From the NCBI GenBank assembly GCA_026392035.1, contig JAPLCX010000108.1, positions 4,634 to 68,633 on the forward strand: a DNA stretch of 64,000 nucleotides, read 5' to 3'. Positions 1 to 64,000 of the stretch are shown here, one piece after another. The notes beneath the pieces are model-generated. The model worked only from the letters and a program-made list of their open reading frames with translations, was not told where the DNA came from and did not search any database. Each line of letters starts with the position of its first letter. The stretch's first letter is position 1. The translations under genes and the position numbers were made by a program. Origin of the DNA: Candidatus Auribacterota bacterium (GTDB taxonomy: Bacteria > Auribacterota > Tritonobacteria > UBA1439).

Positions 1-1
1 G

Positions 2-631
2 CCGCTGCGTCCCACAGAACCAGGGCCGGAACCCCCGCCTCCGCCACCGGATCTCTCAGGCTACACAAGTGTGATACCAGACCCGCTCAAAACTATCCGC
101 GAGACGCCTGTAGGCGCTCTTGGGATGAAGATTGACCGGAAGCTGTTTGAACGTTTTGAAGAAACCGTAAAGGCCGATCCGGTAGCCCGGGAGAGCTATG
201 AGCGAGGCGATATTAAAGAAGCGGAGGCCTATGTCGTAGCGAATCTGTTCGACAAACCGGAATGGTTCTTCAGCCTTGAAAAATTACGCAAATCAGTGCA
301 TCTGGATCGGCGGATTACTCTACGGGAAATTCTGGCCAAGGTATTCGGCGAGATTGACCGATTCAAAACCAAGGATGAACTCCTGGAGGAGGAACTGTCG
401 AAATTCGTTTCCATCCACAAGCCGGATGCGACACGCATGCCGGTAATACGGCAATTTTTCAAGGCATACCTGACCGATGGCGGTGTCCGGGGCATTGTGG
501 ATTCCCGCGAATTTCCCAGGCTGGCTGATAATCCCAAAGTATCGCTGGCTGACTTGCGATTCCTTGGGGAATGGCGGGATCGTATTCCTGAATATGTGAA
601 GGACTACGTATCTCTGAACCAGTTTGTGTGA
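2..631 (+). CDS. hsdR: Type I restriction enzyme R subunit (HsdR), C-terminal fragment; gene is open to the 5' edge of the window
   Basis: Reading frame is open from nt 2 (no in-frame stop before the listed M at 71). Pro-rich linker then a helical C-terminal domain typical of HsdR C-termini. Sits immediately upstream of an hsdM/hsdS gene. Assignment rests on family resemblance and context only. Confidence 0.5.
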   Translation, partial: PLRPTEPGPEPPPPPPDLSGYTSVIPDPLKTIRETPVGALGMKIDRKLFERFEETVKADPVARESYERGDIKEAEAYVVANLFDKPEWFFSLEKLRKSVHLDRRITLREILAKVFGEIDRFKTKDELLEEELSKFVSIHKPDATRMPVIRQFFKAYLTDGGVRGIVDSREFPRLADNPKVSLADLRFLGEWRDRIPEYVKDYVSLNQFV

Positions 632-743
632 TGTAAATGGATGTGCGGGAGTTTTAAAACTTGAGGTCACAGATTGTGACCTCAAGCGCAGGTCTCATGA
701 GGATGTCGCAATTTGTGATATCCTCTGACATTAGGTCATCGTT

Positions 744-1316
744 ATGAATAGCAATCGAGTGTCCATACCAGCGGAGCGAATCGAGGGATTGATTCTTCTG
801 ATACGGGGGCAGAGGGTTATGTTGGATTCCGATCTGGCAAAGTTGTATGAAGTCACGACATCAAACCTGAACAAGGCGGTCAGACGTAATCCCGAGCGTT
901 TTCCGTCCGATTTCATGTTCCAGCTTAATGCATCCGAGTACCGGTCTTTAAGATTCCAATTTGGAATCTTAAAGCGCGGCCAGCACTCAAAATACCTGCC
1001 ATTGGCCTTCACCGAGCAGGGCGTTGCGATGCTCTCCAGCGTATTGAACAGTCCTCGCGCTATACAGGTAAATGTAGCCATTATGCGCGCTTTTGTACGC
1101 TTGCGCCAATTACTTGCCACACATGCAGGCCTGGCCCGAAAGCTTGAGGAGATGGAGCGCCAGTACGACCGGCAATTTCAGGTTGTGTTTGAAGCTATCC
1201 GTGAACTAATGAAGCCTCCGGAACCAAAAAGACGGCAGATCGGGTTCCATGTCCGGGAACGGCGTGCCTCATATTCCGCTCGACGGAAAAAGGTTGTGAA
1301 ACATGCTCGACGCTGA
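744..1316 (+). CDS. ORF6N (KilA-N-like) DNA-binding domain protein
   Basis: N-terminus [42 protein letters not shown] matches the ORF6N domain signature. Basic C-terminal tail. Inserted between hsdR and hsdM. Confidence 0.75.
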
Positions 1317-1428
1317 AACCAAAGCGAGAATAGATTCCGCCCGCGACATCCTGGTGGGCGCTATATTACCCTCTCCCTCTGGAGGGAGAGGGCGGGGTGA
1401 GGGGGAATATTTTGCTCTTCGTGACTGA
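1303..1428 (+). pseudogene. Duplicated 5' fragment of hsdM ([19 protein letters not shown]...) followed by an unrelated 22-codon tail and a stop
   Basis: nt 1303-1360 are ~88% identical to the true hsdM start at 1452-1510 (MLDTDTKARIDSARDILVGK). The ORF6N stop codon lies inside this copy. Confidence 0.5.
1360..1395. other. GC-rich inverted repeat/hairpin (CCCTCTCCCTC-TGGA-GGGAGAGGG) in the spacer between the hsdM 5' duplicate and the real hsdM
   Basis: Perfect 9-11-bp arms seen directly in the sequence. No T-tract follows, so it is not a canonical terminator. Confidence 0.4.
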
Positions 1429-1451
1429 TTCTGCATGAAAGGAAGCAATGT

Positions 1452-3929
1452 ATGCTTGATACTGATACAAAAGCGAGAATAGACTCCGCCCGCGATATCC
1501 TGGTGGGCAAGGTGCCTGATCCAAAATCCCAGGTGGAGCAAATCACCATCGCCCTGATCTACAAGTTCATGGACGACATGGACCGCCAGTCGGAGGAACT
1601 GGGCGGCAAAGCGGCTTTCTTCTCCGGTGAGTTCAAGAGATACGCTTGGAATCACCTACTCGATAATCGCCACAGCGGCCATGAGCGGTTACTTCTCTAC
1701 GCCGAAGGCATAGAGAAGATGAATACCAATAAGAACATCCCGCAGCTTTTCCGCGATATCTTCAAGGGCGTCTTTCTTCCCTACCGCGATCCAGAAACGC
1801 TGAATCTTTTTCTTAAAGAGATTAATGGATTCACGTATGATCACAGCGAAAGGCTTGGGGATGCGTTTGAATATCTCCTCTCTGTTCTCGGAAGCCAGGG
1901 AGAAGCCGGACAGTTCCGAACACCGAGGCACATTATTGACTTCATTGTCTCAATCGTCAGCCCTCAGAAAAATGAAACTATCCTCGATCCCGCATGTGGC
2001 ACCGCGGGATTCCTGATCTCATCTTACAAGCATATCCTAATCCAGAACACCAAGGATCGCCCCGGAGATAAACTTACGGCCGACGAACGCGGCAGGTTAA
2101 TGACAAATTTCTGCGGCTATGACATATCGCCCGATATGGTGCGATTGTCCCGCGTAAATATGTACCTGCATAGTTTTGCAAATCCGCGCATCCACGAATA
2201 TGACACATTGACAAGTGAGGAGCGATGGGACGAGCGCTATGACGTGATCCTGGCTAATCCGCCTTTTATGTCACCCAAAGGTGGTATTCGGCCCCATAAT
2301 CGCTTCAGCATCAAAGCTACCCGAAGCGAGGTGCTGTTTGTTGACTATATCGCTGAGCATCTCAACGTCAATGGCCGCGCCGGCATCATCGTGCCGGAGG
2401 GAATTATTTTTCAGTCGCAGAATGCTTATAAGAAACTGCGGAAGATGCTCGTCGAGAATTATCTCTGGTGTGTGGTTTCGCTCCCCGGCGGTTGTTTTAA
2501 TCCTTATTCCGGAGTGAAGACGAGCATCCTCCTCCTCGACAAATCGCTGGCAAAGCGGATAGATGAAATCATGTTTGTGAAGATAGGGGATGATGGGTTT
2601 GATCTCGGCGCGCAGAGGAGGCCGATTGAGGAGAATGATTTGCCCGAGGCACTGGCGCTAATTAAGAAATGGAAGGAAGGTAACAAAGAAGTTCAAGAGG
2701 CGCAAAAGAAATTGGCTCATGCCGTCAGCTGCAAACAGCTCCTTGAATCCGGCGATTGCCACCTCTCCGGCGATCGCTACCGGGATAAGGGTATTCGAGT
2801 CAGCGGCAAGTGGCCGATGGTGCCCATTGGAAAACTGTGTGAGAACATTAAAAATGGCCTCACTCCAAAAGAACATAGAGGACGTGTTGTCTATATTGGG
2901 CTAGAAAATATTGTATCAAACTCCGGTGAGCTTGTCGGAGAATTTGAATCCGAAATTAAAGCAATAAAGAGCACAAAACTGCGTTTTCAGAAAAATAATA
3001 TCTTATATGGCAAACTGCGTCCCAATCTTAATAAGGTTTGGCTTGCGGACCGTGATGGAATTTGCTCCACCGATATAATGGTTTTGCGCTTCAATTCGAT
3101 CCTTGCAAACCCTTCTTTATTTGTACATATCCTTAGGCAAAAGATCTTCAATAACAAAGTGCTCCAGGGACTTGTTGGAGCACAATTGCCAAGAATCAAA
3201 TTCTCATACTTTGTATCTATAGATGTCCCCCTTCCCCCTCTGGAAGTACAGGAGCAGATTGTCGCGGAACTGAACGGCTATCGGAAGATCATCGAAGGCG
3301 CAAAGCAAATCATCGCCAATTACAAACCGACCATTAAGATTAATTCGGCCTGGCCGATAGGTGTTTTGAAAGAGGTGGCAGAGATTAATCGATTAACAAT
3401 TGACCCGGGTGAGAAATATGGCAGCCGAGAATTTTGCTATGTCGACATTTCCTCTGTAGAAAACGGTACCGGGAGAGTTATGTTCGGTAATCGCATAAAA
3501 GGTAGTGAAGCTCCCAGTAGGGCACGCCGTGTCGTCGCCAAAGGAGACGTTTTGCTTTCAACGGTTAGGCCAAACTTGAAAGCATTCGCCTGCCTCGATG
3601 AGGTCCCGGATGATGCTGTTGCTTCAACCGGGTTTGCTGTTTTGACACCTCGTGCAAACAGAGTATTAAGTCGGTTCCTCTGGCATCTACTTTTCGATGA
3701 TTGCGTCCTGGCGCAAATGCTAAGCAGGATGGGGCGAGGTGCATATCCGAGCATAAATCAATCAGATGTTGAATCCCTGAAAGTCCCCCTTCCGCCCCTC
3801 GACATCCAACACCAGATCGTTGACACGCTCGAATCGGAGCGGGCGATAGTAGACGCGAACCGGAAGCTGGTCGAAATGTTCGAGCAAAAGATTCAGGCCA
3901 AGCTCGCAGAAATATGGGGTGAAGAATAG
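1452..3929 (+). CDS. hsdM: Type I R-M methyltransferase-specificity fusion: N6-adenine MTase (HsdM) domain fused in frame to a two-TRD HsdS
   Basis: HsdM motifs: LDPACGTAGFLI (motif I) and LANPPFMSPKGG (NPPF, motif IV). The HsdS part begins near aa 440 (from ~nt 2770) with TRD1. The central conserved repeat is LPPLEVQEQIVAELNGYRKIIEGAKQII. TRD2 and the C-terminal conserved repeat LPPLDIQHQIVDTLESERAIVDANRKLVEMFEQKIQAKLAEIWGE follow. One uninterrupted 825-codon ORF. RBS AAGGAAG upstream. Confidence 0.85.
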   Translation: MLDTDTKARIDSARDILVGKVPDPKSQVEQITIALIYKFMDDMDRQSEELGGKAAFFSGEFKRYAWNHLLDNRHSGHERLLLYAEGIEKMNTNKNIPQLFRDIFKGVFLPYRDPETLNLFLKEINGFTYDHSERLGDAFEYLLSVLGSQGEAGQFRTPRHIIDFIVSIVSPQKNETILDPACGTAGFLISSYKHILIQNTKDRPGDKLTADERGRLMTNFCGYDISPDMVRLSRVNMYLHSFANPRIHEYDTLTSEERWDERYDVILANPPFMSPKGGIRPHNRFSIKATRSEVLFVDYIAEHLNVNGRAGIIVPEGIIFQSQNAYKKLRKMLVENYLWCVVSLPGGCFNPYSGVKTSILLLDKSLAKRIDEIMFVKIGDDGFDLGAQRRPIEENDLPEALALIKKWKEGNKEVQEAQKKLAHAVSCKQLLESGDCHLSGDRYRDKGIRVSGKWPMVPIGKLCENIKNGLTPKEHRGRVVYIGLENIVSNSGELVGEFESEIKAIKSTKLRFQKNNILYGKLRPNLNKVWLADRDGICSTDIMVLRFNSILANPSLFVHILRQKIFNNKVLQGLVGAQLPRIKFSYFVSIDVPLPPLEVQEQIVAELNGYRKIIEGAKQIIANYKPTIKINSAWPIGVLKEVAEINRLTIDPGEKYGSREFCYVDISSVENGTGRVMFGNRIKGSEAPSRARRVVAKGDVLLSTVRPNLKAFACLDEVPDDAVASTGFAVLTPRANRVLSRFLWHLLFDDCVLAQMLSRMGRGAYPSINQSDVESLKVPLPPLDIQHQIVDTLESERAIVDANRKLVEMFEQKIQAKLAEIWGEE

Positions 3930-4094
3930 CAACAGAGCCAAGAGGTGTAATCATTATTATGATGATGATCATTGGACTTAATGTGCTTCAGCCTTCTATG
4001 TGGGGTCTATGAATATAGCGGTTGCCCAGTCCTTAAACAATAGGTGTTATGAAGTTAGAGGCCCCGGCTAGGCAGGATAAAAGAGAATAAGAAT

Positions 4095-5336
4095 ATGTTT
4101 GGACAAAAGTATTTTGAACAACGTATTGGCGACATTTTCCATTTATCTCCAATCCCGTACTTGTGTGGCGATGGTGAGTTATCCAATTCACATGAATCAT
4201 GCAAAGTGCGGTGGGAACTGAATGTTCCTATCACCGGGGAACCACTTCTTGTCATTAGTACTGGCAAAGTGATCACGCCTGATAGTTGGATTACAGCAGA
4301 CCGACAGTTTGTTGAGTGGATATTGACAGGAGCCACAGATGATAAATTATTCTTGATCGCAGCGGAAGCAGTCATATTAAATAGAATGAAGCCTTCATCT
4401 GATGAGCAGCCGAATTATTATTTTAGCCAGTTTCGGCAGATGGATATTTTGCGAAGTTCATCAAAAGCAGTTACTAAATTAGAGGCAATAACGCTTAATT
4501 TTACATTTGAAGGTACAGATAAATTCCAAATAGCAGTCGCTGGAAGGCAAATCCACTTCCGACAAAGCAAGCAGTATAGCGAGTTAAGGGAGCTTATAAA
4601 GATCAAACGGATTGATCGCGCCTTAATTTCTGAGATCCATGTTCCACTACTTGAAGGAGAGACGCTAGAAATGGGGATAGAGATCCTATTCACGCTAGGA
4701 TGGTTAATTTCTTTTCTCACCTTAAACCGAGTTTCAACTCCATTGCTTCGCCTGCTAGACAATGAAACGTTGTGTGGTTGGAGAATTATGGAGCTCCGTT
4801 CTTATCCTTATCATCCTAGTGAAATCATTGATAATAAAATAATCCCAGAAGGCATCAAGAAATGCCTCGAATCAGTATATGATAATTTTGTGAGGTTTAG
4901 TAAATCGCTAGAGCTGGAACGACTCGTAGATATGATTTTGACAGCGTATCAGGAGGGGCTTGTGGAATTCAAAGTGGCTGGGCTTATTTTAGGATATGAA
5001 CTATTTTGTACGTCTTTTCTGAAATATAAAGGCAGACCGCTGACTCTAGAATCTAACATCGAGCAGAAGCTAAATGGTGTAAATAGTTATCTTCGCTTTA
5101 TACCCGCGCATTTGCTTAACGAAAGACTGCGGAAAGATATTCGCAACCCGCTTTTTCACGAAGGATTGATTATTGGGATTGATACAAGGAGTTTATTTCG
5201 ATGGTATAAAGAATATTTGGATCTATTGATAGAAATGCTTTTATTTATTTTAGGCTATAAAGGGAATTTTATTTCACGCGTAGATTATAAGCCCATTCCG
5301 GTCCCGATATCCGCAGGCAAATCCAATATCCCTTGA
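4095..5336 (+). CDS. Hypothetical protein (413 aa); first gene of the AT-rich two-gene island; no recognisable catalytic or NTP-binding motif
   Basis: Long ORF in a markedly AT-richer stretch than the flanks. Codirectional with the SIR2-like gene 70 nt downstream. No Walker A, TIR-like or HEPN-like motif seen. Confidence 0.6.
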   Translation: MFGQKYFEQRIGDIFHLSPIPYLCGDGELSNSHESCKVRWELNVPITGEPLLVISTGKVITPDSWITADRQFVEWILTGATDDKLFLIAAEAVILNRMKPSSDEQPNYYFSQFRQMDILRSSSKAVTKLEAITLNFTFEGTDKFQIAVAGRQIHFRQSKQYSELRELIKIKRIDRALISEIHVPLLEGETLEMGIEILFTLGWLISFLTLNRVSTPLLRLLDNETLCGWRIMELRSYPYHPSEIIDNKIIPEGIKKCLESVYDNFVRFSKSLELERLVDMILTAYQEGLVEFKVAGLILGYELFCTSFLKYKGRPLTLESNIEQKLNGVNSYLRFIPAHLLNERLRKDIRNPLFHEGLIIGIDTRSLFRWYKEYLDLLIEMLLFILGYKGNFISRVDYKPIPVPISAGKSNIP

Positions 5337-5405
5337 TGACAGAAGTGGAACACAGGCTATGATGAATTCATTGAGCGTATATATGTCAGGCAATAATCGC
5401 TTTGC

Positions 5406-6605
5406 ATGAATATGAAAATCATACTTTTTCTGGGATCAGGAGTATCATTTCCGACGGGATTGCCATGTGCGAAAAAGGTAACAGATTCTATTCTCAGCGA
5501 TGAATGGCATAGTTGTAGTGATGGGATATTTCGACCGGGGCCAGAACCGAATCAGTATTTTCGAGACGATAATCTCGCGCCTTGTCTTCAGCAGTTTCTA
5601 AAATTGCTTAAGGAATATGCTGACGCTTATTATTCAAATAAGCATAGGCCAGAGTCGAATTACGAAGATTTATATTACCTCGCGCAGCAGATAGAGGATG
5701 AGGAGTTGGGAGAGATATTTAATCCAGCCATACGGCCTTTTGTCGAAGAGATAAAAAACAAGACTGTAGCATTATGCAGTCGGGAACAGTTTGGTATCAA
5801 AGACTTAACTTTTAGAGAGCTAGGCTGGAAAGCTTGCATATTTATTGAATATGCTTTATGGCAACTTTTGGGTACTAACAATAATCCTGAAGGGATGAAT
5901 CTCATTAAAGAGCTTGCGCTATCGCCAGAAGTTGAAGCTTTAGATATTCTCACTTTGAATCATGACATTCTAGTAGAAAGATTCCTTAGTCGTAACGGAA
6001 TTCAATATGCTGATGGTTTTGGGCTACCTGATGGAGATGTTAGGTTTTTTAAGCCATCGACATATGATGAGGATATCAAGGTTCGCCTTTTCAAACTTCA
6101 TGGCTCAATCAACTGGTTTTGGCTTAGACGCCGTGAGGGTGATATTGCCATTGCTGAATATGGCATCCCAATAAATAATGACATTTGGCACTTTAAAGAT
6201 GCAAAAGGTGAGAACATTGATAACTTGATGGGCGGGCCCAGAATTTTGATAGGGACTTATAACAAGATACCGGATTATGGTCAGGGCATATTTTCAGGAG
6301 TACACCTCAAATTTCAGTCTATTCTCCCAGAACGTGATTTGATGGTTATGTCCGGCTATGGCTGGAATGATAGGGGGATATCTCTCCGCCTTCGAGAATG
6401 GCTTAATTCTTCAATGGATAAACGCCTTTATCTATTGCATCAAAATCCTGAATCAGAAATTCGCGATAAATCAAAAAGTGGAATGTGGCACTGGTATGAG
6501 CCATGGGTAAAAGAGGGAAGGCTTGTGCCAATTAAGCAATGGTTGTGTGATATTAAATTACCTGAACTAATCGGAATAATTAAAACCCATCGAAGTGTGC
6601 ATTAA
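5406..6605 (+). CDS. SIR2-like protein (SIR2_2 / DHS-like NAD-binding family), standalone, 399 aa
   Basis: Rossmann start ILFLGSGVSFPTGLP. Catalytic-pair region LTLNHDILVE (Asn) ... FKLHGSINWF (His), arranged as in ThsA/DSR-type SIR2 domains. Later LMVMSGYGWNDRGI motif. The whole protein is SIR2_2-like. Confidence 0.75.
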   Translation: MNMKIILFLGSGVSFPTGLPCAKKVTDSILSDEWHSCSDGIFRPGPEPNQYFRDDNLAPCLQQFLKLLKEYADAYYSNKHRPESNYEDLYYLAQQIEDEELGEIFNPAIRPFVEEIKNKTVALCSREQFGIKDLTFRELGWKACIFIEYALWQLLGTNNNPEGMNLIKELALSPEVEALDILTLNHDILVERFLSRNGIQYADGFGLPDGDVRFFKPSTYDEDIKVRLFKLHGSINWFWLRRREGDIAIAEYGIPINNDIWHFKDAKGENIDNLMGGPRILIGTYNKIPDYGQGIFSGVHLKFQSILPERDLMVMSGYGWNDRGISLRLREWLNSSMDKRLYLLHQNPESEIRDKSKSGMWHWYEPWVKEGRLVPIKQWLCDIKLPELIGIIKTHRSVH

Positions 6606-6663
6606 CTCCGTTCAACGACTATAAAGATCAAAGAGGCAGCCCCTCTTAAACAGCGTTTAGAAA

Positions 6664-6697
6664 CTTTTGGAGCGCGCAAAACCAAGAGCCTGCGGAG
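6664..6697. repeat. Repeat family R1, copy a (CTTTTGGAGCGCGCAAAACCAAGAGCCTGCGGAG)
   Basis: Near-identical copy at 7183-7217. Seen directly. Confidence 0.6.
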
Positions 6698-6821
6698 CCG
6701 AGGTCAGAGGTTTCTTTTCCTGCACCCGTGGAGCCCGTGGGGGAAATCGAAGGGGATCACTAAAAACAGCGGGAATTTTTTCTCTCATTCTAATCCCAAT
6801 TTTAGCATTGCTGCCCAACCC

Positions 6822-6875
6822 ATCCGCCTTGACTCACGCAAATGTTATTGACCTCATCCATGAACGCTCAACCCC
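6822..6875. repeat. Repeat family R2, copy a (ATCCGCCTTGACTCACGCAAATGTTATTGACCTCATCCATGAACGCTCAACCCC); contains two -35-like hexamers TTGACT/TTGACC
   Basis: Second copy 105 bp downstream (6927-6980). Partial third copy 6981-7006. Confidence 0.6.
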
Positions 6876-6926
6876 GCCGCCCTGCTGCCCATTCCCTCCC
6901 GCATCTATAATTGGAATGCTAAAAAG

Positions 6927-6980
6927 ATCCGCCTTGACTTACGCGAATGTAATTGACCTCACCCCTGAGCGCTCAACCCA
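6927..6980. repeat. Repeat family R2, copy b
   Basis: ATCCGCCTTGACTTACGCGAATGTAATTGACCTCACCCCTGAGCGCTCAACCCA, ~85% identical to copy a. Confidence 0.6.
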
Positions 6981-7182
6981 TCCTCCTTGACTCGCATGAA
7001 AGTTATCGGCATACGCATTTAAGCGTCCACGACACCTCAATAAAGCTTCCCCATCATAAGCGGAGTGGAAGCGGAGAGGGTACGGAGAGGGTGTCTCCCT
7101 GGGTGAGAAAAGAACCCCCCGCACCATCTCACGGTGATGCGGGGGCTTTCCAGAGCCACCGGGGATTATGCCTTTTAATGAG

Positions 7183-7217
7183 CTTTTAGAGCGCGCGAAA
7201 AACCTGGAGCCTGCGGA
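7183..7217. repeat. Repeat family R1, copy b
   Basis: CTTTTAGAGCGCGCGAAAAACCTGGAGCCTGCGGAG; pairs with 6664-6697. Confidence 0.6.
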
Positions 7218-7688
7218 GAGATTCCCGAGACTAAAGTCTCGGCTACGAGTCTCGGCTACCAAGCCCGGCCACGCCCCGGTCCCGGTGGGACTTCCCTTCG
7301 GCGGGGTCCCTACCGGGAGAGGAGCAAAGAAAAACAGCACAGGTCATGAGTCGGAGTCGCAAGGAGCGTGACAGCTATGCTAAGGCACCTCAACTAAGCT
7401 CGGTGACTTCGTCGCGCTCCTTGCTTCACATATGGAGCCAGCGCGGCCTGTCGAGTCGGGAGTGGTATGCTCCGAAGATCCTTCGCTGCGCTCAGGAGCT
7501 CCGCGGGGACGGGCGAGCAATCAATATGCCTTCAGGAACTTGAGATTCCGCTTCCGGGAGCGGTGGATTATGTTAGGCAAGATCACCGGGAACAAGGCCC
7601 CTCGGCTATGCTCGGACTCTCCGCTCGTTCGCAAAAGCTCACTCTCTCCGACTGGTAATGGGGCCTCGATTTGAGCCATTTTTTCATT

Positions 7689-7733
7689 TCGAACCAACTC
7701 CGACCGGGAAACTGGTCGGGGTTGGTTCGTTTT
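7689..7733 (+). terminator. Intrinsic terminator on + strand: long hairpin CGAACCAACTCCGACC-GGGAAACT-GGTCGGGGTTGGTTCG followed by TTTTG
   Basis: 15-bp interrupted stem plus T-run, read directly. Marks the 3' end of a + strand transcript from the gene-free region. Confidence 0.6.
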
Positions 7734-7863
7734 GCCTCCGGCTTCGCCTCCGGAACACACGCGCGCGTTGAAGAGATTTGAATAAATGAAAAGGGATAGG
7801 CTGCTCCCCGAATCTGATTACCACGAGCGTGTCGAAAAGATTCCTGCGGCGGAGGCAAAATAC

Positions 7864-7895
7864 AAAAGGCCCTTATAAAGGGCCCTTTGCATTTT
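7864..7895. terminator. Bidirectional intrinsic terminator (AAAAGGCCCTT-ATAA-AGGGCCCTTT flanked by T/A runs)
   Basis: Hairpin with T-runs on both strands, immediately downstream of the minus-strand lipoprotein gene ending at 7968. Confidence 0.6.
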
Positions 7896-7967
7896 AGCGC
7901 CATGACCGCCGATGTGATTTTCTCCGGCTCCAGCCGGCGGCGCGGTCACAGGAGAAAAGGCTGACGC

Positions 7968-8291
7968 TCAGATAACCGTGTCGAAAACCATCGCGATCAT
8001 CCGAAACGGCAGTGCCACGACATCCCCGATCAGGATGAAAAACCTCCCCACGATACTGTGGGATTCCTTCTCCTTTATGATCGTTGTCTCTTTGACTACC
8101 TTCCCGGGCTCTCCCGGCGTGGGCTCCGTTTTATAGACGGTTTCTTCCTTGGTGACAGACTTGGCAGATGAGCCGCACCCGGTCATGAGAAGCGACGCCA
8201 TGAAGATCACCACCACACCCAGGATTATCCCACGATGCCAGCCTGCCGTTGATCGCCATATATTCATTTCGCTCCTCTCTTTAGGCAACAA
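7968..8291 (-). CDS. Small lipoprotein (signal peptide with lipobox LLMTGC), unknown function
   Basis: Hydrophobic N-terminus ending in LMTGCGSS. Lys/Glu/Thr-rich mature part. Confidence 0.45.
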   Translation of the reverse strand: MLPKERSEMNIWRSTAGWHRGIILGVVVIFMASLLMTGCGSSAKSVTKEETVYKTEPTPGEPGKVVKETTIIKEKESHSIVGRFFILIGDVVALPFRMIAMVFDTVI

Positions 8292-8311
8292 CCCATAACG
8301 TGCAGCAATAG

Positions 8312-8728
8312 TTATTCCTCATGCCCTCCATGTTCTTCACGCTCTTCATGCCCTTTATGCTCGCCCTTGTGCCCCTTCGCGCATTTCTCGGACATCTTCT
8401 TATACATGGGGCATGCGGCCTGCATCTCCATCATCATTTTCTGCATACCTTCCATGTCCATTTTAATTTCCGCTTCCTTCTGCACATTCAGATCCTTGTC
8501 GTATTTAATGAGCTTATTGCCCGTCATCACCACGACGCCGCCGTCCGCGGTCGCGACGATCGACCGCTTCATCATCTTCTCAGCCATCTCGGCGTGCATG
8601 GGGCAGCAGTAGCCCATTCCCTCTTTCTCCATCGTGTGCAGCCATGCTTTTCCGTGACACTTCATTGGCCCGGCGCACCCCAGGCATACCATCGCCAATG
8701 CCACGCCTGCCGCGAGAACTCTTTTCAT
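8312..8728 (-). CDS. Secreted Met/His/Cys-rich protein, probable periplasmic metal (Cu/Ni/Co)-binding protein
   Basis: Start moved to internal Met (MKRVLAAGVALAMVCLGCAG signal peptide), which has a GGAGG RBS. The upstream 54 codons of the listed ORF are GC-rich read-through. Mature part has CHGK, CCPMH and a His-rich tail GHKGEHKGHEEREEHGGHEE. Confidence 0.55.
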   Translation of the reverse strand: MKRVLAAGVALAMVCLGCAGPMKCHGKAWLHTMEKEGMGYCCPMHAEMAEKMMKRSIVATADGGVVVMTGNKLIKYDKDLNVQKEAEIKMDMEGMQKMMMEMQAACPMYKKMSEKCAKGHKGEHKGHEEREEHGGHEE

Positions 8729-9023
8729 GCCTTCTTCCTCCCTCTTGACAGTTGCCTCCGCCCATCTCCTCACACACCCGGCGCCGGGCGTGTGCACCCT
8801 GCAATGATTCAAATGTTGTTGAATGTATGTGGCGCTGCGCGCGCACCTCCTTTCTCTTCTGCAGCACCTGAGCTTGAAAAGGTGTCCCAATATCTCTCGT
8901 GCTATATTTTAATACAGTTACCCCCGATTGGGGAAATCTTTTTGATGTGAATCATCGGGTGTGGTTCATGCGACGTACGCCGATAGCGCAATAATGACTC
9001 TTTCCTGCGCGAGGGGCCGTTGA

Positions 9024-10502
9024 TCACTGCACCCGCCCGAGGTAGTACTCCACCGGCGCGCGGTCGTCGGTGAGGACGGGCACGTCTGCCCCCACCTCGC
9101 TCTTCCAGAGGTGGGTCAGGTAGCGGTTCGTTTCCTCATCGGCGCTCTCCGGCGCGGGCTCGCGATTCGACTTCAGCGCCGCGAGAATGATGTTCTGTAC
9201 CTCGCGCCCGTCCTCCGGATCATCGACGGGAAAAAGCATGACGCGCGGGAAGACTTCCGCACAGGTGGCGTACTCCGCCCTGGTGAATCTCCCGTTCATT
9301 CCGTCGACGGCGCCGATGATATTCACGAGCAGCACGCCCCCCTCGGCCAGCATGCCGCTCATTCTCCGCGCTGCCTCAATTGTCGTGAGCTGATACGGCA
9401 GGCAGTTCGCGTCCCTGAACGCGTCGATAATGATCACGTCGTACCTGTTGCCGCTCCTGTTGAGGAAGGTTCTGCCGTCCTCGTGGTGGACGGTCAGGCG
9501 GGGGTTGTCCCGCAGATTGAAATATTTTCTGGAGATCTCTGTCAGCATCGGATCGATCTCCACCACGTCGATGCGCGCATCGGGATATCGCCTGAGAAAT
9601 TCTTTCGGGTAGGCGTAGGCCGCCCCGCCGATCATGAGTGTGCGTCTGAAACCGGTGGCGAAGTGCTCGGCGAGGCGGAAAAACTTCATGTAGTCGAACA
9701 CGAAATCCTCGCCGTCGAGGTACATGGCGGACTCCTGCCCGTAGGGATCCGTGGAGAGGGCGAGGATCGGCCTCCCCGTCACCTCGTCCGTGTCCCTATA
9801 TATCCAGACCCGGTTATAGGGAGTATCAATGTCGAGCATCACATCCCTCAGCCCTCCACCCAGCATGGAACCGCCGGCCGCCAGGAAGAGAAACAGTATG
9901 CCGGCCCTCGCCTTCCCGAGCCGGCCGCTGAACACCGCGAGGGAAAGAAGCCCAAGGACCGCCGAAGTCAGCAGGAGCAGACGCACGTTGCCAAGTAAGG
10001 GTATCAGGACAAATCCCGCGAGGAAGGTGCCGGTGATGCTTCCGATGGCGGAGAGGGCGTACAGCCTCCCGATGGCCGACCCCGAACTGGCGACATACCG
10101 TATTTTAAGTCTGGCCGCGTACGGGGAGACCATCCCCAGAAACACATTCGCCGGCGCAAAGAGCAGGAGGGCGCCGCACAGGGAGAGGGTTCCGTTGCCG
10201 CTGACCAAGGCATTCAGCGAGGAGAGGAGTTTATCTTTTAGGAGCGCAGTCAGCCCGACGCAGGAGGCCGCCAAGAATACCAGCAGAGAGAGGAGCCGCG
10301 CATCTGGCCGCCTGTCGGCGATTCTTCCACCCCACCAGTAGCCGATGCTCAGGCTCGCCAGGATCACGCCGACCAGATTAGTCCACACGTACAGCGACGT
10401 CCCCGCGTAGGGGGCGAGCACCCTGGAGCCCGTGAGCTCGAAGACCATGACCGCGGCACCGCAGACGAAAACCGCCAGTTCGCACGCCCACCTTCTCATC
10501 AT
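9024..10502 (-). CDS. Fused polytopic membrane domain / spermidine-synthase-like (PABS-type methyltransferase fold) protein
   Basis: ~7 predicted TM helices at the N-terminus, then TLMIGGAAYAYPKEF ... RIDVVEIDPMLTEISRKYF ... YDVIIIDAF, resembling the spermidine synthase core. Confidence 0.7.
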   Translation of the reverse strand: MMRRWACELAVFVCGAAVMVFELTGSRVLAPYAGTSLYVWTNLVGVILASLSIGYWWGGRIADRRPDARLLSLLVFLAASCVGLTALLKDKLLSSLNALVSGNGTLSLCGALLLFAPANVFLGMVSPYAARLKIRYVASSGSAIGRLYALSAIGSITGTFLAGFVLIPLLGNVRLLLLTSAVLGLLSLAVFSGRLGKARAGILFLFLAAGGSMLGGGLRDVMLDIDTPYNRVWIYRDTDEVTGRPILALSTDPYGQESAMYLDGEDFVFDYMKFFRLAEHFATGFRRTLMIGGAAYAYPKEFLRRYPDARIDVVEIDPMLTEISRKYFNLRDNPRLTVHHEDGRTFLNRSGNRYDVIIIDAFRDANCLPYQLTTIEAARRMSGMLAEGGVLLVNIIGAVDGMNGRFTRAEYATCAEVFPRVMLFPVDDPEDGREVQNIILAALKSNREPAPESADEETNRYLTHLWKSEVGADVPVLTDDRAPVEYYLGRVQ

Positions 10503-10703
10503 CTATCCCCGTAGACGTTTTTCATAACACTTTTGTCAGGAGTAAGATACAACCTAAATATTTCTGGCGCGCAGAAGGGATATTTAGTTTGCATCGATCT
10601 CTCCTGCAGCGAGATGCGTACAACGTCTACATAACCGTCCGGCAGCTCCTGAACATAGCGGCATCTTCGATTATGCCCAGGACTCGTGCTGCGTTAGCAA
10701 GGA

Positions 10704-11945
10704 TTATTGACTGATAGAACAGGTCCCCCCTCCTGTTTTTGTTGTATATGCTTTCTTGTTGTAGGGAAGCCTCATCAATAGCATGCCCATAAGGCAGTTG
10801 TTCGTTATGCCCGCGAAAATGAGCCCGCATGAGATCAGGATTGAAATCCAGATGAACGCGCCATGTACAAACCTCGCCAGTACTATGCCAAGCAATACCA
10901 CACTTCCTGCAATAATTCTGACCTGCCGCTCCAGCGATATGGCAGGCTCGCCTTTGATCACAGGCAGTTTCTCCTTTTGCCAACGCGCAATGCCTCCGTC
11001 CATTACCTTTACAGAATGAATGCCGGATTGCAGCAGCATATCGGCTGCCATGGGAGAGCGATTCCCGCTATGGCAGAAGACCACGTAGGTGTGCCCCGCC
11101 CGGCTCAGGTCTTCTACTTTTGAGGCAAGCGTATCGATGGGGATATTGAGCGAATGATCAATGTGGACCTCATTAAATTCCAGCGGAGAGCGAACATCCA
11201 GTAAGATAACCCGAGGGTCTCTGGATGCCAGCGCTCGCGCATCTTCAGGTGAAACCATTTCCAGAAGTGAGGCTTCACCCCTTTGGTTCACACGTATAAT
11301 GTTGTCGATGTTGAACGGTTTGGGGAGCTGTTTTGAACGGGCATTTTTAACAAATGATTCCTTGCTCGTTTCCTTGAGGAAGGGGTTGCTTTTCTTTTCC
11401 CTGGCGATAGTTGAAGATCTATTCCCGTGGTAATCGTGCGCGGGGAACAGCATGGTTTCATCGGGTAATGCTTTCAGCCTCTGCAGCGTATCAAACATAG
11501 CTTCAGGAGAGCCGTTCTGGAAATCCGTGCGCCCCACGCTGCCGATTAAAAGCACATCTCCGGTAAATAATCTGCCTTCTCCATAGATGCTCATGGCATC
11601 ATCGGTATGACCGGGCGTATATATCACCTTGCAGCGGCATGAACCGAAGGCTATTTCCTCATTGTCCTTCAGTCTCCTGTCCGCCACACTGGATATGGCC
11701 TTTTCATGCATTAAAACCGGGGCCCTGTACCTCTTCTTCAGCACCGCGGCCAGAGAGAAGTGGTCCGCGTGCGTGTGCGTATCCATTATATATTTGAGAC
11801 CCAGCCGCTTCTTTGTCAGATATCCGGCATATTCCTCCAGCAGACTTATGTGCGGATCAATGATGACCGCCTCGTTCCGGGAACTTAAGATATACGAGTA
11901 GCAGCTGCCGGCGCTGAATTGCTTTGACGCAAAATCCTTGCTCAT
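10704..11945 (-). CDS. MBL-fold metallo-hydrolase (persulfide dioxygenase-like) fused to a rhodanese domain and a C-terminal small membrane domain
   Basis: HTHADH zinc motif, downstream His/Asp ligands, rhodanese active-site loop CHSGNRS, and a terminal hydrophobic DUF2892-like segment. Confidence 0.8.
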   Translation of the reverse strand: MSKDFASKQFSAGSCYSYILSSRNEAVIIDPHISLLEEYAGYLTKKRLGLKYIMDTHTHADHFSLAAVLKKRYRAPVLMHEKAISSVADRRLKDNEEIAFGSCRCKVIYTPGHTDDAMSIYGEGRLFTGDVLLIGSVGRTDFQNGSPEAMFDTLQRLKALPDETMLFPAHDYHGNRSSTIAREKKSNPFLKETSKESFVKNARSKQLPKPFNIDNIIRVNQRGEASLLEMVSPEDARALASRDPRVILLDVRSPLEFNEVHIDHSLNIPIDTLASKVEDLSRAGHTYVVFCHSGNRSPMAADMLLQSGIHSVKVMDGGIARWQKEKLPVIKGEPAISLERQVRIIAGSVVLLGIVLARFVHGAFIWISILISCGLIFAGITNNCLMGMLLMRLPYNKKAYTTKTGGGTCSISQ

Positions 11946-12052
11946 ACGTCATCCTCCTTTCCGCAGTTGATTGTATCAAGATACGCGTGGCGGATGAATT
12001 GAGTAAGTATATTACAATTGCCGTCGTGATTTTATCGGATTATCATTGCATC

Positions 12053-12310
12053 ATGGCGGTAAGAAGATGGCACGTTTACATCATCAGATGCCGGGATGGG
12101 ACGCTCTACACGGGTGTCACCAACGACCTGGAGCGGCGCATCAACGATCACAATCGAGGCACGGGCTGCCGCTACACGAGAGGCAGGGGGCCGGTGAAAT
12201 TGCTCTACCGTGAATCATTCCGCAGCAGATCCTCGGCCCTGAGGCGCGAAGCCCGCATCAAGGCTTTGGGCAGGGAGGAAAAACTGATGTTGATCGGCAA
12301 AGCACTGTAG
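12053..12310 (+). CDS. GIY-YIG nuclease family protein (UPF0213/YhbQ-like), 85 aa from internal Met
   Basis: WHVYIIRCRDGTLYTGVTNDLERRINDHN matches GIY-YIG motifs. The upstream 43 codons of the listed ORF overlap the convergent gene and were trimmed. Confidence 0.65.
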   Translation: MAVRRWHVYIIRCRDGTLYTGVTNDLERRINDHNRGTGCRYTRGRGPVKLLYRESFRSRSSALRREARIKALGREEKLMLIGKAL

Positions 12311-12462
12311 TAAAATCAACCTGCGGGCAGGATACCGGTCTTCCTGAGATTGCGTGTCCTGGGGCGTGGGAAGTGGGATCGTGACAGAATGATGGAGAGG
12401 AAAAGCGCGAAAGTGGACAAGTCGATAATCAGGGACCCGAAGGAGGCAGATTCCAGGAATAT

Positions 12463-12690
12463 CCCCAGGGGCAAGCCGGGGATGACACCGGACGAGTGGA
12501 GCGATCTTCTGTACTCGGAGGTGACCCACAAGGAAATTGCAAAAATGGGAGAGGAGTATCAAAAGAGCCTGAATGACGAGAGGCAAAGGCAAGAGAAGAT
12601 ACGCGTGGCACCCCGAAGAGCATCGAAAGGCACGGATTCGGCCAAGAAATTGGGCGGTGAGGGGAGAATACCGGCCTCCCTGAGAACTCG
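12463..12690. repeat. ~225-bp dispersed repeat, copy 1; contains a conserved Lys/Glu-rich small ORF (MTPDEWSDLLYSEVTHKEIAKMGEEYQKSL...)
   Basis: ~90% identical to 14529-14752. The same small ORF and the same antisense ORF start (MWVTSEYRRSLHSSGVIPGLP) are present in both copies. Confidence 0.7.
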
Positions 12691-12819
12691 CGTTATAGGG
12701 GAAATGGCGAGGCCGGTTTTTGAGCGGGCCAGCTAGTCCTGACGGAAGGGGAAGACCTGAATGACGCCTTGTGGGATGTCATGAAAGAAGGAAGATAGTT
12801 GGAAGCAGGGAGATAAAAA

Positions 12820-13023
12820 ATGGCTACTGGAAACCTGAAGGTGTCATGTAGGCGCTGTAATGCTTGCGGAAAAGTGACCAAGTGTGAAAGGAATGGCATG
12901 ATCTGGGGGTGCGGTGATCTGATCATGGTCTTTATGACAGTGGGCCTCTGGTGCATCGCTCGTTTTATCGTTAATGAAGTAATAAATCCCTGGCGCTGTT
13001 CTGAATGCGGGAAGCGAGTCTGA
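12820..13023 (+). CDS. Small zinc-ribbon membrane protein (CxxC ... TM helix ... CxxC), 67 aa
   Basis: CRRCNACGK ... hydrophobic LIMVFMTVGLWCIARFIV ... CSECGK. AGGGAG RBS 6-8 nt upstream of the ATG. Sits directly upstream of the Sel1 gene. Confidence 0.4.
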   Translation: MATGNLKVSCRRCNACGKVTKCERNGMIWGCGDLIMVFMTVGLWCIARFIVNEVINPWRCSECGKRV

Positions 13024-13037
13024 AACATAGGCGATAT

Positions 13038-14345
13038 ATGACCCGAAAAAATATATCCATCTTTTGCGCCGTTTTTATTTTTGCGATATTCATGCTGCAC
13101 TTTTTACCATTCTCCAAAGATAAATCCTTGAATAATGCCGGACAAAAGATTGTCTCCACCACTAGAAGTCTTTTAGATTCAAATGAAATGCAGGTTGGTA
13201 AAGCTGCTTATGACCGCAAAGATTACGTAGCAGCCTTCCAAAACTTCTCCAAGGCCGCAAAAAAAGGTGATGCAGAAGCACAATATAAACTCGGGTTGAT
13301 GTATGACGAAGGCCACGGTGTGCCGAAAAATTATGTCGAGGGCGCCAAATGGTACCGCAAAGCCGCAGAACAGGGCTTTGCACCGGCGCAGTCTAATCTC
13401 GGGTTTATGTATGTCAACGGCCAAGGCGTGTCGCAGGATTATAGTGCAACGTATGTCCATGGCCAAAGCGTGTCTCCAGATTATGTTGAAGCAGTCAAAT
13501 GGTACCGCAAAGCCGCAGAACAGGGCTTTGCAGAGGCGCAAAATAATCTCGGGGCAATGTATTACAAAGGCCAAGGCGTGCCGCAGGATTACACAGTGGC
13601 CGCCGACTGGTACCGCGCAGCCGCAGAGCAGGGCAATGCAATTGCACAGTTGAATCTAGGGTCAATGTATTACCACCACTTGGGTGTGCCAAAAGATTAC
13701 ACAGAGGCATTCAAATGGTACCACAAAGCCGCGGAACAGGGTGTTGCACAGGCGAAGGCTATGCTCGGGTCAATGTATTACACAGGCCAAGGCGTGCCGC
13801 AGGATTACACAGAGGCCGCCAAATGGTACCACAAAGCCGCAGAACAGGGTGTTGCACAGGCGAAGGCTATGCTCGGGGCAATGTATTACACAGGCCAAGG
13901 CGTGCCGCAGGATTACACAGAGGCCGCCAAATGGTACCGCAAGGCAGCGGAACAGGGCGTTGCAGAGGCACAGGCTTGGGCCAGACGTAGAAAATGGACG
14001 ACAAATGATCTAGCAATTTTATGTGTGGGAAAAACGAAACAAGAAATTCGTGGAGCATTTGGAGAACCGGATAATACCCGATGGGCAACCATGCGGCGGC
14101 TGGATTTATCAAAATATGATCCTGAGTATCATGATCAAAGTAAAATGGCATTCAGATGGATTTATAAAAATATGGATATCAACAATCTGGATCTCGGGAC
14201 AAAAGAAAGTGTTCTCTGTATCTGGTTTTTCTATAGAGAGGGATACATTGCTACCAGTATAAAGACTATGAATTCATCAACGTATAGGGATTTGCTGCAT
14301 GTAGAATTTGAAAATGGTTATGGTTCCGGTCCCAGCATCTTCTGA
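13038..14345 (+). CDS. Sel1-repeat (TPR-like) protein with N-terminal signal/anchor
   Basis: At least eight tandem Sel1 units of the form [35 protein letters not shown]. Start placed at the internal Met before the hydrophobic segment. Confidence 0.8.
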
Positions 14346-14374
14346 CTATTGATTTCCGTAAGGACGATGACTTC

Positions 14375-14525
14375 ATGATCCTGGCCTTGATCAACAACAA
14401 GGGGGGGACGGGGAAGACCACGTCCGCCGTTTCGCTGGCCGCCGCGCTGGCCATGAAGGGAAACAAGGCGCTGCTGGTCGATCTGGACAGTTAGGCAAGC
14501 GCCAGCCTGTCCATGGGGATCGAGC
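14375..14525 (+). pseudogene. parA/soj-like ATPase gene remnant ([39 protein letters not shown]-stop-ASASLSMGIE), truncated by repeat copy 2
   Basis: Deviant Walker A KGGTGKTT and DLD(P)Q motif. In-frame TAG after codon 39. Homology ends where the 225-bp repeat begins. Confidence 0.55.
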
Positions 14526-14528
14526 GGG

Positions 14529-14752
14529 CGCGGGGGCAAGCCGGGGATGACACCGGACGAGTGGAGCGATCTTCTGTATTCGGAGGTGACCCACAAGGAA
14601 CTTGCGAAAATGGGAGAGGAGTATCAAAAGAGCCTGAAGGACGAGAAGCAAAAGCAAGGGAAGAGACGTGCGGCACCCCCAAGAGCACCGAAAGGCACGG
14701 ATTCGGCCAAGAAATTGGGCGGTGAGGGGAGGATACCGACCTCCAAGAGATC
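14529..14752. repeat. ~225-bp dispersed repeat, copy 2
   Basis: See copy 1. This copy interrupts the parA-like reading frame. Confidence 0.7.
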
Positions 14753-14826
14753 GCGCCCTAGAGTTTAGGGGTGGCTTATTGACGAGGGAGGGGAAGCAAT
14801 CTCACCTCGCATTAGCTGCGGAGCTA

Positions 14827-15474
14827 ATGAAAAGGGAGGGAACTAAATTGGATGCGCTGCAGAAACATTTTCATGATGAGGCTGCATCATTTAAAAAGGC
14901 GGGCTTCGCTTCAATTCAATGGTTGGCCTGTGGCGATGAGCGCACGTGTTCTACATGTAAGGCGATGGATAAAAAGGTATTACCGATAGAAGATATGCGC
15001 CTTGTTATTCAAAAACATCACTGCGAAAACAAAGAAGATGGATGCCGTTGCACGTTTGTACTCCCAGATGAAGAATCCAGCCCAATAGATAATGCACAAT
15101 CTAAAGGTGATAAATCTGTTCCCGACTTAAACAAAGCCCCCGTGATGGATTTTATGTCTGCCATCGAAGAGGCGAAGAAAAAAGTGGCCGATCCAAAATG
15201 GTGGAGAGAACAAGGCTGTAAATGGGGCGATCATGCAATGGAAAGCTTCGGGAAGCTAATGGATCCAAAATATTCTTTATCGAATGAGGAAGCAAAGAGG
15301 ATCATCATTGAATTCCCCGCTTTCCATTCCATAATAATGGAATCCAATATCGAAATTAACGATGAGACAGTGCCTAAGGTTATCCAATTGATAAGGGAAC
15401 AGCTTGACCCGCAGAAATGGGCAAATCACGCTCCGGGGAGTCTCCGGGACGCTGGGCAAGAGGGTAAAACATGA
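14827..15474 (+). CDS. Phage Mu F / SPP1 gp7-like head-morphogenesis domain protein (standalone)
   Basis: [31 protein letters not shown] matches the MuF-domain hallmark (D-E-R-T-C-x-x-C-x-x-x-D-G-K-V). Start set at the first Met after the repeat. The longer listed ORF begins inside repeat copy 2. Confidence 0.55.
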
Positions 15475-16517
15475 CTTATACGCCGAAGTACACTATAACA
15501 GACGCCACGGCGGTAGCATTGACCGCTATCGAGCGGGCGAGGGGCTTCCTGGAGGCCGCGAAGCTCTCCGAAGACTGGGTAGCCGGGATGCAGCGGCGGG
15601 CGCTTGTCCTGGAGGCCCATCATACTACCCATATAGAAGGGACGCACCTCACCCTGGAGCAGTCGGAGCGGATACTCGCCGGTAAATCCGTCCCGGAGGC
15701 AAACCCCGATGATGCCCGCGAGCTTCTGAACTATCGGGATGCCTTCGAGCTCGTGGCGGAATACCTCGGGAGTGGGGAGCCCGTCACCGAGGCGCTCATC
15801 CGGCAGGTACACAAGCGCCTTGTGATCGGCGTGCGCGGCGACTCGGGAGCTCCAGGGGAGTACCGGAGGGTGCAGAACTACGTCGTGAACAGCCGCACCA
15901 AAGAGGTTGTGTACACTCCTCCACCTCCCCAGGATGTGCCGCCCATGATGAAAGAGCTTATCGCGTGGCTCGGGGAGGCCAAGCAGATGAATCCCGTCCT
16001 TGAGGCCGGTGCCGCTCAGTTTCAGCTCGTCCATATCCACCCATTTGTGGACGGGAACGGCAGGAGTGCCCGGCTCCTCTCGACGCTCTGCCTTTACCGG
16101 AAAGGGTACGACTTCAAGCGCCTCTTTACCATCAGCGAATACTATGACCGGGACCGGGCGGCCTACTACCGGGCAATCCAGAGCGTCCGGGCCAGCGGCA
16201 TGGACCTCACCAAGTGGCTGGAGTATTTCGCGGAGGGACTCGCCGTGCAGATGCGGGAGGTACAGGAGAAGGGGGAGCGCGTCATTCGGGCGGACGTGCT
16301 TGCCCGAAAGCACCGCCTCTCCGACCGGCAACGGGCCGCCCTCGGGCACGCCCTGGAGCACGGCTTACTTGCCTTACAAGACTACGCCGCACTATGCCCG
16401 AAGGCTAACCGCAGGACACTACAGAGAGACCTCAAGGCTATGGTGGACAAAGGCCTTCTCATTCAGGAGGGCTCAGGCCCGGCAGCGCATTACCGCATGG
16501 GGAAGGTTAAGAAGTGA
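15471..16517 (+). CDS. Fic-family protein (AMPylase-type), class II with N-terminal inhibitory motif
   Basis: Active site [16 protein letters not shown] (HxFx[D/E]GNGRxxR). N-terminal TTHIEG fits the (S/T)xxxE(G/N) auto-inhibition helix. Start overlaps the upstream stop (ATGA). Confidence 0.85.
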
Positions 16518-16562
16518 AATCACGACATAATCACGACACGAATCACGACAGGATCGCGACAT
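16518..16562. repeat. Four tandem ~11-bp repeats (AATCACGACAN) immediately after the fic stop codon
   Basis: aatcacgacat aatcacgacac gaatcacgacag gatcgcgacatgg, read directly. Confidence 0.6.
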
Positions 16563-16805
16563 GGAAGATCACAGGCAATTAGCCGCGTACCGCCCTTGTG
16601 TTGAGCGGATCAATTCAAACTGGGCCGCTTTCTCTGGCAAGAGGAAGGAACGGCTGCAGCAGCACGCTCTGATCGGCCCTGTCACGGAGAAGGCGACCGA
16701 GAACCTGAGCAGCTCGGCAGAACGGGGGAGGTGATAGGAACCGAAGGAATATAAGAATATCGTAGATTGGAATTAACACGCCATGAACACATCAGGGAGG
16801 AATGC

Positions 16806-17168
16806 ATGACACTCACCGTATCAACGAGCGAAAAAGAGACCGGCATCGTGACGATATCCCCGGTCGGCGTCATTGACGCGAGCACGTACGCCGTTCTCGA
16901 GACGCAGGTGGATTCGGTGCTCCGCACGCCGCCGAGGGCCCTCATATTCGACATGGCGGGCGTCACCTACATCAGCAGCGCCGGTGTGCGCGTAGTCCTC
17001 AAAGCCAAGAAATACCTCGCGCGGGACAAGGGGAAGGTGATGATGGTGAACCTTCAGCCGAGAGTAAAAAGAGTGTTCGATATCATCAATGCGCTCCCTC
17101 CCCAGCAGCTATTCGCGAGCATCGAAGAGCTGGATGCCTACCTTGACCGGATGCAGAAAGGCATCTAG
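16806..17168 (+). CDS. STAS-domain anti-sigma-factor antagonist (SpoIIAA/RsbV-like)
   Basis: Length, conserved region YISSAGVRVVLKA and the phosphorylatable Ser context fit. GGGAGG RBS before the internal ATG. Precedes a PP2C/HATPase gene. Confidence 0.7.
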   Translation: MTLTVSTSEKETGIVTISPVGVIDASTYAVLETQVDSVLRTPPRALIFDMAGVTYISSAGVRVVLKAKKYLARDKGKVMMVNLQPRVKRVFDIINALPPQQLFASIEELDAYLDRMQKGI

Positions 17169-17201
17169 GGGGGAGGAGGGCTCCCGCTCCGTTCCAACTA
17201 T

Positions 17202-19562
17202 GTGATCCCCATGCTACGTAATAGAGGCATCGCATTCAAACTCAGCCTGTTCATCCTTGCCAGCTGTACGATTATTTTTGCCATTATCTTCAGCTACAAC
17301 TATCTACTCTCTCGCCGGATCATACAAAGGAAAATCGAAGAGAACGCAGGGAATCTCACCCTCCGCACCGTGAACAAAATTGAGTCGGTGCTCAACGCGG
17401 TGGAGAAGGTCCCGGAAAACGTCGCCTATGCGCTCGAGGAGTCGTCCTATACCAAAGAAGGGATACTGAACCTGCTTCGCACGGTGGTGGAGAACAACCC
17501 CGAGATCTATGGCTCGACGATATCGTATGAACCATATCTCTTCGATAAGAACGTGCGCCTCTTCGGTCCGTACTACTACAAACCCGGGGGGAAGCTGAGC
17601 TTCACCTACCTGCATGAGGGATACAACTATGTCGTCTGGGACTGGTATACGGTTCCCAAAAAGCTCGGCCGACCGGTGTGGACCGAGCCCTACTTCGACA
17701 AGGGCGGCGGTAATATCATCATGTCCACGTACAGCGTCCCCTTTTACCGGAACATCGGCGGCGCGAGGACATTCGCCGGCGTGGTGACCGCCGATGTCTA
17801 CCTCTCCCGGCTCCAGGACATCGTCTCCTCGGTGAAGATAGGGCAGACCGGCTACGCCTTCCTGATATCCAAGGGCGGGACGATCGTGACCCATCCCCGG
17901 AGAGAGCTGATCATGAAGGCGAAGCTGTCCCACCTCGCCGAGTCCCGGCACGACCCGCAGTTGAGCCGGCTCGCCGCCGAGATGGCCCAGGGGAAGAGCG
18001 GGTTTGAACCGTCAACCAGCATCATCACGGGAAAAAAATGCTGGATACGGTACGAGCCGATACCGTCCACGGGATGGTCGCTGGGGGTGGTCTTCCCCCA
18101 GGATGAGCTGATGGCCGACGTCACCAATCTGAGCAGGACAGTATTCATTCTCGGTCTGGCGGGGATCGCGGTGCTACTGGCGGTCATCGTCGCCATCTCG
18201 GGCTCCATCACCCGTCCTCTGAGAGCGCTGGCGGGCGCGACGAAGGATATCGCGCGGGGCACGCTGGATTTCACGCTTCCCTCCATGCCCTCCGGGGATG
18301 AGGTGGGGAGGCTCGCCGCGTCATTCATCTACATGAGGGATTCGCTGAAGAGGTACATACGCGAATTGACGGAGGCGACCGCCGCGAGGGAGCGGATGGA
18401 GAGCGAACTCAAGATCGCCCGCGATATCCAGATGGGGATGGTGCCCAAGGAGATCCCGCCGTTCCCGGGGAGGAACGAGCTGGACATCCGCGCCGTGCTG
18501 GAGCCGGCGCGCGAGGTGGGGGGAGATCTGTATGATTTCTTCTTTATCGATGCCGATCACCTCTGCTTCGTCATCGGGGACGTGTCGGGCAAGGGAGTCC
18601 CGGCGGCGCTGTTCATGGCGAGAACCATCACGCTGATCAAGGCCACGGCACGGGAGGTGATGAGCCCGGAAGAGATTTTGAGCAGGGTGAACAAAGAACT
18701 CGCGCACAACAATGATTCCTGCATGTTTGTCACGGTGTTCTGCGGCATCCTGAACGTCACGAACGGCGAACTCCGCTATGTCAACGCCGGCCACAACCCT
18801 CCGCTCATCGTGCGCGCGGGAGAGGGGGCTGAGTTTCTGAAGGGGGGGGAGAGCACCGTGCTGGGAGTCGAGGAGGATACGGAGTATGCAAAGGAGACGA
18901 TCTTCCTGCGCCCCGGCGACACGCTCTACCTCTATACCGATGGCGTCACGGAGGCATTTGATGGCACGGGGCAGATGTTTTCCGAAGAGCGGCTGCACGA
19001 CGAGGTGTCAGCCCACAGGAAGGAGTCAGTTGCCGAGCTGGCGGGGAACACGATGCGCATGGTCAAAGCTCATGCCAGAGGAGTACCCCAATCGGATGAT
19101 ATCACCATTGTGGTCCTCAGATACCTGGACGCCGTGGTGGTGGCGGCGAGTGGAGAGAATAAAACCATTGTCGTCAAAAATCGACTCGACGACATCCTGA
19201 CGCTCGCGCGGGAGATTGCCGCATTCGGCGAGAGGCACCGCCTGTCCGATGATGTGCTCCACGATGTGCGCCTCGCGCTGGAGGAGGTCGTGGTGAATAT
19301 CATCCACTATGCCTACGAGGATGCGCGCGAGCACGAGATCACCGTCCGCATGCTCATGGAAGAGGGAAATCTCGTTCTGGAGGTCAGGGACGACGGGAGA
19401 CCGTTTAATCCCCTGGACGTCCCGCCCCCCAATCTCGATGAGACGGCTGAAGAACGGCAGGTGGGAGGCCTGGGCATTTTTCTCTCGCGCAGGCTGATGG
19501 ACTCTGTGCAGTACAGGAGGGAAGGGGCGGAGAATATCCTGACCATGAGAAAGAAGCTGTAG
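17202..19562 (+). CDS. Sensor-HAMP-PP2C (SpoIIE/RsbU-type) phosphatase fused to a C-terminal HATPase_c (RsbW-like anti-sigma/serine kinase) domain
   Basis: N-terminal TM plus extracytoplasmic Cache-like region, second TM, and a HAMP-like segment. PP2C motifs GGDLYDFF ... FVIGDVSGKG ... YTDGVTEAFDG. C-terminal EEVVVNIIHYAY ... LEVRDDGRPFNP is a GHKL ATPase. Confidence 0.8.
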   Translation: MIPMLRNRGIAFKLSLFILASCTIIFAIIFSYNYLLSRRIIQRKIEENAGNLTLRTVNKIESVLNAVEKVPENVAYALEESSYTKEGILNLLRTVVENNPEIYGSTISYEPYLFDKNVRLFGPYYYKPGGKLSFTYLHEGYNYVVWDWYTVPKKLGRPVWTEPYFDKGGGNIIMSTYSVPFYRNIGGARTFAGVVTADVYLSRLQDIVSSVKIGQTGYAFLISKGGTIVTHPRRELIMKAKLSHLAESRHDPQLSRLAAEMAQGKSGFEPSTSIITGKKCWIRYEPIPSTGWSLGVVFPQDELMADVTNLSRTVFILGLAGIAVLLAVIVAISGSITRPLRALAGATKDIARGTLDFTLPSMPSGDEVGRLAASFIYMRDSLKRYIRELTEATAARERMESELKIARDIQMGMVPKEIPPFPGRNELDIRAVLEPAREVGGDLYDFFFIDADHLCFVIGDVSGKGVPAALFMARTITLIKATAREVMSPEEILSRVNKELAHNNDSCMFVTVFCGILNVTNGELRYVNAGHNPPLIVRAGEGAEFLKGGESTVLGVEEDTEYAKETIFLRPGDTLYLYTDGVTEAFDGTGQMFSEERLHDEVSAHRKESVAELAGNTMRMVKAHARGVPQSDDITIVVLRYLDAVVVAASGENKTIVVKNRLDDILTLAREIAAFGERHRLSDDVLHDVRLALEEVVVNIIHYAYEDAREHEITVRMLMEEGNLVLEVRDDGRPFNPLDVPPPNLDETAEERQVGGLGIFLSRRLMDSVQYRREGAENILTMRKKL

Positions 19563-19679
19563 ACCCTGTTCCCAACCTGCGTGCATCTCACCACCCCGGT
19601 CATCAACTCAGGGACCTGTGAGGCCCCGGCATGGAGTCGCCGGCGGGTAGCGTTCTCGGCCATGGCACGTCCACGGGAA

Positions 19680-22600
19680 TTATTCCCTTCCAGAGAACCT
19701 GCCGAAGCGGAGCGCGAGCGTGGGCATGACGAGGAGGTTGAGGGCTGTGGAGGTTATGAGACCTCCCAGAATCACGATCGCCATGGGCCCCTCGATCTCG
19801 TGCCCCGGCGCCCCGCTGTTGAGTGCGATAGGCAATATACCCATACCGGTAACCAATGCGGTCATGAGAATGGGGGTGAGCCGCTCAGAGGCGCCGCGGA
19901 GGGCCGCTTCCAGTCCCCAGTTCATCCCTTCGATAGAGACCAGGTGCTCGTAGTGCGAGATCATCATGATCGAGTTGCGCAGGGTGATTCCGAAGAGGCT
20001 CACAAAACCGACCAGCGAACCGATTGACAGGCCGTTTCCGGACAGCAGAAGCGCACACACTCCTCCCACTAACGAAAAGGGCAGATTCGCGAGGATGAGG
20101 GCGAGGTTGCGGTAGTTGGCGAACATGATGGAGAGCAGCAGGATAATCCCAAGGCCCACCAGCAGCGAATGCATTATCAGGTCGCGCCTCGAAGCCGCCT
20201 CCGCCTCCGCCGTACCCGTGAATTCGAGGTAAGTCCCTGCGGGCATGTGAACGGTTGCGGCGATCTTCTGTTTCGCCTCATCAACGAAGGAATGGACATC
20301 TCTCCCGGAGACGTTGCAGGTCACGGCCTGCACGCGCCGGGCGGCATCATGCTGGATCGCATAGCGCCCGGACGTCTCCCGGATGTCGGCAAGCCGGCTC
20401 AGGCGGACAAAGCTGCCGGTCGGGCTGTGGAGAGGCAGGTTACCCACCTCGGCGATGTTGTTCCTATCACGAGGGTCAAGGATTACCGTGACGTCGAATA
20501 CCCGGTTCCCGGCGTATACCTGGCCGACGGTCGCCCCCTGGTAAGCGGTCTGGATGACGTCCAGGACCTCAACGGGGTCGAACCCCCATTGTGCGAGGTC
20601 CTCGGATCGGAGCCGGATGAAGAGCTGCGGAGTTCCGGGCGGCGACTGCGCCTGGACATCCTCAGCCCCCCGGATGGCGCCCAATTCTTTCACCACTTCC
20701 TTTGCCTTCACGTCCAGCACCGAAAAATCATCCCCGAAGATATTGACCACCACCGCTGCCGTATATCCCGAAAGGGTCTCCTCAATGCGCTCGGTGAGGA
20801 ACGTGTTCACCACGAAGTTCACCCCGACAAATTCCGAGAGCGCCTTTCGTATTTCGTCCTGGGCGGATTCTGCCTGTTCACCGCTGAGCGGTTTCATGTC
20901 CACCTCGAGCTCGCTCGAGTGCGTCCCGAAAATATCGTCCGCCTCCGCTCTTCCCACGCGCTGGGCAACCGTCGCCACATAAGGGGTTTTCAAGAGAGCG
21001 AGGGTCGCCTGCCGGCCTATGTGAAGCGACTGTTCGATCGAAGTTCCCGGGGCGGCAGTCATGTGGACCAGGAAATGTCCCTCGCGGAGCTCGGGCAGGA
21101 ATTCCCCCCCGAGCAAAAACAGCCCCGCGGCGCCTATGATCGAACCGATCCCCACCGCGCCGATGACCGCACGGGGCGAGCGCTCGACCCGGAGAAGCAG
21201 TGCGCGGTACCTCTGCTTCGACCAGCGCACCATCAAAGGCTCTTTTTTCTCCAGCTCGTGGCTTCCCAGCAACAGGAAACACATGACAGGGGTTACGGTG
21301 AGGGCGACGATCAGGGAGGAGAGTATGGCGAAGATATATGCGATACCGAGCGGGGAAAACAGCCGTCCCGCCAGGCCGGACATGGTGAGCACGGGGACGA
21401 ATACCAGCGCCACCGCGAATGTCGCGTACACGACCGCCCCTTGCATCTCAAGGGACGCGTCATATATCACCTGAAAGACAGGCCGCGGGGTGGCCAGATA
21501 ACGGTTCTCCCGGAGCCTCCTCAACGTGTTCTCCAGGTTGATGACGGCATCGTCCACCACCACGCCGATGGAGATTGCCAGCCCTCCCAGCGTCATGATA
21601 TTGAGGCTGAAGCCGAAGTATTCAAGCACCGTCACCGCGGTCAAGAGCGACAAGGGGATGGCGACGACGGAGATAGATGCGGTGCGAAAGTTGGCCAGGA
21701 AGAGAAACAGTATCGCAATAACGAGGGCCGCGCCGATGAGGATCGAGATCTTCAACCGGTGCATCGCCGTCTCGATGAAATTCGCGGCGCGGAAGAGCTT
21801 CGGATAAATGGCGACGTCTTGCGCGCGGAGCATTGGGAGGAGCTCTTCCAACGAACGCTCAACCCCTTTTGTGACGTCGAGGGTGTTTGCGCCGTACTGT
21901 ACCCACAGATTGAGGATCACCCCTTCCTTCCCCATAATGGAAGCCGCGCTGATGGGCGGGGCCGGGGCTTCTGTGACGCGGGCGACATCCCCTACGGTGA
22001 GGTTCATCACCGTTCCGGAATCTCTCCCTGCCACCAGGGCGCTCCTGGCGAGCTGTTCGGCGTTGAGCGACTGCCCCTCGGTTTGAATGATGATATGCTG
22101 GTTCGGGGTATCGATGAAACCAGCCCCCCTGACGCCTGTGGCTTTGCGTGCCGCCGACAGCAGGTCGTCCATACCCAGGTTGTACAGCTTCAGTCGGTCG
22201 ATGCGCGGCTGGATCTGGAACTCTTTTATATCGCCGCCGAACACCGCGACCTTGGCAACGCCGGAGACTGCCAGGAGGCGTTGTTTGACCGTCCAGTCGG
22301 CCAGCGTCCTGAGATCCATCAGCGAGCGCGTATTCGAGGTCAACCCGATCGTGAGCAAATCTCCCGTGGACGAAGTGAGGGGAACCATTGCCGGGGCAGG
22401 GAACCCCTCGGGCAATTTTCCCACCAGGGTCGTCAAACGCTCGGCGATCACCTGTCGGTTCAGGTAAATGTTACTGCGAGGGGAAAAGTACATCGTGATC
22501 ACCGAGAGCCCCTGAATCGAGTCCGATCTGAGTGACTCGAGCCCCGGCACGCCGTTGAGGGCGTTTTCAATCGGCTGGGTCACCAGGGCCTCCACCTGTT

Positions 22601-22796
22601 CGGGGGCGAGTCCCGGGGCCATCGTCTGGACGGAGATCTGCGGCGTCGCGAATTCCGGGAAGACGTCGTACTTTGCTGTCGACAAAATATAGGCGCAATA
22701 ACCGAGCCAGGCGCATGCCAGCGCGATGATCACTCCCCGGAAACGGAGTGAAAATCGGACAACAGCGCCTAAAATCCCGCCCTGTGTGGCATTCAT
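19680..22796 (-). CDS. Heavy-metal efflux RND permease (CzcA/CusA family)
   Basis: 1038 aa with 12-TM RND architecture and large periplasmic loops. HME-type motifs in TM4 (AIPLSLL...GFSLNIMTLGGLAISIGVVVDDAVI). Co-operonic with MFP and OMF genes. Confidence 0.9.
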   Translation of the reverse strand: MNATQGGILGAVVRFSLRFRGVIIALACAWLGYCAYILSTAKYDVFPEFATPQISVQTMAPGLAPEQVEALVTQPIENALNGVPGLESLRSDSIQGLSVITMYFSPRSNIYLNRQVIAERLTTLVGKLPEGFPAPAMVPLTSSTGDLLTIGLTSNTRSLMDLRTLADWTVKQRLLAVSGVAKVAVFGGDIKEFQIQPRIDRLKLYNLGMDDLLSAARKATGVRGAGFIDTPNQHIIIQTEGQSLNAEQLARSALVAGRDSGTVMNLTVGDVARVTEAPAPPISAASIMGKEGVILNLWVQYGANTLDVTKGVERSLEELLPMLRAQDVAIYPKLFRAANFIETAMHRLKISILIGAALVIAILFLFLANFRTASISVVAIPLSLLTAVTVLEYFGFSLNIMTLGGLAISIGVVVDDAVINLENTLRRLRENRYLATPRPVFQVIYDASLEMQGAVVYATFAVALVFVPVLTMSGLAGRLFSPLGIAYIFAILSSLIVALTVTPVMCFLLLGSHELEKKEPLMVRWSKQRYRALLLRVERSPRAVIGAVGIGSIIGAAGLFLLGGEFLPELREGHFLVHMTAAPGTSIEQSLHIGRQATLALLKTPYVATVAQRVGRAEADDIFGTHSSELEVDMKPLSGEQAESAQDEIRKALSEFVGVNFVVNTFLTERIEETLSGYTAAVVVNIFGDDFSVLDVKAKEVVKELGAIRGAEDVQAQSPPGTPQLFIRLRSEDLAQWGFDPVEVLDVIQTAYQGATVGQVYAGNRVFDVTVILDPRDRNNIAEVGNLPLHSPTGSFVRLSRLADIRETSGRYAIQHDAARRVQAVTCNVSGRDVHSFVDEAKQKIAATVHMPAGTYLEFTGTAEAEAASRRDLIMHSLLVGLGIILLLSIMFANYRNLALILANLPFSLVGGVCALLLSGNGLSIGSLVGFVSLFGITLRNSIMMISHYEHLVSIEGMNWGLEAALRGASERLTPILMTALVTGMGILPIALNSGAPGHEIEGPMAIVILGGLITSTALNLLVMPTLALRFGRFSGRE

Positions 22797-23897
22797 CTAT
22801 TCGGCGACCTCGATAATTGTGTACTGGGAGAGGAACTCTTCCGATAAAAGCAATTGTGCGCCCTGCACCACGATGGAATCACCCGGCGCGGATTCGCCCG
22901 CGAGAAACCATCCGCCCGGCGAGGGCATTCCCGTGGAAATCTCACGGCGGATAAAATGAGTCTGATCTTTTTGGACGTATATCCATGCCTTCCCCTCCCA
23001 CCAGACAACTGCCGATTCGGGGATCAGCGCACCCTGATTTTCCGGGCCGGCCGGGAGATGCACGGTTATTGTCATGCCGGGGATGAGGCAACCGGGCGCC
23101 GCCGGGGAGAAATAAAAGAAATTCCTCGTGCCGGAAATGGGGTCAATGAGCGGGACGGAGGAGATAAGCTCTATCGGTACCGATATATCGCTCGCTGCGT
23201 TAACCCGGGCTGGCGTGAGCGGCGCTGACGAACGCTGGTCGGCAGGCGCTGCAATCTCGATGATCAAATCCTTTCCTTCGGCAACCCGGTCAAGTTCTTC
23301 ATGGTGATCACGTATCCAGCTCACCACGCCATTGCCCCACTGCGTACGGGCCTCAAGATCGAGGGCCTGGAGACGCGCCCTGGCGGCGCGCAGATTCTCC
23401 TCCTCCCCGCTCACTGTATTTTCTGCTCTGCGAAGATCTTTTCGAGCGGCGCCCTCTTCCCCCTGGTGCGGGCTTTTCATTCGTTCTAAGGTTTGTCGCG
23501 AAGAGGCAAGGGACAGGCGGGCCTTTTCCAACACGAGTGAGGACTTTGCATAGCGGTCCCGTAACTCGCGCAGCGGCTGGGGGTCCCTGACAATCCCATA
23601 GAGACTGCGGTCATTCCGGTACGCGGTAGGAGCTGGTGTTCCCGCGATGATCCCGCTGTTAGTTCTCGCATCTGTATCAATGGTGATGAGAGCGGCGCCA
23701 TTTTTAACTGATACCCTTTTGGCTCTTTTCTCGCCCTCATCAGATGCTTCTTCGGATGCGTGTCCCGGCTTGTGGCCGGCCCTGCTCCACATCAGAAGCG
23801 CGACGATGCATGCCGCTGCGGCATATGATGCAATTTTTTTCCGGCGCTTCGAGAGTTCCATAACCCGCCTTCTTTTCCTCCTGATCGCGCTGTTCAT
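22797..23897 (-). CDS. Efflux RND periplasmic adaptor (membrane fusion protein, CzcB/CusB-like)
   Basis: N-terminal anchor, coiled-coil hairpin region (LEKARLSLASSRQTLERM...LRAARARLQALDLEA), beta-barrel C-terminal part. Stop abuts the RND start. Confidence 0.8.
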   Translation of the reverse strand: MNSAIRRKRRRVMELSKRRKKIASYAAAACIVALLMWSRAGHKPGHASEEASDEGEKRAKRVSVKNGAALITIDTDARTNSGIIAGTPAPTAYRNDRSLYGIVRDPQPLRELRDRYAKSSLVLEKARLSLASSRQTLERMKSPHQGEEGAARKDLRRAENTVSGEEENLRAARARLQALDLEARTQWGNGVVSWIRDHHEELDRVAEGKDLIIEIAAPADQRSSAPLTPARVNAASDISVPIELISSVPLIDPISGTRNFFYFSPAAPGCLIPGMTITVHLPAGPENQGALIPESAVVWWEGKAWIYVQKDQTHFIRREISTGMPSPGGWFLAGESAPGDSIVVQGAQLLLSEEFLSQYTIIEVAE

Positions 23898-23979
23898 CGT
23901 GGAACAAGATAGACACCGAGTTGCGAGAAACGAGAAACTAGAAACGCGTGATTGTTTTCACGTCTGCGTTCATCCTGTT

Positions 23980-25389
23980 TCATTTTTTACTGAACTGTAT
24001 CTTTCGTGGATTTAACTCTGGCACAGGCGGAGGTGGGCCCGGCGTGCAAAATGACAGGCCGGTTGCCGCCTCAAGCTGCGCAACCGAACGCGGGAGCTTG
24101 CAGAAGGCGGCGATCCTCGAGAGCCTGGCCGAGTGTACCTGCTGGTGCGCAACAAAAATGGCAACACGTTGCACCTCTCCCGGTCGGGTCATCGCACAGA
24201 TGAAGTTATATTGCTGCTCCTGCTGGCGCAGGATTCCACCAGCGATCTCCAGCTCCCGTCGTGCGTTCTCATATCCCGTACAGGCCTGTTCGATCTCCCC
24301 AATCGCCTGAGACTGCAGGGAGGTGAATCGTGCCGAGGCCTCTTCGAGCCTGGCACGGGCTTCGGAAACCGGGCCCTGGTTGCGGTCGAAGACGGGCAGC
24401 GGCACGGAGGCTGAAATACCCCATTTATCCAGACCCTGGTCCCATTCAAAACCGGGCCCGAGCTGGATATCCGGATATCTGGCGGCCAGTTCCGCTTTGA
24501 GCGCTGATTGGCTCGCGCTGTATTCCGCGAGTGACGCCAGGACATCCGGCCGGCTGCGGAGGGACTGGTATTGAAGAGTGCGGCGATTCAGGTGGAGCTC
24601 GATATCTTCCGGAAGATCGAAAGAGATGGTGATGCCTTCGAGCGCGGTGTGGGATACACCGACAGCGTTCGCGAGTTGGACACGGGCATCGGCCCGTTGC
24701 TTTTGCCCCTGCGCGAGCGCGAGACGTGCTTCGCTGAGTAAGAGGCGCGCCCTTGTCACCTCGAGGGGAGAGAGCTCTCCCTCGCGAAGCCGTTGTTGGA
24801 GAAGCCTGTCGTTCTCTTCATAAAATGCGACATTCTGTTTCAGCAGCGCTTCTGTGTGCATTGCCTCATAGAGATTGATCATATTCACGCAGACGCGCGT
24901 CTGCACATCACTCGCGGTGTGCCGGATGTTCAGGCGCGCGGCTTCGGAGAGGCACTCGGCTTGCGCGATACGGTTGCGGCGCTTGCCGATGGCCTCAATG
25001 GGGAAAAACAAGGTAGATTCCGAGACCGAAACAGGTGTATCAGGTTCCGGGTTCGAGACATACTGATAGCGGGTATCCGCGGTGGGGTTCGGTCGTCTGG
25101 ATGCCGTCGTCACTCCCCCCTTGGCTTGAGCCCATCGGGCGCGTGCGATATCGAGATCGGGATGGTAATAATACGCGACCAGGGTGAGGGTTGTCAGATC
25201 CCAACTCTCCGGGGGCCATGGGGAGATTTGACGGTGCAGGCTCGCCTCGATGAATTCTCCGAGACGGGGATTATCCAGCGTGCGGGTTTCAAAGTCCGCA
25301 TACATCAAAGAGGAGGGAGTGGGACCTTGCTCGATCATTGAGCAGCCGGTGACCAGTGTAAGGACAAATAAAAGCAAAATCTTTCTCAT
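23980..25389 (-). CDS. Outer-membrane efflux protein (TolC/CzcC family), lipoprotein signal LVTGCSM
   Basis: Two-repeat TolC-like helical/beta architecture. Lipobox present. First gene of the czcCBA-like operon. Confidence 0.8.
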   Translation of the reverse strand: MRKILLLFVLTLVTGCSMIEQGPTPSSLMYADFETRTLDNPRLGEFIEASLHRQISPWPPESWDLTTLTLVAYYYHPDLDIARARWAQAKGGVTTASRRPNPTADTRYQYVSNPEPDTPVSVSESTLFFPIEAIGKRRNRIAQAECLSEAARLNIRHTASDVQTRVCVNMINLYEAMHTEALLKQNVAFYEENDRLLQQRLREGELSPLEVTRARLLLSEARLALAQGQKQRADARVQLANAVGVSHTALEGITISFDLPEDIELHLNRRTLQYQSLRSRPDVLASLAEYSASQSALKAELAARYPDIQLGPGFEWDQGLDKWGISASVPLPVFDRNQGPVSEARARLEEASARFTSLQSQAIGEIEQACTGYENARRELEIAGGILRQQEQQYNFICAMTRPGEVQRVAIFVAHQQVHSARLSRIAAFCKLPRSVAQLEAATGLSFCTPGPPPPVPELNPRKIQFSKK

Positions 25390-25420
25390 AGAGCGGAGTA
25401 TCCGGGATGCCTGAATGACA

Positions 25421-27115
25421 TTATCGGTTGAATATGAGCAACCTGTCCCCTTCTTGGCCCAGGAATCTTATGGGCGTTCTGACCTTTTCCCTGACTCCTT
25501 CGATATCATCCTCGTCAATTAATGTGAAGAGGCGGCCCTCTGAATCCCAGAGCCTGTAAAAGTCTGAATAGCCGAGGAACCACGAGGATTGATCACCCTG
25601 CATGCTCCCAAACTCAAGGTCACCCCCCACATCAACGCAGATAACCCGTCTCTCCGTATAAAAAGGCAAATCCTGCGCATAGAAGCCGTAGGTGCATACC
25701 TTGTCCTCCGGCCGCGCTCTTTCCTTCACGATCAGCGCGAGCTCTTTAACGGATCTTTCGCGGATCATTGCATGGAGGATATGGTTCGGGCCGACCACTC
25801 CCTCCATGTGCGTCATCAGGCACAGGCCGAGCAAAAGGCACACCATACTAGAATTTCTAATAGAGGAAGTTACAAATAAGGCCTCCACGAGGAGCAGGAG
25901 CGCGTATACCGCGCCGCCGACAGCGCTGAGGTACCGCGTATGCCCGAGGAGGGGATACGAGAAGACCGCGGCGGCGCCGCTCAGGAGAATAACTTGAAGA
26001 AAGCGCGCTTCCTTCTTGAATGATCGACAGCCCTCATCCATGAGGGCGGACAGGGTTTTCCCCGTGAGGATCGCCATCGCCGGGAAGGCGGGGAGGATAT
26101 AGGTGACCAGCTTTGAGGCTGAGAGTGAATAAAATAGAATGATGGCGCCGGCCCACACCGCGAGGAACAGATCGGAGTCATGCTCCGTATTTTGAGTTTT
26201 ACGGATTACCCTGGAGGCGGCTGCGGGGAAGAAACACGACCATGGGAACATGCAACCGAACAGGACAGGGATAAAAAACCAGAAAGGTTCGTAACGATTG
26301 TGGGAGGTGGTGAGGAAACGCACCAGATGCTCTCGAACAAAGAAGAACCGCACAAACTCTGGATTCCTGACGGAGACCAGGATAAACCAGGGTGCGCATA
26401 TCAATAAGAAGAGCGCCGTGCCGGTGGCGAGCCGCAGCTCCTTTAACAGTTTCCACCGCCGTGAGAAGAATAGATAAATAATAAATATACCGGCGGGCAG
26501 CACGACCCCGATGGGCCCTTTCGCCAATACCGCGAGAGCCATGCATGCGTAGGAGAGGTGGTAGTAAAAAATTGCGCGCGGCTCGCCCTCGCGCGACGCC
26601 AGGAGCAAGAAGCCGAGGCCCGAGGTCATGAGGCAGGTGAGGGTCATATCAATAATATTGAGTCTCCCCTGGACGAGATAACCAACGGAGGTTCCCAGGA
26701 TCAGTGCGCTCAGCAGCCCGGCCCTCCGGCCGTAGAGCTTCCGCGCTATGAACCAGGTGAGAAGAATTCCCGCAAGGCCGGCGAGCGAGCTGAAAAAACG
26801 AACCGCGAATTCGGTGTGTCCGAACACATGCAACGACAGAACGTTCAGCCAGTAGTACAGGGGGGGTTTGTCAAAATATTTTACATAGTTAAGGTGGGGA
26901 GTGACAAAATCACTGAGCTCGATCATTTCCCTTGGGATCTCGGCGTATCTGGCCTCATCGGGCTCTACGAGCGGATTTTGCCCAAGGCCGTAAAAAAAGG
27001 AAAATCCGAATAACAGCAGGAGGATCAGGATATCCACACTGCGCGGCATCTCCCTCGCGCGAAGGAAGGAATAAGCGATATTCAGGGGAGTTCTGATCAC
27101 ATTCGCTATCGACAT
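25421..27115 (-). CDS. GT39/GT83-family membrane glycosyltransferase (ArnT/PMT-like, undecaprenyl-phosphate-sugar dependent)
   Basis: N-terminal loop motif EPDEARYAEIPREM...KPPLYYWL is typical of ArnT/PMT family GT-C enzymes. Has ~12 TM helices and a C-terminal periplasmic domain. Confidence 0.75.
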   Translation of the reverse strand: MSIANVIRTPLNIAYSFLRAREMPRSVDILILLLLFGFSFFYGLGQNPLVEPDEARYAEIPREMIELSDFVTPHLNYVKYFDKPPLYYWLNVLSLHVFGHTEFAVRFFSSLAGLAGILLTWFIARKLYGRRAGLLSALILGTSVGYLVQGRLNIIDMTLTCLMTSGLGFLLLASREGEPRAIFYYHLSYACMALAVLAKGPIGVVLPAGIFIIYLFFSRRWKLLKELRLATGTALFLLICAPWFILVSVRNPEFVRFFFVREHLVRFLTTSHNRYEPFWFFIPVLFGCMFPWSCFFPAAASRVIRKTQNTEHDSDLFLAVWAGAIILFYSLSASKLVTYILPAFPAMAILTGKTLSALMDEGCRSFKKEARFLQVILLSGAAAVFSYPLLGHTRYLSAVGGAVYALLLLVEALFVTSSIRNSSMVCLLLGLCLMTHMEGVVGPNHILHAMIRERSVKELALIVKERARPEDKVCTYGFYAQDLPFYTERRVICVDVGGDLEFGSMQGDQSSWFLGYSDFYRLWDSEGRLFTLIDEDDIEGVREKVRTPIRFLGQEGDRLLIFNR

Positions 27116-27222
27116 ACCCTTGCCTCATGATCTGGCGGATGCTTCGACGATGGGGATGATACTACACAAACATTACCACGAAATGACGGGAAAATTATCT
27201 TTTGGTAATGTGCGAACAACGA

Positions 27223-28614
27223 TCAGCTTACTGGGGATACACGCGCGATGGTTATGGTGAAAGAACTCCCGGTGCCGTGGCTGCTCGTTGCGGTGATTTC
27301 TCCGCCATGTGCCCGTACGATCGCCTGGGCGAGGCTGAGCCCAAGCCCATTCCCCGGCGTGGAGCGGCTTTTGTCTCCACGGTAGAAGCGCTCGAAGACA
27401 TGGGGCAGGTCCCGTTGATTTATTCCGATGCCCGAGTCGGCGACAGAGATGTGCACATTCGTGCGATTAGCTTTGGCGGAAATTGCCAATCGCCCCCCCT
27501 CGGGGGTATATTTTATGGCATTGTCTACCAGGTGTGCTAATGCCCGTTGGAGACGTGATAAATCACCCAGGGTGAAAAGCGTTTCCGGTGGGACATCAAT
27601 GTCAAAAAGGATACCCTTATCTTCCGCAAGGGGGCGGAATAATTCATGAGCGGTCTTGACAAGGGTGGTCAAATCGACGAGGGTTTTCGGTAATGTGGCA
27701 GATCCCGATTCAGTTTCTGCAATTTCCAGTGTGGTATTGATCATTCCCATGAGACGGTCGCATTCTTCAATAATTATTCCCGTCATTTCCTGATATGCAT
27801 CAATGTGCGGTGGGGCGGTCAATGTCGTCTCAGCGATGCCGCGAATCCGCGTGAGCGGGCTGCGGATATCGTGCGCGATGCCGTTGGTCACTTCTTGTAG
27901 CTCTGTGACAAGCGACTGAATCCGCTCCAACATGTTGTTAAACGCCGTGGCAAGATCGGCAATCTCCCTGCCTTCGTCGCCGAGTGCGACGCGCAGGGCA
28001 AAATCCCCTTTCCCAATGCGCGTCGCGAACCGTGTAACGCGTTCAACGCCGCGCATGGCCTTCTTGGCCATATACAATCCCACGACGCCACCGAGGAGCA
28101 GCATCGCGGAGATGCCGGTCTCGAAGATTATTCGATAATGCGCAATCAGTTCATCATCGTCCTTGCGCGTATAACCAATTTGGATGACGGTGCCGCGAGC
28201 CGCTTTCTTGTATATGACTCTGGTGTCGTGAGGGTGGCCGGGCAGAGAGATGGTTTTGAACAGCGCGGTATCCGAACGCAGGTTCGCCCATTCGGGGGGC
28301 ATGGGATCGAGCCCCGTCCATCCGCTCAGATCAGAGGAAATGCATTCCGCGGACCGGGGGGAGAGAAGCCTGAAGAACACCCTCTTCGTGCCCTCCGACT
28401 CCGCTTCCCTGCGGAATTCATCCCCCAATGCCGCAGCCCCTTGGGTCTGATAGATGATTTCGAATTCTCTTGCTTCATTGAGGAGGGACTCATCCATCCG
28501 CTGGCTGAGATTTGTTTTCAGCATGGCATAAATGATGGTGAAGGCGGTGAGTGATAATACGGCGAAGAGAGCCGTATACCATAGCGTGAGACGAGAGGAA
28601 ACACTAGAGAGCAT
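27223..28614 (-). CDS. Two-component sensor histidine kinase (HAMP-HisKA-HATPase)
   Basis: H-box HDIRSPLTRIRG, N/G1/G2 boxes (LVDNAIKYT, DSGIGI, GNGLGLSLA), two TM helices flanking a periplasmic domain. Confidence 0.85.
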   Translation of the reverse strand: MLSSVSSRLTLWYTALFAVLSLTAFTIIYAMLKTNLSQRMDESLLNEAREFEIIYQTQGAAALGDEFRREAESEGTKRVFFRLLSPRSAECISSDLSGWTGLDPMPPEWANLRSDTALFKTISLPGHPHDTRVIYKKAARGTVIQIGYTRKDDDELIAHYRIIFETGISAMLLLGGVVGLYMAKKAMRGVERVTRFATRIGKGDFALRVALGDEGREIADLATAFNNMLERIQSLVTELQEVTNGIAHDIRSPLTRIRGIAETTLTAPPHIDAYQEMTGIIIEECDRLMGMINTTLEIAETESGSATLPKTLVDLTTLVKTAHELFRPLAEDKGILFDIDVPPETLFTLGDLSRLQRALAHLVDNAIKYTPEGGRLAISAKANRTNVHISVADSGIGINQRDLPHVFERFYRGDKSRSTPGNGLGLSLAQAIVRAHGGEITATSSHGTGSSFTITIARVSPVS

Positions 28615-29293
28615 GATGCGCTTTCTCCTCGATCACATAACCGACACCGCGAATGGTATGGATGAGCGTGGGCTCGAACGATCGGTCGATCTTATCTCGG
28701 AGGCGGCAGATTCGCGCCTCAATGATGTTCGTGTGGGGGTCGAACTGATAATCCCACACGTGCTCCATGATCATTGTTTTTGAAACGACCCGTCCTGTAT
28801 TGCGCATGAGATACTCAAGCAGCGCGAATTCCCGTGGCTGAAGCTCGATTTCTTTCTCCGAGCGGAAGACTTTCCGCTTGAGGAGATCGATCGTCAGGTT
28901 GCCCACCGTGAGGCTCGTTGGTTCGGCGACGGACGTGGCCCTGCGAATGAGGGATTGAATACGCGCCAGCAACTCGGAGAATGCAAAAGGCTTGACGAGA
29001 TAGTCATCCCCTCCGGCGTGGAGGCCTGTGATACGATCATCGACAGAACTTTTTGCACTGAGGACGATGACGGGAGTCTTGTTCTTTCTTTTTCGCAGTT
29101 CATTCACCAATGCCAGCCCGTCCATTTTGGGGAGCATGATATCGACCACGGCGGCATCATAGGATTGTGTGAGCGCCTGATGCAGGCCCGATTCGCCATC
29201 AGTGGCGTGATTCACAATAAAGCAGGCCTGTTTCAGACCCTTGATTATGAAAGATGCCGTCCGCGTATCATCCTCAACGAGGAGAATTCTCAT
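28604..29293 (-). CDS. OmpR-family response regulator
   Basis: Receiver motifs (LLVEDD ... D ... K) and C-terminal winged-helix (trans_reg_C). Start set at MRILLVEDD. Overlaps the kinase start. Confidence 0.85.
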   Translation of the reverse strand: MRILLVEDDTRTASFIIKGLKQACFIVNHATDGESGLHQALTQSYDAAVVDIMLPKMDGLALVNELRKRKNKTPVIVLSAKSSVDDRITGLHAGGDDYLVKPFAFSELLARIQSLIRRATSVAEPTSLTVGNLTIDLLKRKVFRSEKEIELQPREFALLEYLMRNTGRVVSKTMIMEHVWDYQFDPHTNIIEARICRLRDKIDRSFEPTLIHTIRGVGYVIEEKAHHAL

Positions 29294-29592
29294 GCGCATC
29301 CTCAACTGTGTGGCTATACGTTGGCAGGTTTTGTTCTAGGATAGCACAATGCGGCACGCCTGTCGATTTATCGCATGCCCGGGAGTGCGGAGGAATGGAG
29401 CAGATCGTTATGAGCGACAGAAATGGTTCCATGTTGACTCCGACCTTCAATTTTCGTTCCTGCTTTTGATAGAATGTCGGTAATTTACAAGACGCGAACC
29501 CTGAAACATGTTCGGCGAGCAATGAGAGTTGGCCGCGGGAACAACGGTACGATAGGCGGTTATAGATAGTGGATCGGCACGGAGGAACGCAA

Positions 29593-31779
29593 ATGCGCAA
29601 GACGGTGCAAATTCTCGCGGGGCTCGCCGCTGGCGTCCTCTGCGGGCTGTTTTTTGGAGACATGTGCCGGGTCCTCGAGCCCGTCGGGACCGCCTTTATC
29701 AAGCTCATGCAGATGGCGGTGATCCCCTACGTGGTGGTGTCGCTGATCGGCAGCATCGGCGATCTGAACAAGTCGGAAGCCAAAAAGGTCGCGCGGAAGG
29801 GCGGGTTGCTCCTGGTATCCCTCTGGATTCTGGGAATCGTCATTTTCTTTTCCATGCAGTTCGCCTTCCCGCCGCGGATGAGCGCCTCATTCTACAGCGC
29901 AGGCGAGGTCACCCGTCCGGAGCCGGTCAACCTGGTTGACACCTTCATCCCCGCCAACCCGTTCAGGGCCCTCGCCGACGGGATACTGCCGGCGATCGTC
30001 CTCTTTTCAGTCTTCCTCGGCGTCGCGCTCATCGGGGCGAAAGAAAAAAAACCGCTCCTCGATATACTTGGCATCCTTACGGCGTCCCTGTCCCGCATCA
30101 TGGGATTCATCATGGCGATCGTGCCGTACGGCGTCTTCGCCGTCACCGCCCACGCCGTGGGTACGCTCTCGTTTGAGACGCTCTACCTGCTCCAATTTTT
30201 CTGCGAGTCCTACCTCGTGCTCAATCTGGTTTTGATATTTGCCGTTCTCCCCCTGTTCCTCTCCCTCTTCACGGGCTTCCGCTACAGGGATATTATCTAC
30301 GCATGCGGCGGCGCGCTGGTCCTCTCGTTCTCGGCGCAGAAGACGTTTATCGCCCTCCCCCTGATCGAACGGGGCGTGCGGGAGCTCTTTGCGAAAGATC
30401 AGGCCGGGGAGGCGAAGGCGGGCACCTATGCCGAGGTGCTGCTCCCCATCGCCTACAACTTCCCCACCTATGGCGACTTCGCGCCATTCCTGTTTGTCAT
30501 TTTCGTGGGCTGGCTCTATGATGCACCGCTGAGCATCGCCCGACAGCTCCACTGCGCCCTCGCCGGCGTTTTCAGTTTCTTCGGGTCCTCAAAAGCGGCC
30601 GTCCCTTTCTTGCTGACGCTCGCGCGCCTGCCGGAGGACGCGTATGAGCTGTACATCAGTTCCTCCGCGCTCAACAGCCATTTCGGCGCCGCGCTTTCGT
30701 GCATGTTCCTCTTCTCATTCACCGCAGCCTGCGTCGCCCTTCTTTCGGGCGCCTTCAGGGTGCGGCTGCGGAGGGTTGTATCCACCGCCGCTGTCCTCAT
30801 CGTCGTGCTCGCAACAGCCATCGCGGGCCTTCGACTCGGCTTCTCGCACCTGTTGAGGGGCGCCTACCGCGGCGATGAGGCCGTGGCGGGGAAGGAAATG
30901 CCCACGCTGGCAGACGGTACGAGGATCTCCGATACGGTATCAGCGAAGGTGTATCGCACCATCGAGGAGTTCAGATCGCAGCATCCGCATGGGGATGATG
31001 ACTCTCATGACGTCCTCGAACGCATCAAGGATCGCGGCGCGCTGCGCGTCGGCTACAACGAGGACGCCCTCCCCTTTGCCTTCTTCAACAAGAAGAGGGA
31101 GCTCGTCGGCTACGACGCGCAGATGGCATATGAGCTGGCATCTTTCATGGGCGTCCAGCGGGTGGAGTTCATCCCCATCATCTATGGGGAACTTGACGAA
31201 GCCCTCAACAGCGGACGATGCGATATCATCATGGCCGGTGCCGTCATCACTCCGGAGCGGCTCAAGAAGATGAAATTTTCTTCGTCCCACATGACGTCGC
31301 ACCTCGCATTTGTGGTTCCTGATTATCGGAAGGATGAATTTTCTTCGCTGGAAGATGTCCGCGAGAGGAATGATGTGACAATTGCGGTGATGAAGGGGAC
31401 AGCCAGCGAGGAGATTCTGCCTCACCTGTTCCCGCGGGCGCGCGTCGTCCGGCTTGATGCCGACAGGGATTTTTTCTCAGGCAAGAAAGGGGACGCGCTC
31501 CTCACGACAGAGGAGGAGGGAGCGCCCTGGACACTCCTGTACCCGTTCTATCGCGTCGCCGCGTTCGGACCGCACGAGGGCGCAAAGTATCTGCACGCAT
31601 ACCCGGTCGCGATGGATAGCGATGAATCATTCCTGCGCTTCGTGAACGCCTTCCTTGACATGCAGCGGGCGCACGGAGCGCTCCAGCAGAAGTACGAATA
31701 CTGGGTCCTGGGGAAGAACCCGTACAGGAAGCGCCAGCGCTGGTCGGTGATAAGGGATGTGCTGCACTGGGTGAAGTAG
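29593..31779 (+). CDS. Fusion of a DAACS-like (dicarboxylate/amino-acid:cation symporter family) membrane domain with a C-terminal family-3 periplasmic solute-binding domain
   Basis: Membrane half resembles GltP-type symporters. C-terminal half ALRVGYNEDALPFAFFNKKRELVGYDAQMAYELASFMG is an SBP_bac_3 fold. GGAGG RBS before the internal ATG. Confidence 0.7.
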   Translation: MRKTVQILAGLAAGVLCGLFFGDMCRVLEPVGTAFIKLMQMAVIPYVVVSLIGSIGDLNKSEAKKVARKGGLLLVSLWILGIVIFFSMQFAFPPRMSASFYSAGEVTRPEPVNLVDTFIPANPFRALADGILPAIVLFSVFLGVALIGAKEKKPLLDILGILTASLSRIMGFIMAIVPYGVFAVTAHAVGTLSFETLYLLQFFCESYLVLNLVLIFAVLPLFLSLFTGFRYRDIIYACGGALVLSFSAQKTFIALPLIERGVRELFAKDQAGEAKAGTYAEVLLPIAYNFPTYGDFAPFLFVIFVGWLYDAPLSIARQLHCALAGVFSFFGSSKAAVPFLLTLARLPEDAYELYISSSALNSHFGAALSCMFLFSFTAACVALLSGAFRVRLRRVVSTAAVLIVVLATAIAGLRLGFSHLLRGAYRGDEAVAGKEMPTLADGTRISDTVSAKVYRTIEEFRSQHPHGDDDSHDVLERIKDRGALRVGYNEDALPFAFFNKKRELVGYDAQMAYELASFMGVQRVEFIPIIYGELDEALNSGRCDIIMAGAVITPERLKKMKFSSSHMTSHLAFVVPDYRKDEFSSLEDVRERNDVTIAVMKGTASEEILPHLFPRARVVRLDADRDFFSGKKGDALLTTEEEGAPWTLLYPFYRVAAFGPHEGAKYLHAYPVAMDSDESFLRFVNAFLDMQRAHGALQQKYEYWVLGKNPYRKRQRWSVIRDVLHWVK

Positions 31780-31883
31780 GTGATGAGCGGCAAAAAGGGA
31801 GATGTGCCCCCATCATCTGCATGGGAAGAGTTCCCAGAGACGTATGTAGCAAGATATTCTGTGACGCCCCTGTACGAGGCTAA

Positions 31884-32129
31884 TTACTTTGCGGTAGCTT
31901 CTGTTCTCAGCGGTACCACTTCTCCATTTATGACAAAGTTCTCCCCCGTAAGTCTGCTTACGACATAAACAAGATCTTTGACGGCCATGTCCCCCATGTT
32001 AAGCGAAGCCATCAATTGTCTCTGATCAGTGTCGTAAAAAACCACAGCCTTCTCTTCACCGCGGACCGGCTGAATAGAGCACATTGTGGTGATTGTTATT
32101 GCGGCAGCGATGAGCACGGTGCTTTTCAT
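31884..32129 (-). CDS. Small secreted protein with STN-like (secretin/TonB N-terminal) motif
   Basis: Signal peptide MKSTVLIAAAITITTMCS. AVKDLVYVVSRLTGENFVI resembles the STN motif. The upstream 83 codons of the listed ORF are trimmed. Confidence 0.35.
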   Translation of the reverse strand: MKSTVLIAAAITITTMCSIQPVRGEEKAVVFYDTDQRQLMASLNMGDMAVKDLVYVVSRLTGENFVINGEVVPLRTEATAK

Positions 32130-32269
32130 GAGACAACCTCTTTTCGCAACTTCCGCAATATTGCCCGCCATGTTGTCTAAGCGGGGGGCATGTTGTATTT
32201 CCCATAGCAGATATACGCGGCAAAAATCTTTTTGTTTGCTGAAAACTGCAATAAAAGCTGTTCTGGCAT

Positions 32270-33290
32270 CGTGGTCTCTAGACGCTTTATGTAATATACA
32301 GCCGATCAACTGGTTATGATGCAAATTTGCACCTTGCAAGATATACGCCATAACTCTTTCTTTTGAAGCTGGTTGCATAAAGCGTCTACAATATCTATAG
32401 ACGTTTTACGTAACTGCCTGCTGGTGAACGAATTGCAGTGCAAATCGATCACACCGTAAAAATGCAGGAATAAATTTCTCCTCTGCTTCGTCTAATGATA
32501 TGGAGAGTGTAAAATGCCCTCATATGCCAGGAGATATCAATTGGAGAGGTCGCTGATTTACCACGCGTTCAACAGGAGCAATATGCGCGTTCCCATTTTC
32601 CACACGGATGATGATTACCTCCATTTTATGAAGCTATTGAAAAAATATAGCGAGAGGTTCTTTTTAAAAATATACCACTGGGTAATTCTCTCAAACCATT
32701 TTCACATTTTATTTCAACTTAAGGATGCGCTGATGGTTCCAAAAGTTATGGCGGGGCTGGATCGCTCGTACACGCACTATCACCACAGAAATTATGGAAG
32801 CTCCGGCTTCCTCTGGCAGGGCAGGTTCAAACTTCAGGCGGTGCAGAAAGAACGTTACTTGATTGCATGTGGCAGGTACATCGAGAGGAATCCGGTGCGC
32901 GCGGGATGCGTTCAAAATGCGTGGGAATATCCATACAGCAGCGCGCGCTTTTACTGCATGGGGCTATCGGACAACATCACAAGCGAGGATCCCGCATATG
33001 AGGGATCCGGACTCGACCGTGCTCAGAGATCGCAGGGTTATCGCAATTTTCTGCAAGACGATGATGCAGCTGAGGAATCGCTGTTTCGCAATAATGAAGC
33101 ACCTCTGGGTGATGAATGGTTTGTGGCACGCTTGCAGAAAATAGCCGGCCGCTATTATCCTCAGCGAAAAGGAAGATTGCGGAGGGAAGATTGTCGCATG
33201 GCGAGATGATCGCATGGTGATACAGTTGAAGAGCGTTATGGAATGAGAGGTGATACCATGACACTGCAACTGGTTTTGCAATATGTCTAG
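32270..33290 (+). mobile_element. IS200/IS605-family-like single-ORF element: hairpin-rich left end, HUH Y1 transposase, hairpin-containing right end
   Basis: Perfect 14-bp inverted repeat CTAGACGCTTTATG / CATAAAGCGTCTAC (32279-32292 / 32376-32389). Further palindromes at 32321-32332, 32385-32403 and 32432-32442. A hairpin at 33264-33280 follows the gene. Confidence 0.55.
32514..33209 (+). CDS. HUH-superfamily Y1 tyrosine transposase (IS200-like / REP-associated RAYT-like), 231 aa
   Basis: HUH motif NHFHILFQL. Catalytic-Tyr region YTHYHHRNYGSSGFLWQGRFKLQAVQ. Conserved ERNPVRAG and WEYPYSS segments are typical of this family. Confidence 0.65.
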   Translation: MPSYARRYQLERSLIYHAFNRSNMRVPIFHTDDDYLHFMKLLKKYSERFFLKIYHWVILSNHFHILFQLKDALMVPKVMAGLDRSYTHYHHRNYGSSGFLWQGRFKLQAVQKERYLIACGRYIERNPVRAGCVQNAWEYPYSSARFYCMGLSDNITSEDPAYEGSGLDRAQRSQGYRNFLQDDDAAEESLFRNNEAPLGDEWFVARLQKIAGRYYPQRKGRLRREDCRMAR

Positions 33291-33784
33291 TCTGCTTCAA
33301 CCCTGGTGGCGGTGAGCTCGCGTGGGCCTGTCCATGTCCCCTCGCAATCTATGCGAGATCCGGGCGTCAGCCCTTCGAGCGTGATCGGCCTGTCGTGCGT
33401 ATCTTCAACAAGCGCAGTTGCGGGAACCTTGACCGTGACGCCGCTGACCGTCAGCGTCCGCGCGGCGTTGTCGCGAGATGCCAGCCGTCCTTCGATCTGA
33501 TCGACGACGGCGTGTTCCTGGTCGATCTCCCTCGCGGTCATTTCTCCGGCGCCGGTGAGGGTGCCGTCGACATCCACGCTGTCTCCCACCTTGAGGTCCG
33601 CGAGCGTGCATTTCATGTCGGCCAGGTTTTCGATCACCGCTCTTTTCGCGATGACCTTCACTCCGGAGACTTCAATCGTGCCGCCCGTGGCATCGATCGC
33701 GGTTATCTTCCCCTGGATACCGTCGTCCGCGTATGCCAGTGAAATCAACACCAGCACGAGGACGCAACACGCACATCCTTTCAT
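33287..33784 (-). CDS. Secreted protein with tandem DUF5666-like beta domains
   Basis: Signal peptide MKGCACCVLVLVLISLAYA after a GGAGG RBS. Repeated GxITAIDATGGTIEVSGVKV / GRLASRDNAARTLTVSGVTV units. Confidence 0.5.
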   Translation of the reverse strand: MKGCACCVLVLVLISLAYADDGIQGKITAIDATGGTIEVSGVKVIAKRAVIENLADMKCTLADLKVGDSVDVDGTLTGAGEMTAREIDQEHAVVDQIEGRLASRDNAARTLTVSGVTVKVPATALVEDTHDRPITLEGLTPGSRIDCEGTWTGPRELTATRVEAD

Positions 33785-33968
33785 GGTGCCCCTCCTTTTG
33801 TTGTTGTAAATTCGCTTATGATTATAGCACGCCCATCGCTGCGTCGATGGAATCTTTTTAGATGTGGCGCACTCTCCGCTCGGCAGAGGACGGGATTGAT
33901 AGCGACATGATAGAATAACGGGCGCCGGGATGGTTATTTGAATAGCAGCTAGACGGGATCCAGGAGAA

Positions 33969-35531
33969 GTGCACGTGACGCACCGGTTGCCGGCTGTTGA
34001 TATCGCAGTGTTGACCATCTACATGGTGGGCGTGGTCGCCTACGGCTGCTACTTTGTGCGGCGGAGCCGCGCCACGGACGCGTTCATGAGGGCGGGAGGA
34101 ACGCTCCCCGGCTGGATCGTCGGCCTCTCCATCTTCGGCACCTATGTCAGCAGCATCAGTTTTTTGGCGCTGCCCGGAAAAGCGTTCTCCGGCAACTGGA
34201 ACGCGTTCGCATTCAGCCTGGCCCTTCCGCTCGCGGCATGGGTCAGCGCCCGCTATTTCGTCCCGTTCTATCGAAACCGCGGCCACATCTCCGCGTACTA
34301 CCACCTCGAAAACAGGTTCGGCCTCTGGGCCCGCAGCTACGCCGTGTTCTGTTACCTGCTGACACAGATGGCGCGGGTGGGATCGATCATGTACCTGCTC
34401 GCGCTTCCCCTGAACGTGCTGCTCGGCTGGGAGATGCGGCTGATCATCCTTCTGACGGGAGGGCTCGTCACGCTCTACACGCTGCTGGGCGGCATCGAGG
34501 GGGTGATCTACACGGACGCGGTGCAGAGCATCGTGCTGATCGCGGGGGCGCTGGCGTGCGTGGTGCTGATCCCGCTCACCATGCCGGAGGGACCGTCACA
34601 GCTATTTCGCATCGCGATCCAGCATTACAAGTTCAGTCTCGGCAGCTTCGGGCCGAGCCTTGTCGAGTCCACCTTCTGGGTCGTGCTGCTCTACGGCATC
34701 TTCATGAACCTCCAGAATTTTGCGATCGACCAGAGCTACGTCCAGCGCTATCTGACGGCGAAATCAGAGCGCGAGGCGAAGAAGTCGGTCTGGCTCAGCG
34801 CGCTGCTCTATATTCCTGTGTCCGCATTCTTCTTTTTCATCGGCACGGCGCTCTTCGCCTACTACACCGCGCAGCCGGCGTTACTACCGGCGGCAATCCA
34901 GGCTGAGGCAGCCTCGGGCAAGGGGGACACGGTGTTCCCCTTTTTCATGGTGCACGCGCTGCCGCCCGGGATGGCGGGTCTCCTCATCGCCGCGGTCTTC
35001 GCAGCGGCGATGAGCACCATCAGCAGCAGCCTCAACTGCTCGGCCACGCTGACGCTCTGCGATGTGTACAGGCGCTTTATCAGGCCCGAGGCCGGGGAGC
35101 GGGAGTCGATGGGGGTCTTGTACGCGAGCACCTTCCTCTGGGGGCTCGTCGGGACGGGCGTCGCCCTCGCGATGATCCATATCAGGAGCGCCCTCGATAC
35201 GTGGTGGACGCTCTCGGGCATCTTCGGGGGGGGCATACTGGGGCTGTTTCTCCTCGGCTATATCGGACGCGGGGTGAAGGGCGCCGCGGCGATGGCGGCG
35301 GTGGCCGTCGGCGTCCTCGCCATCACCTGGATGACGCTCTCTCCCCATGCCGCGCGCCTGCCGGGATCATTGCGCAATCCGCTGAACCAGTTTATGATCC
35401 CGGTAGTGGGGACCGTGACCATCATGTTGGTCGGGTTTCTGCTCACGGCAATACTGAGCCGCAGACGCGGAACACAAATTACTCCCTCCGGGACTCCTCC
35501 CCTCAACAAAGGTTCCCGGTCCGACTCCTGA
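33969..35531 (+). CDS. Sodium:solute symporter (SSS family) transporter
   Basis: 13-TM SSF architecture with conserved GG..LPGWIVGLSIFGTYVSS and downstream motifs. Confidence 0.85.
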   Translation: MHVTHRLPAVDIAVLTIYMVGVVAYGCYFVRRSRATDAFMRAGGTLPGWIVGLSIFGTYVSSISFLALPGKAFSGNWNAFAFSLALPLAAWVSARYFVPFYRNRGHISAYYHLENRFGLWARSYAVFCYLLTQMARVGSIMYLLALPLNVLLGWEMRLIILLTGGLVTLYTLLGGIEGVIYTDAVQSIVLIAGALACVVLIPLTMPEGPSQLFRIAIQHYKFSLGSFGPSLVESTFWVVLLYGIFMNLQNFAIDQSYVQRYLTAKSEREAKKSVWLSALLYIPVSAFFFFIGTALFAYYTAQPALLPAAIQAEAASGKGDTVFPFFMVHALPPGMAGLLIAAVFAAAMSTISSSLNCSATLTLCDVYRRFIRPEAGERESMGVLYASTFLWGLVGTGVALAMIHIRSALDTWWTLSGIFGGGILGLFLLGYIGRGVKGAAAMAAVAVGVLAITWMTLSPHAARLPGSLRNPLNQFMIPVVGTVTIMLVGFLLTAILSRRRGTQITPSGTPPLNKGSRSDS

Positions 35532-35559
35532 GGCGGAATCGGGCGTCACGGCATGCATC

Positions 35560-35768
35560 AGCCTGAGGTCGCTTTTCACCGATACGACTCGCACCGGGGA
35601 CCTCGGCACGCCGAGGCCGATCCCCATTTCAGCGCAGACGGGCGTGAACTCAGCGAACGGTTTGAGCAGCTTCACCACGTCGCTCGATATCATCAGCCCG
35701 TTCCAGCGGCAGCTTTCAAACTCGATACATTTGCTGATGACCAGCTTCGGCTTTGCAAATGCTCCCAT
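35560..35768 (-). pseudogene. DUF523-family gene fragment (N-terminal ~70 aa only)
   Basis: MGAFAKPKLVISKCIEFESCRWNG...LLKPFAEFTPVCAEMGIGLGVPRSP matches the DUF523 N-terminus (K.K..VSACLLG..CRYDG...PVCPE..GGLP.PR). Similarity is lost where the ORF runs into the convergent SSS gene. Confidence 0.4.
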
Positions 35769-35872
35769 GGATACCCCCCGGTCTGACTTTCCCCCCGCCG
35801 ATTATGATTATACCATGCTCCCTGCCGGACTCTGGAGGGGTGACGGGGGATGAGACGGCGGCCCGCTCCTTT

Positions 35873-36733
35873 TCACTCAGGCTCGAGCCAGGCATCATCC
35901 TCTGAGGAGGAGGGCGCGTCCTCCTCGTCTGGCTCCTCCGCCTGCCTAGACATGCCGGGAGCCCGATTGGGAGTCGACGTCGGGGTCCGAAAGGGGAAGG
36001 TCTTGACCAACTCGTATTCCCGGGGCATCACGTTCTGATCGGAGCGGAGGAGCAGGACGTCATGGACGATGAACTCGGTGCTCTTCGGCGGACTGACGGG
36101 TGAGCTGAACACCCCCCGCAGCTTCTTCGGGTCGACTCGCGTGGTGTCCCAGGTGCCGACGCTCATGTGCCCTTTCCAGTCGTCGCCATAGTCGTAACGA
36201 TCGGAGTCGTACGCCACACCCTCGGCGTCGAGCGTATCGCGTACGAAGTCGGCCAGCGCCGTCAGCTTCGTCGCCGCATCCTCCTTGAGGCGGTAGACGA
36301 AGTAGCCGTTGTGCCACACCTCGAACTTCGACTGCCGCACGCTGTCAGCCAGGTTGAACGGCGTTACCTTCTTGTTGCCCACCACCTTCCACATTGATCC
36401 GATGACGGCGTCCACGGTCGCCTTGTCCCTCTTGCCGATCTGCTGGAGGGTAATGTGGAGCTTCTCCGGGGGCTGGGGTGTGATGGAATGGAGGGCAGCC
36501 GTATACTTCTTTTTGATCTGTTCCCCGATGTACTCCTGACGGTGCGTGACGCTTTCGACGATCGCCGTGTTGTCCACCCTGATGGCGAGGAAGTAGAGGT
36601 AGTCAGGCGCCTGCGTGAGCTTTGGCGACAACCGTTCACCGCGCACGATGTTTCCCGCGCTGAATGAGAAGCATGCAAGGATGGCTGCGGCGAGGACGAT
36701 GCAATATCTACCTGCACCCATAGAAGTTCTCAT
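35873..36733 (-). CDS. Secreted 2H-phosphoesterase-superfamily (LigT/CPDase-like) protein with acidic C-terminal tail
   Basis: Signal peptide. Two H-x-T/S-x motifs (LHITLQ and GHMSVGT) with the spacing expected for the 2H fold. Confidence 0.5.
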   Translation of the reverse strand: MRTSMGAGRYCIVLAAAILACFSFSAGNIVRGERLSPKLTQAPDYLYFLAIRVDNTAIVESVTHRQEYIGEQIKKKYTAALHSITPQPPEKLHITLQQIGKRDKATVDAVIGSMWKVVGNKKVTPFNLADSVRQSKFEVWHNGYFVYRLKEDAATKLTALADFVRDTLDAEGVAYDSDRYDYGDDWKGHMSVGTWDTTRVDPKKLRGVFSSPVSPPKSTEFIVHDVLLLRSDQNVMPREYELVKTFPFRTPTSTPNRAPGMSRQAEEPDEEDAPSSSEDDAWLEPE

Positions 36734-36810
36734 GACTATATCCTCCCCGGTGTGAGCTCACCGGTTTCTCGTCACAAGCAGATCTGCGCCTCTGGCGCGC
36801 CGCCAGTCCG

Positions 36811-37968
36811 CTACTCTATCATCACGGTCGCTCTGTCCTGCGTCCGTACGTGGGCCGGGATGGGAGGAGCATCGGCGGGGAGCACCGCGACCGTCGCCGC
36901 CCAGACACCCGTGGGGAGATTCTCGCTCACGGTGTAATCGAGGAGGGTCTGGCAGACGCGTTCTCCCGAATTCTTGATGCCGCGCACGTAGGGATGGATG
37001 CCGCGCACGATGGCGCCGTTTCTCAGCAGGCTCATCTGCTTTCCCCATGGCGCGGTCAACATAACGTAGACGTCGTATCGGGATTCGCCCGGAGGAACCG
37101 GATGCGCCGCTCCGTCGGCCTGGGAGGGCTGAGGGATGGTCACGCAGGCGGAGATGACGATGTGGTCTCCCGCCGAGGCGCCATCAGTCCCGAGATCAAT
37201 CACGGTTGGTGAAATGGTGACGTAGTTCGCGGTCTCGGTGACCGCGTTGATCTCCACCTGCGCCCCATCCCAGATTGTGAATTCGCTGATGCCGACGTGA
37301 TCGTACTCGTTCCCCCAGTCATAGGTGTAGCCGAGCCTCGTCCAGGGATGAGCGGTGTCGGACGTATAAGAGATGCTTATCAGGTTATTGAACCAGTTCT
37401 TGTAGATATCGCTGATGACGATAACGGGCGAGACCGGAAAATCGAGCGACGCTTCATGGTCATTGATCTCGGGATCGGGGCTCGGGCGGACCAGGTCGGC
37501 CGGCTTCACCCAGAAGTCGACGAATTGCGTCTTGTCCGCGTCGGGGGGCATGCCGAGCATCTGTTTGAGCCGGAGGGTCAGGTCGGCCTCTGCGAAGGCG
37601 CGCGCGGCGACCCACTGCTTCAGTTCGGGCGGCGATGAAACCCAGATCAGATGTGCCATGCTCACGGTGACGGTGTCCCCCGGTTTTTTGACGGGGCCGT
37701 AGTATTTGTTATCCGCCCATGTCTCCATGAGCACACGGGTATTGTCCGCATTCCATGTCAGGTTTGGCTCTCCGGGAAGAACGGCGATGAGATTCTTGGA
37801 GATCTGTGCCTGGGTCGTATCCTTGGACGTCGCCGCGAGCGAGTCCAGATACTCCTGCGGCCAGCTCGCCGGGAATGCGGCGAGGAGAGTGGCGCCGCTC
37901 GTGAGGACGATGCCTGAGAAGAGGAGAGTGAGAAGCGGTAACGAATATTGTGGAAGCCGACGTTTCAT
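36811..37968 (-). CDS. Secreted hypothetical protein (385 aa)
   Basis: Clear signal peptide. No recognisable motifs. Confidence 0.5.
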   Translation of the reverse strand: MKRRLPQYSLPLLTLLFSGIVLTSGATLLAAFPASWPQEYLDSLAATSKDTTQAQISKNLIAVLPGEPNLTWNADNTRVLMETWADNKYYGPVKKPGDTVTVSMAHLIWVSSPPELKQWVAARAFAEADLTLRLKQMLGMPPDADKTQFVDFWVKPADLVRPSPDPEINDHEASLDFPVSPVIVISDIYKNWFNNLISISYTSDTAHPWTRLGYTYDWGNEYDHVGISEFTIWDGAQVEINAVTETANYVTISPTVIDLGTDGASAGDHIVISACVTIPQPSQADGAAHPVPPGESRYDVYVMLTAPWGKQMSLLRNGAIVRGIHPYVRGIKNSGERVCQTLLDYTVSENLPTGVWAATVAVLPADAPPIPAHVRTQDRATVMIE

Positions 37969-38263
37969 AACTTCCCTCCCTGTGCGGGTTAAGGTAATGT
38001 CAAAAGATATTGTAAAGCAACCACAGATTTCTCTGATTATTTATGCCTTTTCTGAGTAAATCAGTGGTGATTCATCTGTGGTAACATCCGTATAATTAAG
38101 CCGCTGTATAGAAATTCTTTCCTTTCTCCATTTACTACGTATAATTTACACTATTGCATATCGAAAGGCAAGGGTTGGGGGATTAATACTGACAGGCTTT
38201 GGTGAAGACCACCCCTCATGCCATGGGCATGCGTCCCGCTGTGGTGACGTACTCCGCCCCTCT

Positions 38264-40597
38264 TCAGTCCGCCCCGCGCGCCAGTGAGCCGCACGTGAGA
38301 AGCGCGATCCCATAGGCCCCCGCGGCCAGGAGATAGACCGCGCTGAATCCGTAAAACATGGCGAGCACCACGCTGAGCACGCTCCCCACCACGGTGGCGT
38401 AGGCATTCATAGCCCACCCCCAGGGGATGATCTGCTGAAGATTGCGCGCCATGAGCCTTACCGCGAGGGGAAACGGCATCCCCATGATGAAGCCATGGAC
38501 TCCGGTTATGGCAATGGCGAGAGAAATCCTGCCTGCGGTCGTCAGAGTCAAACCGCGATTCACCAGCCACGGCAGGCAGAGCGCCGCAGTGAGGATAAGG
38601 CAGATGTTCACTCCCAGCATTGCCTTGAGCGGGCCGGGCGTGGAAACGCCCATTCTCCCGCTGCACAGCGATCCGAGGCCCGCGAAGATGAGGAGCGAGC
38701 AGAGGACGACGGCAAGCGAGAGCGAGGGGTGGCCGAGCAGGAGCGTCAGTCGCTGCATGAGGCAGATCTCCACAAAGATGAACCCCATGCCGAGGCACGC
38801 AAAGTAGGTAATGGGGAGGAGGGCCGCGCGCGACAGCTCCTGCCTCCGCGATCTCCAGAGTGGCAGGAACAGAAAGACGAAGCTGAGCACCGCCGCCTCG
38901 GCGAGTATGCTCAGCATTACGAAATCGCCGTGGGGAATCCTTTTAAAAAATTTATATCTGTTATACCAGGCAAGGGTCTTCGGGAGAGTGGGATCCTTTG
39001 AGCGCCCCCACTGCACATAGTGATTGAAGAACGGCCAGTCGTCCGTTGAAGGGGCGAGGTTGGCCACATCGCGGTAGTACCATTCCCGCGGGTTGGCCGA
39101 CCGGAGAAATCCGTCGTACCACGAATCTCTGTCCGAGAGCCGATCGGGGATAAATCGTATTTCCCGTTTGAGTTTCTCCGCGAGTTCGCGTATGCGGTCA
39201 AGCTCCGGCGTGCTCCAGGGCGATTTTTTTATGAGCGTCTCATCGTCGAGAATGACGATATGTTTCCACGGCTCGCGCACTCCCTGCCTGCGGAAGGCTT
39301 CCATCGCGACGGACGCGAGCCGGATGTCGCCGTGGCGCCTTATGTCGATGATCCCCTCCGGTGAGAGGCGGTTCAGATAGAGCTGGAACGCCTCAACGGT
39401 GACCAGGTAGGTTTCTGATACATTCAACGCGCCGGACGCGAGCGCCACCGGCGTGAAGTTGTTCACCTGCTGGATGATGTCAAAGGTGCGCGGGGTCTGT
39501 TCGAGGTAGCTCCGCCCCTCGGCGCCGACCATCCGGACATTCGGCAGGTCATACGGCCGCCCGATGAAATCGGCGTATGCCTTTGTCGCCACCTGCACGA
39601 CGAGGGGATCCATTTCAATGCCGGTCACCTCGGGAGCGCCGAAGCCCACCGCGGCGATAACCTCGTGGCTGCCCGCCGGGCCGATGATGGCGACGGGGCC
39701 TGGTTTCCTGATCTGGTACACGAACGACGAGCGCCTCTTCCCCCACGCTTCCCTGTCAAAGTCGCGGGCATAGTCTCCCGAGAAGCGGATGAGGGGTGAT
39801 TCGTTCGTGCCGCCATCGATCCAGAGGACGGCGAGTTTGGGGGAGTAGAGTGCGACATCCACGCGCGAGAGGACGCCCCATCGCGTCCACCGAATCCGAC
39901 CTCGCGTGTAATCTGTTTTGAAGGCGCGTTTGTGGTCCCTCGGGATAAGGGGCACCACGGCCCCCGCGTACCAGGAGCCGAGGATGCTGAGCAGCAGCGC
40001 TGCGGCGAGCGCGGCGCGCCTGCCCCTGGCGGATCCCTCGCACAGCACGAGCGCCGCGAGGAATCCCATCGCGGCCACCGCGAACGATGTGCCCATCGGC
40101 CTGAGGAGGGGGAGCGCGAGAAAGAGCGCGAGGCACCCGATGCCGGCGCCGAGCAGGTCGCCGAAGTAGAGTTTATCGGCTTCATCGCTCCACACCGACA
40201 TGCCGATGCTCACCACCACGCCTACGAAATAAAACGGCGCGCCGAGAATTATGTAAAAAACAATAAGATAGATGAGCTGCGTGATCTGGCCGCTCAGCGC
40301 CGCAGAAACTTTTAAGGGAAAGATGTGGGCAACAAGCGTCGCGAGAATCGCGGTGCAGGAAAAGAGCACCGCCGCTTTTCGCATGGCCGGTCTCGCCTCG
40401 CTGGGGAGGGGTATCCCGCGAAGCTGCAGCACCACGCCCGCCAGGCCGAGCCCGAAGAGGGCGGTGCTGATGATGAGGAACGCGTAGTGGGAGAAGAAGA
40501 GCACGGAGAATATTCGCACAAAGGTCAGCTCCAGGAGGAGTGACCCTCCCGAGACGAGGCCTATCGCCATGACGACGCCGGGGGTGGAGCGCTTCAT
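38264..40597 (-). CDS. Fused polytopic membrane / spermidine-synthase-like protein (paralogue of the 9024-10502 gene), 777 aa
   Basis: N-terminal multi-TM domain, central PABS-like core (VAIIGPAGSHEVIAAVGFGAPEVTGIEMDPLVV), and additional C-terminal TM helices. Confidence 0.7.
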   Translation of the reverse strand: MKRSTPGVVMAIGLVSGGSLLLELTFVRIFSVLFFSHYAFLIISTALFGLGLAGVVLQLRGIPLPSEARPAMRKAAVLFSCTAILATLVAHIFPLKVSAALSGQITQLIYLIVFYIILGAPFYFVGVVVSIGMSVWSDEADKLYFGDLLGAGIGCLALFLALPLLRPMGTSFAVAAMGFLAALVLCEGSARGRRAALAAALLLSILGSWYAGAVVPLIPRDHKRAFKTDYTRGRIRWTRWGVLSRVDVALYSPKLAVLWIDGGTNESPLIRFSGDYARDFDREAWGKRRSSFVYQIRKPGPVAIIGPAGSHEVIAAVGFGAPEVTGIEMDPLVVQVATKAYADFIGRPYDLPNVRMVGAEGRSYLEQTPRTFDIIQQVNNFTPVALASGALNVSETYLVTVEAFQLYLNRLSPEGIIDIRRHGDIRLASVAMEAFRRQGVREPWKHIVILDDETLIKKSPWSTPELDRIRELAEKLKREIRFIPDRLSDRDSWYDGFLRSANPREWYYRDVANLAPSTDDWPFFNHYVQWGRSKDPTLPKTLAWYNRYKFFKRIPHGDFVMLSILAEAAVLSFVFLFLPLWRSRRQELSRAALLPITYFACLGMGFIFVEICLMQRLTLLLGHPSLSLAVVLCSLLIFAGLGSLCSGRMGVSTPGPLKAMLGVNICLILTAALCLPWLVNRGLTLTTAGRISLAIAITGVHGFIMGMPFPLAVRLMARNLQQIIPWGWAMNAYATVVGSVLSVVLAMFYGFSAVYLLAAGAYGIALLTCGSLARGAD

Positions 40598-40736
40598 TAT
40601 CTCATGCGCCTCAATGTTGGCCGCAAGGATAGTACGGGTGTCGGCACGGTGTCAACGGAAAAGCCCGGCGCCTTGTAATGCCTCAGAAGGTGTGAAATAA
40701 TTGGAAATCACCGCCTGAATATGAATGAGAAAGAAA

Positions 40737-40850
40737 ATGTCATTGCGATCCCGCAAAGCGGGAGAAGCAATCTCATGTTCTGCAATGAGTTGGGATTGCC
40801 GCGTCCGCCTCGTCCCGCTTAGCGGGACTCGGCGTCCTCGCAATGACAAC
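40737..40850. repeat. MITE-like ~114-bp palindromic element with terminal inverted repeats TGTCATTGCGA / TCGCAATGACA and internal GC hairpins; copy 1
   Basis: Second copy at 62108-62216 with the same termini (TGTCATTGCGAG/CTCGCAATGACA) and the same internal GCAATC...GATTGC palindrome. Confidence 0.6.
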
Positions 40851-41146
40851 CATACTGCCGATTTTTTCACACCTTCTGAGGGATTACGGCGCCTTTCCCA
40901 ATTTTGCCAAAACATCTTCACTGTTTCACCACGGAGCCTGCCTGGCGGCGGGCAGGGACACGGAGACACAACAGCCCAAGGTTGAAAGTGTGAGGTTTAA
41001 AGAACGGAACCGGATAATCCGCCATTCTTGGAACCTTATGCCTTACACTTTGAACTGCAGTTACTCTCCGTAGTGAAGACATTATTGCCGCGCTCTGACT
41101 ATTCTCGTCTTGTCAGGGGAGCATCTATTGTCTATCATGAGGCTCG

Positions 41147-43237
41147 ATGAAAATTGCCGGCAACAGATGGCTCACTGTCGCGCTGGATCTCCTCATTGCG
41201 CTCACCGCCGGCATCATCCTCTATGTGTTCCTGGTGGGTGGCATCACGATTCAGGTCGGCGGGGCGGTCCCCGGGCTCGGAAGGGCGAAACTCACCTGCA
41301 ATAAGCTCGTCAATCCGTCCCTCTTCTTGCTCTTCCTGCTCCTCCTCAGAGCGATTACATCCAGGCCCGCGCCGATCTCGCGCCTCAGGCGCTGGTGCAC
41401 GACCAACACGCGCACGATCCTTCTCACTCTCCTCGTCGCGCTCACCGCCTCGATCCCACGTCTCTGGAACCTCAATGGTCACAGCCTCGCGCCAGACGAG
41501 CTTGAGTGGAGAGACGGCGGTACGCGGCTGATTACCGGGCTGCGCGCGCGTGAGTTTAAGATGGCAACCGAGCACCTGTATTATCCAGGGGTCATACCGT
41601 CGGCGCTCATCGGCGCGTCGTATGTCTATTTGGGGAAGGAGACCTCGCCGCTCTCAGCCGATCTCATCCACCCGATTGTCGCGTTGCGGCTCCCTATTGC
41701 CCTCCTCGGCATCGCGACCTGTATCGCCGTCTACCTGATCGGGCGAATTGCCTTCGGGGGAGCGGTATCGTTCTGGGCCGCCGTTTTTCTCGCGCTTCTC
41801 CCGGAGCACATTGCCATTTCCCGCATTGCGCACGTTGACTGCGCCCTCACGCTCTTCTTCACGCTCGCCGTGCTGTGTTACCTGGTCTACGCTCATTCCC
41901 TGCGCCTCAAATGGAAGGTTGCGTCAGCGGTCTTTTTCGGGTGCGCCCTGCTCACCAAAAGCACTGCCATGCTGATCCCATTAATCTTGCTTGCGTGGAA
42001 GACATGCGTCTGCGTCTATGATCGGCGGGGGAGGCTGCGTTTCTGGGAGGCGAGCGATCTCGGCTGGCTCGGCGTCGGACTGGTGATCTATTTCTCGCTC
42101 TACACGAGGCTGTGGCATGAGCCGCACGAGCTCATATGGATCAAGTTTGTGCGCCGTCTCCCGCCGGCGGGGGTTCTGATCGCAGTGGTCAACTGGGTTT
42201 CCCGTTTCCCCTGGGCGCAGGGAGGGGGCGCGCTCCTGTGCGTGTACATACTTATCACCGCCGCCGGGAGGGCGATGCGCGGCGGGCCACCATCGCCCCG
42301 GAAGGCGGCCCATCCCGTGTGCGTGGGCATACTCCTGACCATCGTCTGTCTGGGATTCGTTCAGGTATTCCGGAAACCCATGGTGAATGCCCTCCTGTTC
42401 ATCTCCACCACGTATCACTTCGGGGATGCGGGACATCTGAAATACTGGATGGGCAACGTGGTGCTCAGTCCTCCCCGCTGGTTCTACCTCTTCATGCTCC
42501 TCATCTGCACGCCGCCGCTCGTGCTCGTCCTTCTGATCTGCGGGATTGTCAGGGGATGCGCCGTGCTGTGGAAAAGGGGAGACGGCTGGAGCGCCCACCT
42601 CCTGAGCCTCCTGGTGTCTCTCCTTTTCATTGCGGCGATGAGCTCGAGCCACAAGATGGCGATCCGGTATAGCGCCCCGACGTACCCGTTCATCTGCCTG
42701 CTCTCGGCGCTCGGGCTCACCGGGATAATCAATGCAATCGCGGGCAGCCGTCGCGCGTGGCGTCCGACGCTGCACGCGCTCGCGGGGGTCATCATTGTCA
42801 CTTCCTGCGGGATACCCCTTGCCAGAGTTGCGCCGTACTATGACATATACTGCAACATTTGCATCGGCGGGCTGGCGGGTGCCTCCCGTTGCATCTCAAT
42901 CGGGCACGGTCTGGGAACGAGAGAAGCGGTCGAGTACCTTAAATCCCGTGTGAAGAGCGGGGATTCTATCTATGTCGTCGGGCTTCATGGAGAGTTCCGC
43001 TACTACTGGGATCATGAGGGTCCGGGGCCGGCGTGCGGGGTCCGCATCAACCAGACGAGTCCTCCCCATGTCGATTGGCTGGTCATTCCCCTCGGGCACA
43101 GGATGAGAGGCCTGGCGGATGAAGAGCTCCGTCTCACGCCTCGTCGAACAAAGGTTCATGCAGTGACGAAGTGCGGCATCGATTTTCTTGACATTTATCG
43201 TGTGGAGGGCATGCCCGCGGGGGAATCAAATCTGTGA
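41147..43237 (+). CDS. GT39/GT83-family membrane glycosyltransferase (ArnT/PMT-like), 696 aa
   Basis: ArnT/PMT-like first-loop and TM pattern (DELEWRDGG ... YPPGVIPSALIGASYVYLG ... LPEHIAISRIAHVDCALTLFFTLAV). Confidence 0.7.
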   Translation: MKIAGNRWLTVALDLLIALTAGIILYVFLVGGITIQVGGAVPGLGRAKLTCNKLVNPSLFLLFLLLLRAITSRPAPISRLRRWCTTNTRTILLTLLVALTASIPRLWNLNGHSLAPDELEWRDGGTRLITGLRAREFKMATEHLYYPGVIPSALIGASYVYLGKETSPLSADLIHPIVALRLPIALLGIATCIAVYLIGRIAFGGAVSFWAAVFLALLPEHIAISRIAHVDCALTLFFTLAVLCYLVYAHSLRLKWKVASAVFFGCALLTKSTAMLIPLILLAWKTCVCVYDRRGRLRFWEASDLGWLGVGLVIYFSLYTRLWHEPHELIWIKFVRRLPPAGVLIAVVNWVSRFPWAQGGGALLCVYILITAAGRAMRGGPPSPRKAAHPVCVGILLTIVCLGFVQVFRKPMVNALLFISTTYHFGDAGHLKYWMGNVVLSPPRWFYLFMLLICTPPLVLVLLICGIVRGCAVLWKRGDGWSAHLLSLLVSLLFIAAMSSSHKMAIRYSAPTYPFICLLSALGLTGIINAIAGSRRAWRPTLHALAGVIIVTSCGIPLARVAPYYDIYCNICIGGLAGASRCISIGHGLGTREAVEYLKSRVKSGDSIYVVGLHGEFRYYWDHEGPGPACGVRINQTSPPHVDWLVIPLGHRMRGLADEELRLTPRRTKVHAVTKCGIDFLDIYRVEGMPAGESNL

Positions 43238-44913
43238 TCAGCGGTGGGACACTCTTCCCGCCGCAGGTATGATCCGCGCTGCGCCACATCCGCGGGCAGG
43301 AGGGATGAGAACGACTTGAGGTTTTCTCGCAGGGGCCCCTCGGCAGACGGCTGCACCGCGTAGAATGAGACGGCATCGTTGCCGCACACCACGTTGTGCG
43401 CGATCTTCCATTGCCCGACCTCCATCCATTCCGGTGGTATCAGGCTGTTTCCCCGCTGCGCAGCCCGGAGGTCATAGAGCGCCGCGATCATGACCCCCTC
43501 TGAGCGCGCCAGGTCCCGCACCCGAGCGCTGGTGTAGCTCCCCCCACGCATTTCCCTCGCGACGGTCATGTTGCCAAGCCCGGCCATGTCAATGCAGCGG
43601 ATGTCGGCCAGGTAATTGATCGCCCCCACGTCGTTTGCGGCGACGGTCGCCCCCTGATAGAAGCGTTGCAGGAACAACCCCATCTGGTACTGCTGCTCAT
43701 AGATATTTGTGGTGGCACGCGGGATTTTCTTCACGGCCTGTGCGCCCCGAGTGCCGAGAGAGAGAGCCGATAAGAGGATGAGAATGGACAGTGCGGTGCG
43801 TGCGGGCGTTGAGAGCTCAGGCGCGACGGGTATCCTCCGCGGGAAGTACTCTGAGAGCGCCCAGGTGATCGCACAGGTGCCGAGAGCAACGAGGTATGCC
43901 TCATACCGGTAGAACCAGCCGGTCCTCGCGAATTGCATATGGAGAAGGGTGGTGCCGATGAAGATGAGGAGCATGATCTGAGACCGTTCCCATATCCCCT
44001 TGTGTGTCCGGATGAGGTATGCCGCCAGCGCCGTTGCGGTCAGGATCAACATGTGGGGCGCCTGGATAAATTGCATCGCGGCTGAGTAGCCGAGAAAATT
44101 GATAACGCCCCGCGCGGAGGCGAGGTGGGGTGATTTCCCTTTTATGAGCGCCGAGTTGGGCAGGAAGAACCAGCCATGATTGATCGATATAATCCCGTAG
44201 ATCGTGACGGGGACGAGCGCTGCCACCCCCATTGCAAGTGCGAGGAGATACCGTCTTCGCAGGATAAAGAGGATGCACACGACGAGCACCAGAAAGAGGC
44301 CCTCGTACCGGATAAGGGGCAGGAACGCGGCTGAGAGAATCAGGTAAAAAACCGAGGGCGAACAGCGGGCATGATCGCTGGAGAGGACCTGTGCCGCAAT
44401 GAATACGAAGATAATGGTGACGAGGATGTGGAGGACATGTTCCTGGCCGCTGAATACCAGCGGAGGAAGCGGCGTCAGAAAAATGATCGCGATCAGGACC
44501 ATGAGTGTGTATGCCGGATGGGGGGACGGCCGCCGCGCGCGCGTGAGCCCGTACACCGCGAGCACCAGAACGGTTGCGGACAGGATATTCAAAATAAAAG
44601 GAATGGCTTCATTGACCCCGGCTATCAGGTAGAGGAACGACAGGATGAGCGTCCAGAACAGCGAAGAAGATGATGAGGTGAATCCATATCTGGTGATCCC
44701 CCAGATCCCGTACCGGGCGAAGTTCTTTGCCATCGCCATGTGGATGTAGGGATCGTCGAGGGCATACACGAGATGCCCCTGGTTCTGCCTGAGGGATAAG
44801 AATGCGAGCACCCCTATGGCGAGCCATAGGATGAGGAGTGCGATGCCCGGCAGCCAGTGTGCGCGCAGAGAAAATCTCATAGGATTCAACCCGTCACTCG
44901 ACCTCAAGCGCAC
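43195..44913 (-). CDS. Polytopic membrane protein, GT-C-like (putative glycosyltransferase), 572 aa
   Basis: ~12 TM helices with an early LDDPYIHMAMAKNF loop, then a C-terminal soluble domain. The last 43 nt overlap the convergent GT39 gene. Confidence 0.45.
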   Translation of the reverse strand: MRLRSSDGLNPMRFSLRAHWLPGIALLILWLAIGVLAFLSLRQNQGHLVYALDDPYIHMAMAKNFARYGIWGITRYGFTSSSSSLFWTLILSFLYLIAGVNEAIPFILNILSATVLVLAVYGLTRARRPSPHPAYTLMVLIAIIFLTPLPPLVFSGQEHVLHILVTIIFVFIAAQVLSSDHARCSPSVFYLILSAAFLPLIRYEGLFLVLVVCILFILRRRYLLALAMGVAALVPVTIYGIISINHGWFFLPNSALIKGKSPHLASARGVINFLGYSAAMQFIQAPHMLILTATALAAYLIRTHKGIWERSQIMLLIFIGTTLLHMQFARTGWFYRYEAYLVALGTCAITWALSEYFPRRIPVAPELSTPARTALSILILLSALSLGTRGAQAVKKIPRATTNIYEQQYQMGLFLQRFYQGATVAANDVGAINYLADIRCIDMAGLGNMTVAREMRGGSYTSARVRDLARSEGVMIAALYDLRAAQRGNSLIPPEWMEVGQWKIAHNVVCGNDAVSFYAVQPSAEGPLRENLKSFSSLLPADVAQRGSYLRREECPTADHRFDSPAGMPSTR

Positions 44914-45238
44914 GGATGTAGATCGCCTGATCGATCGCGCTCACTGCGTCGGCCGAGTTGCACGAGGAGCACCTCAGATCCTCCTCGTGCTCGCTTTCGA
45001 ACTCGGTGCCGCAGTCCGCGCATCGGTAGCGGGCGGGCGATCGGATGAGTTTCAGTTTCGCGCCCTCCATGCAGGACGATTTCGCGGCGATGTCAAAGCA
45101 GGACTGGATGTGATCTTCCGTGAGGCAGCTGTACCTCCCGCACACGACCTCGATCGCCTTCACCTTTGAGAAATGATCTCTCGCGCGCTGGAGGTCTATT
45201 CGCCGGATAATTTCTTGGACGATCGACAGCTCGTGCAT
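44894..45238 (-). CDS. hypA: Hydrogenase nickel-incorporation protein HypA
   Basis: MHELSIVQEII N-terminus. Zinc site CADCG...CSSC. Confidence 0.85.
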   Translation of the reverse strand: MHELSIVQEIIRRIDLQRARDHFSKVKAIEVVCGRYSCLTEDHIQSCFDIAAKSSCMEGAKLKLIRSPARYRCADCGTEFESEHEEDLRCSSCNSADAVSAIDQAIYIRALEVE

Positions 45239-45277
45239 GTGTGACGTGACCCTCCCACGCGATGGTTCGCCGCGACG

Positions 45278-46294
45278 TCAGCAAATCCTCGGGAGCAGCT
45301 CTCCCTCGAGGAGCGGGACAAACCGTTTTGTGCCGATGTTCGTCCGGAGGCTGACGGGGGGGATCTGATCGGCATAGGGCGTCGCATCCACCCTTCCGAT
45401 CACCGCCGCGTCCCTGCCGAGAGGCATCGTTCTCATGGCCTTGAGAATATCGGCGGTTGCGCCCGGGTCGGCGACAATGACCAGTTTCCCCTCACTCGCG
45501 ATATACAGCGGATCCATCCCCAGGAGATCGCAGCAGCTGCGGACCTCCCGTCGTATGGGGAGCTTGTCTTCAAACAGTGTCGCGGTGACCCGCGAAGCCC
45601 GCGCGATCTCGTTGAGCGCGCTGGCGACGCCGCCTCTCGTCGGATCCCTCATCACGTGGAGAAAACCGCTCCAGGCGGATATGCCCTCCACGATCTCACA
45701 GAGGGGAGCGACGTCACTCCGTATCTCCGGCGTGAACCCCAGCCCTTCCCGCGCGTTCAGTATCGCCATGCCATGATCGGCGATCGTACCCGAGATGAGG
45801 ATGTCGTCGCCCGGCCGCGCCCGCGATGAGGAGATGTCCATCCCCTCCATGATCGCCCCGATCCCCGAGGTCGTGATGAAAATGCCATCCGCGTCACCCC
45901 GGCGCACGACCTTGGTATCGCCGGTGACCAGGTTGATGCCGAGGGCGCCAGTCGCCTTCCGCATGGAGCGGGCGATCTTTTTGAGATCCTCTATCAGGAA
46001 TCCCTCTTCAATGATAAATGCCGCGGCAATGGCCAGCGGCCGCGCGCCCTTGGCGGCGAGATCGTTGACGGTCCCGCATATGGACAGTGTGCCGATATCT
46101 CCACCCGGGAAGAAAATCGGTTGTATCGTGTACGAGTCGGTGGTGAATGCGAGGTGCGCGGTGTCAACGGTGAGCGCGGCGGAATCATCGAGGGTGTTCA
46201 GTATCTCATTCCCGTATATCGGGAGGAACACCTCCGACAGCAGTTGTGACGAGTGTGCACCGCCGCCGCCCATGGAGAGTGTGACGGTATCCAT
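45278..46294 (-). CDS. hypE: Hydrogenase maturation carbamoyl dehydratase HypE
   Basis: AIR-synthase-like fold motifs (GGGAHSSQLL, DDSAAL, TTDSY) and C-terminal PRIC with terminal Cys. The ATG lies 1 nt after the hypD TGA, with GGAGG upstream. Confidence 0.85.
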   Translation of the reverse strand: MDTVTLSMGGGGAHSSQLLSEVFLPIYGNEILNTLDDSAALTVDTAHLAFTTDSYTIQPIFFPGGDIGTLSICGTVNDLAAKGARPLAIAAAFIIEEGFLIEDLKKIARSMRKATGALGINLVTGDTKVVRRGDADGIFITTSGIGAIMEGMDISSSRARPGDDILISGTIADHGMAILNAREGLGFTPEIRSDVAPLCEIVEGISAWSGFLHVMRDPTRGGVASALNEIARASRVTATLFEDKLPIRREVRSCCDLLGMDPLYIASEGKLVIVADPGATADILKAMRTMPLGRDAAVIGRVDATPYADQIPPVSLRTNIGTKRFVPLLEGELLPRIC

Positions 46295-46295
46295 C

Positions 46296-47411
46296 TCACC
46301 GCCCTCCATAATAATAGTGCGCAGCGCAGGCGCCCTCGCGTGACACCATGCACGGTCCGACCGGATGCGCGGGCGTGCACGCCGATCTAAAGAGCGCGCA
46401 CTCGGTCGGTGTGCGCTTCCCTGCGAGGACCTCGCCGCAGCTGCAGCCCGCCGGTTCGGATACGGCACCGATCTCGAAATCAATCAGCGCGTCTGCGTCG
46501 AAACGGCTAAATTCGCCCGTGAGCCTTACCCCGCTGTTTCTGATCTCCCCCAGACCCCTCCATGTCGAGTCGCATTCGGTGAATACCGAAGCGATGAGAT
46601 CCTGTGCCCGCTGATTGCCGCGGGGTGATACAAACCGCGCGTACTGGTTTTTAATCGCCGGTTCCCGCCGGCTGATCATGTCCAGCAGGAGCAGGATCCC
46701 CTCCAGCAGGTCAACTGCCTCAAAGCCGGCGATCACGCCGGGGACATGATACCGCTCCGCTATGAAACTGTACGCGCCCTCTCCTATGATGGAGCTCACA
46801 TGGCCGGGCAGAATAAAGCCATCTATGCGGATATCGCCAGAAGACAACAGGGCGTCAACGGCGGGGGGAATCAACTTGAACGCCGTGAGGAGATAGAGGT
46901 TTGTTATCCGGTGTGCCGCGGCCCGTTGCACGACGGAGGCGAACAAGGGGATCGTCGTCTCAAAACCAACCCCAAAGAGGACCACATCCGTGCGTGGCTC
47001 ATTTCTGGCGAACTCCAGGGCATCAAGGGGGCTGTACATGATCCTCACGCGCGCCCCCCGATTCGCTCGCGCCGACTCCAGGGTGTCAGATACCCCGGGA
47101 ACTTTGAGCATATCGCCAAAACAGAATAGGACGGTGTCCTTCCTGCAGGCTAGTCCGATGGCGCTCTCCATCGATTTCAGAGGGGTGACGCACACGGGGC
47201 AGCCCGGCCCCGACGCGAGATGAATGTGCTCCGGCAGCCCCTGCCGTACGCCGGTGGCGAAGAGTGCCATCGTGTGGGTTCCGCAGACTTCCATGAGGGT
47301 CGCTTGGGTTTCGCGGGAGCGGATTTCCCCCAGGAGCCTGCGCGCGATCTCAGGATTTCTAAAATTGTCCAGGAGGCTCGCTGAGCTGTTTGAAATACTC
47401 GATGGTTTCAA
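46296..47411 (-). CDS. hypD: Hydrogenase maturation factor HypD
   Basis: MEVCGTHTMA (CGxH) and GPGCPVC motifs. FeS-cluster Cys motifs near the C-terminus. Confidence 0.85.
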   Translation of the reverse strand: MKPSSISNSSASLLDNFRNPEIARRLLGEIRSRETQATLMEVCGTHTMALFATGVRQGLPEHIHLASGPGCPVCVTPLKSMESAIGLACRKDTVLFCFGDMLKVPGVSDTLESARANRGARVRIMYSPLDALEFARNEPRTDVVLFGVGFETTIPLFASVVQRAAAHRITNLYLLTAFKLIPPAVDALLSSGDIRIDGFILPGHVSSIIGEGAYSFIAERYHVPGVIAGFEAVDLLEGILLLLDMISRREPAIKNQYARFVSPRGNQRAQDLIASVFTECDSTWRGLGEIRNSGVRLTGEFSRFDADALIDFEIGAVSEPAGCSCGEVLAGKRTPTECALFRSACTPAHPVGPCMVSREGACAAHYYYGGR

Positions 47412-47589
47412 GGGCTTCTTCCCTGTTGAGCGTGTTAATCGCGAACCCCGCGTGCACGATCACAAAATCCCCGACCATGGCGTGTTCGATCAGGTCAAGG
47501 GCCACTCGTTTTCTAACCCCACCGAAGTCAACGAGCGCGTGTCCGTCAGCAATCAGTTCTATGATCTCACCGGGGACCGCCACGCACAT
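47359..47589 (-). CDS. hypC: Hydrogenase maturation factor HypC
   Basis: Starts MCVAVPGEI (conserved Cys2). The C-terminal overlap with hypD (~50 nt) suggests hypD may start at a later codon. Confidence 0.8.
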   Translation of the reverse strand: MCVAVPGEIIELIADGHALVDFGGVRKRVALDLIEHAMVGDFVIVHAGFAINTLNREEALETIEYFKQLSEPPGQF

Positions 47590-48243
47590 TTCCATCTCCC
47601 GCTGTAAAAGAAGTACTCTCAACTTCACCATATCACACTCGGGTTTGGCAAGAGAATTGTTGAGGAGGGATCAACAGGATCATGCAGCAGGACGCGCGGG
47701 CGTTGTGGTGTCATTGCGATTCCGGCTCAGCGGGACGAAGCAGTCCGACACCGAGGGCGTCACCCCAAACAGGGTGAGGGATCGCACATAGGTCGCCACT
47801 GCTGCCTGCGGCAGCCTCGCGACGCTTCGCGGGTCGCCTTCGGCCCGCCACACACAGCCGCTGCCGCTTCGGGGGAGGAAGCTCGTTCCACTCCATCGCA
47901 GCTACTGTGTCTTTGGAAACACCACTGCTGTATGCATCACTTCACTCACTACGCAGGTAATGTAGAGGCAATACTTGACATTCTATGAGAATAGGAATTG
48001 CCAATAAACCTTTTTTAATTAGATATGTCAATATTCTTATTTCAGTAGATATATCCTTTCTCATATATAACCACTTAATAGCTATATCTTACTCCTAAAG
48101 AACAAGTAGCGTAATACATCTACCTGTTCCCATCCATGCGCCTTTGCCCGGAGCCTTGACAACTGCCCAAAATTAAGCTAAAATTCGAGTGAGCGAGAGG
48201 GCAGGGATGGAAGGAAGCTCGCTCTCAAAGGAGCGGCAGGACG

Positions 48244-50769
48244 GTGAAGGCGCACAGGTGGTTCCTCCTGATTCATGCGATGAGCGCGGCGGCGCTCTCG
48301 TCGTTCCTTTTTATCTCACCTCTGTCTGCCGCGCCGGACGCTCCTTACGTCGAGGGTGAGATTCTCGTCAAATACAAAAGCTCGACTTCCCATTTGCGCA
48401 TGAGCAGCATCGAGAAGACGGCCGGCCTGGTTACAAAAGAAGAAATCCCCGCGCTGCGCATCAAGCGGGTAAAAATTGAGTCCGGGATGTCCGTCGAGGA
48501 GTGCATTGAAGAATACCACAGGCTCGCCGGCGGCTCGATAGAGTACGCTGAACCCAACTATATCCTGAACGCTGATCTTCTCCCCAACGACCCTGACTTC
48601 AATCAATTGTACGGTTTGCGCAATACCGGACAGAACGGCGGTGTGCAGGGGGCCGATGTTGCCGCCGCCGAAGCGTGGGATACCGCCACGGGCGGCCCCA
48701 TTGTGGTCGCGGTCATCGACACGGGAGTTGACTACACGCATCCAGACCTCGCGGCCAATATGTGGAAAAATGAGGGCGAGATACCGGATAACGGCATTGA
48801 CGACGACGGGAACGGCTATGTTGATGATTACCGCGGCTGGGACTTCTGCAACCATGACAATGACCCCTACGATGATCACTCGCACGGCACGCACTGCGCG
48901 GGCATCATCGCGGCCGTGGGCGACAACGGCATCGGGGGCGTCGGCGTGTGCTGGAAGGCGAAGATCATGCCGTTGAAGTTTATGGGGGCGGGGGGCTCGG
49001 GATCGACGGCCGAAGCCGTGAATGCGATCCTCTACGCGACCAAGATGGGCGCGCGGGTAATGAGCAACTCGTGGGGCGGCGGCGGTTGCTCTCAGGCGCT
49101 CAGGGACGCCATCCAGGTTGCCAACGATGCGGGGGTGATATTCGTGGCGGCGGCGGGAAACTCCGCGAGCGACAACGATCTCACCGCGCACTACCCCTCG
49201 AGCTACGATTGCAAAAATGTCATCGCCGTGGCGGCCACTGATAATTATGATCTCCTCGCGTCATTCTCATGCTACGGGCTCACATCGGTGGACATCGCGG
49301 CGCCGGGGGTCGCGATCCTGAGCACCACCCCCGGCGGGGGCTACGCGTCATACAGCGGGACATCGATGGCCGCTCCTCATGTCGCAGGCGCCGCCGCGCT
49401 CGAGTGGTCGCACACGCCCGCAAAAAGTCACACCCAGATTATTTCAGATATTCTCAGTGGGGCGACGCCACTCTCGGCGCTGGATGGCAAGGTGGTCACC
49501 GGAGGCCGTCTCAATCTTCAGCAGATGCTCAACCCCGAGAACGACACGGTGGCGCCGGCCCCGGTCACAGACCTGAGCGCGGTGGGGACGAGGATGGCGC
49601 GGGTGACACTGAGCTGGACGGCGACCGGAGATGACGGCAACACGGGGAAGGCCAGCGCTTATGACCTGCGTTACTCCCTCGATACGATCACGGACGCGCG
49701 CTGGGACGCGGCCCGCCGCGCCTCCATTGCGGTCAATCCACAGAGCGCGGGTTGCACGGAAGAGGCAACGGTGACCGGACTATCGCCGGGCACCTGTTAC
49801 TATTTTGCCCTCAAGGTGAAGGACAACCGCAGGAACAGCTCGGCCATTTCAAATGTGGCGGCGGCGACAACCTCCTCAGGAACGGTGGTCCTCGATGACA
49901 GCGTCGAGGGCGGCGACAACGGCTGGTCGCCGACGGGCCTCTGGCACCGTACCACGCATAGCGCGTCCAGCGCTGTCAGCTCCTGGTACTATGGGCAGGA
50001 GGGGCTCTGGAGCTATGACACGGGGGTCGCAAACAGTGGCACGCTCACGTCGCGGAAGATAGATCTGAGCGCCTATAACGACGCCCTCCTCACCTTTAAT
50101 CATTTCAGAACTGTGGAGGCGTACCAGGGTTCGTACGATATCTGTGCGGTAGAGGCATCGCGTGACGGAGGGGCCAACTGGGAGCGGCTGATGGAGCGTA
50201 ATTCATCGAGCCCGGCGGTGTCCGGGTGGACGAGCTCCGGCGCGGTGATGCTCACGGGCTATGCCGGAGGGAGCGTGCTCCTCCGTTTCTCGTTTGACAC
50301 GGTGGACGCCACCTCGAACGGTTATGAGGGTTGGTATGTTGACGACATCCGCATCATGGCGGAGGATTACAAAGTAGAGCAACCGGATCTGTACAATCAC
50401 CACGTGGAGCTCACTCTGAACGGAGAGAGCTTCCGGTGCGGCGACAAGCTCTATCTCTCCGCAGTCGTGAAGCGCGGCTGGCTCTCTCCCCATACCGTGT
50501 GCGATGCATACCTCGCCGTATCGCTGCCGAACGGACGCGAGCTCTTCCTCACGCGCACTCACGCGCTGTCCGGAAAAGCGCTCCCCCTTATGAGCAACTT
50601 CGAGGTGAGGGACATGAGGGTTACCATGGGCCCCTTCGTCATCGCCTCCGGTCTCGCGAGCGGCAGCTACTCCGTGCGCGGCGTGCTCACCCCTTCCCAG
50701 AAGCGGGCGGTAAAGGGGACGAGCCTGATGAGCAACCTCTCCCAGGTGAGCTTTACGATCACTCCGTGA
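48244..50769 (+). CDS. Secreted S8-family (subtilisin-like) serine peptidase with I9 propeptide and C-terminal beta-sandwich/FN3-like domains
   Basis: Catalytic triad motifs VAVIDTGVD, HGTHCAGIIAA and GTSMAAPHVAGAAAL. Signal peptide. GTG start preceded by an AAGGAG RBS. Confidence 0.9.
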   Translation: MKAHRWFLLIHAMSAAALSSFLFISPLSAAPDAPYVEGEILVKYKSSTSHLRMSSIEKTAGLVTKEEIPALRIKRVKIESGMSVEECIEEYHRLAGGSIEYAEPNYILNADLLPNDPDFNQLYGLRNTGQNGGVQGADVAAAEAWDTATGGPIVVAVIDTGVDYTHPDLAANMWKNEGEIPDNGIDDDGNGYVDDYRGWDFCNHDNDPYDDHSHGTHCAGIIAAVGDNGIGGVGVCWKAKIMPLKFMGAGGSGSTAEAVNAILYATKMGARVMSNSWGGGGCSQALRDAIQVANDAGVIFVAAAGNSASDNDLTAHYPSSYDCKNVIAVAATDNYDLLASFSCYGLTSVDIAAPGVAILSTTPGGGYASYSGTSMAAPHVAGAAALEWSHTPAKSHTQIISDILSGATPLSALDGKVVTGGRLNLQQMLNPENDTVAPAPVTDLSAVGTRMARVTLSWTATGDDGNTGKASAYDLRYSLDTITDARWDAARRASIAVNPQSAGCTEEATVTGLSPGTCYYFALKVKDNRRNSSAISNVAAATTSSGTVVLDDSVEGGDNGWSPTGLWHRTTHSASSAVSSWYYGQEGLWSYDTGVANSGTLTSRKIDLSAYNDALLTFNHFRTVEAYQGSYDICAVEASRDGGANWERLMERNSSSPAVSGWTSSGAVMLTGYAGGSVLLRFSFDTVDATSNGYEGWYVDDIRIMAEDYKVEQPDLYNHHVELTLNGESFRCGDKLYLSAVVKRGWLSPHTVCDAYLAVSLPNGRELFLTRTHALSGKALPLMSNFEVRDMRVTMGPFVIASGLASGSYSVRGVLTPSQKRAVKGTSLMSNLSQVSFTITP

Positions 50770-50889
50770 CGTGTTCGATCAGGTCAATGGCCGCTCGTTT
50801 TTTAACCCCCTCGAAATCAACGATCGCGTGCGCGTCAGCCGGCAGTTCTATTATCTCACCGGGGATCGCCACGCACATTTCCCTCTCCC
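50770..50889 (-). pseudogene. hypC-like 5' remnant (MCVAIPGEIIELPADAHAIVDFEGVKKRAAIDLIEHVT...) with its upstream leader
   Basis: 50770-50945 is ~85% identical to 47472-47650, which is the hypC start plus leader. The frame runs straight into the antisense of the S8 gene. Confidence 0.6.
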
Positions 50890-51670
50890 GCTGTAAAAAT
50901 ATTTCTCTCAACTTCACCATATCACGCGCAAGTTTTGCAAGAGAATTGTTGACTGTACCGTCCCCGTTTTTGTGAAAGGGACTATTGCTTCATCTCCCAA
51001 TTCAGAAACAGGTCATTCCCGCGGAAGCCTGCCTATGCCGGAGCGGCTTCGCGCAGGCAGGCGGGAATCCAGTCCTGTACAGTAAATTGTGTATTTCAAC
51101 GCTGGATGCCTGCTGGAGTTTACCCCTGCGAGAGCAGGGGCAGACATGACACGATCACGTCTCTGGAACAAAAAGTATATATTCAGTTGACGATATCAGT
51201 ATCGTACTTGATGCCAGCACATTGGGTATTTCAAGCCTGAAATTTCGGGGAAAGTCCTGGGATGGGTTTAGCTTACGGCGTGGAAGGATCAGATTTGCTG
51301 ACGAAGCAGCTTCACACGAAGATCGGAGTGGATGAGAGGCTGACAGGTCGACCGGAGTTGATCAGTCGGAGCGAACGAGCGTTAGCGAGTGAGCGGAGAT
51401 CCCGAGTGGAGCGAGAGATCATTCCCAGATTAACAGAGCGTAGCGTACGACTTATTGTCTGGGGGGTGACCCTGATTATTTCAGAGACTGATGGGAAAAG
51501 GCATCACCGCCGTATCAACTGTCAAGGATAAAGACTTGACCCCAAATGTCTCACGCTCTACTCGATGGTGAGGAAGGTTTCTGCGATCGGCCCGAGCGGA
51601 GCGACCCGCCGCGGAAGTCAAGCAGGCTCGTGTACCCGGAGGCTCCCGCCGTGCTCCTCTCGGGAATCCC

Positions 51671-54600
51671 TCACACCGGCTCCGCGTGCGCCTTTTCCCG
51701 GCGGCCGGAGAGACGGGCCGTGAGCGAGCCGAGCCACCATTCCAGGCGCACCAGGTACCAGAAGACGACCGGCACGAGGATAAACGTGAACACGATCGAC
51801 GCCAGCATCCCCCCGATCATCACCGCGCCCATGGACTTTTTCGCATCCATCACCGAGCCGAGCTGGGGCGCGACGCCGAGGATGATTGCGATCGACGTCA
51901 TGAGGATCGCCCTGAACTTGTCCGAGGCCCCGAGCCAGAGCGCCTCCTTCACCGGCACGCCCTCCCGCATCTTGATGAGCGTGTGGTCCAGGAGGAGGAT
52001 CGCATTGTTCACGACCATGCCGACGAGCATAACGCCGCCCATCAGCGACGCGACGTTGATGGACTGCCCGAAAAAGAACAGGCCCAGGAGCATCCCGGTG
52101 ATCGAGGTGACCACCGTGGTCATGACGGCCAGGGGATACGCAACGAGCGAGTTCATGAGGGCGCAGAGCAGCATGAAGGTCAGGATCACCGCGAGCAGGA
52201 ACGCCTTGCCGAGCTCCTGGTAGGACTCACCCATGTTCTCCGCGTTCCCGACGTACCGGTAGCCGTACCCCTCGGGGAACTGCATCGCCTTGAATCCCCT
52301 GTCCAGGACCCCCCTGACATACCCGAACGCGCTCTTGCCCAGGTATCCGTCGAGGTGGATCACCCGCTTCCTGTCCCTGTGCCAGATGGTCGGGACCGCC
52401 TTGTCGATCTTCAGCGCGCCGAGCTCGTCGATGGGGATGAGTCCCTTCTTCGAAAGGACCGACATGACTTTTATGTCGTCGAAGTCCCGGGCGTATGTGT
52501 CGTTCAGCTCTATGTTGACCTTGTATTCCTCGCCCTTCTCCTTGTACACGTTCGAATCCTCACCGTAGATGGACGCGCGGAGCATGGAACCCGCGTACGC
52601 CGCGGTCACCCCGTATTCGACGAGCTTCTCCTGCCGGGGCTTGAACTGTATCTCGTCCGGGGGCGTCTTGTACGAAAGGAGCACGCTCCTGAAGTACCCG
52701 CTTTCTTCCATGATCTCCCTCATCCTGCCCGAGAGGCGGATCATGGTGTCGTAGTCGGTGCCATACAAATCGATGGCGACATCCCCTATCCCCGCCTCGA
52801 GGCTTACCCCGCGTTCGAAACTGGCCTCCACGTCGGGGATCCGCGCCATGAACCCGGTGAGGTCGCTCATGATGTCGACGTCTTTCCTCCTGCGCTCCTT
52901 CAGGGGCACCAGGTCCAGCGTGATCTGCACGTTCTCGACGCCGTTGGCGCCTATGGTGCTCAAGTACGATTTCTTCTCGGGCAGCGTCTCGAGATGTCCC
53001 TCCACCAACTTTGCGGCTTCCGTGGTCCGCTCGATGGTCGACCCCTGCGGGAGGGACATGCTGATCCTGATCTGGTTCTCATCCCCCTTCGGGACGAAAT
53101 CGCTCTCGAGGTAGGGGACGAGCAGCAGCGAGGCGAAGAAGAGCGCCGTGATCGCGGCAACGGCGGACTTGGGATAGCGGAACGTGATGTCGAACAGATA
53201 CTTGCACTCCCGCTTCAGGAGTTCCATGCCGTCGTCGATCCGCTCCCTGAGCCAGTGCAGCGGGGCGACGATCCGGTGGACGATACCGGCGCCGGCGCCC
53301 GCGCGGCGGCCCGCCCCCGGCCTGAGTATCGCGGCGCACATCATGGGCGTCAGGGCGAATGAGGCGAGCACCGAGAACAAGGTGGCGTAGACCACGGTCA
53401 GGCCGAACGACTTCATGAACAGGCCGACGATCCCGCCCATCATGGCGATCGGCAGGAAGACCACCAGGTTGGTCCCGGTGGCCGCGATGATGGGGACGAC
53501 CACCTCCTTCGTCCCGTCGATCGCCGCCCGGACGGGGTCGCGCGTCCGCTCCAGATGGACCAGCACGTTCTCGATGATGACGATGGCGTTGGAGATCAGG
53601 GTCCCCAGCACGGACGCGATTGCGAGCAGCGTCATGGTGTTGATCGAGAATCCCGAGGCCCACATGGGGAAGACCGTGGAGACGATCGAGGTCGGGATGA
53701 TGACGCAGGCGATGAAGGCGATGTCCCACCTCCCCATGAAGAAAAAGAGGATCGCGGCGGTAAGGATGAGGCCCAGGATGATGCTCGACTGCGCGTCGGT
53801 GGCCTCGTTGATGATGAACGAGGTAGTGTCCGTCGCGATGTCGAGCGTCATCCCGCGGGGCAGCGCCGCCCTGAATTCGCCCATGCGCCGCCTCATCTCA
53901 GTGGCGATCGACACGGCGTTTCCGTCGGACGCCTTGTTGAGGGAGAGCCCCACCACCTCCTTTCCGTTGTACCGCGCCATCGTCTCGATCTTCTTGTAGC
54001 CGTCCTCTATAACCGCGATGTCCTTCAGGCGGAAGCTCGATCCGTCCGAGGAGACGACCTTCATCTCCGCAATTTCGTCCACACTACCGAACTCCCCCGT
54101 GAACCGGACCCCCAGGGAGGTAAAGCCCTTCTCGAGGGCGCCGGCGGGTACGTTCCTGTTCTTCGCCATCATCGCGCTGATCACCTCGCCGATGCTGATG
54201 TAGCGCCGCTTCATCAGCATCGGGTCGAGCCACACGTTGATCTGCCGCTTCCTGCCGCCGTAGACGTCGACCTTCGCGACCCCGGCGATGGAGGAGAACC
54301 TTGTTTTCAGGGTCTTGTCGGCATACTCGTAAAGGGCGCGCACGTCAATCGTGGGGCTCGAGAGCACCAGGTCCATCACCGGCACGACCATCGGGTCGAA
54401 TTTCTCGATCACGGGCTTGTCGACGGCGTCGGGCAGGTCGTTGAGGATCGCGTCGACCTTGTCCTTCACCTCGATGGACTTCACGTTGACGTCCGCCGAC
54501 AGCAGGAACTCGACGGAGACGAACCCGAGGCTCTCGTACGACTTGCTCTTGATCTTCTTGATCTCGGATATCTCGGAGACCGCGTCCTCGATCTTCTTGA

Positions 54601-54784
54601 CGACGAGTGTCTCCACCTCCAGCGGCGTGGCGCCGGGATAGGTCACCGAGACCGTGACGATCGGGTAGTCAACCTTGGGGAACTTCTCCACGAGCATGTT
54701 CGAGTAGCTGTAGACCCCCAGCACGACGAACACCAGCACGAACATCACCGTGGTCACGCGGTGCGTGACGAAGAACTCTATCAT
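51671..54784 (-). CDS. Multidrug-type RND efflux permease (HAE1/AcrB family)
   Basis: Start set at the internal ATG (MIEFFVTHRV) that overlaps the upstream MFP stop as ATGA. 12-TM AcrB-like architecture. Confidence 0.9.
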   Translation of the reverse strand: MIEFFVTHRVTTVMFVLVFVVLGVYSYSNMLVEKFPKVDYPIVTVSVTYPGATPLEVETLVVKKIEDAVSEISEIKKIKSKSYESLGFVSVEFLLSADVNVKSIEVKDKVDAILNDLPDAVDKPVIEKFDPMVVPVMDLVLSSPTIDVRALYEYADKTLKTRFSSIAGVAKVDVYGGRKRQINVWLDPMLMKRRYISIGEVISAMMAKNRNVPAGALEKGFTSLGVRFTGEFGSVDEIAEMKVVSSDGSSFRLKDIAVIEDGYKKIETMARYNGKEVVGLSLNKASDGNAVSIATEMRRRMGEFRAALPRGMTLDIATDTTSFIINEATDAQSSIILGLILTAAILFFFMGRWDIAFIACVIIPTSIVSTVFPMWASGFSINTMTLLAIASVLGTLISNAIVIIENVLVHLERTRDPVRAAIDGTKEVVVPIIAATGTNLVVFLPIAMMGGIVGLFMKSFGLTVVYATLFSVLASFALTPMMCAAILRPGAGRRAGAGAGIVHRIVAPLHWLRERIDDGMELLKRECKYLFDITFRYPKSAVAAITALFFASLLLVPYLESDFVPKGDENQIRISMSLPQGSTIERTTEAAKLVEGHLETLPEKKSYLSTIGANGVENVQITLDLVPLKERRRKDVDIMSDLTGFMARIPDVEASFERGVSLEAGIGDVAIDLYGTDYDTMIRLSGRMREIMEESGYFRSVLLSYKTPPDEIQFKPRQEKLVEYGVTAAYAGSMLRASIYGEDSNVYKEKGEEYKVNIELNDTYARDFDDIKVMSVLSKKGLIPIDELGALKIDKAVPTIWHRDRKRVIHLDGYLGKSAFGYVRGVLDRGFKAMQFPEGYGYRYVGNAENMGESYQELGKAFLLAVILTFMLLCALMNSLVAYPLAVMTTVVTSITGMLLGLFFFGQSINVASLMGGVMLVGMVVNNAILLLDHTLIKMREGVPVKEALWLGASDKFRAILMTSIAIILGVAPQLGSVMDAKKSMGAVMIGGMLASIVFTFILVPVVFWYLVRLEWWLGSLTARLSGRREKAHAEPV

Positions 54785-55500
54785 TGCGCCCCCGCCCCGC
54801 GGTCCGCCTGCGGCGTGGCCGACGTCCCCGTGCGGTTCACCGTATCTCTCTCTTCCAGCACACTCCGGCCCGTGAGCACCAGCGAATCCCCGGACCGCAT
54901 GCCGCCGGAAAGGACCGCACCGTATCCGTTGCGCGACTCGAGCCTGACGCCGGCCTTCATTGCCCTTCCGTCGCATATCTTCCAGACGCTGTACCCGCCG
55001 CCTGAAACATCGAGCACTTCGTTCGGCACCACCAGCGCGCCGGGGAGCGTCCGGGTGCGCGCGTAGACCACGAGCGGCGATTCCGCCGAGGCGGGCGGGT
55101 CGTTGAATTCCACCCCCACCGGGAACATCCCCGTGATGACGTCCAATTCCCGGCCGACCGATACGACCCTCCCGCAGGGGGTTCCGCCGTCCGCGAAGCG
55201 GATCTCCTGCCCCTCCGCGAGTTTTTCCTTGATATCCGCGGTGACGAAACCGTCCGCCGCCCTGCCCGATGCGCAGGTCACCGTGAACTTCGTGTACACC
55301 GGAATATCCTTCGCCCTGACCTCCTCGACCGTCACCGGCTTGCCGCGCCTGTCCCACTCGGAATGGAAACTGACGATCGGGCGGCCGCGGCTGGTGTTCA
55401 CTGCGCCAATCTTCATGCACACGGCGATGATGCCGACGGTGATCATTGCCGCGTAGAATCGCGCCTTACGACTAATTCTTCGTGCCGTTTTTCTTTTCAT
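54781..55500 (-). CDS. Short efflux RND periplasmic adaptor (MFP)
   Basis: Basic N-terminus plus TM anchor (KARFYAAMITVGIIAV). Beta-barrel/lipoyl-like regions. Lies between the OMF and RND genes. Confidence 0.65.
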   Translation of the reverse strand: MKRKTARRISRKARFYAAMITVGIIAVCMKIGAVNTSRGRPIVSFHSEWDRRGKPVTVEEVRAKDIPVYTKFTVTCASGRAADGFVTADIKEKLAEGQEIRFADGGTPCGRVVSVGRELDVITGMFPVGVEFNDPPASAESPLVVYARTRTLPGALVVPNEVLDVSGGGYSVWKICDGRAMKAGVRLESRNGYGAVLSGGMRSGDSLVLTGRSVLEERDTVNRTGTSATPQADRGAGAQ

Positions 55501-56815
55501 CGTAGTGCCCCGCAATCAGCTTCTCCATCCTCGCCAAAGTGGTATTGATGCTGAACAGCGTCATCTCCTTGTTGATCCTCTGGTTCGTGAGGAGGAGTTC
55601 CGCGTCGTTCAGATCGGTCAGCGACGCCTGGCCCGACGCGAACATATCCTGGGTCTGCCTGAACGACTCCTCGGCAAGACCAACCGCCTTGACGTTCGCG
55701 CCGAGGTTCTCGTTGTACTGTCGGTACTCCAAAGAGGCCTTCTTGAGCTCCAACAGGAACTTCTTCTCGAACTGCTTTGTCCTGAGACCCGCGATCTCCC
55801 TGTCGGCGCGCGCCTGCCTGAGTTGCGCTTCCTTCTTGCCCCCCTCCCAGATCGGCACGTCGATCTTGAACCCCGCGAAGGCGTACCGGTCCAGGCCATG
55901 GCCGATCCCGAAGGCGTGGTCGTCCCGGCCGCCGAAATAATCCAAGGTGGTAAAGGCGGATATGGTGGGTAGGAAGGCCGCGTATTTGCTTCTGACCTTC
56001 GCGTCGGCCGCCTCCGCGGTCTTGGCTAAGCCCTTCAAAAACGGCTCGTATTTGTGCATCGCGTCGACAAGCGTGTCGTAGTCATACGCGTCGTACTTCT
56101 CACTGAAATTCTCGACAATCTCTATCGTGCAGGAATAGTCCACGTCGATGAGCTTCTTCAACGTCTCCAGGGCCGCGTCGTACTGGGTCCGCGCCGCGTT
56201 GACCGTGGGCACGCGCACGGCGACCTCCGTGTCCATCTTGAGTATCTCGTAGGTGGAGCTGCGGCCGCCGAACGAGCGCCGATCGAGTAGTTTCTTATTC
56301 TGGATGGCGTTTGCGTACGACTCCTCGGTGATATACAGGGTTTTCCTGGCGAGCAGCCCGCCATAATACGCAAGCTTGGCCGCATAGATGATCTCCTGCC
56401 TGCCCGCCTCGCGGTTGTAGCTGCTGGCCTCGACCGCCTTCCTCGCCGCCTCGACCGCGTACATGACCCTGCCGAACGACCAGATGAGCTGGGAGGCGGT
56501 TACCCCGTACAGGTCGTAGTAGTCGTTCAAGCCCGTCGCGCTCGGGGAGTCGATGGTATAAGCCCAGCCGGTCTGCCCGCTCAAATTGGGAAGCAGGCCT
56601 GCGCGCTCTTCCCTGGAAAAGCCTTTCGCCTTGGCGACTTCGCTGTCTCTGATCTTCAGCTCCTCGCTGGTCTCCACGGCGCGCGCGATGGTCTCGGCGA
56701 GGCCCAGGCGCAGCACGGCGTGCTCCTCCGCGGAGACCGGGGTCACACCGTGAATGGCGTATGCGAGCGCGCCGGCCAGGATCGCGGCGGGGAGCAGCGG
56801 CCCTTTCATTTTCAT
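55472..56815 (-). CDS. TolC-family outer-membrane efflux protein
   Basis: Signal peptide. Duplicated TolC repeat architecture. Confidence 0.8.
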   Translation of the reverse strand: MKMKGPLLPAAILAGALAYAIHGVTPVSAEEHAVLRLGLAETIARAVETSEELKIRDSEVAKAKGFSREERAGLLPNLSGQTGWAYTIDSPSATGLNDYYDLYGVTASQLIWSFGRVMYAVEAARKAVEASSYNREAGRQEIIYAAKLAYYGGLLARKTLYITEESYANAIQNKKLLDRRSFGGRSSTYEILKMDTEVAVRVPTVNAARTQYDAALETLKKLIDVDYSCTIEIVENFSEKYDAYDYDTLVDAMHKYEPFLKGLAKTAEAADAKVRSKYAAFLPTISAFTTLDYFGGRDDHAFGIGHGLDRYAFAGFKIDVPIWEGGKKEAQLRQARADREIAGLRTKQFEKKFLLELKKASLEYRQYNENLGANVKAVGLAEESFRQTQDMFASGQASLTDLNDAELLLTNQRINKEMTLFSINTTLARMEKLIAGHYDEKKNGTKN

Positions 56816-57477
56816 CTCCTCCGGCTCCTCACTCCCAGCCCTTTCCAGAGGAGGCGCAGCTGACGCGTGTAGTGGTAGGCCTTGTCCCGGATATTCTCGA
56901 GCTTGGCCGCCAGGAGGGTCCCCCCCATTATCGCGAGCAGCGATATCACTATGTCGTCGATAGCGACATCCGCGGGGAGTTCGCCATGCGCGCGCGCGTC
57001 CTTCAGGCAGCCCTTGAAGAACACCCCGATAGGCATTGTGGGGATCTCCTCGATGCCTGCGCAGCGTGGGAAGGCGAGCTGCTTTTCAATGGGGGTGATA
57101 TCGACTGGTTTCGGCCTCTCCTGCTGGTTGACCATGATGGAGATCAGCTGGTAGCCGAGGTTGGCGCTGTGCAGATCCCCGGCCAGCGTTACGAACACCT
57201 CGTCGATCAAGGCGAGGGATCTTCCCGGGGGGGCCTCCCGCCGCGCCTTCCAGATGATCTTCAGCAGGAGGAGAGTTATGTAGTAGTTGATGATGTCGAT
57301 CTTTTCGGGGAAGTAGTTGAAGAACGTCCCCTCGGAGATTTCGACACTCCTGCACAGTTCCCGGATGGAGATGCCGTCATACCGGCTGGCGCGCAATCGC
57401 TGCACGAAGGCGTTGACGATGGCGAGCTTTGTGCGCGCGTGCTTCTTTTCGCGCAGCGAGTATTCTTTCCCTGGCAT
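56812..57477 (-). CDS. TetR/AcrR-family transcriptional regulator
   Basis: N-terminal HTH (GISIRELCRSVEISEGTFFNYF). First gene of the efflux operon. Confidence 0.8.
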   Translation of the reverse strand: MPGKEYSLREKKHARTKLAIVNAFVQRLRASRYDGISIRELCRSVEISEGTFFNYFPEKIDIINYYITLLLLKIIWKARREAPPGRSLALIDEVFVTLAGDLHSANLGYQLISIMVNQQERPKPVDITPIEKQLAFPRCAGIEEIPTMPIGVFFKGCLKDARAHGELPADVAIDDIVISLLAIMGGTLLAAKLENIRDKAYHYTRQLRLLWKGLGVRSRRR

Positions 57478-57620
57478 GGCATGTATCCTTATTTAGTGTT
57501 TGCTACATAAATATAGCATACTATAAATTATCGTCAAGCGCTATTTTTTCGCCGCACCGGAAAAATCAGGGTCAAACCTTTACTATACACTAAGAGGAGC
57601 ATAGTTGATCTAGTGCGAGC

Positions 57621-57740
57621 ATGGCAAGACCACTGAGGATTGAATATCCGAGGCATGGCACCATGTCACAAGCCGCGGGAACGAGCGGTGGGAGATATCC
57701 CGGGACGACAAGGACAGGAAGCGGAGCCGCGGTGACGAAT
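57621..57740 (+). pseudogene. Decayed N-terminal fragment of a RAYT/IS200-like HUH transposase gene (MARPLRIEYP, then frameshift, then GAWHHVTSRGNER)
   Basis: MARPLRIEYPGAxYHVTSRGNER is the characteristic N-terminus of this transposase family. Here a 1-nt frameshift and a stop follow after ~38 codons. Preceded by AAAAATCAGGGTCAAACCT at 57561-57580. Confidence 0.5.
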
Positions 57741-57834
57741 AATCACATGCGTCTTCAGAAGCAGATGTTAAAAGACCGAAGATTGGCGAAACGGGTGAAA
57801 CAGATTCACGACAAACTTGTCAGTGTACAGTAGA
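57723..57834. repeat. ~110-bp repeat, left copy; inverted partner at 61797-61908
   Basis: GGAGCCGCGGTGACGAATAATCACATGCGTCTTCAGAAGCAGATGTTAAAAGACCGAAGATTGGCGAAACGGGTGAAACAGATT... is ~90% identical to the reverse complement of 61797-61908. Confidence 0.7.
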
Positions 57835-57974
57835 GGTCTAACCCTAATGCTGCACTTCGCACACTTCCTCGCTCCTGCTCCGCCCTAGGTTCAGGGACGA
57901 CTCTTTCAATTAATTACGCTTCGTGGGAAGCTTAAAGAATGGTATGATTCAACTCACGAGAACAGATCAACACT

Positions 57975-58721
57975 TTGACTTTGATAGACGTTATGGATAA
58001 TGTACTTGCTAATCTGAACAGAAAGATTGGAGAAGCGATTAGAACCTATTGGCTCACGCGGGAGGGCCAGACTAAAAGGCAGAAAGAAGCAGGACGAGTG
58101 GATCAGGGGGCTCGAAGCGCCGTAACGGACGGCGCCCAAATGGATGGTTTTATCTCCCTGATTACTGAAATACTTTGCAACGCTGGAATTGATTCTCGGC
58201 ACATATTCAGGAAAACATGCATAGAATTACCCGGCTTTTTCAGGCCCACAAAGGAGTGGGATCTCCTTGTAGTAAGGGATGGGCAATTGATATTGGCTCT
58301 CGAAGCGAAATCTCAAGTAGTCCCCTCGTTTGGGAATAACTTCAACAATCGAACCGAGAAAGCTATGGGGAGCGCTCTGGACTTGTGGACTGCCTTTAGA
58401 GAAGGCGCCTTCAATAAAACGGTTAAGCCATGGTTAGGGTATCTTTTTCTCCTAGAGGATTGTCCTCAATCTAGGCATGCCGTAAAAGTGCGCGAACCAC
58501 ATTTTGAAGTATTCCCCGAATTCAAAAATGCCTCTTATGGCAAGAGATATGAGCTATTCTGCCGCAAGCTGGTACGAGAAAGGCATTATTCTGCTACTGC
58601 CTTCTTAATGGCATCAAGAGCTGGTGGACTCAAAGGAAACTACGAAGAACCGTCAAAAGATTTAACCTTTGAGCTATTTGCCCGTTCGCTGATCGGCCAA
58701 GTAACTGCTTTTGGGAAATAG
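57975..58721 (+). CDS. Putative type II restriction endonuclease (PD-(D/E)xK fold), 248 aa
   Basis: Candidate catalytic core ...EWDLLVV...LILALEAKSQVV (D ... E-A-K, EcoRI-like spacing). Gene sits 8 nt upstream of a DNA MTase in a low-GC island. No family-level match could be made by eye. Confidence 0.45.
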   Translation: MTLIDVMDNVLANLNRKIGEAIRTYWLTREGQTKRQKEAGRVDQGARSAVTDGAQMDGFISLITEILCNAGIDSRHIFRKTCIELPGFFRPTKEWDLLVVRDGQLILALEAKSQVVPSFGNNFNNRTEKAMGSALDLWTAFREGAFNKTVKPWLGYLFLLEDCPQSRHAVKVREPHFEVFPEFKNASYGKRYELFCRKLVRERHYSATAFLMASRAGGLKGNYEEPSKDLTFELFARSLIGQVTAFGK

Positions 58722-58729
58722 GCTTAATC

Positions 58730-59677
58730 ATGATACAAGCCACAAGTCTAGAGAATATAGTTACAACACATCGCCTTATCCAAGGTGATGCCAGAGAAAT
58801 GTCATATATCCCGAACGAATCAATCCATCTTGTGATTACATCACCACCTTACTGGACATTAAAGAGATACAATGAAAATCCAAGACAGTTAGGGCATGTT
58901 TCCGGATACGAACAATTTCTTAATGAGCTACAAAAGGTATGGACCGAGGTTTATAGAGTGCTTGTTCCCGGAAGCAGGCTAGTTTGCGTGATCGGGGACG
59001 TATGCCTTTCCAGAAAGAAGTTTGGGAGGCATGTAGTTGTTCCTCTGCATGCTGATGTTTGCGTGATGTGCAGGAAGATTGGCTTTGACAATCTTAATCC
59101 TATCATCTGGCATAAAATTTCGAACGCTGCTTTTGAAGCGAACGACGGATCAAAATTTTTAGGCAAACCATATGAGCCTAATGCGATTATTAAAAACGAT
59201 ATCGAGTTTATTCTGATGCAAAGGAAGCCGGGGGGCTATAGGAAGCCCACGGAAGAGCAACGCCGGCTAAGCAAAATAGGCAAGAACGAATTCAACGAAT
59301 GGTTCCGTCAGTTCTGCACCTTAACGGGAGCTTCTACAAAAAATCATCCAGCACCTTTCCCTTTAGAGTTAGCTAATCGTTTGGTGCGGATGTTTTCATT
59401 TTGGGGGGATACGGTCCTAGATCCTTTCTGTGGGAGCGGTACTACAATGCTGGCTGCCATGAGGTGTCACCGCAATAGCATAGGGGTTGAAATAGATAGA
59501 GAGTATTGCCGTATGGCCGCGCAGCGATTGATTAAGGAAAATCAGGATTTTTTCTCTAAAACCCGTTTGGAGTTCAAAAAGCAGATTAATAGTAAAGACC
59601 AGGGCTTGATTCTCCATGAGGATAAAGCTTTATATGTGGCGCACAAGAAAAAACAAAAAATGAAAGCCGCATCATAA
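58730..59677 (+). CDS. Beta-class amino-DNA methyltransferase (motif IV SPPY before motif I DPFCGSGTT); likely N4-cytosine (or N6-adenine)
   Basis: VITSPPYW (motif IV) at aa ~38 and VLDPFCGSGTT (motif I) at aa ~263. This is the ParB/beta-group order typical of type II N4C/N6A MTases. Confidence 0.85.
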   Translation: MIQATSLENIVTTHRLIQGDAREMSYIPNESIHLVITSPPYWTLKRYNENPRQLGHVSGYEQFLNELQKVWTEVYRVLVPGSRLVCVIGDVCLSRKKFGRHVVVPLHADVCVMCRKIGFDNLNPIIWHKISNAAFEANDGSKFLGKPYEPNAIIKNDIEFILMQRKPGGYRKPTEEQRRLSKIGKNEFNEWFRQFCTLTGASTKNHPAPFPLELANRLVRMFSFWGDTVLDPFCGSGTTMLAAMRCHRNSIGVEIDREYCRMAAQRLIKENQDFFSKTRLEFKKQINSKDQGLILHEDKALYVAHKKKQKMKAAS

Positions 59678-59777
59678 TTACTCGCATGAGCCCCACACAG
59701 GATAGGAAATGTAGTGGGGTTCTATTGCCTCTACCGCCATCGCTGCTACCCAGTTATCTTCCAGCTTGTTGCCTACA

Positions 59778-60066
59778 GCAAAAATCAGGGTCAAACCTCG
59801 TCTATTGACTGCGAGACAACCGGATGATCGGTGACAATGGCGCGAGGCCCGGCAGGTGGTACTCGAGTTGATCTGCCGGGTGGAATGGTGAGGCGAGGTT
59901 ACTGCATTTCCTCGGAGCGGAGCTGGGTGAGGTAGGAGGGATGCCGTGGAAGATGATCGCGAGCGGTTCCGGGAGAATATCCAGACGGATAAACAGTTGT
60001 TCAAACGTCGATAGGATGTATCGAACTTTTCTTAGTCAATAAACGAGGTTTGACCCTGATTTTTTT
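59778..60066. repeat. ~290-bp MITE-like insertion bounded by a perfect ~24-bp terminal inverted repeat (AAAAATCAGGGTCAAACCTCGT)
   Basis: Left arm 59778-59801, right arm 60041-60066 (reverse complement). Interior is GC-richer than the flanking R-M genes. The same 19-mer occurs at 57561-57580. Confidence 0.6.
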
Positions 60067-60186
60067 CTGGGAATTAATCTTCGGGAGCTCGTGTTAAATG
60101 ATAAAATATGAGTTGCGGCAGGGATCAGCATATTGTATTATTTAGTACAAATACTTGTACAATAACGTACAAATACTTGTACTCCT

Positions 60187-60789
60187 ATGGAATACAAAAT
60201 AAATAGAGACGGGCTTTTAACGGAGATGGGGATCTGGAACGGGTTTCTTGGCCGTTCGGTGAGATTGATTGCCTGCGGCGGCACAGGGCTTACTCTTCTG
60301 GGAGTGAAAGATTCAACAAAAGACATAGATTTGATGGTGCCAGACGAATGGGAGCATAGTTATCTCCTGAGCATTTTGAAGCAGTTCGGTTACAAGCAGG
60401 TAACCGGTTATGGATGGGCTAGAGGCGGGGGATTCGTGTTCGATCTCTTCCGTGGAAACAGAATACACACCACGGAATTGCTGGAATCCCCTCTGGAAAA
60501 GGGCAATCATCTCATGTTCAAGGAATACAGCCGGATCTATCTTGGAATTCTCAATTACTATGACCTGATTATAAGCAAACTGTTCCGTGGCACATCCGTT
60601 GACTTTGATGACTGCGTGGCCTTAGTGCGTGTCAAACATCGCGAGGTTGATTTTGGCAGGCTATGTAATCGCTATCGAGATACTGCCGCATATGATGTGT
60701 CCGAGATAAATGTGTTGAAGAACTTGGACACTTTCATTCACCTGATTAGAAAAGAGGGGCTCTACAATGACAACACGCTCACTTCGTGA
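60187..60789 (+). CDS. Nucleotidyltransferase-fold protein (Pol-beta superfamily minimal NTase), 200 aa
   Basis: IACGGTGLTLLGVKDSTKDIDLMV fits the hG[GS]x9-13[DE]hDL NTase signature. Confidence 0.55.
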   Translation: MEYKINRDGLLTEMGIWNGFLGRSVRLIACGGTGLTLLGVKDSTKDIDLMVPDEWEHSYLLSILKQFGYKQVTGYGWARGGGFVFDLFRGNRIHTTELLESPLEKGNHLMFKEYSRIYLGILNYYDLIISKLFRGTSVDFDDCVALVRVKHREVDFGRLCNRYRDTAAYDVSEINVLKNLDTFIHLIRKEGLYNDNTLTS

Positions 60790-61423
60790 AAGGGTTGCAC
60801 AAATGGGGTTCCCTCTTCTTGGGGTTGAAGAGGACTTGAACGTCAACGAGACGCTGGCCGAGGTCGTCAAAAGCAAGGAACTCAGATTGTGGGAGGCATT
60901 CCCTGTTTTGCTTGCGCGAAGCGTTGAGAAAGGGCTTTTCGATTATTCCGAGGTCAGTTCCGGTTTGACCACTACGGAGAGGGATGATCTGGATTCCCTT
61001 GTCCGTGTATCATGTGCACTCTATCGTGCCCTTGGTCTCAAGTTTGATTGGTGCCGGCGGCTGGAATCTCTTCCTCCCCTTCAGGAATGGCAAGGCCGGA
61101 CTGAGTTAAAGAGCTTCAAGGCCAGGAAAGATGTAAAGGCGGGATCCCTGGTGCTCTCAACCGACAGAATGATGGCTCATTTTCAGAGCTACTTTAATGC
61201 GGAAGAGCGCAATCTTAGAGATCTCCTTGCCCACAAGGAAGAGTATTCTCTTGAGGTCGCATTGTCGCAGATCTTCTCGCCGAAACAAAAAGAGCTTTTC
61301 CTTAAGAAACTGAAGGGCGATAAATTGTCAAAGACAGAGATGGAGTATTATTCGCGCCGGGTGAAGAAGAAGGCCCTTGCCCTTGCAAACGAAGAGTTGC
61401 ATAAATTGGCCAGAAGCTTGTAA
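60767..61423 (+). CDS. Hypothetical protein (218 aa), possibly HEPN-like partner of the NTase
   Basis: Start overlaps the NTase gene by 23 nt. An R-x4-H motif (RDLLAH) in a helical region is the only hint. Weak. Confidence 0.4.
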   Translation: MTTRSLRERVAQMGFPLLGVEEDLNVNETLAEVVKSKELRLWEAFPVLLARSVEKGLFDYSEVSSGLTTTERDDLDSLVRVSCALYRALGLKFDWCRRLESLPPLQEWQGRTELKSFKARKDVKAGSLVLSTDRMMAHFQSYFNAEERNLRDLLAHKEEYSLEVALSQIFSPKQKELFLKKLKGDKLSKTEMEYYSRRVKKKALALANEELHKLARSL

Positions 61424-61432
61424 ATCCTGAGT

Positions 61433-61747
61433 TTGATCATGGATACAGATTATCTGACAGAGATGGCCTATAACTGCATTCGCCTGGCAAATGAAGCCTC
61501 CGATGTATTGAAATCGGAACTCGGCGCCATGTGCAGCAGGTTTAAGACTGAAGATGCGTATCTGAAAGGGATTCTGAGATATGTGAAGGAGATCGAAAGA
61601 GATCCGGAGGACTATCTGGACTGTTGGAATCTACTGGACGATATCGACCTCGGGATTTTCGCGCAGAGAGTAAAGATACTGCGAGAATATATTGATACTA
61701 CCATAGCCACGCCAATCAAGGATCGCGGGAAACCGGCGTTCCCTTGA
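61433..61747 (+). CDS. Hypothetical small protein (104 aa)
   Basis: ORF in the same low-GC block, codirectional, 10-nt spacing. No motifs. Confidence 0.35.
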   Translation: MIMDTDYLTEMAYNCIRLANEASDVLKSELGAMCSRFKTEDAYLKGILRYVKEIERDPEDYLDCWNLLDDIDLGIFAQRVKILREYIDTTIATPIKDRGKPAFP

Positions 61748-61796
61748 GATCATGTGTCGGGACGCGAGAGGATACTCAAAACATCAGGGTCATCTC

Positions 61797-61908
61797 TACA
61801 CTAACAAGTTAGTTGTAAATCTGTTTCACCCGTTTCGCCAATTTTCGGTCTTTCAACATCTGCTTCTGAAGACGCATATGATTATTCGTCACCGGAGCTC
61901 CGCCAATC
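61797..61908. repeat. ~110-bp repeat, right copy (inverted relative to 57723-57834); itself flanked by a 14-bp inverted repeat ACATCAGGGTCATC / GATGACCCTGATGT (61781-61794 / 61970-61983)
   Basis: Read directly on both strands. Confidence 0.7.
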
Positions 61909-62107
61909 CCACTCAATTCAGCTCCCAATTTCTCGAGAGGCCTATAGCTCATAGGCCATGCCCTGAATTGATGACCCTGATGTGACTTCCATAAACCCAT
62001 TTCCGATGAGCAGATGTAAAAGCTTCAGGGCCAGACCATGATTATTGACTAAGTACACCTTGTCATAAATACGGTTACGCGATGCAACCCGTGCGCAACA
62101 CGTTGCA

Positions 62108-62216
62108 CCATGTCATTGCGAGGAGTCCCGCTTGGGGGGACGATGAAGCAATCCGCTCCAAAGGTTTATAGAGATGAGATTGCCGCGCCCCACTTCGTGG
62201 GGCTCGCAATGACATG
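62108..62216. repeat. MITE-like palindromic element, copy 2 (termini TGTCATTGCGAG / CTCGCAATGACA)
   Basis: Same termini and internal palindromes as 40737-40850. Confidence 0.6.
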
Positions 62217-62300
62217 ATAGGGCTGATAGCGATTGTTGTCGCACAGTTGAAATACGTCACCTAACTTTATGACCCCGAGCACTAAGGGTCCTATTGCCAC

Positions 62301-62675
62301 ATGGCAAGATCGCCGAGGATTGAATATCCGGCACGGTATCCTGGCCCGAGTCGCGGGAGAGAGCGTGATGAGATATCCAGATACGGCAAGGGCAGGCAGC
62401 GGTTTCTCGAGGAAGAATTATCAGAGCGCAAACATAAAATGGAAACCCGAGGAATCCTGTTGGCCTTGCCTGCGCCTGGTACTATAATTGATCCAAGAGA
62501 ACCGAGGGGACATGTGAGGGCAGGCGGGATAGGCAAGGATAAGCCGCACTCTTACGTAATGGGACAGTTATGGGGTGGGAGATACACCCTCAGCCCTGCC
62601 CTTCCTTCGGCAGGCTCAGGACAGGCTCCCCTTTGGAGGGGGAGGGGATATGATCCTAGACCCCGCCGAAACTGA
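62301..62675 (+). pseudogene. Second decayed copy of the RAYT/IS200-like transposase 5' region (MARSPRIEYPARYPGPSRGRERDEISRYGKGRQRFLEEEL...)
   Basis: The first ~45 codons track the transposase N-terminus consensus (EYPGAxYHVxSRGNERxDIFRDxxDRxRFLEEL) with many substitutions, then diverge. ~80% nt identity to 57621-57700. Confidence 0.45.
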
Positions 62676-62760
62676 TCCATCGCACTCTTGCGCGCATTTG
62701 GCAAAGACAGAGGGCACATGGAAGAGTTTCCCCGCAGAGATCGGGGGATTGTAAAGGGAG

Positions 62761-64000
62761 GCTGATTCTCATGGAAAACAGGGAGATTGCCGATATCTTC
62801 GAGGAGATTGCGGATATCCTCGATATCCGGGGTGAGAACCCGTTCCGGATACGGTCGTACAGGAACGCCGCGCGTGCGATCGGGGATATGTCCGAGAGCG
62901 TTGCCGCGATGGTGCGTGAGGGGAAAGATATCGAGACTATCCCCGGGATCGGGAAATCCATCGATGAGAAGATAAGGGAGATTGTCACTACAGGAAAGCT
63001 CAAATTCCTCAACGAGTTGCGCGCGAGCCTTCCGAAGGGGCTCACGGAGCTTCTCCGGATCGAGGGGCTCGGTCCCAAAAAGGTGAAACTGTTCTATGAA
63101 AAAATGAAGATTGATTCCGTCGACAAGCTCGAGGCGGCCGCGAAGGGAGGCACGCTGCGCGAGCTTGAGGGGATGGGGGACAAGAGCGAAGAAAATCTAT
63201 TGAAGGCGATTGCGCGCTACCGGGCGGGGCAGGGGCGGTTCAAACTCTCCGTAGGTCTGGAGTACGCGGAGTCTATCGCCCGCTACCTCAAGAAGTCCAA
63301 GGGTGTGAAGGCGATCGAAGCGGCGGGAAGCGTCAGGCGGAGGAGGGAGACAGTGGGGGATCTGGATATCCTGGCGATCTGCGCCCCCGGCTCGGATATT
63401 ATGGATCGATTCATCAAATATGACGGCATCGAGCAGGTCACTGCGAAGGGGACGACGAAGTCGAGCGCCCGCCTCTCCTGCGGCCTCCAGGTGGATGTGC
63501 GGATGCTCCCCGTGGAGAGTTTCGGGGCTGCACTCCTGTACTTTACCGGTTCAAAAGAGCACAACATCGCGATCCGGACACGCGCAGTGGAGCGGAAATT
63601 GAAGGTGAGCGAGTACGGCGTGTTCCGGGGAGAGAAGCGCATCGCCGGCAAATCGGAAGAAGATGCGTACAAGGCATTGGGGCTACCGTTTATTCCCCCT
63701 GAGATCCGTGAAAACCACGGTGAGATCGAGGCGGCGGAGAAGGGGATGCTCCCCAGTCTCATTGAGCTCAGAGACATACGGGGTGATCTTCAGATGCACA
63801 CCACCGCAACGGACGGCAAGGCGTCGATCCTCGACATGGCACAGAAGGCAAAGGATCTCGGTTATGAGTATATCGCCATTACAGATCATTCGAAGGCGGT
63901 GAAGGTTGCGGGGGGACTCGACGAGAAAGAACTCGCCCGGCATCTGAAAGCTATCGAGAAGGCGCAGGATCAGATCAAGGGACTGCGCATCCTCAAGGGG
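62761..64000 (+). CDS. polX: DNA polymerase/3'-5' exonuclease PolX (Pol-beta-like domain + PHP domain), 5' part; runs off the 3' end of the window
   Basis: Open frame from the ATG at 62761 to the window end. HhH/8-kDa and fingers motifs (GIGKSIDEKIRE, GLGPKKV), NTase core GSVRRRRETVGDLDIL, then PHP-domain start GDLQMHTTATDG...ITDHS. Confidence 0.85.

What the first reader, a model, noticed from the sequence alone, without database searches (positions are those of the whole stretch)
6606..7960. 1.3-kb gene-free, repeat-rich, hairpin-dense region bounding the SIR2 island: candidate structured ncRNA or integration/decay scar
No ORF in this interval looks real. Both strands give only short, mutually overlapping frames, and one 'protein' (6667-6990) is just a translated DNA repeat. 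Instead the region contains:
- two unrelated repeat families, each present twice: R1 at 6664/7183 and R2 at 6822/6927, the latter carrying TTGACT and TTGACC -35-like hexamers;
- multiple GC hairpins, e.g. CCCGGTGGGAC...GTCCCTACCGGG near 7275;
- a very strong intrinsic terminator on the + strand at 7689-7733;
- a bidirectional terminator at 7864-7895.

A + strand RNA of several hundred nt ending at ~7733 is therefore plausible. It could be a large structured ncRNA of the kind found near mobile or defence DNA, or a regulatory leader array. Alternatively, this is the decayed attachment/recombination scar at which the AT-rich island was inserted.
Basis: seen in the sequence. Interest (0 to 1): 0.55.

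Follow-up and report, generated by a model that had tools for sequence, protein, structure and literature searches.

The report
Patchwork non-coding junction beside defence island
The 1.36-kb gene-free stretch is real, but it is a fast-changing patchwork of insertions, decayed repeats and transcription terminators between a conserved chromosomal gene and a swappable restriction/SIR2 defence island, not a conserved structured RNA gene.

Summary
Nothing identifies the region: no Rfam family, no tRNA or tmRNA, no Pfam or NCBIfam hit in any frame, and no match among 5.8 billion proteins.

Comparison with the few available relatives (Candidatus Auribacterota/Aureabacteria metagenome contigs) decides the interpretation.
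- **Closest SIR2 locus (L020/L021, 90% nt):** it runs from R1 directly into the 7225-7273 palindrome. So 6698-7182, which holds the "R2" repeats, is an insertion flanked by the duplicated R1. L020 also lacks 7274-7630.
- **Relatives sharing the right-hand gene (L018/L019):** they keep only 7822-7967, that gene's 3' UTR and terminator, joined directly to the same palindrome plus 13-nt tandem repeat (M3).
- **L017:** homology stops exactly at 7960, next to half of M3.

The most structured part, 7274-7630, and the strong terminator are therefore absent from every relative. Both strands fold equally well, and no covariation test is possible.

Best reading: a recombination-prone, decaying island junction anchored on a locus-specific GTAG-tagged palindrome, with convergent terminators. 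The ncRNA idea is unsupported and the scar idea is largely right. Interest is low. M3 as a possible recombination site is the only curiosity.

The parts
5406..6605 (+). SIR2-like gene (399 aa), the last gene of the Type I R-M/SIR2 island and the left flank of the interval
   Evidence: Pfam SIR2_2 and PADLOC SIR2 hits. It is 100% identical to an NCBI 'Candidatus Aureabacteria bacterium' protein, with 86% and 77% relatives.
6606..6663 (.). M1: the 3' flank of SIR2, which travels with the gene. It contains a weak hairpin at 6631-6647.
   Evidence: It is part of the continuous 90% nt match of window 5362-6697 to L020/L021. The hairpin is not significant (z -1.3).
6664..6697 (.). R1a: the left copy of the duplicated R1 motif, followed to about 6712 by a degenerate start of the M3 palindrome (CCGAGGTCAGAGG)
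   Evidence: nhmmer with an R1-M3 profile gives E 9e-7.
6698..7182 (.). INS1: a 485-nt lineage-specific insertion bracketed by R1a and R1b. It has no homologue anywhere.
   Evidence: L020 and L021 pass from window 6697 directly to 7181 with a single R1. No protein, Rfam, plasmid, phage or viral match was found.
6810..7026 (.). Three of the four units carry CCTTGACT; two of these also carry a downstream TTGACC.
   Evidence: Alignment A1 has 69% mean column identity. Units a and c are 84-88% alike, and unit b is badly degraded. The array is too diverged for TRF to report.
7116..7145 (-). GC-rich hairpin with a T-rich tail on the minus strand only (terminator-like), at the right end of INS1
   Evidence: 11-bp stem followed by GTTCTTTTCT. 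-24.2 kcal/mol, z -3.1.
7183..7218 (.). R1b: the right copy of R1, continuous with M3 as in L020/L021
7225..7273 (.). M3: the palindrome CCGAGACT-AA-AGTCTCGG, followed by 13-nt tandem units (CTACGAGTCTCGG) and a degenerate further unit. On the minus strand each unit reads GTAG+CCGAGACT. It is the one element shared by all relatives and it lies at every rearrangement breakpoint.
   Evidence: TRF reports period 13 with 1.9 copies. The hairpin has z -3.7. M3 is 31/31 identical in L019 and 92% identical in L020. L018 has 4 units against 2 here. Half the site sits at the L017 breakpoint. No other copy exists in the 64-kb window or in the fetched loci. The same-strain contig L008 ends at 7229.
7274..7630 (.). 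INS2: a 357-nt GC-rich, hairpin-rich, lineage-specific segment. It includes hairpins at 7281-7318 and 7359-7424.
   Evidence: It is absent from L020, which has 37 unrelated nt in its place, and from L018/L019. Folding z is about -3 on both strands. No homologue was found.
7631..7683 (.). M4: a short module shared with L020
   Evidence: 75% identity to L020 11385-11437. A minus-strand mini-ORF starting here has a stop at codon 16 in L020, as read from the sequences.
7690..7733 (+). Strong intrinsic terminator on the plus strand (18-bp stem plus TTTTG). On the minus strand it is flanked by A-runs, so it acts on the plus strand only.
   Evidence: It is absent from all relatives. Three same-strain Logan contigs end at 7705 inside it.
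7734..7821 (.). Spacer. It contains the palindrome ACGCGCGCGT (7759-7768), a 31-nt L019-like patch (7759-7789), a possible degenerate 13-mer at 7805-7817, and the start of the 30-codon ORF 7783-7875.
   Evidence: The ORF scores positive. However, only its last 18 codons lie in sequence shared with L018/L019, and L019 has a 1-nt deletion there (read). It is therefore not conserved as coding.
7822..7967 (-). 3' UTR of the 99-aa gene, with its terminator (the palindrome at 7857-7895, usable in both directions). This is native chromosomal sequence.
   Evidence: 85-87% identical in L018 and L019 and contiguous with the gene. It folds best on the minus strand (-24.9 kcal/mol, z -6.4). It is deleted in L017, where homology ends at 7960.
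7968..8267 (-). Conserved 99-aa membrane-protein gene, the right flank and chromosomal anchor
   Evidence: The exact protein occurs on 10 public contigs, with 81-95% relatives in three JGI metagenome contigs. It has a positive coding score.

Best explanation
Bases 6606-7967 are the non-coding junction between a conserved chromosomal gene (99 aa, minus strand) and a variable Type I restriction-modification/SIR2 defence island on the plus strand. The junction is not one functional unit. It is a patchwork of four kinds of piece:
1. The native 3' UTR and terminator of the 99-aa gene (7822-7967).
2. A small set of conserved junction modules: R1, the GTAG-tagged palindrome with its 13-nt variable-number tandem repeat (M3), and M4.
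3. Two orphan, lineage-specific insertions: INS1 at 6698-7182, bracketed by duplicated R1 (plus part of M3), and INS2 at 7274-7630.
4. Terminator hairpins facing each other, at 7690-7733 on the plus strand and at 7857-7895 and 7116-7145 on the minus strand.

**Shown:**
- The absence of coding signal and of any homologue.
- The module boundaries and the insertion status of INS1 and INS2.
- The coincidence of every observed breakpoint with M3.
- The island content differs between strains that share an identical right flank.

**Inferred:**
- M3 and R1 act as the recombination-prone site at which DNA is gained, lost and exchanged. This happens either passively, through palindrome and tandem-repeat slippage plus homologous recombination on a conserved anchor, or through an unidentified enzyme.
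- The R1 duplication is the footprint of one such event.
- The 53-nt array and the other orphan sequence are decaying leftovers of earlier occupants.
- The terminators stop island and chromosomal transcription from running into each other. In that case the SIR2 mRNA would carry a long 3' tail ending near 7733.
For: **No gene.**
- ORF hexamer scores are negative.
- Six-frame translations find nothing in Pfam or NCBIfam at E<=10.
- They also find nothing among 5.8 billion proteins at E<=0.1.
- The R1 copies differ by indels that are not multiples of three.
- No gene was called in 7229-7967 on L008.

**No known RNA.** Rfam finds nothing and there is no tRNA or tmRNA, here or in relatives.

**Mosaic structure.**
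- L020/L021 match 5362-6697 at 90% and then jump to 7181-7273 at 92%. L020 then skips to 7631-7683; L021 ends within M3.
- L018/L019 match 8302-7822 and then jump to 7273-7225.
- L017 homology ends at 7960, followed directly by AGTCTCGGC.
- The AGTCTCGG/CCGAGACT motif is concentrated at this locus in all relatives. It is otherwise at chance level, and the tandem copy number varies between 2 and 4.

**Variable island.**
- An ENA contig with the identical 99-aa protein has a 1171-nt gene-free gap. Beyond it lie a 143-aa ORF, two ORF6N genes and HsdR, with no hsdMS, no 413-aa gene and no SIR2.
- L017 and L019 carry housekeeping genes there instead.
- Same-strain contigs break at 7229, 7477 and 7705.

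**Composition and terminators.**
- GC rises from 0.40 in the SIR2 module to about 0.59 from 7000 onward, which is the host level.
- The terminators are individually significant.

**Precedent.** Integrase-less replacement of defence content between conserved anchors is described for the E. coli immigration control region. An accessory effector embedded in a Type I locus is described for PrrC (PMC12707154).
Against: - Only five informative relatives exist (L017-L021), so the direction of each indel (insertion here or deletion elsewhere) is inferred by parsimony.
- The left end of the island lies outside the window, so no second M3 or R1 copy marking the other boundary could be sought.
- The DNA of the alternative-island contig (ERZ1426817) is not available.
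- INS2 folds significantly better than shuffles (z about -3 to -4) and is followed by a very strong plus-strand terminator. A pure "junk" reading does not explain this.
- M3 is 31/31 identical to L019 while its flanks are about 85% identical (chance about 0.01). This hints at constraint or recent exchange rather than passive decay.
- No transcription data were available.
Confidence: 0.62

Rival explanations
1. R1-M3 is a true site-specific recombination or transposition site. It would be comparable to an attC site, a pdif site, or a REP recognised by a Y1/RAYT enzyme. The interval would then be a short array of cassettes, each ending in such a site: the SIR2 module, INS1, and 7274-7821.
For: - Three or more different left-hand contexts abut the palindrome at the same nucleotide (window/L020, L018, L019, L017).
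- INS1 is bracketed by direct R1(+M3') copies of at least 36 nt, as expected for att-core duplication.
- 7274-7821 has M3 on its left and a possible degenerate 13-mer at 7805-7817 on its right (read).
- On the minus strand M3 has the REP layout of a GTAG tag followed by a palindrome (PMC3733652).
- M3 is invariant over 31 nt against about 85% identity in the flanks.
Against: - No integrase, recombinase or Y1 transposase lies near the site. This holds for Pfam on the tested neighbours, for the gene list of the ENA variant over about 10 kb on each side, and for tblastn of an IS200 TnpA against the window.
- M3 and R1 occur nowhere else in the 64-kb window or in the fetched loci, and not in viral contigs.
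- The other gene boundaries of the island lack the motif.
- Palindromes and tandem repeats are deletion and insertion hotspots without any enzyme.
- The right-hand 13-mer remnant is weak.
Confidence: 0.15
2. A lineage-specific structured non-coding RNA of about 460-550 nt is transcribed on the plus strand from about 7180-7280 to the terminator at 7733.
For: - Folding z is -4.2 for 7160-7740.
- Individual hairpins have z of -2.5 to -3.8.
- The plus-strand-specific terminator is exceptionally strong (-34.7 kcal/mol, z -6.2).
- There is no coding signal.
Against: - The complementary strand folds equally well (z -4.0).
- There is no Rfam match.
- No promoter-like site precedes it on the plus strand.
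- 7274-7630 and the terminator are absent from every relative sharing the flanks.
- No homologue exists in phage, plasmid or viral collections.
- The terminator is equally well explained as the stop for SIR2-operon read-through towards a convergent gene.
Confidence: 0.12
3. The interval encodes one or more small proteins that composition-based scoring misses. Candidates are toxin-antitoxin-like peptides starting MPFNELLERAKNLEPAER (7168) or MAQIEAPLPV (7678, minus strand), or the 30-aa ORF 7783-7875.
For: - ORF 7783-7875 has a positive hexamer score.
- The 7168 N-terminus resembles antitoxin N-termini. This is from memory only.
Against: - No family or protein hit exists in any frame.
- The 7168 ORF runs through R1 and M3, whose copies differ by 1-2-nt indels.
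- The MAQIE ORF has a stop at codon 16 in L020, as read from the sequences.
- The 30-aa ORF is frameshifted in L019 and only half of it lies in conserved sequence.
Confidence: 0.05
4. The four ~53-nt units at 6810-7026 are a functional repeat array. It could be a type III antitoxin-like RNA, or an iteron or operator array.
For: - The units are arranged in tandem and carry recurring TTGAC motifs.
- A hairpin follows at 7116-7145.
Against: - The units are only 65-88% alike, and one is nearly unrecognisable.
- The following hairpin has its T-tail on the wrong strand.
- No toxin-like or replication-initiator gene follows.
- The whole array is missing from the nearest SIR2 locus.
- No copies occur elsewhere.
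Confidence: 0.03

Closest known systems
Variable defence-island hotspots between conserved anchor genes, such as the E. coli immigration control region (ICR, hotspot 36), and accessory effectors embedded in Type I R-M loci, such as PrrC in EcoPrrI (PMC12707154)
   Same: - A conserved chromosomal anchor gene sits next to Type I R-M genes plus an extra effector (SIR2).
- The island content differs between strains with identical flanks.
- No integrase is present at the site.
   Different: - The phylum is different (Candidatus Auribacterota).
- Only one flank is visible in the window.
- The junction carries a specific palindrome/VNTR at every breakpoint. Whether the ICR has such a feature was not checked here.
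GTAG-tagged repetitive extragenic palindromes (REP/BIME) and their RAYT transposases (PMC3733652)
   Same: - On the minus strand M3 is GTAG followed by an 8+8 palindrome of about 22 nt.
- It lies downstream of convergent genes.
- It occurs as a cluster of adjacent units.
   Different: - REPs are high-copy and dispersed. M3 is found only at this locus in all sequence available.
- The units are head-to-tail repeats of a 13-mer, not alternating inverted REPs.
- No RAYT or Y1 gene is present in the window.
att-core direct repeats flanking integrated elements, integron attC cassette arrays (CALINs), and pdif modules
   Same: - A segment (INS1) is bracketed by direct copies of a motif of 36 nt or more.
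- The same motif is single at the unoccupied site (L020).
- Modules end in a palindromic site.
   Different: - No integrase is present.
- The bracketed segment has no gene.
- There is no attC-like or XerC/D-like site architecture, and no attC match among the Rfam E-value hits.
- Only this one locus is known.
Rho-independent terminators between convergent transcription units
   Same: GC-rich stems with U-tracts: 7690-7733 on the plus strand, 7857-7895 in both directions, and 7116-7145 on the minus strand.
   Different: The plus-strand terminator lies 1.1 kb beyond the last plus-strand gene. The minus-strand one at 7116 has no gene upstream of it within the interval.

Membership tests
Any curated RNA family (Rfam 15) | Covariance-model score at or above the family's gathering threshold | tested here: not met
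   There are 0 hits in the whole window and in L017-L020. In E-value mode the best hit is 26.8 bits against a threshold of 56, and it is terminator look-alikes only.
Structured ncRNA (general) | Sequence conservation with compensatory base changes in homologous regions | tested here: not met
   7274-7733 has no counterpart in any relative. The only conserved hairpins, M3 and the UTR terminator, are invariant and so give no information.
Structured ncRNA (general) | Strand-specific excess of folding energy | tested here: not met
   z is -4.2 on the plus strand and -4.0 on the minus strand.
tRNA/tmRNA-anchored integration site | A tRNA or tmRNA gene, or a fragment of one, at the island boundary | tested here: not met
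   ARAGORN finds none in the window or in L017-L020.
REP / BIME (GTAG superfamily) | A 20-40-bp palindrome with an unpaired GTAG tag at one end | tested here: met
   The minus strand reads GTAG-CCGAGACT-TT-AGTCTCGG. The definition is from PMC3733652.
REP / BIME (GTAG superfamily) | High copy number, dispersed through intergenic regions of the genome | tested here: not met
   The only copies are at this locus, across the 64-kb window and the fetched loci. The rest of the genome was not available.
REP / BIME (GTAG superfamily) | An associated RAYT (Y1 transposase) gene | tested here: not met
   tblastn of an IS200 TnpA against the window gives nothing below E 0.2. L020 has an IS200 with different hairpins. 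The whole genome was not testable.
Integron cassette array / CALIN | An intI integrase, or two or more attC sites with R''-L''/L'-R' architecture | tested here: not met
   No integrase was found among the tested neighbours or in the ENA variant's gene list. M3 is a simple 8-bp palindrome. The attC architecture was not formally modelled.
MITE | Terminal inverted repeats, target-site duplication and multiple genomic copies | tested here: not met
   INS1 and INS2 have no significant terminal inverted repeats; the best is 12/14 nt at E 17. They have no other copies.
Type III toxin-antitoxin (ToxI-like RNA repeats) | Near-identical tandem repeats, then a terminator, then a toxin gene on the same strand | tested here: not met
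   The units are 65-88% alike. The hairpin's T-tail is on the opposite strand. No toxin-like ORF follows.
Intrinsic terminator | A GC-rich stem-loop followed by a U-tract on the transcribed strand | tested here: met
   Met at 7690-7733 (+), 7857-7895 (both strands, better on -) and 7116-7145 (-). Termination itself is not testable here.
Defence-island hotspot (ICR-like) | A conserved flanking gene with different defence content in different strains | tested here: met
   The identical 99-aa gene lies next to an island with SIR2 (window) or without it (ERZ1426817), and next to housekeeping genes in L017/L019. The second flank lies outside the window.
Protein-coding gene or pseudogene | A homologue detectable in any reading frame | tested here: not met
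   Pfam, NCBIfam and PADLOC give nothing. A six-frame query against 5.8 billion proteins gives none at E<=0.1.

The most novel reading that the evidence does not exclude
The GTAG-tagged palindrome with its 13-nt variable tandem repeat (M3, with R1) is the recognition site of an unidentified recombination system in Auribacterota. That system would insert, delete and exchange modules, including the 1.4-kb SIR2 module and gene-less segments, next to a fixed chromosomal anchor. It would be a single-locus, integrase-distant analogue of attC, pdif or REP-RAYT cassette exchange for defence genes.
Probability: 0.1. Interest if true: 0.55.

Novelty: new member of a known kind. Interest (0 to 1): 0.2.

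Why it matters
Mostly as a caution. A long, hairpin-rich, repeat-rich gene-free stretch beside defence genes looks like a candidate for a new large ncRNA. Here, a handful of related contigs is enough to show it is a pile-up of insertions and leftovers at an island junction.

The useful residue is twofold:
1. It gives a concrete example, in a barely studied candidate phylum, of a Type I R-M/SIR2 island whose content is swapped next to a fixed anchor gene.
2. It yields a short, sharply defined palindrome/VNTR that marks every breakpoint. This motif could be used to find further variants of the locus and to test whether exchange is site-specific.

Tried and rejected
- **Rfam.** Gathering and E-value modes give only terminator look-alikes.
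- **tRNA/tmRNA.** None found.
- **blastn of the interval against plasmids and phages.** No match.
- **Five exact-pattern scans of viral contigs.** Queries were the R2 core, M3, two INS2 hairpins and the terminator. All returned 0.
- **ORFs and six-frame translations.** Searches against Pfam, NCBIfam, PADLOC and the 5.8-billion protein collection found nothing.
- **GTDB genome scan with the 492-aa neighbour.** The nearest genomes (77% aa, Lac Pavin Auribacterota MAGs) share no synteny beyond that gene, so they were useless for this interval.
- **Exact-protein look-ups.** The SIR2 protein (two start sites) and the long-start versions of the neighbours are not on record.
- **Attempt to recover the alternative-island strain's 143-aa ORF.** A search with the HsdM N-terminus returned only unrelated HsdM fragments. 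The ERZ1426817 DNA therefore stayed out of reach.
- **Antitoxin idea for the ORF at 7168.** Rejected: there is no family hit, and non-triplet indels separate the R1 copies.
- **IS200/PATE idea for 7274-7821.** Rejected: there is no Y1 gene in the window, the hairpins differ from those of L020's IS200, and no significant terminal repeats exist.
- **k-mer enrichment.** It gave only a modest CGGAG/CTCCG bias.
Full report
**1. What is in the sequence**

The interval lies between the stop of a SIR2-like gene (5406-6605, plus strand; Pfam SIR2_2 and PADLOC SIR2) and the stop of a 99-aa membrane-protein gene (7968-8267, minus strand). The 99-aa gene's start was corrected after translation, and the exact protein is on 10 public contigs.

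Upstream of SIR2 lie:
- a 413-aa protein with no family hit;
- an HsdM-HsdS fusion (1452-3929);
- an ORF6N gene;
- the 3' end of an 840-aa HsdR.

Together these form a Type I R-M island with an embedded SIR2 effector.

Terminator-like hairpins are about four times more frequent than in shuffles: 12 against 3.2 +/- 1.6.

I add four refinements:
- "R2" is a decayed array of four ~53-nt units at 6810-7026.
- R1a is followed by a degenerate start of the 7225 palindrome.
- There is a 13-nt tandem repeat at 7235-7260 and a minus-strand terminator-like hairpin at 7116-7145.
- Excess folding energy is confined to about 7100-7900. The left 450 nt fold no better than shuffles.

**2. Is anything encoded?**

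- **Coding score.** A hexamer score trained on 23 long genes of this window is negative for every ORF of 40 aa or more in the interval. It is positive for both flanking genes.
- **Family and protein searches.** Six-frame translations find nothing in Pfam or NCBIfam even at E<=10. PADLOC gives nothing for the three gap ORFs tested. There is nothing among 5.8 billion proteins at E<=0.1.
- **Indels.** The R1 copies and their L020 counterpart differ by 1-2-nt indels.
- **The one positive ORF.** A 30-codon ORF (7783-7875) scores positive. It lies only half within conserved sequence and is frameshifted in L019.
- **Known RNAs.** Rfam finds nothing at gathering thresholds in the window or in relatives. 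In E-value mode it finds only terminator look-alikes. There is no tRNA or tmRNA.

**3. Relatives**

The organism is a member of Candidatus Auribacterota/Aureabacteria. The SIR2 protein is 100% identical to an NCBI MAG protein, and the nearest GTDB genomes are Lac Pavin Auribacterota MAGs. Those genomes (77% aa in a neighbouring gene) share no synteny.

Closer sequences came from two routes.

*Right-flank route*, via the 99-aa gene:
- Same-strain contigs L005-L009 are 100% identical. They end at 7705 (three contigs), 7477 and 7229.
- An ENA contig has the identical 99-aa protein but a different island. It has a 1171-nt gene-free gap, then a 143-aa ORF, two ORF6N genes and HsdR. It has no hsdMS, no 413-aa gene and no SIR2.
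- Three JGI contigs are more distant: L017 (95% aa), L018 and L019 (81-82% aa).
- L017 is homologous up to window 7960, 8 nt past the stop codon. It then continues with AGTCTCGGC and unrelated sequence.
- L018 and L019 are homologous through 7822 (about 85%), including the bidirectional terminator. They then continue directly with the palindrome and 13-nt tandem repeat that lies at 7225-7273 in the window. L019 is 31/31 identical there. L018 has 4 tandem units against 2 here.
- Downstream, L017 and L019 carry housekeeping genes and no island.

*Left-flank route*, via SIR2:
- L020/L021 (86% aa) match window 5362-6697 at 90% nt. They then run without interruption into 7181-7273 at 92%, with a single R1.
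- L020 then has 37 unrelated nt, a 75% match to 7631-7683, unrelated sequence, and an intact IS200 with its own hairpins.
- Upstream of SIR2, L020 has a different Type I system.

**4. Resulting anatomy**

| Coordinates | Module | Status |
|---|---|---|
| 6606-6663 | M1 | SIR2 3' flank, travels with the gene |
| 6664-6697 | R1a | Left copy of duplicated R1 |
| 6698-7182 | INS1 | Window-specific; holds the 53-nt array and the minus-strand hairpin |
| 7183-7218 | R1b | Right copy of R1 |
| 7225-7273 | M3 | Palindrome plus 13-nt tandem repeat, shared by all relatives |
| 7274-7630 | INS2 | Window-specific; the most structured part |
| 7631-7683 | M4 | Shared with L020 at 75% |
| 7690-7733 | Plus-strand terminator | Window-specific |
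| 7734-7821 | Spacer | Contains a 31-nt L019-like patch |
| 7822-7967 | 3' UTR and terminator | Native to the 99-aa gene |

Three points follow.
- INS1 is bracketed by direct copies of R1 (plus a degenerate M3 start), whereas L020 has one copy.
- M3 is the only element present in all relatives.
- Every breakpoint seen lies at or within about a dozen nt of M3: window against L018/L019, L018 against L019, L017, and window against L020. The end of contig L008 also falls there.

The M3 motif is otherwise at chance frequency in the window and in the other fetched loci scanned.

**5. Interpretation**

The structured part and its terminator are not conserved in any relative. No covariation can be assessed. 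Both strands fold equally well (z -4.2 and -4.0). There is no promoter-like site on the plus strand.

The "scar" reading fits. This is a synteny break and a strain-variable defence locus. Its junction has accumulated orphan insertions and decaying repeats around a conserved, recombination-prone palindrome/VNTR.

The terminators make sense as insulation between convergent transcription. The 7857-7895 hairpin is the conserved terminator of the 99-aa gene. The 7690-7733 hairpin would stop plus-strand transcripts coming from the island. The SIR2 gene has no convincing terminator of its own (the 6631-6647 hairpin has z -1.3).

These functional statements are inferences, because no expression data were available.

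**6. Comparison with known systems**

- **Defence hotspots.** The locus behaves like hotspots between conserved anchors that lack a resident integrase, as described for the E. coli immigration control region. The SIR2 gene is placed like accessory effectors embedded in Type I loci, such as PrrC (PMC12707154).
- **REPs.** On the minus strand M3 has the layout of GTAG-tagged REPs (PMC3733652). It fails the copy-number and RAYT criteria in the sequence available.
- **att cores, attC sites, pdif sites.** The R1 duplication around INS1 resembles att-core duplication. However, no recombinase is nearby and no site architecture of those families is present.
- **MITE and type III antitoxin arrays.** Both definitions are not met.

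**7. Verdict**

This is an ordinary kind of feature in a little-studied phylum, and interest is low (0.2).

The residual curiosity is whether M3/R1 is an active recombination site. I put this at about 0.1-0.15, and a motif scan plus the missing ENA contig would test it directly.

A lineage-specific sRNA in 7274-7733 cannot be excluded without RNA data. I put this at about 0.12.

Noticed in passing
window 1303-1359 and 1452-1508, palindrome at 1363-1386: The first ~57 nt of hsdM (encoding [19 protein letters not shown] / MLDTDTKARIDSARDILVG) occur twice, 149 nt apart. They are separated by a perfect palindrome, CCCTCTCCCTCTGGAGGGAGAGGG. This looks like the footprint of an allele or cassette replacement at the 5' end of hsdM. 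Nine same-population contigs all end about 250 nt after the ORF6N gene.
   Followed up: partly
window 40738-40847; L017 12099-12166; L019 6045-6314; probably window ~62.1 kb: An inverted-repeat element (tcattgcgat...gcaatc / ...cctcgcaatgac) recurs in the window and in related contigs at 78-84% identity. It appears to be a dispersed MITE/REP-like family of this lineage and is unrelated to the finding.
   Followed up: no
window 61748-63282: A second long (1.5-kb) stretch with no ORF of positive coding score. It is longer than the interval under study.
   Followed up: no
window 4095-5336: The 413-aa protein between the HsdM-S fusion and SIR2 has no Pfam or PADLOC hit. In the nearest SIR2 locus (L020) it is absent and SIR2 follows HsdR directly, so it is not an obligatory SIR2 partner.
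   Followed up: partly
L020 11650-12210: An intact IS200-type tnpA (about 140 aa, Y1_Tnp) flanked by identical CCACGGGCATGCCCGTGG hairpins. It is inserted about 300 nt downstream of M3 in the related SIR2 locus.
   Followed up: yes
ENA ERZ1426817 contig (no DNA held): A strain variant with identical right-flank genes but lacking hsdMS, the 413-aa gene and SIR2. It still has a 1171-nt gene-free gap next to the 99-aa gene.
   Followed up: partly
window 12468-12497 and 14533-14562: An exact 30-nt repeat about 2 kb apart. It coincides with the end of Logan contig L005.
   Followed up: no

Follow-up and report, generated by a model that had tools for sequence, protein, structure and literature searches.

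The window analysed here, which is the whole stretch of 64,000 nucleotides, contains a region of 4466 nt (12322-16787) that is absent from a related genome. On a MAG contig of the latter (L007), the gene for a GIY-YIG protein is followed by 117 nt, which stand in place of the 4466 nt, and then directly by a STAS gene, and in comparisons by blastn and tblastx the homology to the window extends up to 12321 and continues from 16788, with flanks that are 79-83% identical at the nucleotide level. Therefore, 12322-16787 was identified as an accessory island, bounded by the GIY-YIG gene on the left (11999/12053-12310) and the STAS gene on the right (about 16806-17168). Its GC content is a mosaic ranging from 0.38 to 0.64, in which a parA stump, two copies of a repeat and a Fic gene are GC-rich (0.54-0.64) and a zinc-ribbon/Sel1 gene pair and a MuF-like gene are GC-poor. 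The absence from L007 and the mosaic composition agree with the preliminary description of this DNA, which had suggested a foreign origin for the block. Neither an integrase nor a tRNA gene was found at the island borders, and the island DNA matched plasmids and phages only within the Sel1 repeats (64-71%).

All features within the island lie on the plus strand. The first gene (12389-12736) comprises 115 codons and is annotated in GenBank as hypothetical protein NTX71_11490, with P0001 being identical; it carries the first repeat copy (12468-12698). It is followed by an ORF for a 67-aa Cys-rich membrane protein with a zinc-ribbon-like CxxC...CxxC arrangement (12820-13023), for which no family match at a significant E-value was obtained, and by the gene for a Sel1-repeat protein (13038-14345; Pfam Sel1, 2.7e-74), which harbors 7 repeats, internal 108-nt repeats at the DNA level, and a low-GC C-terminal domain. 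Next come the stump of a parA/soj pseudogene (14375-14533) and the second repeat copy (14533-14763). Between the latter and the leader of the Fic gene, a low-GC gene fragment (14827-15474) encodes a 215-aa MuF/SPP1-gp7-like protein. Its matches are Pfam Phage_Mu_F with 8.8e-06 and 26.9 bits (cut-off 29.6), restricted to profile positions 58-111 of 112, TIGR01641 with 29.3 (cut-off 39.65), and PHROG minor head proteins, of which only about 90 residues of 500-700-aa models are covered.

The stop codon of the MuF-like gene overlaps the start (ATGA) of a gene for a class II, SoFic-like Fic protein (15471-16517; Pfam Fic, 9.1e-20, and Fic_N). Both the motif HxFx(D/E)GNGRxxR and an N-terminal inhibitory sequence of the type (S/T)xxxE(G/N), here TTHIEG, are present, and the PADLOC SoFic match (3.3e-63) covers model positions 52-342 of 361. 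The NCBIfam SoFic equivalog, however, scores 68 bits, well under its cut-off of 550 bits; thus, the protein is not the orthologue of the one in S. oneidensis. Directly after the Fic stop codon, four tandem units of ATC[AG]CGACA (16519-16561) precede a 57-aa ORF (16561-16734), and three such units occupy the equivalent place in the L016-type and L024 loci, two further Fic loci considered below. A protein look-up returned no record for the products of the Sel1, zinc-ribbon, copy-2, parA-stump, 85-aa GIY-YIG and MuF-like reading frames.

The two repeat copies align in direct orientation over 231 nt without gaps, with 21 mismatches (91% identity) and an offset of 2065. An exact block of 44 nt is found at two places in the window, compared to 0 expected from 100 shuffles, and the exact blocks common to both copies measure 43-47 nt. 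Outside the 231 nt, local alignment revealed no significant homology between the surroundings of the copies apart from M0, a short motif at the island edge that is described below. A direct repeat of approximately 225 bp and 90% identity enclosing the zinc-ribbon ORF and the Sel1 gene had been proposed before, and our coordinates refine this finding.

The unit corresponds to the 3' two-thirds of the small protein gene. In copy 1 it lies inside the intact 115-codon gene and extends from codon 27 to the 3' end, reaching approximately 45 nt beyond the usual protein end of the family. The encoded protein has a conserved core (PGMTPDEWSDLLYSEVT), is predicted to form one long helix, and ends in a tail that is basic and disordered. 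An exhaustive HMMER search revealed a single true homologue, P0003, which is 84 aa long and 44% identical (pairwise E 2e-13), with an alignment that takes in the residues 'K.D.SII..P' located 5' of the repeat. The Met of 'MTPDEW...' shared by both copies, which had been regarded as a gene start, lies within a longer gene, as this alignment shows. Between the two genes, dN/dS is about 0.3 (pS 0.68 versus pN 0.37), third codon positions account for 45 changes versus 29 and 28 at the other two, and the values for the core are pS 0.73 versus pN 0.15. Judged by this pattern of substitutions and the shared alignment, the 115-aa hypothetical protein is to be regarded as the product of a genuine gene.

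No meaningful match to the small protein was found in Pfam, PHROGs, PADLOC or NCBIfam, word-indexed searching among 5.8 billion proteins retrieved only the protein itself, and tblastn against plasmids and phages gave no matches. Two candidates were rejected: a metagenome match (L023) had only the word 'MTPDEWSDL' in common and represents an unrelated ORF, and the match to P0002 (1830 aa) was due to low-complexity repeats. AlphaFold modelling from the 3-sequence alignment yielded a single helix (residues 34-73) with a mean pLDDT of 62.8 and a pTM of 0.25, and no fold usable for a structure search.

In 6 contigs, the gene for P0003 precedes a Fic gene at a distance of 76 nt. In the locus representing this lineage, L016, the Fic protein shares 87% amino acid and 84% nucleotide identity with that of the window, and nucleotide homology to the window covers 15459-16553, beginning only at 15459. 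Here, a module of small gene, a conserved motif (M) of approximately 30 nt, and SoFic-type Fic gene is uninterrupted. At two other loci, L024 and L025 (Fic identities of 85% and 82%), Fic is not preceded by the small gene, which indicates that the latter is not an obligate Fic partner. By analogy with other Fic systems, the small protein is probably a modulator of the predicted Fic toxin.

Copy 2 is a 5'-truncated version of the small gene that lacks codons 1-26, and from the internal Met a 73-codon ORF is still open (14547-14768). The preliminary description had left undecided whether the small ORF of each copy is a gene or an accident of the repeat; the former applies to copy 1, while copy 2 is a fragment. 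Comparison of the embedded ORF across the copies gave an NG86 dN/dS of 0.90 (5 synonymous and 16 non-synonymous changes), with mismatches at codon positions 1, 2 and 3 in a ratio of 7:9:6. The conserved core is nearly unchanged in copy 2, with 2 synonymous and 2 non-synonymous changes in 31 codons, and some residual function of this copy may have been retained.

The left end of copy 2 directly abuts, in a different frame, what is left of a dead parA gene, namely its first 53 codons from the ATG at 14375. The stump contains the deviant Walker A motif KGGxGK[ST] (KGGTGKTT) and matches Pfam AAA_31 (1.2e-16, profile positions 3-54 of 177) and CbiA (1.1e-13) with its residues 2-53; it aligns to residues 9-60 of 257 of Soj 1wcv as well as to residues 17-67 of 276 of another Soj. 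An in-frame TAG (14492-14494) replaces codon 40, at the conserved Q of DLDPQ, and ParA homology continues past this codon to residue ~53, where it stops. This point corresponds to residue 60 of the 257 in Soj and puts the breakpoint at 14533, where copy 2 begins. Thus, the earlier observation that copy 2 cuts a parA frame after about 50 codons is borne out. An uninterrupted full-length ORF of ~210-280 aa with Walker A' and B is absent, the missing ~200 codons are not found beyond the far side of the repeat, and the fragment is a truncated stump with a nonsense codon rather than a complete short gene. Both the copy-2 ORF and the parA stump are pseudogene fragments.

Motif M forms part of the 3' end of both repeat copies (M1, 12658-12690; M2, 14723-14755), and a third, partial copy (M0, 12322-12354; 28-33 nt, 76%) sits right on the left island border, with a local alignment score of 31 compared to a shuffle mean of 18 (sd 2.4). 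These are the only 3 copies in the window, with 0 in shuffles. In L016, M follows the stop codon of the P0003 gene. The M regions share no structure, with fold z-scores of -0.3 to -1.8. It was also noted that shifting M2 by 2065 leads to 16788, the right island border; since this border is fuzzy and the coincidence was noticed post hoc, we do not trust it.

The 231-nt pair represents paralogous part-copies of one small coding gene and not a mobile or dispersed repeat. The best explanation, to which we assign a somewhat better than even probability, is that the part-copies came to surround captured foreign DNA through insertion-duplication. The ancestral island would have had the order M0-small gene-M-Fic, and a 1.8-kb foreign fragment carrying the zinc-ribbon ORF, the Sel1 gene and the 5' end of parA would have been captured just behind the small gene, duplicating 231 nt of the target. 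This could have occurred through single-crossover integration of a circularised fragment with a homologous piece or through repair-mediated capture, and would have left the intact small gene at the left and a truncated copy beside Fic; the low-GC MuF-like fragment would have been inserted separately between M and Fic. On this view, which we favour, it was the parA-bearing DNA that underwent insertion or rearrangement; the repeat is the duplicated target, with no function as an element and with RecA-type loop-out of the 2,065-bp unit as its sole expected activity.

Two observations support insertion-duplication specifically. Removing one repeat together with the insert restores the order small gene-M-(MuF)-Fic, which is the arrangement seen in L016. 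Furthermore, at a second locus in the same window, 35 kb away, an intact hypC gene and a 39-codon duplicate of its 5' part (189 nt, 86%) flank a subtilase gene. To differ by 9%, the copies must either have spent a long time in place, or one of them must derive from a donor copy that had already diverged. M0, in turn, is unexplained by a single insertion-duplication and hints that more than one small gene-M unit was formerly present.

We regard an alternative as nearly as likely as insertion-duplication, while remaining tentative about it in its own right. In this scenario, two complete small gene-M units, possibly derived from tandem accretion of related elements, were arranged as small1-M1-zinc ribbon-Sel1-full parA-...-small2-M2-Fic, and one deletion fused parA codon 53 to codon 27 of small2. 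A single junction would then account for the truncation of both genes, the 91% identity would fit distinct but related modules, and the three M copies, with M0 as an island-edge stub, suggest several small gene-M units eroded by deletions. Moreover, the GC-rich character that the parA stump shares with the repeat copies and Fic, and that the zinc-ribbon/Sel1 pair and the MuF-like gene lack, is consistent with such a history. However, a minimum of two events is needed for this route, a lineage with two full small genes was not encountered, the simpler ancestor small gene-M-Fic is a state that is actually observed, and the hypC/subtilase locus displays the same architecture without tandem modules.

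A reading in which M takes an active part goes further: the small protein would be a new, fast-evolving partner (antitoxin or regulator) of SoFic-type Fic proteins, with M as a cis element and cargo hotspot. We consider this combination unlikely; if true, the repeated small gene-M ends would record modular shuffling of a defence locus instead of a one-off scar. Its component concerning M alone, i.e., a cassette-like recombination or insertion hotspot for which the repeats are the conserved ends of exchangeable units, appears doubtful, if anything slightly more so. It draws on the different cargo found 3' of M (small1 after M0, the zinc-ribbon/Sel1 pair after M1, MuF after M2, and Fic in L016), on the retention of M across lineages whose small proteins are merely 44% identical, and on the position of all 3 window copies at boundaries between segments of differing composition, with M0 exactly on the island border. 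Against this, the examples number four altogether, the right island border is devoid of M, no recombinase domain was detected among the island genes, and M exhibits neither a stable or conserved hairpin nor attC-like folding or, by eye, an integron core site (GTTRRRY).

It is very improbable that the pair is an assembly artefact in which two strain variants of one locus were joined in series. Such an origin is conceivable for a contig from a MAG, as the exact shared blocks exceed small k-mers and the junction between the parA stump and copy 2 was not recovered in independent (Logan) assemblies; however, a chimeric path would still need a genuine junction of parA and repeat in the reads. Furthermore, in independent assemblies of more than 13 sequencing runs the contigs break precisely at the 31-mers common to both copies: position 12497, the end of 5 Logan contigs from other runs, corresponds to the last 31-mer with a copy-1-specific base, and 14702, the start of 2 Logan contigs (one of which is common to 13 samples), to the first 31-mer with a copy-2-specific base. 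This is the expectation if both contexts coexist at similar depth. In addition, 11808-12865, and with it the junction from copy 1 to the zinc-ribbon ORF, is covered by 1 independent contig at 100% identity. The repeat pair is confirmed as real, and the repeat is present in many samples.

The reading of the preliminary description, a MITE-like or dispersed mobile repeat inserted into parA, is the least credible: although parA homology ends precisely where copy 2 begins, the unit occurs only twice in everything searched, has no terminal inverted repeats or target-site duplication, represents part of a conserved coding gene with homology running past the left end of the unit in copy 1, and is not followed by the lost parA codons. 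Specifically, no copies besides the 2 in the 64-kb window were found in searches that covered 185,579 species genomes as well as JGI metagenomes, plasmids and phages. A restriction to these two copies had been named in the preliminary description as evidence against its own reading; the larger segmental duplication named along with it does not apply to the pair. The best inverted end matches (scores of 7-8) are close to shuffle means (6.4-6.5, maximum 10-11), and the bases flanking the copies are unrelated. The predicted folds of the two copies are no more stable than those of shuffled sequences (z -0.1 and -0.6), no sigma-70-like promoters or intrinsic-terminator-like sites were detected in or beside them, and the whole window lacks Rfam matches as well as tRNA and tmRNA genes.

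For annotation, it follows that neither the copy-2 ORF nor the parA stump should be taken for a partition system or a mobile element. As a rearrangement scar, the island arrangement is ordinary, and the new lead it offers is modest. It documents a small defence-type island in an uncultured Auribacterota/Aureabacteria genome that would have grown by taking up pieces of foreign DNA, accompanied by long duplications of the target, for which the hypC/subtilase locus provides a second example. It also adds a candidate partner, amenable to testing, of a SoFic-like Fic toxin; the regulation of this system has yet to be settled (PMC12249575).

Among known systems, MITEs and REP-type repeats resemble the window repeat in size (~230 nt) and in that one copy abuts a broken gene, but the latter differs by its lack of terminal inverted repeats and target-site duplications, its two copies and its coding content. 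Similarly, the N-terminal 53 residues of the stump, including the deviant Walker A motif, align well to ParA/Soj partition ATPases, yet the stump is ~200 residues short and interrupted by a nonsense codon and is not a working partition gene. FicT/FicA (VbhT/VbhA) pairs are class I Fic toxin-antitoxin modules, with which the locus shares a co-oriented small gene directly upstream of Fic. Unlike the antitoxins of these modules, the small protein lacks a conserved (S/T)xxxE(G/N) motif: in the alignment, it is not conserved between the 115-aa protein and P0003, and 'SLNDER' occurs in the window copies only, ending in R or K. Moreover, the Fic protein of the window has its own inhibitory helix.

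SoFic is a class II Fic protein that acts in anti-phage defence and has a small antitoxin, AS1 (47 aa), encoded downstream (PMC12249575). The Fic protein described here resembles it in its PADLOC match and class II N-terminal motif, and by analogy the product of the adjacent small gene could plausibly modulate a toxic Fic. Unlike AS1, small genes of the window type encode 84-115 aa, lie upstream, are unrelated to any described family, and occur in two lineages only. Lastly, Campbell-type insertion-duplications and partial duplications in islands differ from the present case in that no donor circle or vector is known here, the copies have diverged by 9%, and the 33-nt stub M0 is unaccounted for. 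What they have in common with it is an intact gene and a truncated direct duplicate around foreign DNA, ends of the duplicate that are arbitrary with respect to gene structure, and repeats able to loop the insert out.

The direct repeat pair, put at ~225 bp in the preliminary description, is confirmed and refined: its copies at 12468-12698 (copy 1) and 14533-14763 (copy 2) align without gaps over 231 nt with 21 mismatches (91% identity, direct orientation, offset 2065), and an exact 44-nt block occurs twice in the window versus 0 expected from shuffles. As described, they bracket a 67-aa Cys-rich (Zn-ribbon) membrane ORF (12820-13023) and a gene for a Sel1 protein with 7 repeats (13038-14345; Pfam 2.7e-74). 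Copy 1 lies in a small gene encoding 115 aa (12389-12736), in GenBank the hypothetical protein NTX71_11490 from a MAG that is labelled Candidatus Aureabacteria bacterium. HMMER, run exhaustively with this protein against 1.84 billion representatives, found a single true homologue, P0003 (84 aa, 44% identity, pairwise E 2e-13). The alignment takes in 'K.D.SII..P', residues whose codons lie 5' of the repeat, shows the Met of 'MTPDEW' to be internal ('PGMTPDE[WY]SDLL') and places the usual end of the family protein at '...KAGR'; the window's ORF runs on into the downstream motif owing to a TAG-to-GAG change. Since synonymous change far exceeds non-synonymous change between the two lineages (pS 0.68 vs pN 0.37; core, 0.73 vs 0.15), with 45 differences at third codon positions vs 29 and 28 at the others, the comparison indicates that the small gene is a real protein gene under selection. 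The protein is predicted, with low confidence, to form a single long helix flanked by disordered regions. Copies 1 and 2, compared with each other, show no overall constraint (dN/dS 0.90, with 16 of the changes non-synonymous and 5 synonymous; mismatches by codon position 1:2:3, 7:9:6), with only 4 changes in the 31-codon core. The question of whether the repeat ORF is a gene or an accident has a different answer for each copy: copy 1 is part of the intact gene, and copy 2 is beheaded, lacking codons 1-26.

The repeats belong to a block absent from a related MAG contig (L007), in which 117 nt separate a GIY-YIG gene from a following STAS gene, and a dCache-HAMP-SpoIIE sensor gene comes next. 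The flanks of L007 are 79-88% identical to the window, and because homology extends to 12321 and starts again at 16788, 12322-16787 (4466 nt) is an accessory block. Its GC content ranges from 0.38 to 0.64, with the small gene, the parA stump and the Fic gene being GC-rich and the Zn-ribbon/Sel1 pair and a MuF-like fragment (14827-15474, scoring below family thresholds) GC-poor. The parA stump begins at 14375 and has an in-frame TAG (14492-14494) at the conserved Q in DLDPQ. Beyond this stop, homology to ParA continues to residue ~53, which, in agreement with the reported truncation, puts its end at the first base of copy 2; parA and copy 2 both end at this one junction. The stump covers positions 3-54 of 177 in Pfam AAA_31 (E 1.2e-16) and residues 9-60 of 257 in Soj (1wcv), placing the breakpoint at Soj residue 60. 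Motif M forms the last ~30 nt of each repeat (M1, 12658-12690; M2, 14723-14755), and a third, partial copy (M0, 12322-12354; alignment score z ~5.5) is the very first sequence of the block. The MuF-like fragment sits exactly between M2 and a 12-nt Fic leader shared with L016, a contig carrying P0003. Of the proposed eroded plasmid or phage remnant, the foreign block stands, as a mosaic accessory island, and evidence for a plasmid or phage origin was not found. L007 also shows a second indel immediately upstream of the GIY-YIG gene (8045-11998), where it lacks two minus-strand genes, encoding a spermidine-synthase-like membrane protein (9024-10502) and an MBL-fold/rhodanese protein (10704-11945).

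The repeat pair is an ordinary rearrangement scar. The small gene is present as one intact and one beheaded copy, and an uninterrupted order of small gene, motif M and Fic exists elsewhere. Our preferred history, held tentatively and at somewhat less than even odds, is that a fragment comprising the Zn-ribbon ORF, the Sel1 gene and the parA stump would have been acquired downstream of the small gene, duplicating 231 nt of the target, because removal of one repeat and the insert restores the L016-type arrangement and because the window holds a second case of the same architecture. There, the direct repeat is 189 nt long (47475-47663 and 50764-50952; 86%): on one side of a 3.1-kb insert that encodes an 841-aa subtilase (48244-50769) lies hypC in full (47359-47589, minus strand; with hypD downstream), and on the other a duplicate of its 5' end, 39 codons plus the upstream region. 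Nearly as likely, although itself rather improbable, is that two tandem units of small gene and motif M were joined by one deletion, which would also explain M0, as the remnant of another such unit. A cassette-like role of motif M is improbable; the motif, which has only three copies in the window and also follows the P0003 stop in L016, shows no convincing hairpin. An assembly artefact is very unlikely: in Logan assemblies of other runs, five contigs end at 12497, the last 31-mer with a copy-1-specific base, and two start at 14702, the first with a copy-2-specific base (one of them common to 13 samples), which argues that the populations sampled contain both contexts side by side; one contig spans 11808-12865 at 100% identity, and the junction of parA and copy 2 was not independently recovered in these assemblies. 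Least likely of all is a MITE, the inserted element suggested previously: the repeat is neither mobile nor dispersed on every feature tested, with two copies in the window, no relatives in 185,579 species-representative genomes or JGI metagenomes (back-translated pattern scans with tblastn confirmation; P0003 was the one later exception), no DNA- or protein-level match in plasmid and phage collections, terminal inverted repeats and folding no better than shuffles, no target duplication at its ends, and nothing found by Rfam or ARAGORN.

Other repeats occur in the window. A 110-nt inverted repeat (57721-57830 and 61794-61903; 91%) surrounds two gene pairs, XhoI-type restriction-modification (57975-58721, 58730-59677) and DUF6036 nucleotidyltransferase (60187-61423), with a 41-nt direct motif (core AAAAATCAGGGTCAAACCT) at module borders in three copies ~2 kb apart (57556, 59775, 61774). 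In a 57-nt direct repeat (1303-1359 and 1452-1508; 88%), the first 19 codons of an 825-aa N6-methylase/S-subunit fusion gene recur as a duplicate 149 nt upstream that overlaps the last part of an ORF6N-domain gene (744-1316). One element of ~140 nt (51012-51151), which has GTCAT...ATGAC ends and is 73% identical to positions 369-487 of a contig from a different Auribacterota MAG (L006), may represent a true dispersed repeat of small size.

The sole modestly novel lead is the rare small gene with its conserved motif behind, linked to a SoFic-type Fic. At 76 nt downstream of P0003, six contigs carry a gene for a 347-aa Fic that is 87% identical to the window's (84% in nucleotides, over 15459-16553). 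The window's Fic carries the Fic active-site motif and a class II TTHIEG inhibitory motif, and matches the PADLOC model for SoFic (3.3e-63), a toxic AMPylase defence protein (PMC12249575). The association is lineage-limited, because no small gene accompanies two other close relatives of the Fic (85% and 82%). Two of the six P0003 contigs (L017, L018) have a Fic gene cut to 136 aa and running directly into a 29-nt motif, which points to a deletion variant of the module in that population; this motif, just downstream of Fic (L016 6697-6725, L017 2879-2907), has a 93% match at 51516-51544 of the window. Four tandem ATC[AG]CGACA units with an 11-12-nt period (16519-16561) begin 2 nt past the window's Fic stop codon and are followed by a 57-aa ORF (16561-16734). 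Three units occupy the same place in L016 (6658-6689) and in L024 (5058-5089), with 87% and 85% Fic identity, and the units are absent from the relative with 82%. For E. coli SoFic, a small adjacent antitoxin of 47 aa, AS1, was recently reported downstream of the toxin gene (PMC12249575). The array in the window could be an operator, iteron-like or, as for SoFic/AS1, related to a downstream antitoxin.

Follow-up and report, generated by a model that had tools for sequence, protein, structure and literature searches.

The described systems closest to the Fic enzyme analysed here are SoFic of Shewanella oneidensis, EcSofic, CccR and CbFic2, class II Fic enzymes with a domain of the winged helix-turn-helix (wHTH) type. 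CccR of Yersinia pseudotuberculosis binds specific DNA (PMC9755527), SoFic likewise binds specific DNA (SoFic preprint), and the activity of CbFic2 of Coxiella burnetii is switched by DNA-induced dimerisation (PMC10628234). EF-Tu is AMPylated by SoFic, and a 47-aa accessory antitoxin, AS1, is encoded downstream of a SoFic-type enzyme (PMC12249575). Published work on phage protection and on EF-Tu AMPylation concerns SoFic and EcSofic. A Fic gene overlapped by an upstream gene is found in the class I system VbhT/VbhA. For phage head-morphogenesis (MuF) domains, the nearest described systems are the MuF polymorphic toxins, in which one chain joins the MuF domain to a toxin domain at its C-terminus, encoded in a prophage and followed by a small immunity ORF (Jamet 2017; Zhang 2012).

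The window, meaning the whole 64-kb stretch of DNA that was analysed, comes from a Candidatus Aureabacteria metagenome-assembled genome (MAG) and contains a rare, AT-rich, foreign gene (gene 1) with a Fic gene translationally coupled behind it. Coupling to this upstream "mini-MuF" gene sets the window Fic apart from SoFic-type enzymes. The features of the locus, all on the forward strand, are:

14827..15474, + strand, gene 1 ("mini-MuF"), 215 aa with ATG 14827 as the start, 208 aa with TTG 14848
14878..15066, + strand, domain at the N-terminus of gene 1 (about aa 18–80), a zinc-knuckle sub-domain also present in the C-terminal half of MuF / SPP1 gp7
15142..15459, + strand, helical domain at the C-terminus of gene 1 (aa 106–211), an orphan domain with the conserved stretch [ST]xxxES[NG]IxIN
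15471..15474, + strand, ATGA, in which the stop of gene 1 overlaps the start of Fic
15471..16517, + strand, Fic gene, encoding a class II AMPylase of 348 aa with a C-terminal winged-helix domain
15624..15641, + strand, inhibitory motif TTHIEG (aa 52–57), fitting (S/T)xxxE(G/N), inside the Fic_N match
16038..16073, + strand, catalytic Fic motif (aa 190–201), agreeing with the pattern HxFx(D/E)GNGRxxR
16323..16505, + strand, C-terminal winged helix of Fic, with recognition helix N313-RRTLQRDL and wing EGSGPAAHY
16518..16561, + strand, tandem array directly behind the Fic stop codon, three copies of AATCACGACA followed by ATCGCGACA, with a period of 11–12 nt

The initial annotation had described two overlapping genes, and the ORFs at 14827/14848–15474 and 15471–16517 bear this out: they lie on the same strand and share 4 nt (ATGA). 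In the public MAG record gene 1 starts at TTG 14848, with a GGAGGG Shine-Dalgarno sequence ahead of it, and a GAGGG Shine-Dalgarno sequence for Fic is located 6 nt before the ATGA, within the 3' end of gene 1. The two genes differ in composition (GC 0.44 and GC3 0.44 for gene 1, GC3 0.76 for Fic), and the step in GC3 from 0.44 to 0.76 falls exactly on their junction, which shows different histories for the two. Upstream, a parA stump was found at 14375–14494, which has KGGTGKT as its Walker A motif and contains a TAG in frame, together with two copies of a 231-nt repeat (12468–12698 and 14533–14763, 91% identical), so the pair does sit among repeat copies and a parA stump, as had been described. 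A coding function of the 231-nt repeat was considered but is not supported, because the differences between its copies are evenly distributed over the codon positions. An AT-rich Sel1 gene is also present in the region, and 9–13 kb upstream of the pair, within the window, there are a restriction-modification (RM) gene and a SIR2-like one. The window's large ORFs yielded no gene for phage structure or packaging (portal, terminase or capsid), and no head-morphogenesis module (portal/terminase) around gene 1, in agreement with the earlier placement of the pair outside any prophage. A search for RNA families and regulatory signals gave nothing meaningful in 11.5–17.5 kb.

By its motifs, the window Fic is an intact class II enzyme, predicted to be self-inhibited. 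It matched Pfam Fic (9e-20) as well as Fic_N; the active site and the N-terminal inhibitory motif reported initially were both located, at aa 190–201 and from aa 52 of the same chain, and no sign of a catalytically dead Fic was seen. At E<=1e-30, 5855 relatives were obtained, the best 120 of 5855 being 67–100% identical; a TTHIEG-type inhibitory motif was present in 120/120 close homologues and the catalytic motif in 119/120. The PADLOC model for the SoFic anti-phage defence system (PDLC03963; Millman 2022) was matched with an E value of 3.3e-63, Fic aa 40–334 aligning to model positions 52–342 of 361, which together with the class II motif and the wHTH domain is the likeness to SoFic, EcSofic, CccR and CbFic2. 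The NCBIfam SoFic equivalog model (NF046030) gave 68 bits against a cut-off of 550, so the window Fic is not a SoFic orthologue, and because this score is far under the cut-off, any transfer of function from SoFic is by analogy only. Solved relatives include FICD, SoFic and 7xux, with less than 30% identity to the solved members; the 7xux alignment reaches through the winged-helix domain, for which Pfam wHTH matches were weak.

From its sequence, gene 1 is composed of a MuF zinc-knuckle sub-domain of about 75 aa and an orphan helical domain. It carries the MuF C-terminal motif D-E-R-T-C-x-x-C ... C-R-C (first part at aa 36–51), with the zinc-knuckle residues W32, D37, C41, C44, C66, C73, R74 and C75, and in the alignment the motif columns are invariant across relatives, a canonical MuF among them. 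Pfam Phage_Mu_F (PF04233) scored 26.8 bits (cut-off 29.6) over profile positions 59–111 of 112, TIGR01641 scored 29.3 (cut-off 39.65) over positions 49–106 of 109, and a PHROG minor head protein was matched at 4e-9. Because profile coverage is partial and the scores lie under the cut-offs, gene 1 holds only the Cys-rich C-terminal sub-domain of MuF. The description of gene 1 as "MuF-like" therefore stands for this motif and for the match to the C-terminal half of the PF04233 profile, but the N-terminal MuF half is absent and both curated cut-offs were missed. The zinc-knuckle domain was predicted by AF2 with a pLDDT of about 90, and in BFVD about 70 residues of gene 1 aligned to minor-capsid/MuF proteins with a probability of about 1, at E values of only 0.014–1. 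No solved MuF structure was matched by gene 1, and neither the sequence search of solved structures nor PADLOC returned a match for it. Gene 1 shares the W..(A/S)GD(E)RTCxxC...GK...CRC zinc knuckle with MuF/SPP1 gp7 in sequence, and perhaps in fold, but is without the N-terminal domain half, an adjoining portal or terminase gene, and a prophage; it differs from MuF polymorphic toxins in being unfused to a toxin domain and in being followed by the 348-aa Fic instead of a small immunity gene.

Relatives of gene 1 were sought by a word-indexed search, a HMMER scan of 1.84 billion representatives and a profile search, as well as by scanning metagenome and viral contigs for DNA patterns, and the family was found to comprise three members in about 15 billion proteins. 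P0001 is the NCBI protein identical to gene 1; P0002 (contig ERZ1426824) is 69% identical and likewise overlaps the Fic gene behind it by 4 nt; and the gene to which P0003 is coupled shows no likeness to Fic over its first 60 aa. Two members are therefore located before a Fic of the window type and one before an unrelated gene. Since the pair, its 4-nt overlap and the conserved C-terminal QEGKT of gene 1 recur at 69% identity, the association of gene 1 with Fic goes back further than a very recent accident would. The two domains of gene 1 have been kept undisrupted in three lineages (69% and 45% identity) and indels occur in the linker only; on account of this conservation gene 1 is probably a functional gene, one that could act on Fic. 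Truncation of the 5' end of gene 1 by the repeat was considered and rejected: P0003 also lacks the N-terminal extension of P0002, and no remnant was detected. Small stand-alone zinc-knuckle proteins (P0004–P0015, 76–164 aa) share GF..v.W.saGD..tC..C...gk...CRC over roughly 60–70 aa without the remaining MuF domain, at 26–41% identity to gene 1 over the motif, but have no C-terminal helical domain of the gene 1 type; no Fic gene was seen beside them, and one (P0009) lies inside a Mu-like prophage, between early genes and terminase.

The Fic gene, for its part, belongs to a large family, with thousands of relatives at 60–86% identity across phyla, hosted by Chlamydiota, Elusimicrobiota, Planctomycetota, Acidobacteriota, Nitrospirota, Gammaproteobacteria and others; the subfamily includes Archaea-encoded relatives. 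Cultured plasmids and phages yielded Fic matches of less than 30% identity only, and no close relatives. The GC content of Fic stays near 0.60 irrespective of flanking composition. Its relatives occur in defence-island neighbourhoods, as SoFic-type enzymes do: among the upstream neighbours tested (n=10), 5/10 were HsdS or HsdM, further family matches were to YhcG nuclease, JetD-like and AbiEi, and four had no family match. Conserved adjacency to gene 1 was not found, a gene 1 relative within about 5–8 kb being present at 0/57 other Fic-family loci and the third gene 1 member being coupled to a non-Fic gene, even though the pair itself recurs once, with the 69%-identical relative and the identical overlap. 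Fic is tightly docked behind unrelated genes in about a quarter of related loci, and with such docking common, the ATGA overlap alone is weak evidence. Gene 1 is a rare gene, and its place beside Fic is probably incidental.

Where the Fic gene ends, the three exact copies of AATCACGACA are found, which occur nowhere else in the 64-kb window. Tandem 11–12-nt repeats (3–6 units) were found at the stop codon in 39/46 Fic loci (for at least 3 tandem units, the shuffle mean was about 1.1 and the maximum 3), and 4 of the 7 exceptional loci have the same array upstream, over a promoter-like site. In the recognition helix of Fic, R314, R315, L317, Q318 and R319 are invariant. Arrays of the GCCA type go with a Pro before the RR[TS]LQR helix in 5/5 cases, plus L044, and none of the roughly 39 arrays of the GACA type is accompanied by this Pro; in turn, the repeat unit tracks the wing motif of Fic with its 5' half. 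Because the repeat sequence covaries with wHTH residues, the array is probably the cognate operator of the Fic wHTH domain. SoFic, CccR and CbFic2 have a documented DNA-binding tail, whereas DNA binding by the window Fic is predicted, and the site differs as well: the tandem direct-repeat array is located at the stop codon, unlike the inverted repeat in the promoter of CccR and the stretch, some 100 bp long and upstream of its start, to which SoFic binds. Downstream of the window Fic, no conserved small ORF resembling AS1 was found, the only similarities being translated repeat units. Within the literature that was searched, nothing on 3' repeat arrays of Fic genes was found, which is no proof of novelty.

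The explanation favoured on balance is a self-contained Fic module, consisting of the enzyme and its stop-codon repeat array, with gene 1 as a co-transcribed passenger or accessory. The winged helix of Fic itself would bind the 11–12-nt repeat array, and the module is a widespread, horizontally mobile one that mostly occurs in defence islands, in many cases docked straight behind another gene. By analogy with SoFic and CbFic2, the enzyme would AMPylate a translation-type target such as EF-Tu, and its activity would be restrained both by the inhibitory helix, through Glu56, and by DNA- and dimer-dependent switching. Gene 1 would then be a passenger or accessory, neither an obligatory partner nor a delivery vehicle. 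The position of the presumed operator at the 3' end of its own gene was counted against this explanation, as were the recurrence of the pair in the 69%-identical relative, the conservation of both gene 1 domains and the low score with the SoFic equivalog model. A more tentative proposal, possible though doubtful, is that the array (3', or 5' in one clade) is a cis-encoded ligand of the winged helix with a readable code, gating AMPylation/deAMPylation by DNA through the dimer-dependent switch, with a phage-derived second input from the upstream protein in the few mini-MuF loci. The recognition code would in that case pair Pro/non-Pro before RRTLQR with GCCA/GACA, and the wing motif with the 5' half of the unit.

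That the two genes form a defence or toxin–antitoxin-like system, with mini-MuF as a specific regulator or sensor of Fic, was considered rather unlikely. The phage-derived domain may recognise some component of a phage's head or portal, or gene 1 may encode a trans-acting inhibitor that keeps Fic off until infection, and gene 1 is indeed an intact, conserved two-domain gene whose translational coupling to Fic has been kept in two lineages at 69% identity; the defence-island setting of the Fic family, the RM and SIR2-like genes 9–13 kb upstream, the precedent of AS1 and the resemblance of the conserved C-terminal [ST]xxxES[NG] of gene 1 to the Fic inhibitory motif point the same way. With three members in the gene 1 family, however, such a system is without statistical support, thousands of near-identical Fic genes work without gene 1, and P0003 is coupled to a gene that is not Fic-like over its first 60 aa. 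In the VbhT/VbhA type a separate small antitoxin encoded upstream supplies the inhibitory motif, but gene 1 (215 aa) is unrelated to VbhA-like antitoxins. The likeness of its [ST]xxxES[NG] to that motif is superficial: the stretch, with SIIMES at aa 168, does not fit (S/T)xxxE(G/N), and the window Fic, as a class II enzyme, already holds its own inhibitory helix. The lack of a PADLOC match for gene 1 and the different histories indicated by composition also count against a dedicated pair.

A delivered-toxin module had been raised as one possibility in the initial annotation. Read as a MuF-type polymorphic toxin split over two genes, the MuF-like product of which would load Fic into a capsid, phage or GTA-like, that brings it to other cells, this is largely refuted and highly improbable. 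MuF–toxin fusions do exist (PMC3482391, PMC5576092), gene 1 shares the C-terminal MuF sub-domain, and one viral contig has a 59%-identical Fic at a distance of 0.5 kb from a portal gene and about 2 kb from a canonical MuF, itself directly after the portal gene. Gene 1, however, has only half a MuF domain, below threshold, and the portal, terminase and capsid genes are missing from the large ORFs of the window, whereas MuF toxins are single polypeptides in prophages with small immunity genes after them. MuF carriers of Fic/Doc, said earlier to be documented, were not traced in the sources consulted: Zhang 2012 places Tox-Doc with T5SS and T7SS, not with MuF, and Fic, Doc and PF02661 are absent from the text and 6 supplementary files of Jamet 2017. 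The window Fic resembles stand-alone cytoplasmic relatives, and its predicted auto-inhibition, DNA-binding tail and cis operator would suit a resident cytoplasmic regulator, not cargo. Gene 1 could also be a functionless, decaying remnant of a mobile element, grouped with the parA stump, the 231-nt repeats and the Sel1 gene and overlapping Fic by accident; the pseudogene and repeat copies immediately upstream, the foreign composition (GC3 0.44) and the extreme rarity of the family would agree with this. It is nonetheless unlikely, as the frame is unbroken and has a good Shine-Dalgarno sequence, the two domains have held at 69% and 45% identity and only the linker shows indels, the AF2 model is confident, and the junction with Fic has been kept in a second lineage.

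Under the favoured reading of a self-contained Fic module, the significance of the flagged pair is modest, a common SoFic-like Fic gene having probably been coupled by chance to a very rare gene for a phage-head fragment. The repeat array matters more, as it bears on the regulation of DNA-binding Fic AMPylases. Conserved, attached to the gene and coevolving with the protein, the array is a candidate cognate DNA that predicts specificity-swap mutations, and it may be used in genome annotation as a marker bounding the mobile Fic module. If the proposal is true, a very widespread family of defence-island Fic enzymes would gain a DNA-gated mechanism.

Gene 1, a candidate MuF-like gene, and the class II Fic AMPylase gene (Fic) lie on the same strand with the following features around them.

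12468-12698 and 14533-14763: copies A and B of a 231-nt direct repeat, 91% identical and purine-rich, flanking a Sel1-repeat gene (13005-14345)
14375-14494: N-terminal stump of ParA/MinD (Walker A motif, in-frame TAG), running into copy B of the repeat
14827-15474, + strand: gene 1, ORF from ATG 14827, 215 aa
15471-16517, + strand: Fic, ORF, 348 aa
16518-16561: tandem array directly 3′ of the Fic stop, AATCACGACA-t-AATCACGACA-cg-AATCACGACA-gg-ATCGCGACA

ORF analysis bore out the overlapping arrangement described in the initial annotation, the gene 1 stop and Fic start sharing ATGA, and both the repeat copies and the parA stump were located around the pair. In the public record, from a Candidatus Aureabacteria MAG (72.7-kb contig), gene 1 starts at TTG 14848 (208 aa), seven nucleotides past a GGAGGG Shine-Dalgarno sequence. 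The GAGGG Shine-Dalgarno sequence of Fic is located within the 3′ end of gene 1, and the Fic start is consistent with its homologues, which open M-(A/T/S)-(F/Y)-x-P-(K/R)-(Y/F)-T-I-T. In agreement with the claim, none of the large ORFs in the 64-kb window was found to be a phage structural gene. The 231-nt repeat is probably non-coding, since its copies differ evenly across codon positions, and an Rfam search with it returned no match. Elsewhere in the window, a low-GC cluster at 1452-6605, 9-13 kb upstream of Fic, encodes a fused N6-methyltransferase/specificity (MTase-S) protein (1452-3929), a 413-aa ORF (4095-5336), and a SIR2_2-domain protein (5406-6605, GC3 0.35), and is likely a defence island. 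A 110-nt inverted repeat (57721-57830 / 61794-61903, 91% complementary) flanks a ~4-kb segment with an N6/N4 DNA methylase (58730-59677), which may be a mobile element.

Gene 1 scored 26.8 bits against Pfam Phage_Mu_F (cut-off 29.6), covering profile positions 59-111 of 112, and 29.3 against TIGR01641 (cut-off 39.65), and PHROG minor-head families matched the same ~70-100 residues as the MuF profiles. An AlphaFold2 model with a mean pLDDT of 77 was divided as follows.

aa 5-80: N-terminal domain, pLDDT about 90
aa 84-105: disordered linker
aa 106-211: helical C-terminal domain

In BFVD, the N-terminal domain aligned over ~70 residues to MuF/minor-capsid proteins (probability ~1, E 0.014-1). 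The D-E-R-T-C-x-x-C signature is present in gene 1, with a C-R-C stretch further along, and invariant residues include D37, C41, C44, C73, R74, and C75. On the profile, model, BFVD, and invariant-residue results together, gene 1 carries MuF's Cys-rich zinc-knuckle sub-domain joined to an orphan domain. The description of gene 1 as MuF-like thus holds for the zinc-knuckle sub-domain, but not for the domain as a whole, profile coverage being partial and below both cut-offs. Within the C-terminal domain, a stretch at aa 168-178 (nt 15328-15360), [ST]xxxES[NG]IxIN, is kept in 3/3 family members; its [ST]xxxES[NG] portion resembles the Fic inhibitory motif (S/T)xxxE(G/N) without fitting it.

The two-domain family has three members across every resource searched. 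The window protein recurs as identical copies on two short Logan contigs from the same organism; P0002, 69% identical, precedes a Fic_N-bearing gene that it likewise overlaps by 4 nt, on a 1.9-kb ENA contig; and P0003, 45% identical, has a 4-nt overlap with a next gene that does not resemble Fic over its first 60 residues. No gene 1 relative was found in the flanks of 57 other Fic loci (53 on one-genome-per-species contigs from many phyla, and 4 on viral contigs), and the proposed adjacency is kept only within a tiny lineage. The zinc-knuckle motif alone occurs in about a dozen stand-alone proteins of 76-164 aa. One of these, a 164-aa protein at 4001-4495 of L057 (JGI contig Ga0378408_0005947), carries an N-terminal CxxC...CxxC ribbon and a MuF-type zinc knuckle, and belongs to a Mu-like prophage that encodes MuA transposase, Gp27, and terminase. 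Its place there is between the early genes and terminase; unlike the usual MuF position, this is before terminase.

For Fic, the catalytic motif at aa 190, the class II inhibitory motif TTHIEG at aa 52, and matches to Pfam Fic (9e-20) and Fic_N confirmed a class II enzyme with an intact active site and an N-terminal inhibitory motif. Its relatives of solved structure include FICD, SoFic, and other Fido proteins. The PADLOC SoFic model matched at 3e-63, whereas the NCBIfam SoFic equivalog scored 68 against a cut-off of 550, which makes Fic SoFic-like, a class II Fic ending in a winged helix, rather than an orthologue of SoFic. The family comprises 5855 relatives at E≤1e-30, the best 120 being 67-100% identical. 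Ten upstream neighbours of Fic were compared with Pfam; six matched, as HsdS (two loci), HsdM, a YhcG PDDEXK nuclease, a JetD-like protein, and AbiEi, and four did not. Since in about a quarter of loci Fic begins directly after, or within, the end of the preceding gene, whatever that gene is, the ATGA overlap is a habit of the Fic module, not the signature of a specific partner. The switch in GC3 from 0.44 in gene 1 to 0.76 in Fic, which falls at the junction, points in the same direction, and close Fic relatives stay at ~0.60 GC regardless of their flanks. The Fic module is autonomous and mobile, and gene 1 is rare.

A reading of the pair as a split delivered toxin was weighed against published MuF polymorphic toxins, which are single polypeptides in prophages or remnants encoding terminase, portal, and capsid, with a small immunity ORF usually coming next (PMC3482391; PMC5576092). 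None of these features is present here, and the delivered-toxin module was not borne out. The premise that MuF is a documented carrier of Fic/Doc also found no support, Zhang et al. grouping Tox-Doc with T5SS and T7SS rather than MuF, and Fic, Doc, and PF02661 being absent from the main text and the six searched supplementary files of Jamet et al. One suggestive exception turned up, on viral contig L062 (IMGVR_UViG_3300042890_006720, 1-6996), and nowhere else was a member of this Fic family seen close to a true MuF. The L062 Fic, 59% identical and carrying a TTTTTACGACA array, has a portal gene 0.5 kb downstream of it, and next come a genuine MuF (PF04233, 101.7 bits), DUF2213, a cement protein, and the major capsid protein; it is, however, a single case with a gene order unlike that of the window, and a split delivered toxin is very unlikely. 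That gene 1 acts as a specific regulator of Fic is possible but somewhat unlikely. Gene 1 would be co-transcribed and translationally coupled with Fic, most likely as a passenger or a lineage-specific accessory.

The three exact AATCACGACA copies of the array have no further occurrence in the window. Analogous arrays of 3-6 units with a period of 11-12 nt, beginning at or overlapping the stop codon, follow Fic in nearly all related loci (the window, the L002-L047 range, L060, and L062). The unit sequence is locus-specific, most commonly AACTTGCGACA, with AGCTGTGACA, ATCGCGACA, ACTTGCGCCA, and CTGTGCCA among the others. Using a detector for 8-mers (≤1 mismatch, spacing 9-14), at least three units were found in 39 of 46 loci across phyla, against a mean of ~1.1 and a maximum of 3 in shuffled sequences. 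Four of the seven exceptions, from Gammaproteobacteria and Coxiellaceae, carry the same CTTGCGACA array upstream instead, within ~110 nt of the start, where the penultimate unit precedes a TATGAT box by 17 nt, as a -35 element would. An archaeal relative (L048, a Methanosarcinales MAG; 35% identical) has a 3-unit GTTGACGCAAAG array after its stop (6035) and a different 3-unit TATATGCCAAC array upstream of its start (5001), so the array habit extends well beyond the 60-86% identity subfamily. No conserved ORF was found after the arrays. A description of Fic 3′ arrays was not found in the literature searched, which does not prove them unpublished.

Unit sequence covaries with the winged helix of the adjacent Fic. 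A Pro lies just before the invariant RR(T/S)LQR(D/E)L helix in every locus with GCCA-ending units (L004, L029, and L037 on a GCG background, L021 and L046 on a GTG background, and L044), and in none of ~39 loci with GACA units, which have N, T, S, or H instead; these counts are of related sequences, not independent events, though Pro and GCCA became linked on no fewer than two different backgrounds. The wing following KGLL varies with the 5′ half of the unit.

Unit AACTTGCGACA: wing EGATN(R/Q)LxY
Unit AGCTGTGACA: wing G(S/T)GPTDPTxxY
Unit ATC(G/A)CGACA: wing GSGPAAHY or GA(G/A)R..(S/A)Y (window, L002, L035, L038, and L039)

This is strong comparative evidence for the arrays as cognate binding sites of Fic's own winged helix. 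Enzymes of the SoFic type are toxic and take part in defence against phage, and one from E. coli is accompanied downstream by a small antitoxin, AS1 (PMC12249575). For SoFic itself, AMPylation of EF-Tu is dimer-dependent, and the enzyme binds DNA lying 5′ to the SoFic gene (bioRxiv 10.64898/2026.07.09.737422); CccR acts through an inverted repeat to repress its own promoter (PMC9755527), and CbFic2 is switched by DNA-induced dimerisation (PMC10628234). By analogy with SoFic, the Fic of the window would be auto-inhibited and would AMPylate a core target of the cell such as EF-Tu. Its dimeric winged helices would bind the array, either autoregulating transcription, which is clearly plausible for upstream arrays, or setting the dimer-dependent activity state. 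Interest in the gene pair as such is modest; the better lead is the array, which is conserved, co-evolves with the protein, is attached to a widespread Fic family, and lends itself directly to testing.

Follow-up and report, generated by a model that had tools for sequence, protein, structure and literature searches.

Why is a secreted subtilisin-like peptidase gene bracketed by two copies of the start of a hydrogenase maturation gene? The question arises from the window, the whole stretch of 64,000 nucleotides that was analysed, from a Candidatus Auribacterota bacterium (contig JAPLCX010000108.1 of assembly GCA_026392035.1). It carries a short hyp gene cluster, a divergent S8 peptidase gene and, just behind that gene, a second copy of the 5′ end of hypC (Table 1). 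The intact end is called copy A here and the second one copy B.

Table 1. Features of the hyp–S8 locus, in positions of the window.
Feature	Position	Strand	Description
hypA	44894..45238	-	Pfam HypA, 87 bits
hypE	45278..46294	-	Pfam AIRS and AIRS_C; called as 338 aa on L094
hypD	46296..47411	-	Pfam HypD, 445 bits
Intact hypC	47359..47589	-	76 aa, starts MCVAVPGE; also called as 76 aa on L094
Repeat copy A	47475..47663	-	Leader 47590-47663 and hypC codons 1-38 at 47475-47589
GC-rich spacer segment N′	47664..47880		67% GC; window and L096 only
AT-rich region upstream of S8	47881..48155		39% GC, core 33%
S8 promoter-like site	48156..48184	+	TTGACA-17-TAAAAT, 11/12; also in L001, L097, L105 and L106
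S8 subtilase	48244..50769	+	841 aa; Pfam Peptidase_S8 211 bits (cut-off 21.8), Fervidolysin_NPro-like 55 bits
Copy B ORF	50878-50759	-	39 codons, open: MCVAIPGEIIELPADAHAIVDFEGVKKRAAIDLIEHVTE, then stop
Junction J1	50764..50770		Fusion of the S8 stop codon with antisense hypC codon 38
Repeat copy B	50764..50952	-	Leader copy 50879-50952 and probable hypC′ pseudogene fragment
Segment U	50953..51670		Non-coding, between copy B and an RND efflux operon; common to L096 up to 51548
REP-like palindrome in segment U	51027-51062		
Multicopy module in segment U	51365-51558		

The alignment of the two copies showed ungapped direct repeats of 189 nt, with 163 identical positions (86.2%). Each copy consists of 74 nt of hypC leader and hypC codons 1–38. 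A preliminary description of this DNA had reported direct repeats of the hypC 5′ end at ~85% identity, and this was borne out; it had put the leader part at 60 nt, which is too short. It had also noted that the second copy stays in frame and then runs into the antisense of S8, and indeed the copy B ORF and the final 11 nt of the S8 gene overlap, and the ORF ends inside the S8 antisense. The binomial probability of at least 163 matches in 189 at p = 0.30 is about 4e-58. The leader part (64/74) and the coding part (99/115) are at the same level of identity, and the coding differences are distributed 4/7/5 over the codon positions. The longest identical run between the copies is 21 nt. Outside the repeat, 12/60 and 13/60 positions match (60 nt per side), which is chance level and makes the borders sharp. 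Of the direct repeats in the surrounding 12 kb, the next in rank reach 37 nt at most, with 62–70% identity.

The intact hypC matches the Pfam family HupF_HypC (PF01455) over the full profile (1-65/65) with 86.9 bits against a cut-off of 28.5. HypC proteins begin with Met-Cys, and the Cys, which becomes residue 1, is required there. The intact hypC begins with Met-Cys and is followed by hypD, hypE and hypA, in agreement with the family in both N-terminus and operon place. An N-terminally extended hypC (MVKLRV...) was rejected because its frame is broken in L097 and the family needs Cys as residue 1. No Pfam match to hypB, hypF or hydrogenase subunits was found in ORFs of at least 200 aa in the window or in smaller ORFs within 43–56 kb. 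The earlier statement that hypC, hypD, hypE and hypA are the only hydrogenase genes here holds for all ORFs of 200 aa or more. Copy B affects neither the hypCDEA operon nor the S8 gene, both of which are intact.

The S8 protein has a signal-peptide-like N-terminus, a fervidolysin-type prodomain, an S8 catalytic domain, and fn3-like and MAM-like C-terminal domains. Its translation contains VIDTGVD, HGTHCAG and GTSMAAPHVAG, the Asp, His and Ser motifs, which together with the profile match place it in peptidase family S8. Fervidolysin-like secreted S8 subtilases have the same prodomain, Asp/His/Ser catalytic domain and C-terminal beta-rich domains, and no notable difference from them was found. 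Known hydrogenase maturation endopeptidases belong to another family than S8. A role of the S8 protein as such an endopeptidase was rejected in view of its signal peptide, prodomain and extracellular-type domains. The 580-nt spacer between S8 and hypC had been described as an AT-rich promoter region of ~600 bp. Only its S8-proximal part is AT-rich, with a homologue in L105 and partial homology in L097, L106 and L001; segment N′ is GC-rich and over 37 nt matches a palindromic repeat element of L106. The source of N′ was not traced, and tblastx gave one weak, uninformative match at an unrelated locus (L012).

Copy B is present in the window, in the Logan contigs L094 and L095, and in the closest relative L096 (HypD 95%). 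It is absent after S8 in L109 (S8 DNA 92% identical), L105 (90%) and L097/L106 (85%), which have a common alternative flank there, GGGGCAGACGCC... It is also absent in L098, L001 and L107, in which a DUF3047 gene and a FAD-binding protein gene follow S8. A genome scan with S8 gave one close relative, L001, whose contig ends 847 nt upstream of S8 and is uninformative on hypC. A metagenome scan with HypD gave 80 loci, all at most 52% identical, which show the generic hypC-hypD-hypE order only.

At six coding sites, A and B of the window and L096 have a derived base in common, compared with L097, L098 and L104; one coding site favours an earlier origin of copy B, and none favours the third grouping. 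These sites place copy B inside the window/L096 hypC lineage. Over the 38 codons, and with wide errors, dS between A and B was 0.17, whereas hypC dS was 0.40 between the window and L097 and 1.26 between the window and L098. The value of 0.17 falls between the S8 dS of window-L096 (0.14) and that of window-L105 (0.23). Judged from these distances, copy B is younger than the adjacency of S8 and hypC. The window-L096 identity is a mosaic (84–100% per 150 nt), so recombination blurs the dating of copy B. The dN/dS was 0.59–0.90 for A-B and 0.67 for B-B, compared with 0.13–0.20 for intact hypC orthologues (38 codons, wide errors). Over these 38 codons, purifying selection on copy B was not comparable to that on the orthologues; copy B evolves almost neutrally, under relaxed constraint.

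The junction J1 shows a microhomology of 5 nt, which reads CCATG in L096, L097, L105 and L106 and CCGTG in the window. The ancestral S8 end reads ...TCCATGA, the hypC antisense reads ...ACCATGGCGTG, and copy B in L096 reads ...CCATGACGTG. The S8 end ...TCCATGA is thus joined to the hypC antisense ...ACCATGG|CGTG, an end-to-start joint at a short homology, as tandem duplication requires. The S8 C-terminus (SFTITP, then stop) is the same as in L097 and L105. The microhomology is displaced by 1 nt from the inferred crossover, except if T stood at variable column 191 (alignment A2) in the ancestral hypC. Microhomologies of 4–15 bp have been documented at tandem-duplication junctions in E. coli (PMC1428787).

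The leader boundary at 47663/47664 is demonstrably an insertion hotspot: L096 has, at precisely this point, a MITE of 133 nt whose target duplication measures 7 bp (TCCCTCC), and homology to L097 also stops there, abutted by the end of a repeat element. Synteny breaks repeatedly at the S8 3′ end, in a genome that is rich in repeats and related to Candidatus Auribacterota. Short repeat elements aside, no homologue of segment U was found outside L096 and the identical Logan contigs, and its original location was not found in the relatives. A small ORF in segment U (51262-51531) was rejected because of an in-frame stop in L096. Rfam searches of the whole window at gathering thresholds and of 47400–51750 at E up to 1 gave no match, and ARAGORN found no tRNA as a candidate integration-site marker.

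Copy B is probably a young, decaying hypC pseudogene fragment that a duplication or rearrangement, mediated by microhomology, left at the S8 3′ end. S8 already stood divergently beside hypC in the window/L096 lineage when copy B arose. The number and order of the steps are inferred: an illegitimate, microhomology-mediated event would have linked the stop codon of S8 with codon 38 of hypC. The most likely route, to which we give a little less than an even chance within this explanation, would be a tandem duplication, between two CCATG motifs, of a 3.29-kb unit (hypC 5′ end, spacer and S8). The remainder of the second unit would then have been lost, and segment U gained, through a later deletion or rearrangement. 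In another route, rated equally compatible, one rearrangement of the S8 3′ flank would have occurred, in which template switching copied 189 nt of the nearby hypC into the junction. Of a second unit only 189 nt exist, and none of the retrieved loci is an intermediate with two S8 copies.

The junction resembles the microhomology junctions of tandem duplication or template switching known from E. coli lac amplification (PMC1428787), in that a distal end, the S8 stop, is joined to a proximal start, hypC codon 38. The homology is likewise short and imperfect (here CCATG), and the unit measures a few kb. Unlike in lac amplification, only 189 nt of the presumed second unit is left, with segment U in place of the remainder. 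Transient lac amplification also differs in age, as the event here is old (14% divergence) and fixed in the lineage.

It is unlikely that copy B has been retained because it is useful, whether as a 3′ UTR of the S8 mRNA antisense to the hypC RBS region, as a second hyp promoter or leader antisense into S8, or as a 39-residue peptide. Its ORF is open in the window and L096 alike, and the copies share identical runs of up to 21 nt. The terminator scan found no terminator-like site between the S8 stop and copy B, so S8 transcripts probably extend into it. Against usefulness stand the near-neutral dN/dS, the absence of copy B from the equally close relatives L109 and L105, and the changes in L096, where the surroundings of the RBS and start codon are among the most changed parts of copy B. 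The sigma-70 scan found no promoter in the hyp direction (minus strand) in the leader of either copy. A functional HypC has a complete OB-fold domain of ~65–90 residues, whereas the 39-codon ORF of copy B matches the HupF_HypC profile over positions 1-36/65; to our knowledge, the HypC OB fold cannot form from thirty-eight residues. Nothing indicates present activity of copy B, which appears to be a non-functional fragment.

A specific form of such a role is very unlikely. A 3′ tail of the S8 mRNA, 189 nt long and antisense to the leader, RBS and first 38 codons of hypC, would damp translation of the hypCDEA mRNA in trans, or a promoter in the duplicated leader would fire antisense into S8. The putative tail is 86% complementary to the hypC 5′ region, with perfect runs of up to 21 nt.

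The preliminary description suggested that the S8 gene had been dropped into the hyp locus. That the hypC 5′ copies are the duplication left by such an insertion, either a long target duplication or the product of Campbell-type integration of a circle with S8 and a hypC 5′ segment on it, is quite unlikely. The geometry would fit, as two direct repeats around a segment are what single-crossover integration yields, and a circle could have closed at J1. However, L097 (HypD 81–83%) and L098 (HypD 75–76%) already have S8 divergently beside hypC, as in L096, and no hypC-like piece was found in their available sequence after S8. Relatives of this kind had been named in the preliminary description itself as contrary to an insertion. 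L105 and L109 also have S8 without copy B, and the dS between A and B is far below the hypC dS values of L097 and L098, which mark the depth of the adjacency. The composition of S8 is native: its GC (0.615), GC3 (0.77) and codon-usage distance (0.108) are similar to those of hypD and other resident genes. Foreign origin, for which a GC-skew and codon-usage check had been proposed, is contradicted by these values and by the parallel drop of S8 and HypD identities across relatives. Neither an integrase or transposase nor terminal repeats were found at the ends of the 3.1-kb unit, and no mobility gene lies between the repeats. A variant with re-integration requires a recipient lineage that lost S8, and none was seen.

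As after Campbell-type integration, recombination between A and B could in principle loop out S8 and restore one intact hypC. In contrast to such integration, S8 was already in place in relatives without copy B, plasmid and phage functions are lacking, and A and B have diverged too far for RecA to recombine them efficiently (longest identical run 21 nt). Transposon target-site duplications also bracket a DNA segment with direct repeats, but 189 nt is far above known lengths, and neither a transposase nor terminal inverted repeats were found. The MITE of L096 is a true example of target-site duplication.

One part of the insertion idea stands, at an older level. The more distant relatives L100, L102 and L103 have a hypF-C-terminal gene, not S8, directly upstream of hypC. 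In L107, an Aureabacteria MAG, the S8 orthologue has glycosyltransferase genes on one side and DUF3047 on the other, and the part of the contig that was examined contains no hyp genes; S8 orthologues in Candidatus Aureabacteria MAGs are 61–62% identical. Therefore, an older rearrangement did bring S8 and hyp together, with S8 taking the former place of hypF. The A/B repeats are not its footprint.

It is highly improbable that copy B is what remains of an ancient second hypC paralogue, comparable to hypC/hybG in E. coli, truncated when S8 or its flank moved in; two ancestral hypC paralogues had been suggested earlier. Genomes with several hydrogenases frequently have two HypC-type chaperones. 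As in the HypC/HupF chaperones, copy A encodes a typical full-length HypC in a hypCDEA operon, and copy B matches HupF_HypC and keeps the N-terminal MC(V/L)A(I/V)PG motif. Unlike a paralogue, copy B ends after 38 family residues, covers half of the Pfam profile, carries the leader of the resident gene and is near-neutral. The 74-nt non-coding leader was duplicated at the identity of the coding part, the six derived sites are common to copy B and the resident hypC, and dS is 0.17. Two adjacent hypC genes were found in none of the 80 distant hypD loci and in none of the closer loci.

An assembly artefact joining two loci at the repeat can practically be discounted: L094 and L095 both stop ~285 nt past S8, at a REP-like element, but these contigs come from two different sequencing runs, have identical protein across the locus and show the gene order of the window, as does the ~93% identical JGI contig L096, which spans both copies, and assemblers would not collapse copies that are only 86% identical with a longest run of 21 nt.

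The locus itself is ordinary and carries little weight for biology at large. It offers a clean, datable natural case of a microhomology junction that left part of a gene behind as a scar; the lineage, of the PVC group and related to Candidatus Auribacterota, has been little studied. It also warns that direct repeats flanking a gene do not alone prove insertion; here, comparative loci reversed that inference. In this genome, with its many small repeat elements, breaks recur at the S8 3′ end and at the hypC leader boundary at -74. If the putative antisense tail were real, it would inversely couple the expression of a secreted protease to hydrogenase maturation, and a regulator would have been born of a duplication scar.

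The hypC 5′ region is present twice, as copy A at intact hypC (leader plus codons 1–38) and as copy B after the secreted S8 subtilase gene; the two aligned over 189 nt without gaps and were identical at 163 positions (leader 64/74; coding part 99/115). Similarity in the regions flanking both copies was at chance level, and the direct repeat around S8 noted in the preliminary description is real. The open reading frame of copy B has 39 codons, starts with MCVAIPGE and ends within the S8 antisense. Logan contigs from two separate sequencing runs showed the order A–S8–B as well, and so did a JGI contig of 93% identity (L096, the closest relative), which rules out an assembly artefact.

The N-terminus of the S8 product resembles a signal peptide and is followed by a prodomain of the fervidolysin type and the catalytic domain; its C-terminal domains are fn3-like and MAM-like. 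The S8–hypC spacer, at first described as very AT-rich, is AT-rich at 47881–48155 (39% GC) but not at 47664–47880 (67% GC). As had been noted, no hydrogenase subunit, HypB or HypF was found among the window ORFs of at least 200 aa.

Features of the hyp–S8 region and the RND efflux operons (window positions)
Feature	Position	Strand	Basis or remark
hypC	47359–47589	minus	strong Pfam match
hypD, hypE, hypA	after hypC	minus	strong Pfam matches
Copy A	47475–47663	minus	ungapped alignment with copy B
Promoter TTGACA-17-TAAAAT	48156–48184		near-consensus, upstream of S8
S8 subtilase, 841 aa	48244–50769	plus	divergent from hypC; translation and Pfam
Copy B (second hypC 5′ region)	50764–50952	minus	directly after S8 stop codon
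RND efflux operon	51671–56815		outer-membrane factor, 244-aa protein at membrane-fusion position, AcrB-like pump
Second RND operon	19680–25389		

Relatives were ranked from a HypD search, which gave a graded series, and their contigs were then retrieved; further contigs were anchored on S8. L096 (HypD 95%), which carried both copies, ran collinear to the window between 51548 and a point past hypA. In L097 (HypD 81–83%) and L098 (HypD 75–76%), S8 lies divergently beside hypC without copy B, so the proposal that an S8 insertion left the hypC repeats as its scar is wrong. The 253 nt downstream of the S8 stop codon in L097 read GGGGCAGACGCC..., and a flank of this type, without copy B, immediately follows the S8 stop codon in the S8-anchored contigs L106 (S8 83%), L105 (S8 87% protein, 90% DNA) and L109 (92% DNA, compared over the C-terminal half of S8 only). 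S8 is followed by a DUF3047 gene and a FAD-binding protein gene in L098 and L001. The same order follows glycosyltransferase genes in L107 (a Candidatus Aureabacteria MAG, S8 62%), with no hyp genes within the contig stretch examined. The hyp loci of L100, L102 and L103 (HypD 66–70%) have the order hypF-C-terminal gene, hypC, hypD, hypE, and the latter two additionally carry hypA and a cobW-type hypB. The gene directly upstream of hypC in these three loci (L100 7441–8568; L102 8639–9787; L103 2208–3356) encodes approximately 375–382 aa with only the HypF C-terminal Pfam families listed (HypF_C, HypF_C_2), and could be a short HypF form without the usual N-terminal domains.

These gene orders indicate a history in three layers. 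The genes hypF–hypC–hypD–hypE formed a single original locus, with S8–DUF3047 located elsewhere; S8 was then placed upstream of hypC in the ancestor of the clade including L098. Much later, and only in the window/L096 lineage, the S8 3′ flank was swapped for copy B and segment U (non-coding 50953–51670, between copy B and the RND operon). The outgroups, which carry a hypF-like gene upstream of hypC, support the older event in which S8 displaced such a gene, and with it the view that S8 separates hypCDEA from a former upstream neighbour. The preliminary description was right in its observation, and in its interpretation on this displacement only. The composition and codon-usage check gave no sign of a foreign origin of S8: its values (GC 0.615, GC3 0.77, codon-usage distance 0.108) are like those of hypD and most resident genes, and its identity to relatives declines in parallel with HypD identity.

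The 189-nt segment was aligned among the window, L096, L097, L099, L098 and L104. At six coding sites, copies A and B of both genomes have a derived base in common against L097, L098 and L104; otherwise one site supported an older origin and none a third grouping. Several leader states are common to copy B and L097 and were later altered in copy A. The shared derived sites and retained leader states indicate that copy B is a duplicate of its own lineage's hypC, made after the split from L097. The dS between A and B was 0.17, and the hypC dS of the window was 0.40 to L097 and 1.26 to L098; the S8 dS from the window was 0.14 for L096, 0.14 for L109, 0.23 for L105, 0.40 for L097 and 0.95 for L098. 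These synonymous distances place the duplication close to the base of the group formed by the window and L096. Its age (dS, derived sites) excludes both an ancient hypC paralogue as the source of copy B and a duplication arising at the first arrival of S8; the suggested former second hypC paralogue did not exist, copy B being young and from resident hypC.

The ancestral-type S8 end (L097, L105, L106) reads ...ATCACTCCATGA and then GGGGCA, the hypC antisense strand at the junction reads ...GACCATGGCGTGTTCG, and the copy B junction is ...AATCCATGACGTGTTCG in L096 and ...ACTCCGTGACGTGTTCG in the window. From this comparison, the S8 stop codon is fused to hypC codon 38 at a common CCATG. The last S8 codons (SFTITP-stop) are unaltered, and the crossover lies 1 nt away from the microhomology, unless ancestral hypC had T at a variable position. 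Junctions of this kind characteristically arise by RecA-independent tandem duplication or by template switching (PMC1428787). Tandem duplication of a 3.29-kb unit between two CCATG motifs would give exactly the observed junction; if a deletion or rearrangement then reached the leader's upstream edge, no more than 189 nt of the second copy of the unit would remain. A rearrangement in a single step that included a templated filler of 189 nt fits equally well. The origin of segment U was sought among the relatives' loci and was not found.

The leader edge (47663/47664) is demonstrably a hotspot, because a MITE in L096 lies there and the window–L097 homology ends there. The MITE-like insertion (133 nt, L096 9609–9741) sits exactly at this edge. 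Its inverted ends, GTAATGCCTCAG / CTGAGGGGTTAC, are imperfect, its target duplication (TCCCTCC) is 7 bp long, and its palindromic core, CTGTAGGGG...CCCCTACAG, is found again in L106, L097, L030, L024 and L015. The window–L097 homology ends at most 2 nt from the edge, adjoining a repeat-element end.

Other repeats were also observed. A REP-like palindrome (GCCTGCC...GGCAGGC, 51027–51062), at which both Logan contigs break, has further copies in L001 and L098, where the surroundings are unrelated. A 231-aa IS200-like Y1 transposase encoded in the window (32514–33209) may be a REP-associated tyrosine transposase. Non-coding modules in multiple copies, some of them with 53-nt units that carry TTGAC motifs, lie at 51365–51558, 6701–7009 and 7413–7504 in the window and at 1353–1907, 4199–4815 and 5531–5746 in L096. 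Window–L096 collinearity stops at one of them (51548), and they bracket L096 accessory cassettes (ECF sigma factor gene with zf-HC2/Metal_resist; ORF6N; DUF6788 with nucleotidyltransferase).

The A–B differences fall 4/7/5 over codon positions 1/2/3. Comparing A with B gave a dN/dS of 0.59–0.90, and comparing the two B copies with each other gave 0.67; the range among intact hypC orthologues was 0.13–0.20. The surroundings of the ribosome-binding site and start codon are among the most altered parts of L096 copy B, and the 38-residue piece spans just half of the family profile. Because of the near-neutral dN/dS, the altered start region and the half-profile length, we conclude that copy B is most probably a pseudogene fragment whose open frame survived by chance. 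Of the non-trivial readings just one is left, in which the 3′ tail of S8, lying antisense to the start region of hypC, would have regulatory consequences; against it speak the almost neutral evolution of copy B and the lack of this copy in relatives that are just as close.

Across 44600–51600, identity to L096 is mosaic, with 84–90% patches (such as 48239–48538, 50489–50938 and 47030–47179) alternating with 97–100% stretches, a pattern pointing to frequent exchange by homologous recombination between related strains. The non-coding 51089–51388 is 97–98% identical to L096 with a strongly positive GC skew (0.24); it had no Rfam match, and the small ORF there is not conserved. The RND operon next to segment U differs from its neighbours (GC3 0.82–0.92, codon-usage distance 0.16–0.23), is missing from the corresponding position in L096, and is possibly a later acquisition; its 244-aa protein had no Pfam match. 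Low-GC (0.40–0.48) defence-type genes at 1452–6605 and 57975–59677 (fused type I-like methylase and specificity protein, SIR2_2-domain protein, XhoI-family restriction enzyme and methylase) are likely horizontally acquired islands.

Overall, the hypC repeats are what is left of a microhomology-mediated duplication that was recent and local and took place at a recurrent breakpoint, and the locus is nothing unusual in kind.
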